Below are positions 1 to 64,000 of a DNA stretch of 64,000 nt, one piece after another. The stretch is from Macrostomum lignano (Eukaryota), in assembly GCA_002269645.1 (NCBI GenBank), contig NIVC01000020.1, forward strand, positions 806,001-870,000, given 5' to 3'. A program made the position numbers and the translations under genes. The notes under the pieces are model-generated. The model made no database searches. It was not told the DNA's origin and was given only the letters and a program-made list of their open reading frames with translations. Within the stretch, counting starts at the first letter, position 1, and every line of letters begins with the position of its first letter.

Positions 1-2200
1 ATTTAATCAATATCAAATTGCAGTCATAATCATGCAGTCAATTAATATCAAATATTCAATGTAAAGGCATTAGCAGTTAGAGTTAGGGTTATGGTTAAAA
101 CATTTCATTCATTGTTAGTCACAGCCTCTCCACTGGGGGTGCAGTGAGGGCCGCAAAAGAAGTAGTTCTAAAACTCAGTACTTTGCTATGTACATTGAGC
201 CCTATTGCCATTAACCCTTAGCATGGGGGTATTTGCATTAAACTCAGAACATGTGTCAAAAAATTAAAAGTATAGAATTTTTTGAATGCTGTGCTTTCTA
301 TTTTCATATTTAAAGCAGACAACTTATATCCCAAACTCAGCATTGCAAGATCTTTCTAGCAGTATAAGTCTTTCCTTTCAAAGTTTAAAACTTAAGGAAC
401 AGTTAGCATTTGAAATTTCCTAACTTCCCAACTGCTTGCTTGAGAAGCTCGCAAGTTTATTTATTGAATTTCACTGCTTAGCTAATATACAAGGCTGCCT
501 ATTGAAAGGCAGCAATAATAAAACCAATTGAATCTGCACAGTACTAGCTATCTGCTTACACTGTACAATTGCTATGTACACTCAGCTTAAGCCCAACCCC
601 CCTCCTAATTCTGAGGGAATCATTAAATTTAATTGCACCCCTGACACAAGAAGGGTTGTTTGGCTTGACATGGAACATGTGTGCACCTATCTCCCCAATA
701 CACAGTGACTTGCTGATGGAGGTTAGGGTAGCTTTTTACAAACAGGCTGCAACCCCTCTACTAGAAAGGCAGAGTGGCCACAGAGAGGCTAAAGAAGGTT
801 AAGAAATCAGTTTTTTGCTTTTTTAAGGATCTTAAAATATAAAAATGAAAGATTAAAATAGCCTAAAGCCTGATCTGGAAAATTTGCAGTTTTCCCATTT
901 AAGTTTTAATGCTGACTTGCCAGTAGTGTAGGAGTTCACTTGCAACATACACACACAAACATTGCATTAGTTTTAGTAGTGAAACAATCTCCGTCTTATT
1001 GAAGTTATTACTTAAAAATTTTAACAACAACCAGATAAGTTCAATAATAAAAACCAAAGAATATTTAAGTCTTGAGATATGTGATTTTTAAACTAGTCTT
1101 TATGCTTACATTTAAAATAATTTTGATAAATTGTTGGTTTCATATAGTTTTTATTAGTTTAAAAAATAGGGCATTTTTATGCTATTAAAGTAAGCTTTAT
1201 GTAGGTGAGAGTCTTGCTATAACTAAATTTTCCATATACATTTTAATCTTTTTTTAAACTATAGCTTTTTTCCATCTAGTTTTTTCTCAGCCTATTGGTA
1301 TAAATATACTTGTATATACATAGCTAATAAATTTTGCATGACTTAATGGCAGCAAGTCAAATGGCAGTAGTTCTTTTATCTTTTTTTTTCTAATTTGATC
1401 TAAAATCTATGATATATTTAATAGTAATAAAATAAATAGTAATGTTATAATGGCTTTATCTATCATTCATTAATATCCCCCCTCTAACAATTTACTAGCA
1501 ATCTAGTGCCCCCCTTAGGGGTGCCTATTAAGCAAGGGCAAAGTTATTCATGCCAATCCATTAAAAAAGCACATTTTCTTAGGAACCAATTCCTTCTTTA
1601 GTTTTATAAATAACCTTAATTGAGTGGATTATGATGTTATGATAAGTCTCTATTTCTTAAGTCCTTGAAATTGTATTATGTTTGTGCCCTAGCCAAATAT
1701 TTTAATAATTTGCTTATGGCTTGTATCAGCTTAGTAGGTTAATACATTTAGGTAGTAATTAGTAAGTTTTAATAAGTTTGGTCAGTAAGATTTGCTTAAA
1801 CCTTGATTTTTGGCCCTATTATGGCCAAGGCTAAAACTGCCATATAGTTATTCAAGTATATTAGATAAGTTGTAAAAGTGCTTTCTTTGTTTTGTAGCCT
1901 TACCTTGCCTTTCTTACCTTGGTATTCAAGTAGGTTGATTTATTGACTTGTTTTATTTTCATAATCATGTTGAGCAATAAGTTTATTATCCATCTACCAT
2001 ACTAAAAATATACTATAGTAAAAATATATTCTAATTATTTATAGTTACATATTGAACAGAATCTAAATAAGTAATCTTGAATTCAAAATCAGAACACAAT
2101 TCCCTATCACCGACTTATTTTACTTGCATGCTGACTAGTGCCCAGTAACATATTGAGTCCAGCACGCACTGCAGCATACTACTGAGCTGCAGGGCTCAGC

Positions 2201-5200
2201 ATGGAACCGCCTTCCCGGTGGCTGAAGTGTCCTCGGAAGGGCACCCTGGTGAATGGTGAGCTCAATGCGTACGTATTTAATATACAAAGCGATTCAGTGC
2301 TTCATCTTTATTGCCATTTTCCTCACAGACCTGTTCCTTCCCTGCAAGACGCCCTTGGATGCCAAATTCGACAAGGAAGTCCCGCTTCAATACCGCTTTG
2401 ATCTGTTCATGCTGTTCTCGTCTATGGCCCAGTATCAGGTGAGTGACAGCACCAGATTGTGTCAGTGTATCAGGTGAGTGACAGCACCAGATTGTGTCAG
2501 TGTATCAGGTGAGTGACAGCACCAGATTGTGTCAGTGTATCAGGTGAGTGACAGCACCAGATTGGGTCAATGTATCAGGTGAGTGACAGCACCAGATTGG
2601 GTCAGTGTATCAGGTGAGTGACAGCACCAGATTGGGTCAGTGTGTCAGGTGAGTGATAGGACCAGATTGGGTCAGTGTCAGGTGAGCGACAGGACCAGAT
2701 TGGGTCAGTGTCAGGTGAGTGACAGCACCAGATTGGGTCAGTGTGTCAGGTGAGTGACAGCACCAGATTGGGTCAGTGTGTCAGGTGAGTGACAGCACCA
2801 GATTGGGTCAGTGTGTCAAGGTGAGTGACAGCACCAGATTGGGTCAGTGTCAGGAGAGTGACAGGTCTTGCCGAAACCCGCAGTGCAAGATCGGCATGCT
2901 GATCGACCTGACGAACACGGACCGGTTCTACGACAAGGCCCTGGTGGAGGATCAGTTCCGCTGCAAGTACGTCAAGCTGCACTGCAAAGGCCACGGCCAG
3001 ACACCCACTGCCGATCAGGTTGGCCTGTTTATCAACTGCGTCAACAACTTCAGGCGGCAGTATCCGCTTGAGAAGATCGGTGAGCTGCTTTGAATTAGTT
3101 TGAGTGCGGGTGAAACAAGCCGGTGCTCTCACTGACCCGACCCGCCCCTTGCAGCCGTGCACTGCACGCACGGGTACAACAGAACCGGCTTCATGATCAT
3201 CTCCTACCTGGTTACCGAATTCGACTGGAGGTAAAGCTGACTATCGTGTCTCATGTTCTTTTTCTCTCGGTGATTTCCACACAGCCAGCTGCATTTCCCA
3301 TTGCATTAACAGCTGCGAGCTGGCTGTGCAGGCCTTCGCCGAGGCCAGGCCGCCTGGCATCTACAAGCAGGACTACCTGGAGGAGATCTGGAACCGCTTC
3401 GATGATGCCAAGGAGTGTCCGGCTGCGCCTCCGCTGCCAGACTGGTGCTGGGGTGAGCTGGGGCTGTTGCTGGGGTGAGCTGGGGCTGTTGCTGGGGTGA
3501 GCTGGGGCTGTTCCCCGGGCTGTTGCTGGGGCTGTGGCTGGGGTGAGCTGGGGCTGTTGCTGGGGTGAGCTGGGGCTGTTCCCCGGGCTGTTGCTGGGAT
3601 GAGCTGTGGCTGGAGTGAGCTGTGGCTGGGGTGAGCTGTGGCTGGGGTGAGCTGTGGCTGGGATGAGCTGTGGCTGGGATGAGCTGTGGCTGGGGTGAGC
3701 TGGAGCTGGGTTGAGCTGTGGCTGGGGTGAGCTGGGGCTGGGATGAGCTGTGGCTGGAGTGAGCTGTGGCTGGGGTGAGCTGTGGCTGGGGTGAGCTGTG
3801 GCTGGGATGAGCTGTGGCTGGGGTGAGCTGTGGCTGGGGTGAGCTGTGGCTGGGATGAGCTGTGGCTGGGGTGAGCTGTGGCTGGGGTGAGCTGTGGCTG
3901 GGGTGAGCTGTGGCTGGAGTGAGCTGTGGCTGGGGTGAGCTGTGGCTGGGATGAGCTGTGGCTGGGATGAGCTGTGGCTGGGATGAGCTGTGGCTGGGAT
4001 GAGCTGTGGCTGGGGTGAGCTGGAGCTGGGTTGAGCTGTGGCTGGGGTGAGCTGGGGCTGGGATGAGCTGTGGCTGGGTTGAGCTGTGGCTGGGGTGAGC
4101 TGTGGCTGGGATGAGCTGTGGCTGGGGTGAGCTGTGGCTGGGATGAGCTGTGGCTGGGATGAGCTGTGGCTGGGGTGAGCTGTGGCTGGGGTGAGCTGTG
4201 GCTGGGGTGAGCTGTGGCTGGAGTGAGCTGGGGCTGGGGTGAGCTGTGGCTGGGGTGAGCTGTGGCTGGGGTGAGCTGTGGCTGGGATGAGCTGTGGCTG
4301 GGATGAGCTGTGGCTGGGATGAGCTGTGGCTGGGATGAGCTGTGGCTGGGGTGAGCTGGAGCTGGGTTGAGCTGTGGCTGGGGTGAGCTGGGGCTGGGAT
4401 GAGCTGTGGCTGGGTTGAGCTGTGGCTGGGGTGAGCTGTGGCTGGGATGAGCTGTGGCTGGGGTGAGCTGTGGCTGGGGTGAGCTGTGGCTGGGATGAGC
4501 TGTGGCTGGGATGAGCTGTGGCTGGGGTGAGCTGTGGCTGGGGTGAGCTGTGGCTGGGGTGAGCTGTGGCTGGAGTGAGCTGGGGCTGGGGTGAGCTGTG
4601 GCTGGGGTGAGCTGTGGCTGTTGCTGTAGCGTGCTTGCTGGTGCTGCACGCGCAGGTGTAGGATCCCTGAGCCGCCAACCCAACTGCTTGCCCCGCAGAC
4701 GAGGACGAGAAGGACGATGACAACCAGCCGACGGACGGTGCAGCAGCTGGCGGCGCCCTTGACGACGAGGACGCGGTGGTGCCGGCGGCCAAGGCCTCCG
4801 CAGCGGCGGGCCGGAAGCGGCCTTCCAAGGACTCGGCGGCGGCTTCAAAAGCCAAGGCTGGCCGCATGGGCGCCATCAAGATCTCGCAGTTCATGTCTGG
4901 CGTTGAAGGAGTTCAGCAGGTAGATATCGCGGCCCAGCCCATCTACCCTTCTGTTTCCCTGCTGTGAAGTTCAGAAACCAGTTTGCAATGTACTTTCCCT
5001 TGTCACCGCCGCTGTCAGGTCCTGGACTCGGAGGTGGTGTCCCGTGTCCGCGAGATCGTCCGTCGCGCCTGCGGCTTCGAAGGCGGCCGCTTTCCTGGTT
5101 GCCAACCGGTATCCATGGACGCCAACAACCTGCAGCTGCTGCAGCAGAAGGACTACCGCGTGTCGTGGAAGGCCGACGGCTTTCGCTACATGATGGCCGT

Positions 5201-7601
5201 GCTCGGCCGCGGCGAGGTGTACGCCATCGACAGAGACAACAGCGTCTTCCTGGTGCCCAACCTGGAGTTCCCCAGCCGAAAAGACCCGTCCAAGCACGTG
5301 GCCGACACCGTGCTGGACGGCGAGATGGTCATCGACACCGTGCAGGGCGCCGCCATCCCCCGCTACCTCATCTACGATGCCGTGCAGTTCGAGTCCCAGC
5401 CTGTGGGCCGCTGCCCCTTCGCTAGGCGGCTGCAGTGCATCGAGCTGGAGCTCATTGGGCCGCGCAATGCAATGAAGCAGCGCCTGGGGCCTCAGCTGCC
5501 GAAAGAGCCCTTCTCAGTGCGTCTCAAGGTGGGTTCACAGCGAACTGTTTTTTGTCTTGCGATTAGACAGCTGAGTCCAATCACCGGAAATCCCACTCTC
5601 ATCACCTAAACTCCCTTTCTCATCACCTGAACTTCCACTCTCATCACCTAAACTCCCTTTCTCATCACCTGAACTCACTTTCATCACCTGAACTCCCACT
5701 TTCATCACCTGAACTCCCTTTCTCATCACCTGAACTCCCACTCCCACCCAATTACCTGAAATCCCACTCAATCACCCGAAGTCCCACTCAATCACCTTAA
5801 TCCCACTCAATCACCTGAAATCCCACTCAATCACCTGAAATCCCACTCAATCACCTAAAATCCCACTCAATCACCTGAACTCCCACCCAATCACCTTAAA
5901 TCCCACTCAATCACCCGAAATCCCACTCAATCACCTGAAATCCCACTCAATCACCTGAAATCCCACTCAATCACCTGAAGTCCCACTCAATCACCTGAAA
6001 TCCCACTCAGTCACCTGAAGTCCCACTCTTATCGGCTGAAATCGAACGGTTCCCCCACTCCAGGGCTTCTATGGTCTGGACGCTTGCGTGAAGCTGCTGA
6101 GCCAAGAGTTCACCGAGAGTCTGGGCCACGAGACGGACGGCCTCATCTTCCAGCCGGCCGGACCGAGCGACATCTACACTGGCGGCTCGCTGGCCACGCT
6201 GATGAAGTGGAAGCCGCCGGAGCTGAACACGGTGGACTTCAAGCTGCAGTGGATCCGCCGGAAGGAGCCCGGCTGCCTGGAGGAGCACTTCGGCGACCTG
6301 TACGCCGGCGGCAGCGACGTCTCCATGGGCCGCATTCGCATGACAAAGAAGGACGCCACCAAATACGACGGAAAGATTGTGGAGTGCCGCTTCGACTCCC
6401 AGATGCGCACCTGGGTCATCCTCAAGGAGCGGGTGGACAAGTCCTTCCCCAACAAGATTGATACCGTCAATGGTGAGCGGGCATTCCATTCAATGCCCCA
6501 GTCATTCAGCAGGCATTCTATCCCCTGCCCCAGCCATTCAGCAGGCATTCTATCCCCTGCCCCAGCCATTCAGCAGGCATTCTATCCCCTGCCCCAGTCA
6601 TTCAGAAGGCATTCTATCCATGCCCCAGCCATTCAGAAGGCATTCTATCCCCTGCCCCAGCCATTCAGCAGGCATTCTATCCCCTGCCCCAGCCATTCAG
6701 AAGGCATTCTATCCATGCCCCAGCCATTCAGAAGGCATTCTATCCCTGCCCCAGCCATTCAGCAGGCATTCTATTCCCTACCCCAGCCATTCAGCAGGCA
6801 TTCTATTCCCTACCCCAGCCATTCAGCAGGCATTCTATTCCCTACCCCAGCCATTCAGCAGGCATTCTATTCCCTACCCCAGCCATTCCGCAGCCATTCT
6901 ATCCCTGTCCCAGTCATTCAGAAGGCATTCTATCCATGCCCCAGCCATTCAGAAGGCATTCTATCCCTGCCCCAGCCATTCAGCAGGCATTCTATTCCCT
7001 ACCCCAGCCATTCAGCAGGCATTCTATTCCCTACCCCAGCCATTCAGCAGGCATTCTATTCCCTACCCCAGCCATTCAGCAGGCATTCTATTCCCTACCC
7101 CAGCCATTCCGCAGCCATTCTATCCCTGTCCCAGTCATTCAGAAGGCATTCTATCCCTGCCCCAGTCATTCAGCAGGAATTCTATTCCCTACCCCAGCCA
7201 TTCAGCAGGCATTCTATTCCCTACCCCAGCCATTCAGCAGGCATTCTATTCCCTACCCCAGCCATTCCGCAGCCATTCTATCCCTGTCCCAGTCATTCAG
7301 AAGGCATTCTATCTCCTGCCCCAGTCATTCAGAAGGCATTCTATCCCCTGCCCCACCCATTTAGCAGGCGTTCTATCTTAATCCGTCAGCAGGCATTCAC
7401 CCCACTGTCTCACTGAGCTACTGTCAGTAGCCACCAACGCGCGCATGTCCCTCCCCCCCGCCCGCAGCGGTGATCGCCAGCATTCTGAACCCCGTGACCA
7501 AGGAGCGGCTGCTGGAATTCGTGGACAACGCTTTGATAGCTCGCGAGCGCAGCCGCGATCGCCAGCTGATGCCGCCGCCGCGGCCCATGACAGTTCGCTG
7601 A
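2201..7601 (+). CDS. RNGTT: mRNA capping enzyme (RNA triphosphatase + guanylyltransferase), 9 coding exons, 616 aa
   Basis: Exons 2201-2255, 2329-2438, 2884-3079, 3155-3230, 3313-3452, 4699-4919, 5019-5528, 6064-6472, 7468-7601. All introns are GT-AG with consistent phases (1851 nt total). Motifs: N-terminal [22 protein letters not shown], triphosphatase [10 protein letters not shown] (HCxxGxxR), [11 protein letters not shown], guanylyltransferase [14 protein letters not shown] (KxDG active Lys), LDGEM, ETDGLIF, OB-fold LNTVDFKL and RVDKSFPN. Confidence 0.97.
2433..2860 (+). repeat. 35-bp tandem array spanning the RNGTT exon 2 donor, about 12 copies
   Basis: Unit GTGAGTGACAGCACCAGATTGTGTCAGTGTATCAG. 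Confidence 0.95.
3446..4620 (+). repeat. 16-bp tandem array starting at the RNGTT exon 5 donor
   Basis: Unit GGCTGGGGTGAGCTGT with GGGAT variants; about 70 units. Confidence 0.95.
5579..6027. repeat. 20-21-bp minisatellite, RNGTT intron 7
   Basis: Unit AATCACCTGAAATCCCACTC. Confidence 0.9.
6490..7370. repeat. 32-bp minisatellite, RNGTT intron 8
   Basis: Unit CCCAGCCATTCAGCAGGCATTCTATCCCCTGC. Confidence 0.92.
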
Positions 7602-7918
7602 CCCCGAGGGGGTTGCTGAGCTGATTGAACTGACCATTTCTGCTTCTGCTATAACTGGCTACATTGACTGCTCAGTATGCGCAGGCATGTTATAAAGCCT
7701 TGCAGCGCCCTCTCTCACGTCTTACCTGTCTCTCGTATGTGTCAGTTAATTAATATTTAATTAAGATGAGCCAGAGTAATCCCGAGATGTACCATTGCCT
7801 GTAGGGTGTCAGTGCAACTGTGCCCGATATCTTTCTCCCCATCTGATCCCATTGTAAATTCCAACTGAGCTGCCCCGCTAGCGGTGTCTGCTAGCGCGCA
7901 GCTTTAGTGCGTTTTACC

Positions 7919-7924
7919 AATAAA
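7919..7924 (+). terminator. Probable polyadenylation signal of RNGTT
   Basis: AATAAA about 320 nt after the stop, followed by T-rich sequence. Confidence 0.6.
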
Positions 7925-8085
7925 ATTCCCTGCCTTTGCGCAGGCAAACGGCTGCTGCTTTTATTTTTCATTTATTTTACTGTTTCTTGCAATAGCATTA
8001 GCTGCTGGTTTTATGTACTGGCCTGGGAACGCCAGGGAGTGTCCTAGAGACAGAGTCGAGCGGAATTCTGTTTTTGTCCTTGTCG

Positions 8086-8325
8086 GAGCTCCGTATTGCC
8101 TGACCAGATACCTATGTAGCTTCTGGTGTCCCTGCAGGTGTCTGAGAGCTCCGCATTGCCTGACCAGAACCTATGTAGCTTCTGGCGTCCCTGCAGGTGT
8201 CTGAGAGCTCCGTATTGCCTGACCAGATACCTATGTAGCTTCTGGCGTCCCTGCAGGTGTCTGAGAGCTCCGCATTGCCTGACCAGATACCTATGTAGCT
8301 TCTGGCGTCCCTGCAGCTGTCTGAT
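8086..8325. repeat. 60-bp tandem repeat, about 4 copies
   Basis: GAGCTCCGTATTGCCTGACCAGATACCTATGTAGCTTCTGG...; period 60 (8086, 8146). Confidence 0.9.
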
Positions 8326-8875
8326 CTGGGAAGCCCCAGTTTGACCCTCCTCCCCTCCGTCTTTCGACGCGCTCGTAACTATGCACGCGATTCTTCAACG
8401 TGCCGCAGGGAGGAAGGTGGGTTGCTGGGCGCTAGCAAGAAAAGCACCGCAAGCGGAATCGCGTGCCGCTTGGTTTTTTGCGATTAAGAAGCGGGAATAT
8501 TTTTTTATCGGGAGGGGGGCTTCGGGCGCTCCGCGGCCCCTTAAAGTTTTCTGCACTGCAGGTACGCGGGCCCGCTTCAATAGGAGTTGTTGGTCTGCAG
8601 CTTTGCGTGACTCCGAATGTCTCGTGGGATTAATGGATTTAAAGAATTTATTTGGATTCTCAATAGATTCAGTCTTATTCACTGGTAGAAAAAAACGCAT
8701 GCAAGCTGGCGAGGAGAGATAGGCTGAGGCGGGCACAACGCACGGGGCTAAAAAGGCCCCACAGACACCCACCCCCGCCCCGGGGGCGGCGCACCCACCC
8801 CCGGACCAAGCACCCCCAAACACGGGCGACGACAAGCCCCCCGGCCCCGCTAACAGCGATTGGTCAGCCAATCTA

Positions 8876-9352
8876 CACTAGATTCCACCTCATAATGGTA
8901 GATTCGATCTTATAACGGTAGATTAAAATTCTTGCGGGGAACACTTACGCTCGTAAGCTGTCTTCAGCCGGCATCGCCTTCTAGGGAAAATTTCTCCAGC
9001 CTCCAGAAGAAATCGCCAACCAGTTAAAACTACTGTTGCACGATACCCTGTACGGAAAACAGCCCTAGCTCGACAGATCAACAGGTAGTGTCGCTTCGGT
9101 CGATGGCTCGATGCGCCTGAGTTTTCCGACCTTAGAGTCACCGTAGATTCGACCTTGTTCAGGGTAGATTCGACCTTATTCAGGGTAGATTCGACCTTAT
9201 CCAGATTGGTTCGACCTTAACCAAGTACGAGTAGATTCGACTTCGACATTAGTCACGGTAGATTCGACCTTATTCAGGGTAAATACGAAGTCATACCGGT
9301 AGATTCGACCTTATCCAAGTAGATTCAATCTTACTCACGATAGATTCAACTT
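8876..9352 (+). repeat. Cluster of about 12 GTAGATTCGACCTT motifs upstream of DMAP1
   Basis: Irregularly spaced direct copies ending about 25 nt before the ATG. Confidence 0.8.
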
Positions 9353-9377
9353 TATTTTATGCGGAAGCAGCCAGCCC

Positions 9378-10391
9378 ATGGCTTCATCCAGCGACGTGAA
9401 AGACATCCTTGGCGGCGGCAGTCGCGAGGCCCCGCCCGCGGAGTCGCCCATCACCCGGGATGTACTGCTGTCCAGAGCGATGCCGCCACCTGCCTCCGGC
9501 CGGGCTTCGGCGGCCAAGCCAGTTGGCCGGCAGCCGCAGGTGAAGCGGCCCAAAGGCATGGCCAGGGAGCTGTGGAGCCTCATCAGCGCAGACACGGACA
9601 CGAACACCCTGGTGCCCACCGACACCGCCTACAAGCAGCCCAAGGCGCGCCTCGGCCCCACCCGGGTCCGCCGCTGGTGCTGGACGGCCTTCCGCAACCC
9701 GGCCCGCACCGACCAGCTGGAGCTGCGGCACTGGCGCCGGGCCTGCGACCCGCCTGCCGAGTACAGCTTCGCCAAGTTCAACAAGCCGCCAGATGTGCCC
9801 GACTGCACCGAGGAGCAGCTGGCCGCCTCCCCAGCGCTGGCCCAATCGGGCTGGACGGAGGCTGAGACTCTCCATCTGCTGGAGCTGATGCGCAGGTTGG
9901 TTGACCGCTTGGCTTGCTATGAACTCTTGCGTCAGGGCATAAGAAATGACCTGTCTTATGATTGATCCATCTTACTAACTTAAGAATGACCCGAATGTCA
10001 ATGCAGGTTCCACATGCGGTTTGTGATAGTGCTGGACCGCTGGGACTCCGAGAAGTTCGGCCACCGCACCCTCGAAGACCTGAAGGAGCGGTTCTACGGC
10101 CTGTGCCGGGCGCTGGAGGCCCAGAAGGCGGCCGCTGCCGGCAAGCCGCCGCCCCGGCCCAGCTTCGTCTACGATGCCGAGCACGAGAGGCGGCGCCGGG
10201 AGCAGCTGGGCCTCCTGCTGGCCCGCACCAAGGAAGAGGCCGCCGAGGAGGAGCGGCTGCGGCACGAGCTGGTGCGCATCGAGCAGCGACGGCAGGACCG
10301 GGAGAAGAAGACAGTGCACCTGCAGCGGCTCATCTCGCAGGTGGGTTGGGCCGCATACTGACTGACATACAAGCAAATACAACTAAATACA

Positions 10392-10433
<42 letters not shown>

Positions 10434-11659
10434 CGCCTCATCCCCGCCTCCACTTCAACCCAGGCTGACGCGACCGCCGCTTCCCGCCGCACCGACACGC
10501 CGGGCTCCCGCCGCTCCCACCAGGCTGGTGGCGGCTTCGGCGGCAGCGGCAGCGGCTCTGGGGTTGGTGGCTCTGCTCGCAAGCGCGCAGCGGCGACGCC
10601 ATCGGCGCTTCTGGACGGCGGCGCTGGCAGCGGGTTTCGCTTCCAGGATGGCCGGCAGGCTGGCGCCTCGCTACGCAGCGCCCGCATCCGTCTGCCGCAG
10701 CTGTTCGGCCAGAAGAAGGCGCGCATGCTCGACACCTGCCTGGAGGACCTGCGGGTTGACACCAACCCCATCGCCACGGAGGAGGTGGCTGACGAGTTCA
10801 ACCAGCTGCGGTCGGACATCCTACTCTACTCGGAGCTGAGGACCCACCTGCAGGCTTTGGACTACGAGTTCCAGACGCTCAAGCATCGGTGAGTCCCCGA
10901 GTGAAATGGTCATGGAGCGGAATGGTCATTGAGTGGAATGGTCATGGAGCGGGATGGTCATGGAGCAGAATGGTCATGGAGTGGAATGGTCATGGAGTGG
11001 AATGGTCAAGGAGTGGAATGGTCATGGAGTGGAATGGTCAAGGAGTGGAATGGTCATGGAGTGGAATGGTCAAGGAGTGGAATGGTCATGGAGTGGAATG
11101 GTGATGCAGTGGAATGGTCATGGAGCGAAATGGTCATGGAGTGGAATGGTCAAGGAGTGGAATGGTCATGGAGGGGAATGGTCAAGGAGTGGAATGGTCA
11201 TGGAGTGGAATGGTGATGCAGTGGAATGGTCATGGAGCGAAATGGTCATGGAGTGGAATGGTCAAGGAGTGGAATGGTCATGGAGTGGAATGGCGATGCA
11301 GTGGCCACCAGCTCAACCTTCAACACCCGCTGCCCGCAGCTACGAGCAGCTGTCCGGCAAGCCCTGCCCGGTGCACTGGGAGCCGTACCGCGGCCGCAGC
11401 ATCGGCGGTCAGGCGCCCTCCGGCCCCGGCACCCGCAACAAGGGCGGCGCTGCGGCCGCTGCCACCTCTGCTGCAGTCGCTGCTGCTGTCACCCGGGCTC
11501 CGCCGCCGGCGCCAGCACCTCGAGCAGCCCAGTGCTGGCCGCTGGGCCGCCGGGCGGCACCCGAGTCCGACTCGGCACAAGCGGCAGGCGGCCATCGGCC
11601 AGGAGCAGATGATGAAGAAGCTGAAGACGGTCGGCATGGGTCGCTACAATGTCAATTGA
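9378..11659 (+). CDS. DMAP1: DNA methyltransferase 1-associated protein 1 (Swc4/Eaf2, NuA4/SWR1 subunit), 4 coding exons
   Basis: Exons 9378-9895, 10007-10340, 10464-10888, 11340-11659 (or 11712 as assembled). Motifs: DVKDIL, KRPKGMAREL, FRNPARTD, HWRR, YSFAKFNK, SANT-like WTEAETLHLLELMRRFHMRFVIVLDRW, RTLEDLKERFY, YDAEHERRRREQL, LRSARIRLP, EFNQLRSDILL. The last exon appears to have two 1-nt deletions (see findings). Confidence 0.95.
10393..10433. repeat. (CAGA)n microsatellite, DMAP1 intron 2
   Basis: About 10 perfect units. Confidence 0.95.
10905..11300. repeat. 16-bp minisatellite, DMAP1 intron 3
   Basis: Unit GGAATGGTCATGGAGT. Confidence 0.92.
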
Positions 11660-11923
11660 TGAAGGCGGTCTGGGCTGACCAAGCAATAACTGTTCAATTT
11701 GCATCTCTTTGAGCATTTTGGTGCGACGTGCAAACCATTGCTGTCCAACCATTTTAGTAATTGTAATTGTAACTAATCGGTAATATAAAATATGCATTAC
11801 TTGGCTCTCACATGTGCTTCTTGGCTGCGTTCCTGGCCTGCTAATATTTTATGTGCCTTGCATTTTGGTCTTTATATTTGTTCGCATTAAAAAGTAGAAA
11901 AACTCAGTTCCATCGTCATGCAA

Positions 11924-12470
11924 ATCGGTCATAAAAACAGCCCGTAGCAATCGGTCATAAGCAGCCCATGAGAATCGGTCATAAACAGCCCATGAGAATC
12001 GGTCATAAACAGCCCGTGGGAATCGGTCATAAACAGTCCGTGGGAATCGGTCATAAACAGCCCGTGGAAATCGGTCATAAACAGCTTATTAGAATCGGTC
12101 ATAAACAGCCCGTGGGAATCGGTCATAAACAGTCCGTGGGAATCGGTCATAAACAGCCCGTGAAAATCGGTGATAAACAGCTTATTAGAATCGGTCATAA
12201 ACAGCCCATGAGAATCGGTCATAAACAGCCCGTGAGAATCGGTCATAAACAGCCCGTGGGAATCGGTCATAAACAGTCCGTGGGAATCGGTCATAAACAG
12301 CCCATGAGAATCGGTCATAAACAGCCCGTGGGAATCGGTCATAAACAGCCCATTAGAATCGGTCATGAACAGCCCGTGGCAGTCGGTCATAAGCAGTCGT
12401 GAGAATGTCATAAACCATTATGACATTAAAACCAGGTCATAAACAGCCCGTGGGAATCGTTCATAAACGA
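11924..12470. repeat. 24-bp minisatellite
   Basis: Unit ATCGGTCATAAACAGCCCGTGGGA. Confidence 0.92.
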
Positions 12471-13393
12471 CCGTGAGAAACTTGTCGGTGCCTCTGCTCC
12501 CTAATAAGCGCGGCTGTCATCGGAGCCTCAGCGGCTCATCTGCCAATTGATACTGCATTGCTGCAGCTCCTAATGCTGCTCACTCATCCCGCCTTGGCTG
12601 AAGGGATCTCAGTTGTCATCTTCGCACTTCTACGTAATTAGTGAATCTTCTGAGCCTCGGCCTTGCCCCGCCCCTCGCTGGGATCCCCGAGCCTCGCGGG
12701 CAAATCAATCAATAATTGGCAAAGGTTTGCAAGCAGAAACAGCTTCATCGTTAATGCAGCTTTATCATGCTATTAATTTTCAATTCACGTAACCGTGCGG
12801 GTTGCGATTCAGTCTTTGGGGGGAGAGGCGACTTTCTAACTGGCTGAGCATCCGGCATGCAGCATCCGCTCTTCATCAGTCACAGTATTTTCTCCCCTTC
12901 CGTTTGTCGGAAGCGTCTGTCGCTGCTGGCTCAACTGAAAAGCGTGAAGCCTCCAGCTTCCTGCATCTTCCCATCTCCATCGGAATTGGGATTATTTTTA
13001 ACTCAGTAGACTATTGAGTGCCTAGCAACGCGCCTTGTTTATTTTGGATACAACCAACCCCTCTATCTATCTGAAGAGCTGTTTTGCTAGTTGCACTGAT
13101 GCCCCAGCGGCCGGATTAAAGACAGGCGGGAGACGCTGAGTCTGAGGCCTGGCCAGTGGGGATTAGCCGGCACGATCCCCTCATTTGATTGATACATACT
13201 TGGTCCTGATGCGCTGCTGCCTACCCTCGCGCTAATCCCCGGTCTGTTTAATCAGCGGACGCCACGCTGATCCTCGGCAAGCAAAATAAACACTGGCAAG
13301 CCGCTTCAAAGCTTTTTTCTGCTGGTAGCCGGCTTCGGCGGCTTCAGGACCGAGACGGGCGGTAAAGTGCAAGGCGACCCACGCTACTCAGCA

Positions 13394-13667
13394 GGGGGGG
13401 GGCATCACAAACCCGAAATATTTCCCGATGTAAACCCGATGCTATGAGTTTTTGACGTTATGATATTTAGGGTTTGTGATATTTTGGGTTTGTGATATTT
13501 CTTGGTTTGTGATACTCGTATTTTGGGTTTGTGATACTTCGGGTTTGTGATGTTTCATGTTTGTGATATTTCTTGGTTTGTGATATTTCGGGTCTGTATC
13601 GGGTTTGTCCATGATCGTTGCTAGCCATTTCGGAGTTGTGATATTTCGGGGTTTATGATGCCGACCC
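13394..13667. mobile_element. Small MITE-like element with inverted ends
   Basis: GGCATCACAAACCCGAAATAT at the left is inverted to ATATTTCGGGGTTTATGATGCC at the right. Direct flanks TCAGCA at 13388-13393 and 13668-13673. Internal GGTTTGTGATATTT repeats. Confidence 0.65.
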
Positions 13668-13845
13668 TCAGCAATAACTGCCCCCCCCCCGGCTATCCCG
13701 CGGCACAGAAGCTAGGAAATTTATATTATTTCTTTATAGCTATTTATAGTTATTTATAGTCGGCGATTTCTAATGCCCCTCCTCATCAACGATCCTTGCT
13801 ACGTCGATGAATGAGGGCTCTCGCGGTGAACGGGTTCGCACTGGA

Positions 13846-14315
13846 TTAGGGGTGTGCAGCTCAGTGGAATAGGGGTGTGCAGCTCAGTGGATTAGGGTTT
13901 GCAGCTCAGAGGATTAGGAGTGTGCAGCTCAGTGAATTAGGGGTGTGCAGCTCAGTGGATTAGGGGTGTGCAGCTCACTGGATTAGGGGTGTGCAGCTCA
14001 GTGAATTAGGGGTGTGCAGCTCACTGGATTAGGGGTGTGCAGCTCAGTAAATTAGGGGTGTGCAGTTCAGTCAATTAGGGGTGTGCAGTTCAGTGGATTA
14101 GGGGTGTGCAGTTAACTGGATTAGGGGTGTGCAGCTCAGTGGATTAGGGGTGTGCAGCTCAGTGGATTAGGGGTGTGCAGCTCAGTGGATTAGGGGTGTG
14201 CAGCTCAGTGAATTAGGGGTGTGCAGCTCAGTGGATTAGGGGTGTGCAGCTCAGTGGATTAGGGGTGTGCAGCTCACTGGATTAGGGGTGTGCAGCTCAG
14301 AGAATTAGGGGTGTC
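13846..14315. repeat. 23-bp minisatellite containing TTAGGG
   Basis: Unit TGGATTAGGGGTGTGCAGCTCAG, about 20 copies. Confidence 0.93.
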
Positions 14316-14922
14316 TACTGAGTTAAATACCTGATGACGGGAACTCAGGGACGCTGTACACCCTGAGTGATCTGTGTGCAGCCTGGAAGGAGATCCTCCG
14401 TAGCGATGGGACTGCTGGATGAAGATGTGCTATGCTGCTATCAACTTTTATCCTAATATGGAAGCGGCAATCATAAAAAGAATCATAAAAATCCCTAATA
14501 CCCATACGCATCACAGCCTCAGTGGGGATCTTGAAGATGACTCCAGTTCGTAACACTCCAAAGGCGCTTTTATTGCGGCTTTTTTCCCAAATTTTCAAAG
14601 TTCACAGCGGAAGGGGGAGGAAGAAGAAGATGGGAACACAGAAAACTGCTCCGGCCTTCAAAACACCCACCCCCCCCCCACTCTGCGCACCAAGCCGGTT
14701 TGCACTGTCCGTCAACAGCAACTTGCGCAAACAAATCCGTCTTTTTCAAAGTCGGCTCGCAATGCGCGGTAGCCGCGATAAATTATGCTAAATTATGCCC
14801 AGTCAACTCACATGGCTTTTCTGTCTTTGAGCTGGGGTGAGCTATTTTGCTTGAGAAGCCGCCTCTGTAGGGTGAGCAATTCAACAAAAGAGCGATACCG
14901 CCTTTGGAGCCTGAACTAGCAT

Positions 14923-15510
14923 GCCGCCTGCACTGGGAATTATTCATTCTGATGAGGAATGGAGGCTGACAACTTCTGAGATCATTCATTCGACTCCATC
15001 CTTTATCATCAGCCTCCATCCTACATCAGTCTCCATCCTTCATCAGCCTTTGCTCTTCATCAGCCTCCATCCTTCATCAACCTTCATCCTTCATCAGCCT
15101 TCATCCTTCATCATCAGTCTCCATCCTTCATCAGCCTCCATCCTTCATCAGCCTCCACCCTTCATCAGCCTTGCGCCTGCACTGGGAATTATTCATGCTG
15201 ATGAGGAATGGAGGCTGACAACTTCTGAGATCATTCATTCTACTCCATCCTTCATCATCAGCCTCCATCCTACATCAGTCTCCATCCTTCATCAGCCTTT
15301 GCTCTTCATCAGCCTCCATCCTTCATCAACCTTCATCCTTCATCAGCCTTCATCCTTCATCATCAGTCTCCATCCTTCATCAGCCTCCATCCTTCATCAG
15401 CCTCCATCCTTCATCAACCTTCATCCTTCATCAGCCTTCATCCTTCATCATCAGTCTCCATCCTTCATCAGCCTCCATCCTTCATCAGCCTCCACCCTCA
15501 TCAGCCTTTG
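14923..15510. repeat. Duplicated ~250-bp block containing CATCCTTCATCAGCCTC repeats
   Basis: Unique head GCCTGCACTGGGAATTATTCAT...GAGGAATGGAGG occurs at about 14925 and 15175. Confidence 0.85.
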
Positions 15511-15939
15511 CTTCCTTATCCAGCAGCTGTCACCGAGAGCTAAAGGATGTCAGTACGAACTGTTATTGCAAAGTGCACGTACACAATCAGCATAGCATTA
15601 CTAACAATAGTAATAACGGTGAGTATTGCAGTATGCGTGCCACTCCCAGGCCGGCATCAATCTTGGCATTCAGGGCCTCCTCGCCAGCGCCCATTCCGCA
15701 GCTCTGAGCGGTCAGGGCAAACAGTCGCTGTCTGGCAGTCCCTGCCAGCCTCCCTAACTGGGCTGGGGCGCTGCGGCAGCACGGCTGAGATGTAGGGGGA
15801 GGGGCGGTCCGGCTGGGAATCTCGCCACTCTACTCATCTCGGCTCCCTTTTCCTCGCATCTCCCTGCTTTCTGAATTCATCCGCTGCTGTCTGTGGCTCT
15901 CGTCTCTTTCCTCTGTTTCGTTTTAGTAGCGAGAGAGGA

Positions 15940-18243
15940 TCAGATAGATATTCAATGGACACGCGATAGATATCAGATAGATATTCAATGGACACGCGAT
16001 AGATATCAGATAGATATTCAATAGACATCCAATAGATTTCAGATAGATATTCAATGGACATCCAATAGATATCAGACAGATATTCAATGGACATCCAATA
16101 GATGCCGGATAGATGCCAGATAGATGTCACATGGATGCCGGATAGATGCCAGATAGATGCCAGATAGATGCCAGATAGATGCCGAATAGATGCCAGATAG
16201 ATGTCACATGGATGCCGGATAGATGCCAGATAGATGCCAGATAGATGCCAGATAGATGCCAGATAGACTCCGGATAGATGCCAGATAGATTCCAGATAGA
16301 TGTCAGATAGATGCCAGATAGATGCCAGATAGATGCCGGATAGATGCCATGCCAGATAGATGCCAGATAGATGCCGGATAGATGCCGGATAGATGCCGGA
16401 TAGATGCCAGATAGATGCCAGATAGACTCCGGATAGATGCCAGATAGATTCCAGATAGATGTCAGATAGATGCCAGATAGATGCCAGATAGATGCCGGAT
16501 AGATGCCAGATAGATGTCACATGGATGCCGGATAGATGCCAGATAGATGCCAGATAGATGCCAGATAGATGCCAGATAGATGCCAGATAGATGCCAGATA
16601 GACTCTGGATAGATGCCAGATAGATTCCAGATAGATGTCAGATAGATGCCAGATAGATGCCAAATAGATGCCAGATAGATGCCGGATAGATGCCAGATAG
16701 ATGTCACATGGATGCCGGATAGATGCCAGATAGATGCCAGATAGATGCCAGATAGATGCCAGATAGATGCCTGATAGATGCCAGATAGATGCCAGATAGA
16801 CTCCGGATAGATGCCAGATAGATTCCAGATAGATGTCAGATAGATGCCAGATAGATGCCAGATAGACTCCGGATAGATGCCAGATAGATTCCAGATAGAT
16901 GTCAGATAGATGCCAGATAGATGCCAGATAGATGCCGGATAGATGCCATGCCAGATAGATGCCAGATAGATGCCGGATAGATGCCGGATAGATGCCGGAT
17001 AGATGCCAGATAGATGCCAGATAGACTCCGGATAGATGCCAGATAGATTCCAGATAGATGTCAGATAGATGCCAGATAGATGCCAGATAGATGCCGGATA
17101 GATGCCATGCCAGATAGATGCCAGATAGATGCCGGATAGATGCCGGATAGATGCCGGATAGATGCCAGATAGATGCCAGATAGACTCCGGATAGATGCCA
17201 GATAGATTCCAGATAGATGTCAGATAGATGCCAGATAGATGCCAGATAGATGCCGGATAGATGCCAGATAGATGTCACATGGATGCCGGATAGATGCCAG
17301 ATAGATGCCAGATAGATGCCAGATAGATGCCAGATAGATGCCAGATAGACTCCGGATAGATGCCAGATAGATTCCAGATAGATGTCAGATAGATGCCAGA
17401 TAGATGCCAAATAGATGCCAGATAGATGCCGGATAGATGCCAGATAGATGTCACATGGATGCCGGATAGATGCCAGATAGATGCCAGATAGATGCCAGAT
17501 AGATGCCAGATAGATGCCTGATAGATGCCAGATAGATGCCAGATAGACTCCGGATAGATGCCAGATAGATTCCAGATAGATGTCAGATAGATGCCAGATA
17601 GATGCCAGATAGACTCCGGATAGATGCCAGATAGATTCCAGATAGATGTCAGATAGATGCCAGATAGATGCCAGATAGATGCCGGATAGATGCCATGCCA
17701 GATAGATGCCAGATAGATGCCGGATAGATGCCGGATAGATGCCGGATAGATGCCAGATAGATGCCAGATAGACTCCGGATAGATGCCAGATAGATTCCAG
17801 ATAGATGTCAGATAGATGCCAGATAGATGCCAGATAGATGCCGGATAGATGCCAGATAGATGTCACATGGATGCCGGATAGATGCCAGATAGATGCCAGA
17901 TAGATGCCAGATAGATGCCAGATAGATGCCAGATAGACTCCGGATAGATGCCAGATAGATTCCAGATAGATGTCAGATAGATGCCAGATAGATGCCAAAT
18001 AGATGCCAGATAGATGCCGGATAGATGCCAGATAGATGTCACATGGATGCCGGATAGATGCCAGATAGATGCCAGATAGATGCCAGATAGATGCCAGATA
18101 GACTCCGGATAGATGCCAGATAGATTCCAGATAGATGTCAGATAGATGCCAGATAGATGCCAGATAGATGCCGGATAGATGCCAGATAGATGCCGGATAG
18201 ATGCCAGATAGATGCCAGATAGATGCCGGATAGATGCCAGATA
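15940..18243. repeat. 2.3-kb 11-bp satellite with higher-order structure
   Basis: Unit AGATAGATGCC with recurring ordered variants. Confidence 0.95.
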
Positions 18244-18514
18244 CTCGTAGGCTGCAAGCCATGCAGCGGAGACCCGGGCAGAGGCGGTCTGAGCGCTTTG
18301 AATAAAGGAAGGGTGGGCGCTGGGCGGACTTTGTCAAACTTGTCGCTGTCGCATAGGGGCTGCCGCAGCCCTCAGAGAGGTCGAAGGAGTAGCGGCGGGG
18401 ATTTGATTAGAGCGGCAATTTTGGCTGTGAGAGGCGTGGGGGAATGAAATTATCCCGGAGCTCTTGGAGTGCTCAGCTGCCCCTAATGCAATTTTCCTGC
18501 GTTGCACAGCTGGA

Positions 18515-19003
18515 TTCAGGTTCGGGTTCCCGATTTCAGATTCGGGTCCCCGATTTCAGATTCGAGTTCCCATTTTCAGATTCGGGTTCCTGATTTCAGA
18601 TTCAAGTTCTCGATTTCGGATTCGGGTTCCTGATTTTGGATTCGGGTTTCCGATTTCAGATTCGGGTTCCTGATTTCAGATTCAAGTTCTCGATTTCGGA
18701 TTCGGGTTCCCGATTTCAGATTCGGGTTTCCGATTTCAGATTCGGGTTTCCGATTTCAGATTCGGGTTTCCGATTTCAGATTCGGGTTTCCGATTTCAGA
18801 TTCAGTTCTCGATTTCGGATTCGGGTTCTCGATTTCGGATTCGGGTCCCCGATTTCAGATTCGAGTTCCCGATTTCGGATTCGGGTTCCCCATTTTGGAT
18901 TCGGGTTCTCGATTTCGGATTCGGGTTCCCGATTTCAGATTCGGGTTCCCGATTTCAGATCCGGGTTTCTGATTTCAGATTCGGGTTCCTGATTTCAGAT
19001 TCG
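18515..19003. repeat. 20-bp minisatellite
   Basis: Unit TTCGGGTTCCCGATTTCAGA. Confidence 0.9.
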
Positions 19004-19289
19004 GTCCGCGGTCGGGAACCCAGCTTAATTAGCCACTTCATTAGCTGGACTGTGCTGACCAGGCTGCCGCTAAACACTGATTAGCACCTTGGGAAATCTG
19101 AGTGATTAGTCGGGAAATATTCGATCAAACAGTCGATTGCAGGGGATGCAGTCGGCGCAGTGTGGATTCTTCCGGCTCGGCAGGGCGGGCTGGGTGCTGC
19201 TCATAAAATCCGTGGGCTCGCGGTCATAAAGTGCTGCTCATAAAATCCGTGGGCTCGCGGTCATAAAGTGCTGCTCACAATCACAATGA

Positions 19290-21200
19290 CAACCATGACC
19301 ATCTCATCACTAATCAGCAGGATAATCATGACCATCTCATCATCAATCAGCAGGATAATCATGACCATCTCAACACCAATCAGCAGGATAATCATGACCA
19401 TCTCATCAACAATCAGCAGGATAATCATGACCATCTCATCATCAATCAGCAGGATAATCATGACCATCTCATCATCAATCAGCAGGATAATCATGAGCAT
19501 CTCATCATCAATCAGCAGGATAATCATGACCATCTCATCACCAATCAGCAGGATAATCATGACCATCTCATCATCAATCAGCAGGATAATCATGAGCATC
19601 TCATCATCAATCAGCAGGATAATCATGACCATCTCATCATCAATCAGCAGGATAATCATAACCATCTCATCATCAATCAGCAGGATAATCATAACCATCT
19701 CATCATCAATCAGCAGGATAATCATGACCATCTCATCACCAATCAGCAGGATAATCATGAGCATCTCATCATCAATCAGCAGGATAATCATGACCATCTC
19801 ATCACCAATCAGCAGGATAATCATGACCATCTCAACACTGATCAGCAGGATAATCCTGACCATCTCATCACCAATCAGCAGGATAATCATGACCATCTCA
19901 TCATCAATCAGCAGGATAATCATGACCATCTCATCATCAATCAGCAGGATAATCATGACCATCTCATCATCAATCAGCAGGATAATCATGACCATCTCAT
20001 CACCAATCAGCAGGATAATCATGAGCATCTCATCATCAATCAGCAGGATAATCATGACCATCTCATCACCAATCAGCAGGATAATCATGAGCATCTCATC
20101 ATCAATCAGCAGGATAATCATGACCATCTCATCACCAATCAGCAGGATAATCATAACCATCTCATCATCAATCAGCAGGATAATCATGACCATCTCATCA
20201 CCAATCAGCAGGATAATCATGAGCATCTCATCATCAATCAGCAGGATAATCATGACCATCTCATCACCAATCAGCAGGATAATCATGACCATCTCAACAC
20301 TGATCAGCAGGATAATCCTGACCATCTCATCACCAATCAGCAGGATAATCATGACCATCTCATCATCAATCAGCAGGATAATCATGACCATCTCATCATC
20401 AATCAGCAGGATAATCATGACCATCTCATCATCAATCAGCAGGATAATCATGACCATCTCATCACCAATCAGCAGGATAATCATGACCATCTCATCATCA
20501 ATCAGCAGGATAATCATGACCATCTCATCATCAATCAGCAGGATAATCATGACCATCTCATCATCAATCAGCAGGATAATCATAACCATCTCATCATCAA
20601 TCAGCAGGATAATCATGACCATCTCAACACTAATCAGCAGGATAATCATGAGCATCTCATCATCAATCAGCAGGATAATCATGACCATCTCATCATCAAT
20701 CAGCAGGATAATCATGACCATCTCATCATCAATCAGCAGGATAATCATGACCATCTCATCATCAATCAGCAGGATAATCATGACCATCTCATCATCAATC
20801 AGCAGGATAATCATGAGCATCTCATCATCAATCAGCAGGATAATCATGACCATCTCATCATCAATCAGCAGGATAATCATGAGCATCTCATCATCAATCA
20901 GCAGGATAATCATGACCATCTCAACACTAATCAGCAGGATAATCCTGACCATCTCATCACCAATCAGCAGGATAATCATGACCATCTCATCATCAATCAG
21001 CAGGATAATCATGACCATCTCATCATCAATCAGCAGGATAATCATGAGCATCTCATCATCAATGAGCAGGATAATCATGACCATCTCATCATCAATCAGC
21101 AGGATAATCATGAGCATCTCATCATCAATCAGCAGGATAATCATGACCATCTCATCATCAATCAGCAGGATAATCATGACCATCTCATCACTAATCAGCA
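19290..21200. repeat. 1.9-kb 33-bp minisatellite
   Basis: Unit ATCAGCAGGATAATCATGACCATCTCATCATCA, about 57 copies. Confidence 0.95.
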
Positions 21201-21779
21201 AGAAAATCATTTCCATAGCAACTCCAAGAGTTTTCAACATCCACTTGAGTGACTGCACCAAAGCATATTTGCCCTGTGTCTCACAGCTCACGCAAGCAGA
21301 AGTCACTCCAGCCTTCTCATGCCAATATCATTTACTCAGTCCAACAAAAATGCAGCAAATTGCTTTTTTCAATTTCTGCTAAAGCCCGGACTTGCCGGCC
21401 ACCCCCGGCTGCCCAGGTGTGTCAATCAATGCGGTCTGCGTGCCAAGCTCATTCCGGGTGCCCTTCCCTGTGGCAGCTCACGAGGTGAATCTCTGTTGAG
21501 CTGGGAGAAAAACTGCTCAAAATGGAAGTTGTAGAAAATGCCCCCTCCCCAAAGCCGGGACAGCAAAGTTGGCTGTTGAGGAGCTGGGAAGATTCTGGCA
21601 GCGGCATAATGCGGCTGCTGGATGCTTCATCTGCCAGGCCGCCTCATCCAAGATTCAGCAATATTCTGCCACCTCTTTGCTGCTTTGGCAGGAAAAAGCA
21701 ATGCTGCTTCTGCCTTTTATTTTATGACACTTTCAGATCTGAATGGAATGAGCTGTCTCACTTTAATGTGTTCTCCCTG

Positions 21780-22490
21780 AGAGTCTGAGAGAATCTCTCT
21801 GAAGTCTGGGACAATCTCTCTGTGAGAGTCTGAGACAATCTCTGTTAGAGTCTGAGACAATCTCTCTGAAGTCTGGGACAATCTCTCTGTGAGAGTCTGA
21901 GAACATCTCTGTTAGAGTCTGAGACAATCTCTGTGAGAGTCTGAGACAATCTCTGTGAGAGTCTAAGACAATCTCTGTGAGAGTCTGAGACAATCACTGT
22001 GAGAGTCTGAGACAATCTCTGTGAGAGTCTGAGGCAACCTCTCTGTGAGAGTCTGAGGCAACCTCTCTGTGAGAGTCTGAGGCAACCTCTCTGTGAGAGT
22101 CTGAGACAATCTCTCTGTGAGAGTCTGAGGCAATCTCTATTAGAGCCTGAGACAATCTCTGTGAGATTCTGAGACAATTTCTGTGAGAGTCTGAGGCAAC
22201 CTCTCTGTGAGAGTCTGAGACAATCTCTCTGTGAGAGTCTGAGGCAATCTCTATTAGAGCCTGAGACAATCTCTGTGAGATTCTGAGACAATTTCTGTGA
22301 GAGTCTGAGACAATCTCTCTGTGAGAGTCTGAGACAATCTCTATTAGAGTCTGAGACAATCTCTGTGAGAGTCTGAGACAATCTCTCTGAAGTCTGGGAC
22401 AATCTCTCTGTGAGATTCTGAGACAATCTCTGTGAGAATCTAGGACAATCTCTGTTAGGGTCTGAGGCAACCTCTGTAAGAGTCTGAGAG
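21780..22490. repeat. 22-24-bp minisatellite
   Basis: Unit GAGAGTCTGAGACAATCTCTGT. Confidence 0.92.
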
Positions 22491-22994
22491 ACAGTTTAAG
22501 TCGCAAACAAAAAGGATTCAAATACTTTGATCTGCATTTTCACAATTGTTGGCAAATACCCGAACCAACTCTCATATATTTGAATTGTGCCGCTTACCGG
22601 GGTGGGTGCAACAGGCAATTGCAGTGGGGTTGCGCAAAGCTAAAAATAGTATCTTAGGCATAAGCAGAAGCATTAAGTATAATGTATCAATATTCATTGT
22701 CTGCCAAGGGGAAATTTACATTTTGTGACTGTCGCATCATCTGCTGCGGCGAGTGAAGCCGCAGTTTCTCCCTTGTCCCGTAGCTGGAGAAAATCGGCAC
22801 CGGATTCCTGCGCCAATTCTTGCATTTTTCTCTGCTTCTAAAAGCAGCTTAGGCCGGACTTGGACGCCCAGAAGTGCCGCGAGATGCGGCAGCAATTAAT
22901 GATGCATGATGAGGCTGAGGATTCTGAGAGAGGAGCTGCCTGCCAGCCTTGCCAGAAAGTGAGCGCCTTGAATGGCCAGGGGCAGCTGTGGGAG

Positions 22995-23303
22995 CCCTCA
23001 TCACTCTGGCCTGTACACCCTCATCACTCTGGCCTGTACATCAACCATGTACACCCTCATCAATCTCGTACACCCTATCAATCCTGTACGCCCTCATCAA
23101 TCTTGTACACCCTCATCAATCTTGTACACCCTCATCAATCTTGTACACCCTCATCAATCTTGTACACCCTCATCAATCTTGTACACCCTCATCAATCTTG
23201 TACACCCTCATCAATCTTGTACACCCTCATCAATCTTGTACACCCTCATCAATCTTGTACACCCTATCAATCTTGTACACCCTATCAATCTTGTACACCC
23301 ATG
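22995..23303. repeat. 19-bp minisatellite immediately 3' of the GPCR stop
   Basis: Unit TGTACACCCTCATCAATCT. Confidence 0.9.
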
Positions 23304-23313
23304 CACCCCAAAG

Positions 23314-26300
23314 TCAGTCAAAGTCGGCGCCCGAGCCGCCCGCGCCATCCAGCCGCTGCAGCTCGTAGGCCCTCCGACATGCCGAGCTCTCATCCTCCTC
23401 TTCGGCGCAGGAGCACCTCGCTTTCTTCTGCTGCTGCTGCTGGCGACCCCGCCGGCTTCCCGAGGCTGCCCCGGCAGTCGAAGAATTTCTCTTCTGCTTG
23501 AGCGGCGCCTCGTTGCCGCTGGCGCCCTGGCTGCGCCGCCTTCGGCGCCGGCGCCAGCGGTCGCAGGGCCAGCAGAGGAGGTCGCGCAGGCTCTGCCGGA
23601 ACTTCTTGCCGATGACGCAGTAGAGAATGAAGTTCAGGCAGGAGTTGATGAGCACCAGGAAGTTGGTGGCCACAATCAGCAGCTGCATCTGCTGCTGGTA
23701 CTTCTCGGAGGGCCTGGCGACCGTCTCGATGATGGTGAGCAGCACGTTGGGCAGCATGAACAGGTAGAAGGACACCACGATGGCCAGGGACACATAGGTC
23801 AGCTGCGCCTCCTTCTCCTGCCGGCGGGTCACCTGCGGAATCGAGCGAATGCCGCCTCTGGCGCGTCAGAGCCTGTGTACAGTTGTCAGTACCTGTGTCA
23901 GAGCCTGTGTACAGTTGTCAGCACCTGTGTCAGAGCCTGTGCACAGTTATCAGCACCTGTGTCAGAGCTTGTGCACAGTTGTCAGCATCTGTGTCAGAGC
24001 CTGTGCACAATTGTCAGCACCTGTGTCAGAGCCTGTGCACAGTTGTCAGCACCTGTGTCAGAGCTTGTGCACAGTTGTCAGCATCTGTGTCAGAGCCTGT
24101 GCACAATTGTCAGCATCTGTGTCAGAGCCTGTGCACAATTGTCAGCACCTGTGTCAGAGCCTGTGTACAATGATAGCAGAATAGCAGGATAGCAGAATAG
24201 CTATTTGCTATTTGCTATCCTGCTATCCTAGCATTTGCTATCCTAGCAATGATTAAGCACCTGTCAGCAGTGATTAAGCACCTCTCAGCAGTGATTAAGC
24301 ACATGTCAGTAGTGATTAAGCACCTGTCAGTCGGGATTAAGAATCTGTCAGTAGTGATTAAGCACCTGTCAGCAGTGATTAAGCATCTGTCAGTAGGGAT
24401 TAAGCATCTGTCAGTAGTGATTAAGCATCTGTCAGTAGTGATTAAGCATCTGTCAGTAGTGATTAAGCATCTGTCAGTAGGGATTAAGCATCTGTCAGTA
24501 GTGATTAAGCACCTGTCAGCAGTGATTAAGCACCTGTCAGCAGTGATTAAGCATCTGTCAGTAGGGATTAAGCATCTGTCAGTAGTGATTGAGCATCTGT
24601 CAGTAGGGATTAAGCACCTGTCAGTAGTGATTAAGCATCTGTCAGTAGTGATTAAGCATCTGTCAGCAGTGATTAAGCATCTGTCAGTAGTGATTAAGCA
24701 CCTTTCAGCAGTGATTAAGCACCTGTCAGCAGTGATTAAGCATCTGTCAGTAGGGATTAAGCATCTGTCAGTAGTGATTGAGCATCTGTCAGTAGGGATT
24801 AAGCACCTGTCAGTAGTGATTAAGCACCTGTCAGCAGTGATTAAGCATCTGTCAGTAGTAATTAAGCACCTGTCAGTAGGGATTAAGCATCTGTCAGTAG
24901 TGATTGAGCACCTGTCAGCGAATCCCAGTCTATAAAATACCCCCATTTCATCCAATCCAATGCGACTAAATTGACATTAAATTAAAATTGCATTCTTAAT
25001 TGACGCCAAAACTTACTAAATGCAGTTGTAATGAATCAATTCCCAAAAATGGTTTCAATGATGAATTTCATTCGTCCTGCTCTCTGCATCCCTCTCAGTC
25101 TGAGTCTCAGTCCGATGCGGGCGCCTTCTCGCAGCAGAATTCAATCAGAGCGCCGCTCTGAGTGGCACTCGTGCGAGTGGCCATTACTGATTTCTTGTCT
25201 GCTCGGCCTCTTGGCAACTGGCTGTGCCCGCCATTTGCGGGCTCTCATCCGGCTTTTGGAGGCTCTGAACTGCCGACAGATTGACTGTCTGCGATGCAGA
25301 GGCCGTCACCCCTAATGCCATCATCCCTAATGCCATCATCCCTAATGCCATCATCCCTAATGTCATCATCCCTAATGCCATCATCCCTAATGTCATCATC
25401 CCTAATGCCATCATCCCTAATGTCATCATCCCTAATGCCATCATCCCTAATGCCATCATCCCTAATGCCGTCATCCCTAATGCCATCATCCCTAATGCCA
25501 TCATCCCTAATGCCATCATCCCTAATGCCATTATCCCTAATGCCGTCATCCCTAATGCCATTATCCCTAATGCCGTCATCCCTAATGCCATTATCCCTAA
25601 TGCCGTCATCCCTAATGCCATTATCCCTAATGCCGTCATCCCTAATGCCATTATCCCTAATGCCGTCATCCCTAATGCCATTATCCCTAATGCCACCATC
25701 CCTAATACCATTATCCCTAATGCCGTCATCCCTAATGCCATTATCCCTAATGCCACCATCCCTAATACCATCATTACTAATGCCATTATCCCAGAATATG
25801 GCAGTGGGACTAGCTGCCATTATCCCAGAATATGGCAGTGGGACTAGCTGCCATCCCAGCCACCGAGAACCCGCCGCTGCGCACCTGCCACATGTTGATG
25901 CTCCTGCGCAGCGACCTGGCGATGCGGATGTTCATGAAGGTGATGGCCGTCACGGGGATGATGAAGTAGAACAGCGAGTACAGCACCCCGGAGTAGATCA
26001 CCTCGTACAGCCCGGTTGCGGTGCCGTTGCCAGGCCGCTGCATCCACGGCGCCAGGACGTAGCCGGAGACGAGGACCTCGCAGCCGCTGCCGTTCGCCGG
26101 CCTGGCCCGGTAGCAGCCGAACTGCTCGGCCGAGTTGCGCACCAGCTGCGCCCGCTTCCACGCCTGACTGTCCGCCAGGTCATCCCCGATGGGGAAATCG
26201 AACACCTCCAGCTCGAAGAACTTCGGCACATTGTAGGCCGCGCTCAGCAGCAGCACCAGGCCGATGTTGCGGTACACGGCGCGGCCGGCGGGCTTGCCGT

Positions 26301-27627
26301 TGGCCACCGACAGCGGCCGGCAGACGGCCTGGTAGCGCTCGAAGGACACCAGCAGGGTGATGTAGATGGAGGCCAGCTGCATGGTGAAGCACACGGGCAG
26401 CAGGTACTTCACCGTGCTGCCCCGGCTCAGGTAGCAGAAGTACAGCAGCAGGCTGGGCACCTGGCGGAGTCACGGTGATTTATTCAGTCATACCTGGTAA
26501 TACTCATAGAATCGCAGTCATACCTGGTAATACTCATAGAATCGCAGTCATACCTGGTAATACTCATAGAATCGCAGTCATACCTGGTAATACTCATAGA
26601 ATCGCAGTCATACCTGGTAATACTCATAGAACCGCAGTCATACCTGGTAATACTCATAGAATCGCAGTCATACCTGGTAATACTCATAGAATCGCAGTCA
26701 TACCTGGTAATACTCATAGAATCGCAGTCATACCTGGTAATACTCATAGAATCGCAGTCATACCTGGTAATACTCATAGAATCGCAGTCATACCTGGTAA
26801 TACTCATAGAACCGCAGTCATACCTGGTAATACTCATAGAACCGCAGTCATACCTGGTAATACTCATAGAATCGCAGTCATACCTGGTAATACTCATAGA
26901 ATCGCAGTCATACCTGGTAATACTCATAGAACCGCAGTCATACCTGGTAATACTCATAGAATCGCAGTCATACCTGGTAATACTCATAGAATCGCAGCCA
27001 TGCCTGGTAATACTCATTGAATCGCAGTCATATCTGGTAATACTCATAGAATCGCAGTCATACCTGGTAATACTCATAGAACCGCAGTCATACCTGGTAA
27101 TACTCATAGAATCGCAGTCATACCTGGTAATACTCATAGAATCGCAGTCATACCTGGTAATACTCATAGAACCGCAGTCATACCTGGTAATACTCATAGA
27201 ATCGCAGTCATACCTGGTAATACTCATAGAATCGCAGTCATACCTGGTAATACTCATAGAATCGCAGTCATACCTGGTAATACTCATAGAATCGCAGTCA
27301 TACCTGGTAATACTCATAGAATCGCAGTCATACCTGGTAATACTCATAGAACAGGCTCAGCACGTTAATCACGAAGTTGCCCAGGATGAAGACGGCGTCA
27401 ACCACGCATAGGGCGGACAGGATGGTGAAGAGCGGGCAGCGGCGGTGCCGGTTGGCCCGCTGCAGCACAAAGACGGACAGCACGTTGCCGATGATGCCGA
27501 AGATGGACAGGATGCCGGTGATGTAGAATGCCAGCACCGAGGTGGCCAGCTGGATGCTGTCTATGGCCGGAGCTGCAGTGGGCTTGTCGGCCAGGGACCA
27601 GTTGCTGGGCGGGCTTGTTGACTCCAT
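23314..27627 (-). CDS. Class A peptide GPCR, FMRFamide/sex-peptide-receptor-like, 3 coding exons, 462 aa
   Basis: Minus-strand exons 27627-27334, 26460-25885, 23832-23314; phase-0 GT-AG introns. TM1 GIIGNVLSVFVL, TM2 LSALCVVDAVF, TM3 ERYQAVCRPL, TM4 YNVPKFFEL, TM5 YFIIPVTAITFMN, TM6 AIVVSFYLFMLP, TM7 INSCLNFILYCVIGKKFR (the variant of NPxxY typical of this subfamily). Ligand unknown. Confidence 0.92.
23868..25790. repeat. Three separate minisatellites in GPCR intron 2
   Basis: 32-bp GTCAGAGCCTGTGCACAGTTGTCAGCACCTGT (23868-24170), 21-bp GATTAAGCACCTGTCAGCAGT (24250-24920), 15-bp CCCTAATGCCATCAT (25310-25790). Confidence 0.92.
26485..27351 (-). repeat. 30-bp tandem array spanning the GPCR exon 1 donor, about 29 copies
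   Basis: Sense-strand unit TTCTATGAGTATTACCAG|GTATGACTGCGA. Confidence 0.97.
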
Positions 27628-28521
27628 GGCGATTGGCAGCGGCTGCGGGTCAGTGGAGAGAGTGCATAGCAACTGCATAGTAACCACTTAGCAACTGCAT
27701 ACTAGCCACTTAGAAAGCGCATAGTAACCATTTAAAAACCGCGTAGTATCCACGTAGAAACAACATAGTAACGCCTAAGAAACTGCTAATAACTGCTAAG
27801 AAACTGCATAAAAACTTAAAAACTGCATAGCAACGGCTTAGAAACCGCATAGCAACGGCTTAGAAACTGCATAGCAACCGCTAAAAAACGGCATAGAGAC
27901 AGCTTAATAGCCACTGAATGCGGCAAGGCGACAGTCCTTGGCAAATGCATGCAGCTCATTAGTTTTGCTTGAGCATGCGAAATCATTAAGAAGTGGACAA
28001 AAAACTTTTCTCTTCTTTGTTAGGAGCTTCTATTTTCTTTGAACTCATCTCTTTTTCTCCCCTGTTTCCCTAGCCCGGCCCGATTCAGACTAATTTCTCA
28101 TTGCAAGCGGGAAAGTGCGGGGCGATTCAACCGAGGCCCTGGCATCGATAGCCCCGTCAGCTCTGACAGCCGCCCACTCCTCCCGCCTTGGCCAACCTCG
28201 GATGAAATTGCACCTGGGGGCTAGCGCTGCAGACAGGGATTTTCCCAGCCTCCGCGCCCCGGCTGATGAAGCATCCGGAATCCTATGGATACGCAGCACA
28301 GCTGCTCCAGCTGATGTTAGCGGGGGGAGGTGCGCAAAATAAAATCCCCTTTTGCCAAAGTAGTTTTAATTGGGCATCATCAAATGCTTTGCGGATGCTG
28401 GGCAAGAAGTTTTGGAGGCTGGCTGATGCAGCAGCGGCTGACGGCTCGTCCCGAATCGCTCATACAATCAATCATTGCCTATGATAGGATTATCAGCACT
28501 GAGGTCAGATAAGGGGATGTT

Positions 28522-29107
28522 AAGGTGCAGCTGAGTTGCAGCTAAGGGGCAGCTGAGGGGCAGCTGAGGTGCAGTTGAGGTGCAGCTGAAGGGCAGCTGA
28601 GGTGCAGTTGAGATGCAGCTGAGGGGCAGCTGAGGTGCAGTTGAGGTGCAGCTGAAGGGCAGCTGAGGTGCAGCTGAGGTGCAGCTGAGGTGCAGCTGAA
28701 GGGCAGCTGAGGTGCAGCTGAGGTGCAGTTGAGGTGCAGCTGAAGGGCAGCTGAGGTGCAGTTGAGGTGCAGTTGAGGTGCAGTTGAGGTGCAGTTAAGG
28801 TGCAGTTGAGGTGCAGCTGAGGGGCAGCTGAGGTGCAGTTGAGGTGCAGCTGAAGGGCAGCTGAGGGGCAGCTGAGGGGCAGCTGAGGTGCAGCTGAGGT
28901 GCAGCTGAAGGGCAGCTGAGGTGCAGCTGAGGTGCAGTTGAGGTGCAGCTGAAGGGCAGCTGAGGTGCAGTTGAGGTGCAGTTGAGGTGCAGTTGAGGTG
29001 CAGTTAAGGTGCAGTTGAGGTGCAGCTGAGGGGCAGCTGAGGTGCAGTTGAGGTGCAGCTGAAGGGCAGCTGAGGGGCAGCTGAGGGGCAGCTGAGGGGC
29101 AGCTGAG
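28522..29107. repeat. 11-bp minisatellite
   Basis: Unit GCAGCTGAGGT. Confidence 0.92.
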
Positions 29108-29743
29108 ATGTGGGTGCAAGAACAAGCTCAATTGAAAATCCTGAAAGCGCTGCAAGCAGCTCGCGGCCGCTCTTGCACAAAAAATCTGCACTTCTTCCGC
29201 CTCCCCCACCACCACCGGTGTAAAATCTCAGAAGGCTTCTGCGGCAATTTCCTGGCAAGCAGCCACCCCGCCTGGAGAAAGCCAACACGGGTCGTTCCCG
29301 CTTCCCCTTTTGCTCCCGCCCATTTCTCCCCCTGCTAGCAGCTCAGCCTTCACTCACTTGGCGCCCTCGGTTTGCTCGGAAGTGTCGCGTCCACCTGTCG
29401 GGTCCTCAAGCGGCGGGAGCAGAAATCGACGGCAAGATCGGCTCGGAAAACGCAGCGGACCGAGTCCTCAGCCTTGTCTTCCTCCTCCTCTTGTTCTGCT
29501 TTTTCTGCTTCCTTCTTCTTTCTCGCCGTGGCACAGTTTAAATTATTCAAGTCTCAGGGGCTGCTGAACTTGCCTGGCCCGGCCGCCATTGGCCAGGAGC
29601 CGCCAGCCAATCAGATGCGGCCGCCCTAATCAACACTGACTGGGCCGCCTCGCTTTGGCAACTGGCAAGTTTAAGTCGCTCGAGAGCAGGCCGAATCGGC
29701 TAGCCCAGATAAGCCCGGCACAGGCATCTGTGAGCTGAGCAGC

Positions 29744-29745
<2 letters not shown>

Positions 29746-29802
<57 letters not shown>
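29746..29802. repeat. (TC)n microsatellite
   Basis: About 28 perfect units, near CCAAT-like motifs at 29586-29612. Confidence 0.95.
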
Positions 29803-29804
<2 letters not shown>

Positions 29805-30099
29805 CCTTTCTGCATTCTCCTTATCTGTTCCTGATTGACAGGTAATCTTGACCGCCACACTTCTCATTCTTTCAGTTCTCTCAGGCCTTCTCTTTCAGTC
29901 TTCAATGGCCAGAGTAGCAGATAAGCCCCCGCCTGACAACCAGACCCCAAAGTCTCAAAGTCTAGCGTGATGTGGGCCAGCGGCTGCCAGCTTAATCAGA
30001 TGGAGTGCCAGCAGCGCTGATGCAGCTCCCGGCTTTGGCTTATCGTTGGGCTTCAGGAGCTTGCTGCTCCGTCTGGTGCACTTTCTTTGCTGAACTCAA

Positions 30100-30465
30100 A
30101 GTCTCTCTCAGGGTTTCACTCTCCGATTGACTTCTGGCTGGGTGTCACTCTCGGGGTTTCACTCTCTGACTGACTTCTGGCTGGGTGTCACTCTCAGGGT
30201 TTCACTCTCCGATTGACTTCTGGCTGGGTGGCACTCTCGGGGTTTCACTCTCCGATTGACTTCTGGCTGGGTGGCACTCTCGGGGTTTCACTCTCCGATT
30301 GACTTCTGGCTGGGTGGCACTCTCGGGGTTTCACTCTCTGATTGACTTCTGGTTGAGCGTCACTCTCGGGGTTTCACTTTCTGATTGACTGCTGGATTGG
30401 TGTCACTCTCGGGGTTTCACTCTCCAACTGACTGCCGACTAAATGTCACTCGGAGAGCGTCACTC
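30100..30465. repeat. 43-bp minisatellite
   Basis: Unit GGGTTTCACTCTCCGATTGACTTCTGGCTGGGTGTCACTCTCG. Confidence 0.9.
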
Positions 30466-31004
30466 TCTCTCTGTCCGGCAAATGACATGCGTAGGGAAAG
30501 TTTCGCTGCAGCAAAGCTTCTCCGAAAGCCATCAGGGAGAGCCCGACTGCCCGGTTGCGATCGCAGATGGCGCAGCTGCTCAGCCGGACCATGACTGATG
30601 GCTCCAGATGCCACCCTCCATCAACCAGCCTCTCAGACACCGGCAAGTCCTATCTCAAATTTGTAAGTCGCATCCGCCTGCTCATTCCAGCCTCCTAGCT
30701 TGTTCATCTTCATCCTGAGCATTCCAGCTGCTGCACTTCAGCTATCCATGGAGTGGTCACGTGACCCCCCCATTCATCACCGGCCGGGAAATCGAAGCGA
30801 ATTACCCGGCCTGATCGATGCCGGCCTGTCTAGCAGCTCGCGAAGGTGGGCGAGGCTGAGGGGGGAGGCTGAGGGGACGGGAAAAGTTCTGAGGAGAAGC
30901 AAAACAAATGGGATTTGTCCGGGGCCGGGGACAGGGGGAGACAGTCCGCATCTGTCTTGCTGGGTGCGACTAATCTGCAGAGAGGGACCCGCTGGCAAAT
31001 TCGG

Positions 31005-31298
31005 TGAATGCGCAGTGAGTGCGCAGTGAATGTGCAGTGAATGTGCAGTGAGTGCGCAGTGAATGTGCAGTGAATGTGCAGTGAATGTGCAGTGATATGC
31101 AGTGAATGTGCAGTGAATGTGCAGTGAATGTGCAGTGAATGTGCAGTGAATGTGCAGTGAATGTGCAGTGAATGTGCAGTGAATGTGCAGTGAATGTGCA
31201 GTGAATGTGCAGTGAATGTGCAGTGAATGTGCAGTGAGTGTGCAGTGAATGTGCAGTGAATGTGCAGTGAGTGTGCAGTGAATGTGCAGTGAATGTGC
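31005..31298. repeat. 11-bp minisatellite
   Basis: Unit CAGTGAATGTG. Confidence 0.93.
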
Positions 31299-31749
31299 AG
31301 GGCAGCACTGAATCAGCCGCTCACAGGAAAGCGCAGCGGGGCGGCCAGCTTCAGCGAGCACTTTCTCGACAACTGGCCAGTCTAAGCCTTCAGAGCCTTG
31401 CTTTTAGAAGAAACACGCAAAGGAAAAGCAGATTCTCAGCGGGCGCAACAGCCACGGGGGGCGTGAGATGCCAGCGCCATCTCTGCCAATGGATTATCAG
31501 TGTTCACTGAGCACCGGGTACCGGATTATCGACCCCCGTAGCTGATCTCTCACTTTCCGAGCGCCTCTGTCCACGAGAATCCAATTTCGAGTTTCCACGC
31601 GCGCCGCCCGAGCTGCTCGGCCGCTCGGATCAGGTGGCGCCTCGATCGATTCGCCCCCCCCCCGACCCCGCCTGTCCCCTCGGATCCCCGGCACCGCGAA
31701 ACCGCCGGCGGATCGGAGCTGCGAGAGGAGCTGGAGTGAGGGGAATCGA

Positions 31750-32385
31750 TTGATTGGCTAATCTAGCCAACGGATTAAATAATCGAGTGGATTGCTAATC
31801 TAGCCAACGGATTAAATAATCGAGTGGATTGCTAATCTAGCCAACGGATTAAATAATCGAGTGGATTGCTAATCTAGCCAACGGATTAAATAATCAAGTG
31901 GATTGCTAATCTAGCCAACGGATTAAATAATCGAGTGGATTGCTAATCTAGCCAACGGATTAAATAATCGAGTGGATTGCTAATCTAGCCAACGGATTAA
32001 ATAATCAAGTGGATTGTTAATCTAGCCAACGGATTAAATAATCGAGTGGATTGCTAATCTAGCCAATTGATCAAATAATCAAGTGGAGTGCTAATCTAGC
32101 CAACGGATTAAATAATCAAGTGGAGTGCTAATATAGCCAATGGATTAAATAATCGAGTTGATTGCTAATCTAGCCAACGGATTAAATAATCAAGTGGAGT
32201 GCTAATATAGCCAATGGATTAAATAATCGAGTTGATTGCTAATCTAGCCAACGGATTAAATAATCGAGTTGATTGCTAATCTAGCCAACGGATTAAATAA
32301 TCGAGTGGATTGCTAATATAGCCAATGGATTAAATAATCGAGTGGATTGCTAATCTAGCCAATGGATTCAATATTAAGTGGATTG
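31750..32385. repeat. 37-bp minisatellite, about 17 copies
   Basis: Unit GGATTGCTAATCTAGCCAACGGATTAAATAATCGAGT, head to tail with no spacers. Confidence 0.93.
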
Positions 32386-32654
32386 CAAGTGCAACCTCCC
32401 AAAGTTTGATTTTTTTTAAAATAAATATTTTGGAGTAGTGACATTGGAGTAGGAAACTTTGTGCAATGCAAATCAAAATTATCGTTTAAAAATCTGTGTG
32501 TGCTACTGACTAAGTAGACGAGACGCAACATTGTATTATCAGATAGCAAATCCTTTCACAGCTGTTGAGTGCTGGTTCCGTTTCTGTATTTCCTATTCTG
32601 GCATCTTTCAGTAGCTTGCTTTAGTCTTCTGATACAGGAGATCCTTTGATACAC

Positions 32655-33465
32655 TGCAGTCCCTGCACCCCTACAGCCCTGCACCCCTGCAGCCCTGCAC
32701 CCCCTGCAGCCCTGCACCCCTGCAGCCCTGCACCCCTACAGCCCTGCAGCCCTGCAAACCTGCACCCCCTGCAGCCCTGCACCCCTACAGCCCTGCACCC
32801 CTACAGCCCTGCAGCCCTGCAGCCCTGCAGCCCTGCAGCCCTGCACCCCTACAGCCTTGCAACCCTGCACCTCTGCACCCCCTGCACCCCCTGCACCCTG
32901 CAGCCTCGCACCCCCTGCACCCCTGCAGCCCTGCAGCCCTGCAAACCTGCACCCCTGCACCTCTGCACCCCCTGCACCCCCTGCACCCTGCAGCCTCGCA
33001 CCCCCTGCACCCCTGCAGCCCTGCAGCCCTGCACCCCCTGCACCCCCTGCACCCTGCAGTCTCGCACCCCCTGCACCCCTGCACCCCTGCAGCCCTGCAG
33101 CCCTGCACCCCCTGCACCCCTGCAGCCCTGCAGCCCTGCACCCCTACAGCCCTGCAGTCCTGCACCCCTGCAGCCCTGCACCCCCTGCAGCCCTGCACCC
33201 CCTGCACCCATGCACCCCCTGCACCCCTGCACCCCTGCACCCCCTGCACCCCTGCACCCCTGCACCCCCTGCACCCCTGCACCCCTGCACCCCCTGCACC
33301 CCCTGCACCCCCTGCACCCTGCAGCCTCGCACCCCCTGCACCCCTGCAGCCCTGCACCCCCTGCACCCCTGCAGCCCTGCAGCCCCTGAGCCCCTGCACC
33401 CCTTGCAGCCCCTGCACCACCTGCAGCCCTGCACCCACTACACCCACTGCAACCCCTGCGCCCAA
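32655..33465. repeat. 8-9-bp C-rich minisatellite
   Basis: Unit CCCTGCACC/CCCTGCAG. Confidence 0.92.
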
Positions 33466-33839
33466 GCATTAATAATATAAATGTAAATTGTGAAATATTA
33501 TACACACTAAAAGCAGTTTCACAACTGTCTTCACAAGTTTCTGAAATTATTCTTTGTTAAATAATGGGATAAAAGCTGCTGGTCAGCAACAATTGGAAAC
33601 ACAAAAGTACAGATTGGTTGCTAACTTGTGGATTTACAACATGAAGAGTTCAGATAGCAGAACGGAAACGGGAGGAAACTTGGTCCAGGCCAAGTCAACG
33701 AGAGTCAGCACAACACAACACATTTTTTTGTAAGCGAGATAGCGAACGAGGGACATCAGAAATCGATAAATAATAATCATCAGCGATATCGGTCTTTATT
33801 GGCTGAGAGGTCTGCCCACAATTTACAAGCCTAGTTAAC

Positions 33840-34032
33840 CCCACTGTACAGCAGTAGGCTGCCCAGTCAGCCCCACAGTACAGCAGTAGGCTGCCCAGTC
33901 AGCCCCACAGTACAGCAGTAGGCCGCCCAGTCAGCCCCACAGTACAGCAGTAGGCCGCCCAGTCAGCCCCACAGTACAGCAGTAGGCTGCCCAGTCAGCC
34001 CCACAGTACAGCAGTAGGCTGCCCAGTCAGCC
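33840..34032. repeat. 32-bp repeat in the 3' region of the small secreted gene
   Basis: Unit CCCACAGTACAGCAGTAGGCTGCCCAGTCAGC, about 6 copies. Confidence 0.9.
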
Positions 34033-34051
34033 AGGCCGGCGTCGCTGAAGC

Positions 34052-34348
34052 TCAGGCGGTCAGCAGCTGGCCGGACTCGCAGGCGCCGGGCGTCAGGCCG
34101 GCAATCTCGGCAGCCGTGACCATCAGGCAGGCATCGGGCGGCTCGCGCTGGAAGAACGCGCAGCCGGAGGTGAACAGGCATCGCTGGGCGCAGGCTGTGA
34201 AGGTCGGCGAGCCGGAGTCCTCCGGGCGCAGGGACAGCAGGCTGCGGTTGGCGCACTGGCTGGAAGGCGCGATCCGCCAGCAGGCCGACGAACCCGACGG
34301 TGCCACCGCCGCAGTCAGCAGGAGAAGCAGTGCCAGAGTCAGGTGCAT
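34052..34348 (-). CDS. Small secreted cysteine-rich protein with PAN/apple-like signature, 98 aa
   Basis: MHLTLALLLLLTAAVAPSGSSA signal peptide, then six Cys including CAQRC...GCAFF...C. A splice acceptor lies 13 nt upstream of the ATG and a minus-strand AATAAA is at 33795-33800. Confidence 0.7.
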   Translation of the reverse strand: MHLTLALLLLLTAAVAPSGSSACWRIAPSSQCANRSLLSLRPEDSGSPTFTACAQRCLFTSGCAFFQREPPDACLMVTAAEIAGLTPGACESGQLLTA

Positions 34349-35294
34349 CGTTGAGCTGCGACTGACAGGAAGGAGAGGGGCGGAGCAGCTCCGTGAGTAA
34401 CTCTCGCCCAAGAGGCCCAGAGCCCGCTGCGAACCAAATGAAGAGTCGAAGCTTGGCCTTTTCACAATGATTCATATGGGTAAACAGCAAGAGTAACTAT
34501 ACTTTTCCATAGATAGTAAAACGCTTCGAAATCTAATTAGCATTTTGAAAGCAGAGAATTCCTGAAATAAAGCAAGCACTACTGTTAGTGAGCGGCCGTA
34601 GTTATGAAAACTCTTTTGAGAACTCTACGAGCGTATTTTCATTGCATTTTTCTGGAACCTGTAAAGCTCCCCATCTCGCCATTGCATTTCACAGCGGAGA
34701 AACTCACCTCAAGCCGTGAGAAAAGTGGAGCGAACCAAGGCGGATGCGAAGCGGCAGTCCGTGGGAAAACTCAGTGTTTTCAGTATGCAGTGAGATCCCC
34801 AAACTCTCTCTCTCTGCCCTGGACAGCCCAACTCTGAATTCCGCCAGTTATGAAAGCTTGTTTGCTTATTCGAGTTGGCATGGCAACGCACGAACTGCAT
34901 AATGAGAGCCGCGGTGCCGGTGACTGTTTTCCATTGGCAGGCCATTGTGGCCCAGTGGTCTCTCCAGCGCCGTCCCTCCGTACCTCGGGGGGGACTCCGG
35001 CATGGCAGCTGGTCTGCTGCTCCTGCGGCCCCCCCAACCTCCTCACGGATTATCGAGACACTTAAATTTGCTATTGTGAGAAAATTGTACAGAAATTGCT
35101 ATTCCAAATTCCTTCCGACCTCTCTAGCATTGTTGGCAGCTCTCCGGCAGCTGGAGTGGCTTGATTGAATTATCCAATGCTGTAAATTCCCGCATCTTTG
35201 CTGTATTTTGTTGCTATGCACTGGCTCAGCTGGTTACCTGATTTATGACGGGCTGAATGCGAACTAATGTCAATGTATCACATTATTCATGCAC

Positions 35295-35572
35295 CAAAAC
35301 GGTCATGCATCAAATCGGTCATGCATCAAATCGGTCATGCACCAAATCGGTCATGCATCAAATCGGTCATGCATCAAATCGGTCATGCATCATATCGGTC
35401 ATGCACCAAATCGGTCATGCATCAAATCGGTCATGCATCAAATTGGTCATGCATCAAATCGGTCATGCATCAAATCGGTCATGCATCAAATCGGTCATGC
35501 ATCAAATCGGTCATGCATCAAATCGGTCATGCATCAAATCGGTCATGCATCAAATCGGTCATGCATCAAATC
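35295..35572. repeat. 16-bp minisatellite
   Basis: Unit AAATCGGTCATGCATC. Confidence 0.92.
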
Positions 35573-35659
35573 GAATAATTATTTTAAATAATAATTATTT
35601 ATTGTTATTTTATCGAATAATTGTGCTTCTCCCTCTCACGTCCCTTCTCCCGCTCAAAC

Positions 35660-37045
35660 CTACACCATCTGCTCCCCTCCACCCTCTGCTCCCCTTCACC
35701 GTCTGCTCCCCTTCACCGTCTGCTCCCCTTCACCCTCTGCTCCCCTCCACCCTCTGCTCCCCTCCACCCTCTGCTCCCCTTCACCCTCTGCTCCCCTCCA
35801 CCCTCTGCTCGCCTCCACCCTCTGCTCCCCTCCACCCTCTGCTCCCCTTCACCCTCTGCTCCCCTTCACCCTCTGCTCGCCTCCACCCTCTGCTCCCCTC
35901 CACCCTCTGCTCCCCTTCACCCTCTGCTCCCCTCCACCCTCTTCTCCCCTCCACCCTCTGCTCCCCTTCACCCTCTGCTCCCCTCCACCCTCTTCTCCCC
36001 TCCACCCTCTGCTCCCCTTCACCCTCTGCTCCCCTCCACCCTCTTCTCCCCTCCACCCTCTGCTCCCCTTCACCCTCTGCTCCCCTCCACCCTCTGCTCC
36101 CCTCCACCCTCTGCTCCCCTTCACCCTCTGCTCCCAGAGGGTTGCCAGTAAAGGTTATTCAATTCAAATTTTCATATTCTGGCGCTGCTCTCGTCTAAAC
36201 AAGCCGCACAAGCCGCACAAGCATTCTTCCATTTCGCTAATAGTTTCTGGTTGCATTTCTGTAGGACTTGCAGGGCAGACATACCTACAGAGCTATCTCA
36301 GGGCTTGCTCAGTGTCAGGTGTCGGGTGTCGAAGCGATGCGCTGTGTGAGTTTGCACTGTGGGTTCATCCATTCGGGAGTAAACAGCAGTTTTGACACTG
36401 AATTTGCGCTTTCAGCAATGAAGTTTTACCAGCTGCTTCAAGTAATTTCACAGGCTTGCTTCACCCGCAGTTCCGACGTACAGAAGATGAGATGATATGA
36501 TGTAAGTGCTAAGAAGACTTCCCATCTCGCCAATGCATTTTTCTGCGGAAACCGGCCACTTTCCTGCCCACACCCTCACAACCTCCAGTCCACACCCTCA
36601 CACTCTCCTGCCCACACCCTCACACACTCCTGCCCACACCCTCCCACCCTCCATCCCACACCCTCACACACTCCAGTCCACACCCTCACAACCTCCAGTC
36701 CACACCCTCACACACTCCAGTCCACACCCTCAAACACTCCTGCCCACACCCTCACACACTCCAGCCCACACCCTCACACACTCCTGCCCACACCCTCACA
36801 CACTCCAGCCCACACCCTCACATACTCCAGCCCACACCCTCACACACTCCAGCCCACACCCTCACACACTCCTGCCCACACCCTCCCACCCTCCAGCCCA
36901 CACCCTCACACACTCCAGCCCACACCCTCACACACTCCTGCCCACACCCTCCCACCCTCCAGCCCACACCCTCACACCCTCCAGCCCACACCCTCACACC
37001 CTCCAGCCCACACCCTCACACTCTGCAGCCCACACCCTCCCACCT
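35660..37045. repeat. Two C-rich minisatellites
   Basis: 17-bp CCTCCACCCTCTGCTCC (35660-36135) and 22-bp CCACACCCTCACACACTCCAGC (36562-37045). Confidence 0.9.
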
Positions 37046-37844
37046 GTAGTGTACGCCCCCTCTATGCCTTCACGCTTTTCTCTGACTAGCTTTCGCCCTC
37101 TTGTCCAACGTGCACTAGCACTGGCCCCGTCAACCGTTGCGTAACACTGTAGCCGCACGTCGGCAGTGAGTTGATATAATAGCTCAAATATACGGTCCAC
37201 GAGACCAGGTTTTTCGCCACACACAAGCGCACTACACCACCCTCCAGCCCCACCGTCCCATCTTGAACCCACTGACCAGTTTTTGTTCAACCAACATCAA
37301 ACCCCTCATCTACAGCTCAGTCTCTCTCCCCTGTTCTCCTATCCAATATCGCGGTCGCTGCAAGTAGTATAATCGACCCTATTTTAATAAACCCACGGGA
37401 GAAAGAAAACCGAGAAGATGCGGGGGCGTGTGAAGCAAGCCTCACTTGAGTGAATAAAAACTGTCGCTTTTGGCAGCTTAAGTTGCAGGCCATCTTTAAT
37501 ACCGCAGCGGTGAGCTCAGCAACTCCGAGAGCAGCCCAGGACAGGCGGGGCCTCGCTGGGACGGCCAGTAGAACAGGCAGATGAGAGCAGTCGGAGCCTC
37601 GAGGCGTCACTGAGGACTGGCGATGACTCTCTCCGAGCTCGGGCAAGCTCGAAGGACTTTATGGAAGGGCGAGGGGTGGGGCGAAACCGTGCGTGCCGCT
37701 TCTCTCCGAGCTGCTGCTGCTGCTGTGTCTTGTCATCCACTCGACACCTCTGTCGGCTTTTCGGATTTTATTTCCCCTAATGCTCCGTCCTCCGTTCCCC
37801 TAAGTCCTCCGAGCTCCACTTGTCCTTTCGCATCGATGCTTTGT

Positions 37845-39410
37845 TCTCCCCGGTGCTTTGTTCTCCCCGGTGCTTTGTTCTCCCCGGTGCTTTGTTCTCC
37901 CCGGTGCTTTGTTCTCCCCGGTGCTTTGTTCTCCCCGGTGCTTTGTTCTCCCCGGTGCTTTGTTCTCCCCGGTGCTTTGTTCTCCCTGGTGCTTTGTTCT
38001 CCCCGGTGCTTTGTTCTCCCCGGTGCTTTGTTCTCCCTGGTTTCTCAGTTCTCCCCGGTGCAGAGCAGCCTCTAAAGCCGGTCTCCAAACTGTAACCACA
38101 AAGCCAGCAAAGGAGGCTATCGAACTAAAATAGCTTCTTCGGTCAGTGCGCATTTATCAAACGAGACGAAAAACTTTTTCAAACTTTAAAAATCGCTGCA
38201 GATAAAATTTCTTCCGCTCCAGTAACAGCCAAACAATCAGCCCGGGCCACTGACTCCATCTTTGCAGCGCTTTTATTGAAAGCTGATGGCTAATAGAATT
38301 GCTTTGATCCGTCTGGGCTCGGGGGGGGGGGAATTCGATCTCAGCACCAGCTCAGTTCGGCCGATTTCGACTGGCGTGTCAGCCCGGCTGAGCTGCAGGA
38401 GCAGGCAAATTTGGTTGCTTTTAATGGTGCCGTGCGTGCAGCAAATATTGCCAGACCTTTGATGCGGCCCTTTCCAGCTGGTTTGTTGACAGAGCGGAAC
38501 CGTCCATTAATGGCGACCGATCTCCATTCTTCAGTTAATTTATCCCCTGACTTCTGGCTGACGGCGGCGCGCTGACATCTGTCAGTGGCAAACATGTTCA
38601 TGTATCTATGCTTTTCTCCGTGGCTGTCTGTCTGTCTGTCTGTCTGTCTGTGGCTGTCTGTCTGTCTGTCTGTGGCTGTCTGTCTGTCTGTGGCTGTCTG
38701 TCTGTCTGTGGCTGTCTGTCTGTCTGTGGCTGTCTGTGGCTGTCTGTCTGTGACTGTCTGGCTGTGTCTGTCTGTCTGTGGCTGTCTGTCTGTCTGTGGC
38801 TGTCTGTCTGTCTGTGGCTGTCTGTCTGTCTGTGGCTGTCTGTCTGTCTGTGGCTGTCTGTCTGTGGCTGTCTGACTGTGTCTGTCTGTCTGTGGCTGTC
38901 TGTCTGTCTGTGGCTGTCTGTCTGTCTGTGGCTGTCTGTCTGTCTGTGGCTGTCTGTGGCTGTCTGTCTGTGACTTTCTGGCTGTGTCTGTCTGTCTGTG
39001 GCTGTCTGTCTGTCTGTCTGTCTGTGGCTGTCTGTCTGTCTGTGGCTGTCTGTCTGTCTGTGGCTGTCTGTCTGTCTGTGGCTGTCTGTCTGTGGCTGTC
39101 TGACTGTGTCTGTCTGTCTGTGGCTGTCTGTCTGTCTGTCTGTGGCTGTCTGTCTGTCTGTGGCTATCTGTCTGTGGCTGTCTGGCTGTGTTTGTCTGTC
39201 TGTCTGTGGCTGTCTGTCTGTGTCCTTCTGTCGGTCTGTGGCTGTCTGTCTGTGTCTGTCTGTCTGTCTGTCTATGGCTGTCTGTCTGTGTCTGTCTGTC
39301 TGTCTGTCTGTGGCTGTCCGGCTGTGTCTGTCTGTCTGTGGCTGTCTGTCTGTGTCTGTCTGTCTGTGGCTGTCTGTCTGTGGCTGTCTGTCTGTGGCTG
39401 TCTGTCTGTA
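37845..39410. repeat. 17-bp minisatellite and CTGT-based compound microsatellite
   Basis: CTTTGTTCTCCCCGGTG (37845-38060); CTGTCTGTGGCTGT (38620-39410). Confidence 0.9.
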
Positions 39411-40834
39411 TGTTCTAGCTGACCTTTGAACTCGCAAAGTTGTAGGCCCCGAACGCAAATGGAAAGACTTGCAAAAGCATTTTCACCCGTAGAAAGCATG
39501 CAGATGGCCTCGCAGCAGCACAATAGGCTATCCGTTTGAAAGTCAACTCTCGTGGGAGTCGCGGAGGCGGCAGCCTTTTCAGATTTCTCCAGTTCTCTTC
39601 GGTCGGACATCGAAGGCGGGTGCCGCTGTGGCGCAATGCTCTAATTTTCGAGTTTCCGAGAAAGCAGGGGAGGCCTTGTAGTCCTCACTTCCCTTCAATT
39701 TGCTGCCCTTCCCCTCCCATCCCGGGCGGTTTGCACTGCATGCAGTTTTCCATATTTCTAAGCTCGTAGCTCTCAGCTATCAACTTGAATCCCTCAAAAC
39801 TGCTACTGCAGAGCAAGGACTCCTAGTGGTCCTTGCTGCAGAGTCACAGGCCAAAAATCTTCCCACCTCTTTAATGTATTTTCTAGCTATGGCATGTCTT
39901 CTCTAGATTTTAGCAGGTTTTCTAGTCTAGTAGTCCTCGTTTAACACACACAACTCGGTATGCATAGTGGAAGTCCTGAAGCTGAGATGCTGGCAAATAG
40001 TGGAAATTGGGCTGGCCCTCAAAAAATGTCTACAGAACAACGACAACTTCTGGCGGCCCTTGTGAAAGTCAGGCCAGACTGGGAGGCCGAAGCAAGCAGA
40101 ACTGATGGCGGTCGCCCGCACCTGCACTGATTGGACAGTGGCGGTCAGAAATCCCTACAGCAGCCAGATCGCCCAGGTATCCGGATATAATACGCCCTAC
40201 TTGCAGCGCCGCAGGGTTTCGCAGGTTGAGGCCCCCCCCTCTCCCCAGCCGCACTCTCAGCTGTCCCGCAGCTCCTGCCTCTGAAACACAGCACTGCTCG
40301 CAACCCCAACTCCAACTTGTACCCGAGAAGATCAGACGCGAGCGAGCCTCGACTCTGAGTAGGGAGGGGGAGAGCTTCGTGAATTGCGCAGCTCCCGTCG
40401 TGTCCTTTCCAACCTCGGGAATTCGAGCCCAGGGCATCGGGCGGGAGTCCCGAGTCGAGTCGACATCGCCGAGTCATCAGCGGGAGCAGCAGAGTGGCAT
40501 AAAGCAATTTGAGCAGCTCCCCCCTCTTGTTTTCCCCGGGCAGCGGCCGCCCAGAACTCCCCTCCCGCTCGGCACTTAATCCACTTCTGGGAAAACAATT
40601 AACCCATCTGATCGCTGCAGCGATAGCGCCGAGCTTAATGGGATAAAAAGGATTTGAAGTTCGAAGATCTCCGACCCGCCTCATCCCCCCGAACTCGGCC
40701 CGGGCCGGGCTTGCTCGCTCCTGAGGAGCAAATAAAACTCTTTGTCAAAGAAGCCGCATGCAGTTTCTGCTCAGTCGGAATCTCAGCGCACTGCAAACTG
40801 CCCCGCCGCCGAGCGCCTTATCGCTGGCTCAAGC

Positions 40835-43800
40835 ATGAGAATTTCTGCGTGGGCGGTAAGTATATATCTCCTTTTTCAGCGCAGCAGCTCAATTATTATT
40901 AGGGAAATTAGTATACATTATTTTCTTTTATAAAGCAATCGGTTGTTAGACTTGCTGGGCGATTGACAGAACATGCAGGGATCGCAGTAGTGCAGTAGTG
41001 CCTTTTTTCCAATGCGAATGATTTGTCCACCTGTCAGGTGACTTGACCTTCACGCTTATTTAGGCAACCCTCTTTTACTTTTTTGTGGTGGATCCAGGGG
41101 TCAAAGGAGTTGCTGACCCTTTGTAGAAAACTAGGGATCAGTTAATTCTAAACCTGCCATTTTCTTGTTTAGTATAATTACATAAATCTACGAGTATATC
41201 GCATAGGCTAAATATTTGATAATCATCCTTAACATTATTAAAAAACGGTAGATCAAAATAGGTGAAGGCAAGCGGATTCCTAATCAAAATCTGTATCAAT
41301 AGCAATTGATACACCCTTGTTTACCGCATGGGGTGAATTGAAACGTGGATGGTCCATGGTCGATCCTGCAAATACACATGAGTCGTCCTTGGTATATTTA
41401 AAAAGTTGCATACTTTAGAATGTCTAAGAGCAGAATAAAAAAACTTTGTCTATATTTGGGTATAGAAATTCGCTTAAATTAACCAGTAGCTAAGCTAGCA
41501 TCGATAATTTGTAGTTAATGAATCAACGAGCAAAACCATAATATATATTTGGTACCCAGAATCATACACGTACGTAGAACGTGGCACCTAAATTAGAACG
41601 CAGTCATTTCCACTCATTTTTAGAGGCCCGTGCTGGCACGTTACTAAATTTAACTCTTTTGAAATAATTTGACTAAAATATCCAAACAAAATATTATTTG
41701 AAATTAAATAACCTCTATTGCTTTGTCAACATCTTTATAAATAGGCATTGTATTTTTTGCTTTACTATCTGCTAAAATTTAACTTGTGAGTGTTTTCAGA
41801 GTTTCGCAGAAAATGTCTGTTCAATTTCATTGGGACCAAGCGTTGTTGTATGCATAAGCAGTTTGACTTGATGCACTGGTAGGTGTTAGATATGTAGCAT
41901 GTATCTTAGAAACAAGGGAATGATGCTATGCAGGCTTATAATAGGGAGTGTCTACGTTAAAAAAGACTTTAGGCCTAGTCTCAGTCTCAGTTAATTTTTT
42001 AGTTTTGGCACTAGCCACTATCTATCTTGTCCTTGTTTGTAAAAAGAATGCACACTATTTCTAAAACTTACCTTTTTGGATATTTTCCAAACATTCAACA
42101 AATAATGCTTCTGGGTATTCTTATTGAGGTATGTAAATTTTGATGAGTGAATATTTTAAAGTATAAAAACATGAAAAATGCAACTAATACCATTATAAAA
42201 GGAACTAAGAATGTAAACAAAATAATTTTTTAATAATTTGTTTCAATATATGATGAAGTTTGGCTAATGTTTAGTTTGTACAATTTAATTCTAAAAGCAA
42301 ATACTTTTTTATGCTTTCATGAGTCTATTTTTGTTATAAGTCAACAAAGCTACTATTTTACATTAAAGTATTAATGTTAAATATCTTAAGTATCAAACAT
42401 TTGATCATACTTAAATCCTAGCCATGTTAATTTTTGTACCTTTTGTAATCACTTTTTAGTTAAAAAGGGGGCCTTATTTTAACTCATGTTGAAAATTGTC
42501 AAAAAATCAGCTAAAACTTTACAGCAAAATTCCATTTTAAATTTAATTATACATTTTATGTGACCTATTATATGCTAAATTATTCTGATTAGCATTTGTT
42601 ATATGCTATATTCATAACTGTATATATTTTTTGTTTATGTGTGCCAGAATTTTCTGCCATAATGTACACCTTCCTGAGTGTAAAATCCTAGGACTGATAT
42701 AAGTCATATGCAACCAAATTTTATGCCTTATCTTATTAAGTGTAGGTATGGCAATCTCCTAGTAAGTGTTGGTTTACTTTTTTTCAATTTAAGAAATGTT
42801 CTATTTATATACATAGTTTTGCATCCTTTGGCCAGATTAAATTCCTTTTTATTAGAGCTATATGCCTAATTCATACTCAGGATTATATCATTAATGCCAG
42901 AAATTTCTGGCACAAATTTGTAATAGCCAATGCATATTTTGGTGCATAATTTTTTTTGAAAATTCTTGTGGTATATATATATATATACTTGAATTTTAGT
43001 ATATAACATGCACTATATGGCACATATACACTTATTCTGAACCTAGAAGAGGCTGTGTTATGCCATTATAGTTTGTATAAGCATAAGAAATCAATTTAAA
43101 CCAGTGTCAAGATTGTGTATCAATTTGGAACAAAATTTGCTTCCCTAGCTCCTGTATACCAATCACCAATGTATGCCAATGGACTTAAACACACAAAAAT
43201 ACACCAAGACAAAAACAAAAAAGACAAACTATTTAAGGCTTGTGATTTTTTAATTTTTGCAAAAAAGATGAATAAAGAGTTGTTAATATTCTATTAAACT
43301 ATAAGGAACTAGTTTATTTTAAATATTTTTGTTCATACATACAAAACCTCCAAAATTCGGTTGGCCATGCAACTTAGTTGTGACAAAATGCGACAAAAAT
43401 GCGACATAGTTTTTGGCTAAAAATGTGACTTACATGTAAAAAAACCCTAGTGTAAGTAGCATAAAGCAAATTAACGCTACTTTGGGTAAATGGCAGCCAG
43501 GTTGCGGATGGTATGCATGTACGCCGGAACTTTTCCGGCGTACAAAACGGCCACCCTCAGTCCTTGGCATACACAATCGGCGTACACAACCCCTGGCGCA
43601 CTTTGTTGGCGTACACTATTGGCGTACACAAGTAACACAGCCACGCATACTTTTTTGGCGTACAAATTTTGGTGAATCAATTCATGCCGTGCATGAAAAT
43701 TGTAATGTAAATTAATGTTTTTACGTAAAGTAAAGGAAAATTTATATCGTCAGTGATAAACTTTTTGCTTATTTTAAGTTAAAAAAATAAAATTAGTGTA

Positions 43801-46800
43801 AAATTTTGCTGAAAGTATTAACTTTGCATGATATTTTTTGTAGGTGTTATTTAGTTTGTTTAAACTGACAATATTCGTAATATTTTAAAGACACTTTTCA
43901 TACGAAAGCCTTTCCTAGAAAACTCTACTCGTGAAAACCGAATGACCCTTTTTTTAGGAATTTTTGGTGTACATTTTAGTGCAACTTTTTGTTTTTGGCG
44001 TACACTGGCGTACAAAGTCCTTGACGCCCGAATTTTTTCCGGCGTACACGGGTACATGATCCGCACACTGGAATGGCAGGAGTAACTATGACTGTCTTAT
44101 TAAGTCAAAATGCCTCATCAGCTACTTAGTACTACTACCTGGGGTTTTTTAGGTGGGCATTTTTGCAACTTCCTTGTTTGGCCACCAAATCAGTTGGCTA
44201 GATTGGCCGACTCGGCCGACTGTTGCGCACGTATGTTTTTGTTATATTTTAACTTTTTAGAAAAGTTAAATATAATTTTTATTTAGTTTTTCAATAATTT
44301 TTAGGATGTATTCTTTTGAGTCAAAATTTAGCTATTTTCATTTTCCAATATACTAAAAATCAAAACTATCCTATATACTAAAACTAGTTGTCTATGTATG
44401 TAGCTATGCAATAGATTTAAGAAAAATGGCTTAACTGATTTTCTTCAAACTTGCACCATTCAATCAGGAATTTTCCTGTAATGGTACATGCATTGTGGCT
44501 AAGAAATTACTCAATGTTTAAGGGATTAAATATAAAAAAAAACATGCTTTTTGCAAAGGTCAAGTAGACTTTTCAACTTGAAATGCATTGTAAAAAAACT
44601 GACTGGCTGAATTTTGATTCTAATAAAAATTGCATCATAAAAAAGTTGAAAACAGTGTCAAAGAAAATCACACAAGACTTGATTAAAAAATTGCATAACC
44701 ATATTGCTAATTTAAATTGAAATTGAAATTGATGCTCACTGACTAAGAAGTTGATTTTGTCATAATTTTATTGAAATTGATGTTGACTGACTAAGAAATT
44801 GATTATGTCATACTTTTACTCTAACTGACACGATGTAAGAATTGAATTATAAGGGCCACCATTTTTCTCTAATTGACAAGAGATAGCCTAGATGCAAACA
44901 GACTAGACTGCTAATGTAGCAACCTGGGTTTGAATCTTAGTAGTGCAAAATATTTTTTATATGCAATATGTCAAACATAAAAATGGCACCATGTCAAACA
45001 TAAGAGCCACCATGTCAAACATAAAAGAGCCACCATGTCAAACATAAAAGAGGCACCATGTCAAACATAAAAGAGCCACCATGTCAAACATAAAAAAGGC
45101 ATCATGCCAAACATAAAAGAGCCATGTCAAATATAAAAGAGGCACCATGTCAAACATAAAGGAGCCACCATCTAAAACATATGAGAGCCACCATGTCAAA
45201 CAGAAAAGAGCCAGCCACCATGTCAAATATAAGGGAGCCACTATTTCAAACATAAAAGAGTCACCATATCAAACATAAACAAGGCACCATGTCAAACATA
45301 AAAGAGGCATCATGCCAAACATAAAAAAGCCACCATGTCAAACATAAAGGAGCCACCATGTCAAACAAAAAAGAGGCACCATATAGAACATAAAAGAAAA
45401 GAGAGCTTAGAAAGGGATTATTGTACTACCTGAAAAGGCAATTATTGCATTAGCTGAGGAAATTGTTGAACTAGCTATTTGCTGTCTGGTGGATTCTTGC
45501 TATTTAGGGATACTGGCTATCTGGGGAATGCTTAGCTGGGGGATGCTTGCTATCTAGGGGATGCTTGCTATCTGGGGGATGCTTGCTATCTGGGAGATGC
45601 TTGCTTTCTGGGAGATGCTTGCTTTCTGAGGGATGCTTGCTATTGGGGGATGCTTGCTCTTAGGGGGGGGGGGGAATCTGAGAAGGGTTTGCTAGCTATC
45701 TATGCATTCTTTCTATCCAGGGATGCTTGCTGTCTAGGAGATGCTTGCTATCTGGGGGTCACAGGGATGCTTTCTATTAGAAGGATGCTTGCTGTCTGGG
45801 AAATGCTTTTGACTTTGGGGGAATTCTTGCTATTTTTATTGTAAAGGCTAATTTTGTTGTGTACTTCTGTGACTTTTATAAAAAAGAGATTCATAGTAAA
45901 CATCTTTCATCCATGACAATTTAAGTCAAGTAAGGTGAAAACTGAAAAAGGAATCAGTTCTTTTAAAAGTGTGGTTTTTTAATGGTTTGCATGAATGATT
46001 TTTGCTCTTTGCATATTAGGCATCCCAAAGGGGGGCATTAGATTGCTAGTATTTAGCTAAACTTTAACTTAGTAATTTTTGTACAAAACTGTGTACATTG
46101 GTTTGACTTGCAACTTGGTCCTACCTGCCACCTTGGCAATCTCTATATACTAGACTATATACAAAAAAGGCATGCTAGGCTATTCTGTACGCCAATGGTG
46201 TACTCCAGGTCCTTCTGTATACTGGAATTTTCTGCTTACATATATACCATCTAGAGTCTGGTTTTTAAGTTATAAAAACTTTATTATTTAAAGACAAATT
46301 TATAAAAAAAATAATGTTGCATTAAGTTGTAAGTATATAGTTTGACAATTCTTTTGCAACTATATTATAGATACATAAAAGGATAATAGCTTTATTATGT
46401 AAATGTTTGTGTTTATTCTGGAGTAAGCCAAGGGCTAGGAGATATCAGATTTACCTTGGGTACAATGTGGCACACTAGTGGATTTTGCTTTGTGTACTTG
46501 GTGCACAATTGAAAATATTGTTGGGTAACTTCTGGCACATATGTAAGATGATCCTTACTATATTGCCTAACTGCCATCTCCTCTTCTATGGGCTTTGGTG
46601 ATAACAGCAAAGATAAAGGTCTAGAGTGGTTTTATGTTCACATACATGCGCAACCTCCAAAATTTGGTCGGCCGTGCGACTTAGTTTTAACAAAAATGCG
46701 ACGTAGTTTTCGGCCAAAAATGCGACTTACATGAAAAAAACCTGAAAGCAAAATTAACGCAACTTTGGGTAAACGGCAGGAGTAACTATAACTGTCTTTA

Positions 46801-49800
46801 TTAAGGCAAAATGCTTCGTCAGCTACTTAATACTACTTTGGTATTTATTTGGGTGGGCATTTTTGCAACTTACCTTGGTTGGCCGCCAAATCAGTCGTCC
46901 ATATCGGCCAACTATTGTGCATGTATGGTTTTGACTCTTGTCATTCCTAATCGTATTTGTACCCCATGTGGCACTAGAACAGTACACTTGACACGGAGTG
47001 TTTTAGGCATGATTGTACAGTGTAAGGTTGCAAAAGTGGGGAGTGGCAGAGATACATATGTATATATAGCTGTATGAGTATGATGGCACAAGCTAAGGCT
47101 AAGTCAATGCATGCAGCGATAAAAGCAGTCTGTAAAGCCAAATAGTGAAAGTTAACCTTAACTTATAGCACCTTGGCAGCCTATGCTGTCTGCCTGCATC
47201 TGATACGAGCATATAACTAAACTACCAAGGCAATTGGTTGTATTTACACTTACTTTCTGTACATGAATTGGTAAAGGTAAGGGCTTTTAAATGTTTTATT
47301 TATATAGTAATACTCATAAATCAATTTTATTTTATCACCAAAATCATATACTCGACTTAATCTTTCACAGAATGATGTACAGCCTTAGTTGTCTTTGCCT
47401 ACTGATTCTAAGTGGCATCCTAGCTATCAATGGTATTCTAGCTGAGAGTGAGTGCTCAATTGTTATAAATGAGTTAAATACTGATGAGCCTAATATTGGA
47501 TCTCAAGAATTTTCAGAGTTCATTGAGCTGAAGAAAGTTTGTTCCACAACTGCAATGCTATTAGGATCAGTGCCAGTGAGACTCCGTGATTTTCTTCTGA
47601 TTGGAGTTCAAGAATATAGCGGCGATTTTAGACGACCTGTGGTTTCATTTTCTGCTGACTTCTATCGGTCCTCGGGCTTCAAAACGGACAGCAGTTTCTT
47701 TGTTATTGCATCAAAAGAGAAGCAGGAAGCAGCAGATATGTTTTTTACCGATACATCTATTGGGTATCAGGGAAAAACTAGACATGGGCTGCCAAGTTCC
47801 GCTCCTTGTGGATCATCGCAGTCATCCATCATTGATTTTTTCAAGTCTGCTAGTAAGACAATTCCAACAGAACCAAATGCATTAAAGAATGGGAATGGTA
47901 AAAGTGCTATGGCCATTATTCTCTTGTATCAACGAGACTTTTCTAGATCAGAATCGGACAGTTCAAGTTCCACAACTGCCAGTAGCATTGGAAAACTGCG
48001 ACTAGCTAAAATGCATGCAACACAAAGAAGACCTGTTTATGAAGATAAAATTATCATTGATAACTCATTAGCTGAAATTATTAGGAACAATGTGCATGAC
48101 ATGATCATCTATGCACGAAGTACACAAAATAACAGGTGCACATTTTTTTAGTCCATTTATCGTAGGCTAAGAGACAAGCCCAACTACATCTTAAAGCCAG
48201 CAAGAGAATGGGATGAACTTGGTCATGAGGACTATTCAATAAACCGGTGCCCTGAATCCAGCAGTGAGTTACGAAAGCCTTTGCTTTTTACAAGGTGGAA
48301 ACTTGGACAGTTGACTCCAGGTAGAGAAAATGACTGCTCAGGTGCTCATTGGATTTTAGAGGACAATATTGAAGCCATCATAAATACACCTTCAAGAGAA
48401 GCAGGTACATTGGCAGACTCAGCATTAGCATCTGCTTCATCAGCAACAGAAAGAATCGAAATGCGACTAGCTCCTGCTCCAGCTCCATGTTCTGAAAGCT
48501 CACACCGTAGTGAATTGGCCAGGTCCTATGAATTTTCAGAGCAAATAGCAGCTAATCGAGATCATGCTGTTCAAACTGCTGCTGCAGAAACTTCTAATTT
48601 TTGCTCTGCTGCAAATGTACAGGAAAGAAGAGAGTTGTTGGAGAATGACCAGCAAACAAGCAAACTACAAGTAGAAATTATTAGGCAAGTAAATATTCAA
48701 AGACAATCAACGAAACGATCACTTTGCCAAAGTCCTATTGTTGATTTAGATTCGAGCGACTCAAGGGGTTCAGGTGATGTTGAAATAGTACAAGTAAATA
48801 CTGCAGAAGCAGGGCCATCGCAAAAAAAAATACCATGCATAAGCACATCTGCAGACGCATGTCTAGCCACTTCAGCATCAAAGCCCTCGTCTTCCTCTAT
48901 GATGGGCGAAAATATTGAAGTTTTCCCTAAAAAGGACTGGGAGGATACATCTGGTTTTCGAGAGGAGTGGTTACATTCTTTGGAGATGCACCAGTCACAG
49001 TAAGTAAATGGAAACTGACGAACTGTAAATTAATGTATAGTGTATTGTGCATTGCACTTATTAGCATATTGCTTTTAGATACTCACAAATAGTCCAAATC
49101 CCAAAATATTCTCTAATTTGACCATTGCAGATCATTTTCAAGAAAATTTGTGTCACAAGAAATGAAGACATGGTTTCAATATGTTCAAAACACCGAAGAT
49201 CTATCAAGATCTGGAATACAATGTCGGATCTGCAGAAAATTTTTGAATGCACATAAGAAAAAGGAGACAAATCTAGAGAGCCAACGTAAGTTAACTTTTG
49301 CAACAGAACAAGGCTACATTCCCAAAGGTCATGCAAAAGATAGCGTACGAAGAAAACTACAGGAACATTCATCAAATACACTTCAGTGACGCCATAAAGT
49401 GGATGAAGGAAAAACATACTTCAGTTCTTGCAAAGCAACTCAAACAGATGAATGAGGCCGCTAGACTAGCTAAAACTAAACGAGATGAAATAACAGCCCG
49501 AGTTTTGACAACAGTTTATGCCGAAGTCAAATCTAATATTCCATTCAGTGCTCATCCAAATATGATTGATTTACAAGTAAAAAATGGGTTGGATATGGGG
49601 AGCCATCATAAGCATCGCAAAAGTGCCGCAGCAATGGTGGAATCAATCAGTAATACAATGCATCGGACATTTGTGAATTACATTAAAAGTGCTGACAATC
49701 TTCCGATTTCTATTGTACTAGATACAACGTCTGATATTCATTCAAACAGCTACGTCATGATATACTTCAGAGTTCTTGAAAACAGCCAACATTTGATGTT

Positions 49801-52800
49801 TTTTATCGGTTTAAATGTCTGACTGAAGTAGAGACTGGACGAAGCATTTATGAACTTCTCATCCGTTTATTTTCGGATGACAAGCTAGAAGATGAAATCA
49901 AACGAAGGCTATTGGGGGTGACAACTGATGGTGCATCCGTAATGACAGGAAGTCGAGTGGGATTAATAAGTCAACTGAGGCCTTGGGCTAGCAAACAATT
50001 TTTTCAGCACCATTGTGCAGCGCATAAGTTAGAACTTTCAATCTATCATGCCTTTGAAATCTTCCCATTTATGCAACATCTCGATAAGAATATAAATTCT
50101 CTACACAAATTTTATATGAGCCACGCTGTTAAACGTAAGGCATCTTTGGCACAAACTTCGGAAGCACTCAACTTGGTTTTCTATGAATTAAAAAGAATAT
50201 ATCGCATCAGGTGGGTTGCATCGGAAGTGTCTGCTCTTGATGTGATTCGAAAGTCGTACTACTTGCTTCTGACAAATTTAGAAAATATCAAATCACCTTC
50301 CTCAGGCTTTGATGACGAAAGTAAAGCAACTGCCTCTGGATTATTGAAAACATTGCAAAATGTCCGGTATTATTCATTACATCTATTTCTCATGGACATT
50401 CTAAAATTACTGGAATTTGAGTCCTTGCAGTTTCAAAGAGCCAAGGGTACATTTATTGGCTTGCAAGAACGCCACACTAACCTTATCCATTCACTAGAAA
50501 CCTTAAAAACGAACAATGGTCCTCGCATTGTGGACTTTTTGGCTTCCTGCAAGTGTCGTCGAGTTTTGGGAACTGCAGATGGATATCCGCAGCTGGAATA
50601 CCATTCAGGATGTCACACAAGAGACCTATCTTATTCTAACTTTGCTTGTCCTTCCGGCCCTGGAAGCAGCGATCCAACAGAGAGGTTTGAGTTGAAGCAA
50701 CCAGGTTCTGCTGCAGACAGATCTCTAAGAAATAGATTATTTGATGCTAGTGGACGTGGCAGTGTTGTTGACATGGGAGCTTATCCAGCACTGGATGAGA
50801 TTCGCAGTCGAATCATTGATAGCATAATTGATCAGCTGCGTAATTATTTTCCTGAGGATGACTACTCAATATTTAATGTGCTCAACCCAGTGTTATTGCC
50901 TAATGCTGAAACATTACATACTGTCTTTACATACAGTTCGAGAATCATACCTCTTGCTAGACGGTTTGGAATGGAAGATGACAGCTCTGAATCTGAAACA
51001 GAGGACCATCTTTCTGATTCAGACTCTAGAGATGCAGATGCTTCAGAACGCGCTACAGAAAGGACAATCTCTGGTCAGACTACAGTTCTTCTAAGTTCAT
51101 ATATAAGACCGTTAGAATCTTGCAGTTTTAATTTGCTAATTAAATATTATTAAAAGTATGATTTGCAATTGTAATAGGGCTGAAAAATTACTGCTTATAA
51201 GTTATTCTATCCCTATTTCTATTCCTTAGCCATTTCTGGCTTCGTAATTCTTAATTTTTCAAATTGATGCGTTAATGCACACGTAGCCTACACCCTAGTA
51301 AGTGATACATTAAATTCATCCTAAACTAATCCTATCCTAATAATCCTAAAGATGCTCTGCGACTTAACTCAGTCCTGCTGCGACTTACCTCGGCCCTGCT
51401 GCGACTTACTCGGTCCTGCTGCGACTTAGCTCGCCCTCAGTGCGACTTAGCTCTCGCTCGGTGCGACTTAGCTCGCCCTCGGTGCGACTTAGCTCGCCCT
51501 CGGTGCGACTTAGCTCGGTCCTGCTGCGACTTAGTGCGACTTAGCTCTCGCTCGGTGCGACTTATTTTGCCCTCGGTGCGACTTAGCTCGCCCTTAGTGC
51601 GACTTAGCTCGGTCCTGCTGCGACATAGCTCGCCCTCAGTGCGACTTAGCTCTCGCTCGGTGCGACTTAGTTCGCCCTCGATGCGACTTAGCTCGGTCCT
51701 GCTGCGACTTAGCTCGCCCTCGGTGCGACTTAGCTCTCGCTCGGTGCGACTTAGCTCGCCCTCGGTGCGACTTAGCTCGGTCCTGCTGCGACTTAGTGCG
51801 ACTTAGCTCGGTCCTGCTGCGACTTAGTGCGACTTAGCTCTCGCTCGGTGCGACTTAGTTCGCCCTCGGTGCGACTTAGCTCGGTCCTGCTGCGACTTAG
51901 TGCGACTTAGCTCTCGCTCGGTGCGACTTATTTTGCCCTCGGTGCGACTTAGCTCGCCCTCGGTGCGACTTAGCTCGGTCCTGCTGCGACTTAGTGCGAC
52001 TTAGCTCGGTCCTGCTGCGACTTAGTGCGACTTAGCTCTCGCTCGGTGCGACTTAGTTCGCCCTCGGTGCGACTTAGCTCGGTCCTGCTGCGACTTAGTG
52101 CGACTTAGCTCTCGCTCGGTGCGACTTAGTTCGCCCTCGATGCGACTTAGCTCGGTCCTGCTGCGACTTAGCTCGCCCTCGGTGCGACTTAGCTCTCGCT
52201 CGGTGCGACTTAGCTCGCCCTCGGTGCGACTTAGCTCGGTCCTGCTGCGACTTAGTGCGACTTAGCTCGGTCCTGCTGCGACTTAGTGCGACTTAGCTCT
52301 CGCTCGGTGCGACTTAGTTCGCCCTCGGTGCGACTTAGCTCGGTCCTGCTGCGACTTAGCTCGCCCTCAGTGCGACAGCTCTCGCTCGGTGCGACTTAGT
52401 TCGCCCTCGGTGCAACTTAGCTCGGTCCTGCTGCAACTTAGCTCGCCCTCGGTGCGACTTAGCTTGGTCCTGCTGCGACTTAGTGCGACTTAGCTCTCGC
52501 TCGGTGCGACTTAGTTCGCCCTCGGTGCGACTTAGCTCGGTCCTGCTGCGACTTAGCTCGCCCTCAGTGCGACTTAGCTCTCGCTCGGTGCGACTTAGTT
52601 CGCCCTCGGTGCGACTTAGCTCGGTCCTGCTGCAACTTAGCTCGCCCTCGGTGCGACTTAGCTTGGTCCTGCTGCGACTTAGTGCGACTTAGCTCTCGCT
52701 CGGTGCGACTTAGTTCGCCCTCGGTGCGACTTAGCTCGGTCCTGCTGCGACTTAGCTCGCCCTCGGTGCGACTTAGCTCGGTCCTGCTGCGACTTAGTGC

Positions 52801-55800
52801 GACTTAGCTCTCGCTCGGTGCGACTTATTTTGCCCTCGGTGCGACTTAGCTCGCCCTCGGTGCGACTTAGCTCTCGCTCGGTGCGACTTAGTTCGCCCTC
52901 GATGCGACTTAGCTCGGTCCTGCTGCGACTTAGCTTGCCCTCGGTGCGACTTAGCTTGCCCTCGGTGCGACTTACCTTGTCTTCAGTGCTGCAACTTACA
53001 GCACTTACAACTCTTTTTGTGTTTTTCTCTTTCTCTTTGCTCCCTTTTTCTCATTTTTTCCTTTTCCTTTCCCCTTTTTCGTCTTTTGTTTTTTCGTTTT
53101 TTTTGGCGGTTAATCAATTTTGCGACTTACTTGGTTGGCCGCCAAATCGGTCGGCCGGATCGGCCGACTCGGCCGACTGTTGCGCATGTATGTATGTTCA
53201 GGTACTATTAGTGCAAGGGATTCAAACCTTCTTTTCTCATCTTATATAGATGGCTACAGATTGGGTAGGAATAGAGGTTATTTTAAGCAACAGATATGTG
53301 GGCCTATTATATGCATTTCATTCATGTTTTACATGAGTAAACTATGCCCATTTATGTGTATTTTGGGTAATTTTATGTGTATAAGCAAATGCACAAAATA
53401 GGTATCTTTGGTAACATAGAAAGTACACAATAATAATACAATATTGCAGATAGGTATAGGACCAAGGCTAACTATATATGTATATGCAAGTTCCTAAAAT
53501 TTGTTTATTTATACAAGTATACTTAATTGTTATAAGGCTTTTATTTTGACTAAGGCCAAAAATGGTGACTTAGCCAAGTTAAGGCTGAAGTGGGTTTTAA
53601 TAAATAAAGTTTAGAAAAAATCAAGACAAATTGATCAGTTTATGCATAAAAATGCAAATAATATTGCTGAGAATAGAATAAACTGATAGATAAATTGAGC
53701 AATTTATTAGAAAAAATAGTAACAAATAGTAACATTTAGTCTTAATTGTTAGATATAAAAAAACAAATAAATTGTTACTAATTTTAAGAGCCTGACGATG
53801 CCTGATGCAAGGCAAAACATGTCGCATAAAAAATGATAGCGCCACCTTCTTGATTCTACTTTTTCTCAGATGCGCAACTTTACCACAGTATTAGAAAAAA
53901 TAATTTAAGAATAAAAGGATAGTTACTAGTTAATTTTTTTATTACTAGTGTAATAAAAGAGCAACTTAATTTGATATCAAGCAATGAAAGTTCATGCACT
54001 GTATGGCTTAATTTATGTAGCTATAAACAATAGCATTCCAAAATAGATTTAGCTGAAAATCAAAATACATGGAAAATAATGGATAGTTGTGTCATCTAAA
54101 AGCTTATTGCATTGTTAGCTAGTTTTGTGCTAAATAGAACCAAGGATTTGTTCAATGGCCTGCTTGATGACTTTCTGCTAATTGTAGATAGAGTTAACCT
54201 TGGCTAAAATGTCAATACAAGTGCACTAGGATATAGGCCTTTATTGGTCAGCTGGATGACCATCTGAGAAGTCAATGACAATAGAGATTGCACTTTGGCC
54301 ATTGTTAGGGGCTTCAAATAGTTGTTGATATTGGGTTAGACATCTATCCAGTATGTTGGAAGTCAAGTATCAATTAACAGAGGCTGCACATTTGTAAAAT
54401 TAGTGCATACATGGCTTGTATAATTACTCTTGGCAGCATCTAAAGCCTCTTTGTTAGTGAGGACAGTCTAAATTTAAGTAGGTATAATTGTGGTATCTCA
54501 GCAGACTAACACAAGAAACACGAGTACGTGGCAGGTAAGACTTTTTTTCCGGAAAAAAAAGTACGAGCTCCACTTAGGGCAACCCGCGCTTATATTTGAT
54601 ATTTAACAGTAAATTGTTACACGATCGATAAATTCAACCACCAAAATGTCACGTGATTAAAAATATGTTTCACAATACAATATACAAATAATTTATTAAC
54701 TGCACTACTTAAAGTATAGTAGTAAGAAAAGGTTAGTTAGACGAACGGCCCTTTTACAAGCTCCTAGTCACGACACAACAATAATTATTAAGAATACTGG
54801 AATAAGGAACTATAGCTTAGTTAGACTTGCAATAGCAGAATAAGCTTACCGGTAGTATGTATGTTTTTTGTTCTCCATATGACATTACGTTCCAAATATG
54901 TGCATTTTATGCATGTGCATGTTGCTTGGATATAAAGGCAACAAATTACTGCAGGGTATACTGAATACTAGTGGTGCTATAATGTTTCCTCATAGTGAAT
55001 TTATGTAACTATATAATTAGCTGATAAAAACAATTGCCATTCAAATGTGCTGCGTTTTTTTCTTAGAAAAACTTCTCCTAAACAAAAACTAAATCTTCTT
55101 ATCAATAAAACTTGAACCACCTTAGCAAAGCTAACTAATATTATCTGAAATATTTGTTTCAACTAAACTGTGAAATCATATGTATATCTACTTTCTGCCA
55201 TTTGACAAAAAAACAAATGACTGTTTAACAAAAAGGCTTTTAATTAAAAGGTTTTTGATGAAATGTCAATCTACTTTTAGACTAAACAGCCATATGCAGC
55301 CTTCAGATGCACTATGCAATAGCTGTGGCTGAGCTGTTGGTTGAATATGTGGCCAAATTGTGGCAAGTGTAATCCATTATTTTTATTTTTATTATCTTCT
55401 ACTTCTAAATAGAAGTATGCAAAAATTATCTTTTGCAATGTTATACTTAGTCAAATAGGTTTTCTAAGTATATTACAAATAAATTTTCTAAAAAACACCC
55501 AAAAGCAAGTGTTGAAAAAATTAATTTTAAAGAATATCTTATAATAATAATAATTGTTTTTGATTTTGATTGCTTCATTAGTCCAAAGCAATGTTTAGGG
55601 CCTAGTGTTAAATATCTTAGCAATGAAGTCAACTTTTGCAGTGCTTGAGGTATTATTTTAAAGCTAAAATGTATAAAAAATTAATAAAGCAATTTTGAAA
55701 CAAGTTTATCTTATCAAGCTAATACTATGATAAAAAATCAATGGTAGGTCAAGATGATATGTAATTATAGTGTTGCTAAGAAATCTTTGAATTGATTTAT

Positions 55801-58800
55801 CTTATATTTAACTTTAATTAAAAATGTAAGTTTTTATAATTTGATACCAAACAATTATTTAAATGTTTGTTTAAAAGAAAGTTAAACTAGGTTAGGCCTA
55901 GTTTTATTAACAAAAGTATAAATAACTTTTGAATATGACCTATTTGAATATGAATATCTCTTGGGAAAACTACACATGACTTATTTTTAGGTTAAATTTT
56001 AGTTCTATTGAAAGAGTTCCTTTTAACAGTAGTTTAGTGTCTATAAATATCAAAAAGTAAAATTATTATTAGCTTCAAAGTCATTCCATAGAATCATACT
56101 TTTGAAATAATTCATAAAATTTCTTAACATATAAATGGTACATTTCACTTTCAAGACCTTTTCTACATTGTATATAACTTCAAGATTAAAATACATATAA
56201 TCTATTTTAAATCATTAATTTCTCAATTTAATGATAAAAAACTTTATTTAAACTGTTTAAAGTTTTATCTTATATGTAGCTAAGAAATTGTTTTAATCTT
56301 TAAAAACAAAATCTGAGTTTTCTAAGAGATAAATTGTCAGAATGGAAAAACTGTACATTGAATTCACAATTGAAGATTTATTCCATAAAAGTCATTTAAC
56401 TATTGGCTATTGGCTATTAGCTATTGGTAGAAAAAATATTATTAAAATTTGTGCCTAGCATATTTTGGCAACAAGAAATCTTTATTTTGAGTGATTATAA
56501 CTTCTATGTAATCCTATAGAAATAAAACCTAATGAATTTAGTAGAAGATATTTTTGTTGTTATTTCATTTAAAGTTTCGAGGGAAAGGTTAAAAGTAATG
56601 TTTAGTAATAGACAAAGTTTGAGTAATTTTTTGAGTAGATTTTGAATAAGTTTTTGAGCTAAGCTTACAATACAAAAAGTAGAAAAAAATTAGTCATTAA
56701 TACTATTGCAATTGTAGTCAACTATAAGTCTCTAGCATATTAAATGCAGATATTGTTTAGGCAAAATCAGAATTTTGCATATTCATAATTGCTAGCATTA
56801 AAACAATAAAATAAATAAGTTTCAGGATAAAAAAGAACCAAAAAGCAGAGGGAACATCTTTATGCTTTGCATTTTGAATTTATATATGCATATTATTGAT
56901 GCATAATTGAAAAAAGACAATTTGACATTCTTCATTAAATTTAGTTAATATTTAGAGATTTAGTATAGGTGGATTTTTTTACTAAAGTTAATCACTTATT
57001 TTGTAAAATTTACTTTTGTATAAAAAATAAGCTAAACTTTGTTAAACCAAGTTAGATTTTGTTAGATCAAAGGCAAATCAATTCAGTCTAGTCAGCATAA
57101 GTGAGGCAAGGTAGATGTGAAGCATATGTACACTATAAGGCCACTCCCAAACCATCACTTGGTTGTCAGTTAAGCTCTCTTATTGATGCAAGCAATTACC
57201 AAATTGTCTTCATCAAAGCATCTCTCATAGAAGTTGTCCTATTTGTTATTAATTCACATACTAATGATGGTCTTGGGTAGAAGAATGTGGCATTTATATA
57301 GTCACCCAGTCTACCCACCAATAACTAGATAGTCACCCAGTCTACCCACCAATGACTAGATAGTCACCCAGTCTACCCACCAATGACTAGATAGTCACCC
57401 AGTCTACCCACCAATGACTAGATAGTCACCCAGTCTACCCACCAATGACTAGATAGTCACTCAGTCTATCCATTTCCCTCCGCTCCCGCTGGCCCCGCAG
57501 TTCGCCTTGTCGGTTTTGTCGGCCACCTCGCCGGCACCCAGCGCCAAGCCGGTCGAATCGGTGACGCTCCAACAGTTCGCCAACGCGAGCCAAGCCTCCC
57601 TGAGCCTGGGCTGTCGTCTCCCTGGCAACAGCTCCGACCGCGTCACCTACGTAGAGTGGCAGGTGCACGGCGACACCGTCTGCCGGCTGTTTCTGCAGCG
57701 CAAGCCGATGGAATTGGACGAATGCCGAAGCAGTCTGCACAGCCTGGGCATCGGCATTAACGACGCGGGGGTGCAGCTGGTGCTGGCGCCGGTGCTTGCC
57801 CGTCATGAGGGCCGCTACCGCTGCCTGGCGTACGAGGATTCGGACTCGTACGAGCTCGTGACCAATGTGCTAGTGCGCGGTGAGCAGCGGGAACTGGGAT
57901 TTCATGTCACGTGACCAATGTGCTAGTGCGCGGTGAGCAGCGGGAACTGGGATTTCATGTCACGTGACCAATGTGCTAGTGCGCGGTGAGCAGCGGGAAC
58001 TGGGATTTCATGTCACGTGACCAATGTGCTAGTGCGCGGTGAGCAGCGGGAACTGGGTTTTCATGTCACGTGACCAATGTGCTAGTGCGCGGTGAGCAGC
58101 GGGAACTGGGTTTTCATGTCACGTGACCAATGTGCTAGTGCGCGGTGAGCAGCGGGAACTGGGGTTTCATGTCACGTGACCAATGTGCTAGTGCGCGGTG
58201 AGCAGCGGGAACTGGGTTTTCATGTCACGTGACCAATGTGCTAGTGCGCGGTGAGCAGCGGGAACTGGGGTTTCATGTCACGTGACCAATGTGCTAGTGC
58301 GCGGTGAGCAGCGGGAACTGGGGTTTCATGTCACGTGACCAATGTGCTAGTGCGCGGTGAGCAGCGGGAACTGGGTTTTCATGTCACGTGACCAATGTGC
58401 TAGTGCGCGGTGAGCAGCGGGAACTGGGTTTTCATGTCACGTGACCAATGTGCTAGTGCGCGGTGAGCAGCGGGAACTGGGGTTTCATGTCAAAGCGTGT
58501 ATCGTGACACATCAGCTTTAATTTTAGCATCCTAAATTCGGATCCCAAAGTTGGCACCATGTTTTTGCCACACTGGATGGCGTCATGTTTTATTTGAATT
58601 ATCAATAATGTCATAATTCTTAGTATTTGAAGACTCACGAGTTGTAAAACTCGAATAATCTGTAAACATGGAGTCTGCAAGTCTGCTGGAGTTCGAGTCT
58701 TTCGGACTACGAATAAAATAATATGATACCTGTCTCAGTTGTCAGGACGTTTGGCAACAGAAAATCATTTATACACAACTGTTCTACCCGCTGCGCATGG

Positions 58801-61800
58801 AAATATAAATCCCATTAATCTTATTTTTGGCAGACAAGCCGTTCAAGCCTACCCGACTCCAACATGTGGATGTCGGCCGCGACTGGGTGCGCCTAGGCTG
58901 GGAGCCGCCGCGCCAGCAAAGCCACTTGCCTGTCGACCACTACGAGGCCGCCAGCTGGCCCGACCTCGACGAGCCTGACAGCCGGAAACCGCCAGCCGGC
59001 GTGACCTGGCAGCGGGTCCGTGACAACAACCCATTTTTGCACAGCCATCGGTTCAGCTACCTGTCGGTCTACACCTCCTACTGCTTCGCCGTGCGCGCCG
59101 TCAACAGCATCGGCGCCGGCCAGCCAGCCGTCCGCTGCGGCATCCGCACTAGGGGCCAGCCACCTGAGAGAGGCGCCGTCAGCGCCAGGCTGGTCAGCGC
59201 CAACGCCACACGAGCGGCCTTCGTTGTGGCCTACCAGCCCGACCGCCTGCACGGCCGCCTGCGTCAGGTGGAGCTGCTCTGCCAGCTGATGCGCTACCGG
59301 GAGCTCAACGTCGCCTTCGCACCAGAAGATCGGCAACTGTCGGCGCTGGGATTGAGGGCCTTGCTGCCGTCGCGCGCGTTTAACGATTCCACCGAGCTGG
59401 TAGATTTCTACTTTAATCCAAGTTTACCTTGGAAATCCCCATCCCAAATCTCCCCTAATGTAATCCCCATCCAAATCTCCCCTAATGTAATCCCCATCCC
59501 AAATCTCCCCTAATGTAATCCCCATCCAAATCTCCCCTAATGTAATCCCCATCCAAATCTCCCCTAATGTAATCCCCATCCCAAATCTCCCCTAATGTAA
59601 TCCCCATCCAAATCTCCCCTAATGTAATCCCCATCCCAAATCTCCCCTAATGTAATCCCCATCCCAAATCTCCCCTAATGTAATCCCCATCCAAATCTCC
59701 CCTAATGTAATCCCCATCCAAATCTCCCCTAATGTAATCCCCATCCCAAATCTCCCCTAATGTAATCCCCATCCAAATCTCCCCTAATGTAATCCCCATC
59801 CAAATCTCCCCTAATGTAATCCCCATCCAAATCTCCCCTAATGTAATCCCCATCCAAATCTCCCCTAATGTAATCCCCATCCAAATCTCCCCTAATGTAA
59901 TCCCCATCCAAATCTCCCCTAATGTAATCCCCATCCAAATCTCCCCTAATGTAATCCCCATCCAAATCTCCCCTAATGTAATCCCCATCCAAATCTCCCC
60001 TAATAAAATCCCCATGCTAAATCTCCCCTGATAATATCCCATCCCAAATCTCCCTTAATCAAATCCTTATCCAAATCTCCCCTAATAAAATCTCATCTCA
60101 AATCCCCTAATAAAATTCCCATCCCAAATTTCCCCTAATCAAATCCCATCCCAACATCCCCCAATAACATCGCACCCTAATCTCCCTAATTTTTCTCTTT
60201 TATAATCTTTAATCTCCCTAATGAAATACCGTATCTCTAATTGAATCTACATTTGTATGAATTATTCATACAATCATAACTGATTCTGGCTCATACGCAT
60301 ACATCTTAATTCCTATTCTGGAATTTCTTCCCTCTCATACAGGTGTGGCTTGCCGAAGATCTGCAGCCCTACAGCCAGTACCGGCTGATCATAAAGGCGT
60401 ACAATGAGGAGTACGATGGACCGCCGGAAGTAACAAAATTCAACACAACGGAGGGCCGTGAGTGCTTTCTCAGCCTTTCTCAACCTTTCTCAGCCTTTCT
60501 CAGCCTCTCTCAGCCTTTCTCGGCCTTTCTCAGCATTTCTCAGCCTCTCTCAGCCTTTCTCAGCCTTTCTCAGCCTTTCTCAGCCTCTCTCAGCCTTTCT
60601 CAGCCTTTCTCAGCCTCTCTCAGCCTTTCTCAGCCTTTCTCAGCCTTTCTCAGCCTTTCTCAGCCTTTCTCAGCCTTTCTCAGCCTCTCTCAGCCTTTCT
60701 CAGCCTTTCTCAACCTTTCTCAGCCTTTCTCAGCCTTTCTCAGCCTTTCTCAGCCTTTCTCAGCCTTTCTCAACCTTTCTCAGCCTTTCTCGGCCTTTCT
60801 CAGCCTCTCTCAGCCTCTCTCAGCCTCTCTCGGCCTTTCTCAGCCTTTCTCAGCCTTTCTCAGCATTTCTCAGCCTCTCTCAGCCTTTCTCAGCCTTTCT
60901 CAGCCTTTCTCAGCCTCTCTCAGCCTTTCTCAGCCTTTCTCAGCCTCTCTCAGCCTTTCTCAGCCTTTCTCAGCCTTTCTCAGCCTTTCTCAGCCTTTCT
61001 CAGCCTTTCTCAGCCTCTCTCAGCCTTTCTCAGCCTTTCTCAGCCTTTCTCAGCCTTTCTCAGCCTTTCTCAGCCTTTCTCAGCCTTTCTCAACCTTTCT
61101 CAGCCTTTCTCGGCCTTTCTCAGCCTCTCTCAGCCTCTCTCAGCCTCTCTCAGCCTTTCTCAGCCTCTCTCAGCCTTTCTCAGCCTTTCTCAGCCTCTCT
61201 CAGCCTTTCTCAGCCTCTCTCAGCCTCTCTCGGCGAGCGTCTTGGCAACAAATTCATTAAAGAAATCCATTTATTTGTCAACTTTTTAAATAAATCCTCT
61301 AATAACTGCCTCTGACGTGCCGTTCACTCCATTGATAATTCCCTTTGATGCGCTGCTCACTCCATTGATAATTCCCTTTGATGTGCCGCTCACTCTATTG
61401 ATAATTCCCTTTGATGTGCCGCTCACTCCATTGATAATTCCCTTTGATGTCCTGCTCACTATATTGATAGAATTTCCTTTTGATGTACCGCTCACTCTAT
61501 TGATAGAATTCCCTTTGATGTGCCGCTCACTCCATTGATAATTCCCTTTGATGTGCCGCTCACTCCATTGATAATTCCCTTTGATGTCCCGCTCACTCCA
61601 TTGATAATTCCCTTTGATGTCCCGCTCACTCCATTGATAATTCCCTTTGATGTGCCGCTCACTCCATTGATAATTCCCTTTGATGTCCTGCTCACTATAT
61701 TGATAGAATTCCCTTTGATGTACCGCTCACTCTATTGATAGAATTCCCTTTGATGTACCGCTCACTCTATTGATAGAATTCCCTTTGATGTCCTGCTCAC

Positions 61801-63830
61801 TATATTGATAGAATTCCCTTTGATGCGCTGCTCACTCCATTGATAATTCCCTTTGATGCGCCACTCACTCCATTGATAATTCCCTTTGATGCGCTGCTCA
61901 CTCCATTGATAATTCCCTTTGATGCGCTGCTCACTCCATTGATAATTCCCTTTGATGTGCCGCTCACTCCATTGATAATTCCCTTTGATGCGCCGCCCCG
62001 CAGTGGCGCCGTCCCCCAGCCTGATGCAGGAGACGCAGCTGCAGTTTGACACGAACGCCACTCTCACCTGGAACCAAAGACGGCGAATTCCCGGCCAGTT
62101 GCTATACTACAGGGTCCGCTACTCCCCCATCTCCTATCCGGCTGTCCAGTATCAGCTGAACGTGTCTGCCCAGCACAACCGAGTCGTGCTCACCAAACTG
62201 CAGCCCATGAGCGAATACCGGGTCTCCCTGGCCGCTGTCACCGGCCTGGGCCCGGGCGCCGAGTCCAACACCATCGTGGTGTCCACCGAGCCCAGCTGGC
62301 CCAGCTCGCCAAGGCAGGTGCAAATCGAAACGGGCTTCGAGGCCGGCGCCGTGGTCTCCTGGGCGCACAGCCGCTTCACAATGCAGATTCCCAAATCCCG
62401 AAAGAGCTCGGGCATCCCACTCGAAGCGCCGGCTAGGAAATATCCCGCCCACCTGCTGGCCTTTCGCGTCAGCTGGGCCTTCCTGGACCCGGCCGGTCCC
62501 GGGGCCGCCCGCACCTCCGGGCACATGGAGACCAAGCCTCTTAATGACATGTCTGGCTGTAGCTGCTCAGCCACGGACTGGAGGCCCCGCTCCCCCAGCA
62601 CGCCCTGCCGGGATCAGCCGGATCGGATTTGCGTGAGTTCTCAGACTGCATCCCCCAGCATCCTCTATACTGCATCCCCCCAGCATCCTCTGTACTGCAT
62701 CCCCCCAGCATCCTCTGTACTGCATCCCCCAGCATCCTCTGTACTGCATCCCCCCAGCATCCTCTGTACTGCATCCCCCAGCATCCTCTGTACTGCATCC
62801 CCCAGCATCCTCTGTACTGCATCCCCCAGCATCCTCTATACTGCATCCCCCAGCATCCTCTATACTGCATCTCCCAGCATCCTCTATACTGCATCCCCCA
62901 GCATCCTCTATACTGCATCCCCCAGCATCCTCTATACTGCATCCCCCAGCATCCTCTGTACTGCATCCCCCAGCATCCTCTATACTGCATCCCCCAGCAT
63001 CCTCTATACTGCATCCCCCAGCATCCTCTATACTACATCCCCCAGCATCCTCTGTACTGCATCCCCCAGCATCCTCTATACTGCATCCCCCAGTATCCTC
63101 TATACTGCATCCCCCAGCATCCTCTATACTGCATCCCCCAGCATCCTCTATACTGCATCTCCCAGCATCCTCTCTACAGCATTCCCCAGCATCCTCTCTA
63201 CAGCATCCCCTAGCATCCTCTATACTACATCCCCCAGCATCCTCTATACTGCATCTCCCAGCATCCTCTCTACAGCATCCCCCAGCATCCTCTATACTGT
63301 ATCCCCCAGCAGCCTGTATTCTCTATTCCTCTATTCATCCAAGGTGTGATCAATGCCAATTATCCCGTCATCACAGGTGTGATCAATGCCACGTAGTAAC
63401 CAGTGCAATGCTGATTTTTTTATTCCCAGTTTCACAGCCCTCCCTCATCTCTTACCCCCTTCCAAACTCCAGGTGCTAATTCCCTGGTCCCAGCTGGCCG
63501 CCGGACGCTCTCCGCCGGACGACTCAGGCGTGCTCACCCGGGTCAGCTTCTCCGTGCGCAGCGTCGGCCTGTCGCAGTGGTCGGCCGGCCGGCGCTATCC
63601 CGGCCACGTGTCCGAGGATTGCACTACCGACATTCCGGCCGCGTACATTTTCCCCAAATCGGCGGCCTCCCATTCCACCAAGCAGCCGGTCATTGTGGGC
63701 GTCATTGTTGGTGGCTGCATCATGCTGTTGGCTATTGGGATCATCGCCTTCCTAATTTGGAAGTGGCTCTGCAGCCACCGTGGCTACCGCAGGCCGTTCG
63801 GCACTGCCATGGAAACGATGGAGTTCGTAG
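40835..63830 (+). CDS. Type I membrane receptor: signal peptide, V-type Ig domain, several FN3 domains, TM helix; cytoplasmic part lies beyond the window
   Basis: Exons 40835-40855 (inferred), 57501-57879, 58834-59399, 60343-60457, 62004-62632, 63473-63830, with all phases compatible. Ig: LSLGC...VEWQV...HEGRYRC. FN3: WVRLGWEPP...LSVYTSYCFAVRAVNSIG, LQPYSQYRLIIKAYN, LQPMSEYRVSLAAVTGLG. TM: VIVGVIVGGCIMLLAIGIIAFLIW. Exon 1 is less certain than the rest. Confidence 0.85.
43334..44235 (+). mobile_element. Non-autonomous (MITE-like) member of the CATACATG hAT family, interrupted by a nested insertion
   Basis: Ends CATACATACAAAAC and GTTGCGCACGTATG; 8-bp TSD TTTTTGTT at 43326-43333 and 44236-44243; collinear with 46641-46927. 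Confidence 0.88.
43497..44071. mobile_element. Nested 575-bp hAT-type MITE of a second family
   Basis: Ends CCAGGTTGCGGAT and ATCCGCACACTGG; 8-bp TSD AATGGCAG at 43489-43496 and 44072-44079; repeated GGCGTACA subterminal motifs. The empty site is visible in the homologous copy near 46770 (single AACGGCAG). Confidence 0.88.
44884..44945 (+). other. Decayed tRNA-like/SINE-head sequence
   Basis: A-box-like TAGCCTAGATG and B-box-like GGGTTTGAATCT (GGTTCGAATC with CpG decay) at tRNA-like spacing. Confidence 0.35.
44970..45830. repeat. Two degenerate minisatellites in the AT-rich intron
   Basis: 23-bp AAACATAAAAGAGCCACCATGTC (44970-45395); GGATGCTTGCTATCTGGG-type (45495-45830). Confidence 0.85.
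47372..51153 (+). pseudogene. Disrupted signal-peptide/LTD-like domain fused to a ZNF862-like hAT transposase
   Basis: Exon A 47372-48999 (acceptor at 47370; in-frame TAG at 48149-48151), intron 49000-49130, exon B from 49131 with frameshifts near 49385 and 49800. Transposase motifs: WFQY...CRIC zinc-finger-like, LDTTSD, TTDGASVMTG, HCAAHKLEL, RWVAS. No recognisable C-terminal ERxFS/dimerisation domain. Confidence 0.85.
51358..52976 (+). repeat. 1.6-kb satellite of the hAT subterminal motif TGCGACTTAG
   Basis: 10-21-bp units such as GCGACTTAGCTCGCCCTCGGT, GCGACTTAGCTCGGTCCTGCT and GCGACTTAGT, lying inside the TIRs. Confidence 0.95.
57298..57468. repeat. 31-bp repeat just upstream of the Ig exon acceptor
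   Basis: Unit TAGATAGTCACCCAGTCTACCCACCAATGAC, about 5 copies. Confidence 0.9.
57858..58489 (+). repeat. 53-bp tandem array spanning the Ig exon donor, about 12 copies
   Basis: Unit GTGACCAATGTGCTAGTGCGCG|GTGAGCAGCGGGAACTGGGATTTCATGTCAC. Confidence 0.96.
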
Positions 63831-64000
63831 GTGAGGCTGCCTCTCATTGTGTTCTGCACCCTGTCAGGTCTTTGTCGCGTAGCCTTTATTGTACGCTTCA
63901 GGGTCATGTCAGGTAATTGTACATATTAGAGTCATGTCGCGTCATGGAAGACTTTAGGGTCATGTCGGGTCATGGAAGACTTTAGGGTCATGTCGGGTCA
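59436..64000. repeat. Intronic minisatellites of the receptor gene
   Basis: 27-bp CCCCATCCAAATCTCCCCTAATGTAAT (59436-60180), 10-bp CAGCCTTTCT (60467-61232), 33-bp GCTCACTCCATTGATAATTCCCTTTGATGTGCC (61313-61992), 24-bp ACTGCATCCCCCAGCATCCTCTAT (62645-63312), and a 28-bp unit starting at about 63925. Confidence 0.92.

Follow-up and report, generated by a model that had tools for sequence, protein, structure and literature searches.

The 64,000-nucleotide window of Macrostomum lignano DNA analyzed here (contig NIVC01000020.1, positions 806,001 to 870,000) contains a hAT transposon in which a signal-like peptide and a lamin-tail-domain (LTD) module stand in front of the transposase. This front end is unexpected for an enzyme that acts on nuclear DNA; LTDs are normally found on cell-surface proteins. 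Is the module cargo captured by this one element, as a sequence-only reading of the window had proposed, or is it part of the transposase, and where might such a protein go?

Ends and condition of the element

The element spans 46641-53192 and is bounded, as the sequence-only reading had described, by perfect terminal inverted repeats (TIRs) and an 8-bp target-site duplication (TSD). The 14-bp TIR CATACATGCGCAAC at 46641-46654 is the exact reverse complement of 53179-53192, and the TIR pattern, allowing up to two mismatches, matches four times in the window, compared with 0.43 matches expected. That reading had also suggested looking for other copies with the same TIR, and a sister copy, L001, has the same end.

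46633-46640, no strand: left TSD TATGTTCA, identical to the 8-mer at 53193-53200
46641-46654, + strand: left TIR CATACATGCGCAAC, shared with L001
46675-46726, + strand: left subterminal 22-bp repeats with TGCGAC(T/G)TA (TRF: period 22, 2.3 copies; motif at 46676, 46698 and 46722)
46858-46927, + strand: internal right-end copy with a degenerate TIR, 86% identical to 53115-53169
51357-52989, + strand: 1.6-kb satellite of ~75 units of 21 bp (GTGCGACTTAGCTCGCCCTCG), whose core motif is also that of the left subterminal repeats
53106-53192, - strand: subterminal region of the right end, with the right TIR at 53179-53192
53193-53200, no strand: right TSD TATGTTCA, matching the left TSD

Within the internal right-end copy, CATACATGCACAAT (46914-46927, minus strand) resembles a TIR; if this copy is counted, 46641-46927 has the appearance of a complete mini-element.

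L001 is 99.5% identical to the window copy in aligned bases and differs from it in its TSD (CTTGGGTT) and its disabling mutations. Alignment to L001 revealed two frameshifts in the transposase part of the window copy, caused by deletions of 2 bp at 49384 and 1 bp at 49799. The sequence-only reading had described neither these frameshifts nor the 506-bp deletion and the satellite. Besides the frameshifts, two further lesions were found.

48149-48151, + strand: TAG nonsense mutation; GAA (Glu) in the relative L004 (P0001) and Glu in the L001 translation
51077-51078, + strand: breakpoint of a 506-bp deletion, from alignment to L001; the hAT C-terminal dimerization domain and catalytic-Glu motif are lost

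Past this deletion point, the M. lignano protein P0007 continues FGLLLKS...SSAEAKRGFS. The window element is a dead copy of an autonomous M. lignano hAT transposon that inserted recently. Because of the nonsense codon, two frameshifts, and C-terminal deletion, it encodes nothing functional, and the earlier proposal of an exported or ER-targeted product fails for this copy.

A hAT transposase of the Buster-like branch

49131-49420, + strand: zinc-finger segment CxxC...H..S..H at the start of exon 2, whose Cys lie at 49222 and 49231; the 2-bp deletion at 49384 breaks it
49421-51078, + strand: hAT RNase-H-like catalytic core and insertion domain, 98% identical to P0007; broken by the 1-bp deletion at 49799

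The transposase is a hAT enzyme, and the zinc-finger segment and hAT/ZNF862-like core claimed earlier are borne out by several observations. First, the catalytic motifs LDTTSD (D 49721), TTDGAS (D 49927), HCAAH (50011-50025, with Cys at 50014-50016 and His at 50023-50025), and RW (50209-50214) are present, and the family columns for the two catalytic aspartates, C..H, and RW are invariant. Second, P0007 has precomputed matches to PF27073 and PF05699. Third, Hermes, the structural reference for the superfamily, accounted for the top 12 PDB matches to the AF2 model of P0007 (pLDDT 84; E 6e-11 to 9e-9, best 5.7e-11), and the family profile matched Hermes with E 4e-8. Finally, the named sequence relatives of the transposase are ZNF862-like, KIAA1586-like, and C17orf113-like proteins. 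The zinc-finger segment is intact in L001, where it reads RKLQEHSSNTLHSDAIKWMKEKH.

The family shares with hAT elements the 8-bp TSDs, short TIRs, zinc finger before an RNase-H-like core, D, D, C..H, and RW motifs, all-alpha insertion domain, and C-terminal dimerization domain with (S)AE.ER.FS, although the window copy, unlike hAT elements, lacks this last domain. The element belongs in the Buster-like (ZBED5-FAM200-ZNF862-like) branch, whose domesticated relatives are ZBED5, FAM200, ZNF862, KIAA1586, and C17orf113. It differs from its hAT kin in having ~520 additional residues before the zinc finger (the signal-like peptide, an LTD-derived domain, and a Cys-containing linker), which are present in none of the named ZNF862-like, KIAA1586-like, and C17orf113-like sequence relatives.

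One reading frame for module and transposase

47372-47443, + strand: signal-peptide-like N-terminus MMYSLSCLCLLILSGILAINGILA, exon 1, by translation
47444-48406, + strand: LTD-derived module, exon 1, residues 25-345, interrupted by the TAG; from hhalign to verified LTD units and an AF2 model
48407-48931, + strand: Ser/Ala-rich linker, exon 1, with conserved Cys motifs APCSESS and NFCSAAN; SQKKIP forms a weak basic patch; from alignment
48932-48999, + strand: junction motif KDWEDTSGFREEWLHSLEMHQSQ at the end of exon 1; WE.T..F...W is kept across the family, with 77% identity to L004
49000-49130, + strand: predicted phase-2 intron, GTAAGT...TTGCAG, 131 nt, GT..AG, shared by L004 in position and phase

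From the ATG at 47372, the frame reads MMYSLSCLCLLILSGILAINGILA-ESECSIVINELN...EFIELK...SINRCP...TPGRENDCSG and then enters the linker, with the single in-frame TAG listed above. Predicted splicing joins HSLEMHQSQ to SFSRKFVSQEMKTWFQY...IQCRIC, and the 52 residues from the Trp of WEDT to the first finger Cys are gap-free and collinear with P0003, an intron-less protein in which module and transposase form one uninterrupted ORF. The product of an intact two-exon gene would be about 1,340 residues long, ordered as a cleavable-looking signal peptide (~24 residues), an LTD derivative (~320 residues, including two insertions), a Cys-containing linker, WE.T..F..W, a CxxC...H..H zinc finger, and the hAT core with its C-terminal dimerization domain.

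Might these instead be two independent genes, one for a secreted LTD protein and one for a transposase starting at the Met of ...QEMKTWFQY, that M. lignano never joins by splicing? An in-frame TAA directly at the intron donor ends the exon-1 frame, and exon 2 starts with an ATG, at which P0008, an annotated M. lignano protein, begins. However, the predicted splice is canonical, preserves the frame, and gives a product exactly collinear with P0003; L004 shares the intron, and L005 joins the parts in frame via a different phase-2 intron; dozens of fused ORFs have no interruption; and the Met at the exon-2 start is not kept in fused ORFs such as P0024, P0041, P0061, and P0086. We regard two separate genes as very improbable, and the single frame and single phase-2 intron proposed earlier are supported.

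The module is related to LTDs

The sequence-only reading had linked the module to LTDs by its INE...EFIEL...TPGxxN pattern, and profile comparisons confirmed this relationship. First, hhalign matched the family module profile over its full length to 16 LTD units (99.78%, E 3.7e-28); these units come from surface proteins of amphioxus and acorn worms, and 15 of the units pass Pfam LTD. Against a single LTD unit, hhalign gave 97.4%. Second, HMMER searches with the module profile retrieved LTD-repeat proteins with E-values of 1.8e-66 and 3.5e-50; one retrieved amphioxus LTD-repeat protein, P0025, matches Pfam LTD with E 7.5e-95. Finally, LTD was the only Pfam family that recurred among 44 module sequences. 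In the AF2 model of the module (pLDDT 83, pTM 0.85), beta strands make up most of the secondary structure. The window's own module had no Pfam match, no PDB sequence matched the module, and Foldseek with its model gave weak Ig-like matches, none at E ≤ 1e-3, as might be found if the resemblance to LTDs arose by chance. At the level of sequence homology, the hhalign and HMMER E-values rule out that explanation, to which we assign almost no weight. By these sequence comparisons, the N-terminal module is a true LTD homolog.

Animal LTD-repeat type I membrane proteins include Branchiostoma floridae LOC118427361/C3ZWX4 ('LTD domain-containing protein') and homologs from Ptychodera flava and B. lanceolatum. 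In P0025, a signal peptide directly precedes an LTD unit beginning with (I/V)INE(L/V)N..P...E(F/Y)IEL, and the P. flava and B. lanceolatum homologs have hydrophobic N-termini before the first unit. The transposon module shares with these proteins an LVD.VVY strand and ...S(L/I)(S/N)RC...PTPG..N.C, including the same two Cys residues, which are invariant. By contrast, LTD-repeat proteins have at least eight tandem units of about 180 residues and no transposase, and P0025 has a C-terminal TM segment, whereas the transposon module is a single unit, expanded to 250-320 residues by two insertions, with extra conserved Cys residues.

The order of parts in the transposon gene is also that of bacterial secreted LTD nucleases (Xds, ExeM/NucH type). 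In Vibrio cholerae Xds, a signal peptide is followed by an N-terminal LTD, linkers, and a DNA-processing enzyme (PMC6746945). Xds has an unrelated catalytic domain (EEP nuclease plus OB fold) and is bacterial and truly extracytoplasmic, and we claim no homology beyond the LTD.

The architecture is family-wide

Elements of the hAT superfamily transduplicate host fragments, and the M. lignano annotation contains the transposase part only, both of which would fit a one-off chimera in which the window element, or the M. lignano lineage alone, trapped a host exon as passive cargo. The sequence-only reading had raised the prospect of family copies without the module; a profile search (E ≤ 1e-3) instead found it in 518 cluster representatives. 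Among module proteins with at least 200 residues after the module (n=50), 46 run on into the transposase, with identities as low as about 25%, and the 11 uninterrupted fused ORFs that we retrieved are 1011-1249 residues long. The module's C-terminal end also occurs in L002, from a second M. lignano subfamily. As suggested earlier, we examined selection on the LTD part as well as co-occurrence, and dN/dS against L004 was 0.16 for the LTD part, indicating purifying selection on the module, and 0.49 for the linker. Because fusion is seen in 46 of the 50 testable relatives, in some of them within one ORF of 1000-1250 residues, the module was not acquired as cargo by the window element itself, contrary to the earlier proposal, and a one-off chimera is refuted, its probability being close to nil. 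In a large family, the LTD module belongs to the transposase as an old, selected, and integral component, and the entire architecture is shared across the family and maintained by selection. No fusion protein that we looked up carried a name, and we found no published description of a signal/LTD-hAT architecture, in agreement with the sequence-only reading.

Possible fates of the protein

In appearance, the N-terminus is the signal-like hydrophobic segment described earlier: the best 9-mer has a Kyte-Doolittle hydrophobicity of 3.08, and 81 of 101 relatives have similar N-termini. The presequence of these relatives has a median length of 27 residues with a 15-residue hydrophobic core, and the LTD begins ~6 residues later, which is the geometry of a secretory signal; dN/dS for the signal part is 0.63. 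Roughly 20% of relatives have no hydrophobic N-terminus; these include at least one truncated gene call, P0006. Judged by sequence, the family protein may enter the ER or be exported. We looked in the family sequences for a stop-transfer or TM segment in the stretch from the LTD to the transposase and found none. Thus, full translocation would leave the protein in the lumen, apart from DNA and with its zinc finger in an oxidizing compartment, and a wholly secreted transposase is hard to square with function. NLS-like basic clusters precede the junction in many relatives, are weak in the window copy (SQKKIP), and are absent in some relatives; the cluster could equally be a furin-type cleavage site.

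These observations bear on a possible but less probable explanation, in which an unchanged architecture carries an N-terminus that does not work as a secretion signal, and the full protein stays on the cytoplasmic/nuclear side. The LTD-derived domain would then be an accessory DNA-, chromatin-, or lamina-binding or oligomerization module, and the hydrophobic N-terminus would be buried or would weakly tether the protein to the membrane of the ER or nuclear envelope. The need of a transposase for nuclear DNA, the missing stop-transfer segment, the NLS-like clusters, and the ordinary nuclear-type zinc finger and catalytic core favor this explanation, and lamin tails are nuclear Ig-fold domains. 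Moreover, the LTD of Xds is dispensable for activity and localization (PMC6746945), and the role of an LTD is therefore not fixed. On the other side, the short hydrophobic cores have signal geometry and keep their character despite divergence to 25% identity, the module's closest cellular relatives in our search are extracellular repeat units right after a signal peptide, and the Cys pair common to both is invariant.

As a whole, we modestly favor a dead hAT copy from a family with one signal/LTD/transposase gene, an exon-capture origin, and a product with two fates. An ancestral element may have taken up the 5′ exon of a host gene for an LTD-repeat surface protein; in P0025, the signal peptide is followed at once by an LTD unit with the same Cys pair. 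The N-terminus would route at least part of the gene output to the ER and secretory pathway. Unspliced mRNA, stopping at the TAA in the intron donor, could yield a secreted LTD-only protein of 543 residues, and spliced mRNA would yield the full protein, divided between inefficient ER entry and nuclear import via the basic cluster ahead of the junction. In the Drosophila P element, retention of the third intron gives a truncated, non-catalytic product, and here too the choice between full transposase and truncated N-terminal product could hang on one intron (49000-49130). The P element belongs to another superfamily and its truncated product is a DNA-binding repressor, whereas hypothetical alternative splicing here would give a signal-plus-LTD protein.

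The catalytic half would move the element by standard hAT cut-and-paste, generating 8-bp TSDs, and its probable recognition target is the TGCGACTTA subterminal repeats. The satellite array is shorter in L001, at ~0.7 kb.

Reading frame and splicing of the element

The main features treated here, in forward-strand positions of the window, are these:

46641-53192, forward strand: hAT element with a 14-bp perfect terminal inverted repeat (TIR; CATACATGCGCAAC) and a flanking 8-bp target-site duplication (TSD; TATGTTCA)
49000-49130, forward strand: intron of 131 nt, phase 2, with canonical GTAAGT...CAG boundaries
51357-52989, forward strand: satellite of 21-bp units (GTGCGACTTAGCTCGCCCTCG), whose core motif TGCGACTTA is common to the left subterminal 22-bp repeats
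43334-44235: non-autonomous MITE-like relative of 902 bp with ends CATACATACAAAAC... and ...GTTGCGCACGTATG, flanked by a separate 8-bp TSD (TTTTTGTT)

Translation from the ATG at 47372 agreed with the frame described in the sequence-only reading. It ran through a hydrophobic 24-residue N-terminus, ESECSIVINELN...EFIELK, ...HDMIIYARS...NRCTFF and a stop (the single in-frame TAG of exon 1, at 48149), ...SINRCP...TPGRENDCSG, and a Ser/Ala-rich stretch ending KDWEDTSGFREEWLHSLEMHQSQ. After removal of the predicted intron, the frame continued into SFSRKFVSQEMKTWFQY...IQCRICRKF.

The predicted splice is solid on comparison with three relatives. First, in P0003, a JGI metagenome protein (44% identity), a single unbroken ORF runs from a signal-like N-terminus through module and linker to the zinc finger, and the spliced window product aligned with it collinearly and free of gaps across the 52 residues that start at WEDT and reach the finger. 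Second, locus L004 (64% identity) has an intron at the same place and in the same phase. Third, in locus L005 (27% identity) module and finger are likewise joined in frame, by a phase-2 intron that lies 13 codons further upstream, and a PF27073 core and hAT C-terminus follow. The fused P0003 ORF, the shared L004 intron, and the in-frame L005 join led us to reject the alternative of two unlinked genes.

The donor GTAAGT (48999-49006) places a TAA in frame directly after the exon, and retention of the intron would therefore yield a 543-residue protein with only signal, LTD, and linker. Equivalent donor stops (TAA or TGA) were present in L005 (1611-1618) and L004 (1795-1803), and the exon-1 ORFs of many relatives stop exactly at the conserved ...KYF(Q/K/R/E) junction. 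At the 5' end, a sequence resembling a 3' splice acceptor lies just upstream of the signal-peptide start codon (ttcacag/A at 47360-47374 in the window; ttttgcag at 195-234 in L004), which could mark an intron of the 5' UTR or a site of spliced-leader trans-splicing; an in-frame upstream ATG at 47291 would be bypassed if this site were used.

The N-terminal module as an LTD derivative

An LTD-like module had been claimed from the sequence alone, and direct searches failed to recover it. The window module matched no Pfam family at E<=1, only 6 of 44 family modules matched Pfam LTD (PF00932; best E 0.0026, under the gathering score), and PDB sequence searches with the module, as a single sequence or as a profile, returned chance-level matches such as ferritin and bromodomain. 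In a confident structure model (pLDDT 83, pTM 0.85), beta strands made up most of the secondary structure. Foldseek comparison of the untrimmed model with the PDB gave no match at E<=1e-3 and weak antibody, nanobody, and Ig matches; two insertions probably mask the module core in this fold comparison.

Profile searches bore the claim out. A module HMM built from 8 sequences and searched against 1.84 billion representatives retrieved 518 proteins at E<=1e-3, 97 of them at E<=1e-30. These included multi-repeat proteins (P0025, E 1.8e-66; P0050, E 3.5e-50) that Pfam LTD itself matched with E-values of 7.5e-95 and 4.3e-62, respectively; the multi-repeat matches are the amphioxus 'LTD domain-containing protein' C3ZWX4 / LOC118427361 and homologues from Ptychodera flava and B. 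lanceolatum. Aligned by hhalign, the 44 modules and 16 LTD repeat units, 15 of which pass Pfam LTD, matched over their full length (99.78%, E 3.7e-28, columns 8-239 versus 1-182), and chance resemblance was rejected on this result. In the alignment, the module is a single LTD unit enlarged by two insertions. Shared features are the (I/V)INE(L/V)N start, E(F/Y)IEL, the LVD.VVY strand, and the S.NRC...PTPG..N.C tail, whose two cysteines are invariant. By these profile comparisons, the module is an LTD homologue that falls below the Pfam threshold.

In the amphioxus protein, which has type I membrane topology, the signal peptide directly precedes the first LTD unit, and the transposon has the same juxtaposition, which suggests that its front end was captured as the 5' exon of such a host surface-protein gene. 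A formal analogue is found in bacterial Xds/ExeM, where a signal peptide and an N-terminal LTD precede a DNA-processing enzyme; in Xds, the LTD is dispensable for both activity and localisation (PMC6746945). In two family members (P0022 and P0130), a complete module is preceded within its ORF by the terminal part of another LTD module (...SPTPGAPNSCNE...), and some elements may thus carry two LTD units in tandem.

Conservation of the fusion across the family

The fusion of the LTD front end with the transposase is conserved family-wide and under selection. Among the relatives retrieved, eleven have the entire architecture in a single ORF of 1011-1249 residues, and local HMMs found that the transposase continues after the module in 46 of the 50 module proteins with at least 200 residues past it. 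A one-off cargo was rejected on these 46 testable fusions and the 518 module representatives. The check for purifying selection on the LTD part came out as anticipated: between the window copy and L004, dN/dS was 0.16 for the LTD part, 0.49 for the linker, and 0.63 for the signal region, values that are rough because dS is saturated (~1.6). L004 was used for this comparison because in L002, the second M. lignano subfamily, no more than the end of the module survives.

A 73.7-kb contig (L007; ENA ERZ25067825) holds an intact, intron-less relative of 1086 residues, P0076, at 10001-13261. No TIR with an 8-bp TSD was found within 4 kb on either side of it, its neighbours are BTB- and F-box-type genes, and the surrounding DNA has 34% GC; P0076 has either been domesticated or belongs to an element whose ends escaped recognition.

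Assignment of the transposase half to hAT

The element belongs to the hAT superfamily, in its Buster-like / ZBED5-FAM200-ZNF862 branch, as multiple lines of evidence indicate. First, an AlphaFold model of P0007, the annotated M. lignano relative (pLDDT 84, pTM 0.81), has an RNase-H-like core with a large alpha-helical insertion domain, a Hermes-like fold. In Foldseek searches of the PDB, its best 12 matches were all Hermes (E 5.7e-11 to 8.8e-9, target TM 0.50-0.64), and no other match had E below 0.1. Second, a profile of 26 family sequences matched Hermes transposase (residues 546-601) with E 4e-8. Third, the window copy retains catalytic motifs at D 49721, D 49927, C..H 50014-50025, and RW 50209-50214, and the two aspartates, C..H, and RW are invariant alignment columns in the family. 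The glutamate motif (A/V)ER(G/A)FS is present in relatives, lies within a 506-bp deletion in the window copy, and has K in P0007.

A Pfam scan of the two halves of the window copy, in its broken reading, gave zero matches. The hAT C-terminal dimerisation domain (PF05699) is absent from this copy, the region having been deleted at 51077. Family members P0041, P0061, and P0095 match in the PF05699 region (E 5e-5 to 2e-6), and all four fusion proteins scanned (these three and P0092) have an hAT C-terminal match (E 4e-4 to 2e-6); the window copy is therefore a defective member of hAT, not a non-member. Precomputed annotation places PF27073 (FAM200-ZBED5 RNase-like) on P0007 and the paralogue P0008, as well as on more distant matches named ZNF862-like, KIAA1586-like, and C17orf113-like, and PF05699 on P0007; no local Pfam scan returned PF27073. 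These named relatives are the basis for assignment to the Buster-like branch. The Buster TSD consensus is nnnTAnnn, which was not seen among the 3 TSDs, a sample too small to judge.

The family is unnamed in the sources searched. No description of an LTD or signal peptide on an hAT transposase was found in the full-text literature searched. Names looked up for 17 fusion proteins were at most 'hypothetical protein', and a word-indexed protein search with the 44-sequence module profile found no named protein.

A secretory-type presequence and its possible roles

The window presequence comprises 24 residues, MMYSLSCLCLLILSGILAINGILA, followed by ESEC. A strongly hydrophobic 9-mer (Kyte-Doolittle >= 2.0) directly precedes the LTD start in 81 of 101 relatives that begin with Met. 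At least one of the exceptions, P0006, proved to be a truncated gene call, whose ORF extends upstream to MKCIILLTIFLSVYVFKVKS followed by DC. Across 69 non-redundant presequences, the median length was 27 residues, and the uncharged hydrophobic core had a median of 15 (IQR 12-17), reaching at least 19 residues in only 9; the LTD starts ~6 residues after the core, and Lys or Arg precedes the core in 41. By heuristics, the N-terminus has n-h-c organisation, in which the hydrophobic core is short and small residues occupy the predicted cleavage region. This predicted geometry is that of a cleavable secretory signal, not a membrane anchor, and it is retained though signal sequences have diverged to 25% identity.

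No second hydrophobic segment was found between the LTD and the transposase, so that a fully translocated protein would have both its zinc finger and its catalytic core in the ER lumen. In many members, a basic cluster (RKRK, RRKRK, KRK) lies 10-20 residues ahead of the junction, where the window copy has only SQKKIP; the cluster may act in nuclear localisation or as a furin-type site. In the family alignment and proteins, two cysteine motifs of the linker (window 48482-48616) recur in distant members, one resembling QC[ST]SS (here APCSESS) and one resembling D.C[ST].L (here NFCSAAN), as does the basic cluster before the WE.T..F junction. These recurring motifs may form an additional small domain, or mark a site of processing or nuclear localisation.

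Transposases are expected to be nuclear and to start with a DNA-binding domain. The main rival to secretory entry holds, in keeping with a nuclear enzyme, that the signal is non-functional and that the LTD acts inside the nucleus as a binding module; we regard it as possible but rather doubtful, the candidate nuclear localisation cluster speaking for it and the conserved signal geometry against it. We slightly favour the reading in which the N-terminus would route some or all of the product to the secretory pathway, with ER entry of the full-length protein competing with nuclear import and a catalytic half that would perform ordinary hAT cut-and-paste. The identity and architecture of the element are far more certain than either mechanism. 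The strongest form of the claim, that a conserved signal peptide and an extracellular-type LTD really do carry the transposase of a large, old eukaryotic DNA-transposon family into the secretory pathway, we judge improbable. To our knowledge, secretory entry of a cut-and-paste transposase has not been described to date. If it occurred, the protein, or an LTD-only isoform from unspliced mRNA, could leave the producing cell, and export might bring transposase from somatic cells to the germline, or allow transposition to be regulated from beyond the nucleus.

Across hundreds of divergent hAT elements, purifying selection has preserved a secretion-type signal and a surface-protein-type LTD ahead of a transposase that is otherwise standard. 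A working signal would reveal an unknown step in the DNA-transposon life cycle, for which targeting to the ER or nuclear envelope, dual localisation, and export of a regulatory isoform are candidates; with a non-working signal, an extracellular domain would have been re-used in the nucleus, which bears on LTD function. Repeat and gene annotators gain a recognisable new hAT architecture, of which the M. lignano annotation currently calls the transposase half only. M. lignano is described as a flatworm with working transgenesis (PMC5730564), and the architecture is directly testable there.

Decay of two sister copies

In its transposase part, the window copy shares 98% identity with BOX15_Mlig001790g1 (P0007) and 70% with P0008. 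The P0007 locus, L001, has the same ends and a different TSD (CTTGGGTT), and is 99.5% identical to the window copy in aligned bases. Relative to L001, the window copy has four defects: the TAG codon, where L004 has GAA (Glu) and L001 also encodes Glu; two small deletions, of 2 bp at 49384 within the zinc finger and of 1 bp at 49799; and the 506-bp deletion at 51077, which removes the entire hAT C-terminal domain with the catalytic-Glu motif. The sequence-only reading had caught the TAG and missed the two frameshifts and the large deletion, which alignment to L001 revealed. Lesions in L001 are different: 39 bp are deleted, the module contains a stop codon, 2 bp are inserted, and Glu is replaced by Lys in AEAKRGFS. 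Its catalytic-Glu motif (P0007 residues about 560-570) reads SSAEAKRGFS versus the family consensus ..AERGFS, so that the annotated P0007 would lack catalytic activity even in the stretches with an open frame. Although the family has been active in recent times, both copies examined are defunct.

Termini, satellite, and surroundings

Three copies have 8-bp TSDs: TATGTTCA in the window copy, CTTGGGTT in L001, and TTTTTGTT in the MITE-like relative, which is 75-86% identical to the terminal regions of the element. The TIR begins CATAC, versus the usual hAT CAG/TAG, and its pattern, allowing <=2 mismatches, has 4 matches in the window versus 0.43 expected. The first 287 bp of the element (46641-46927) resemble a whole mini-element, with a left end and an internal right-subterminal copy bearing a degenerate TIR (46858-46927), and the large element is therefore ordered as mini-element, gene, and right end. 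L001 has the same layout.

The 21-bp satellite occupies ~1.6 kb in the window copy versus ~0.7 kb in L001 (about 12280-13000), and a difference of this size between copies of 99.5% identity indicates that array length changes quickly. The transposase probably recognises the TGCGACTTA subterminal repeats, and the satellite units may be amplified, putative transposase-binding sites. Both the element and its MITE-like relative lie in an AT-rich stretch (42000-58000; GC 30-38% outside the element), flanked by GC-rich stretches (50-60%) that hold most other long ORFs of the window.
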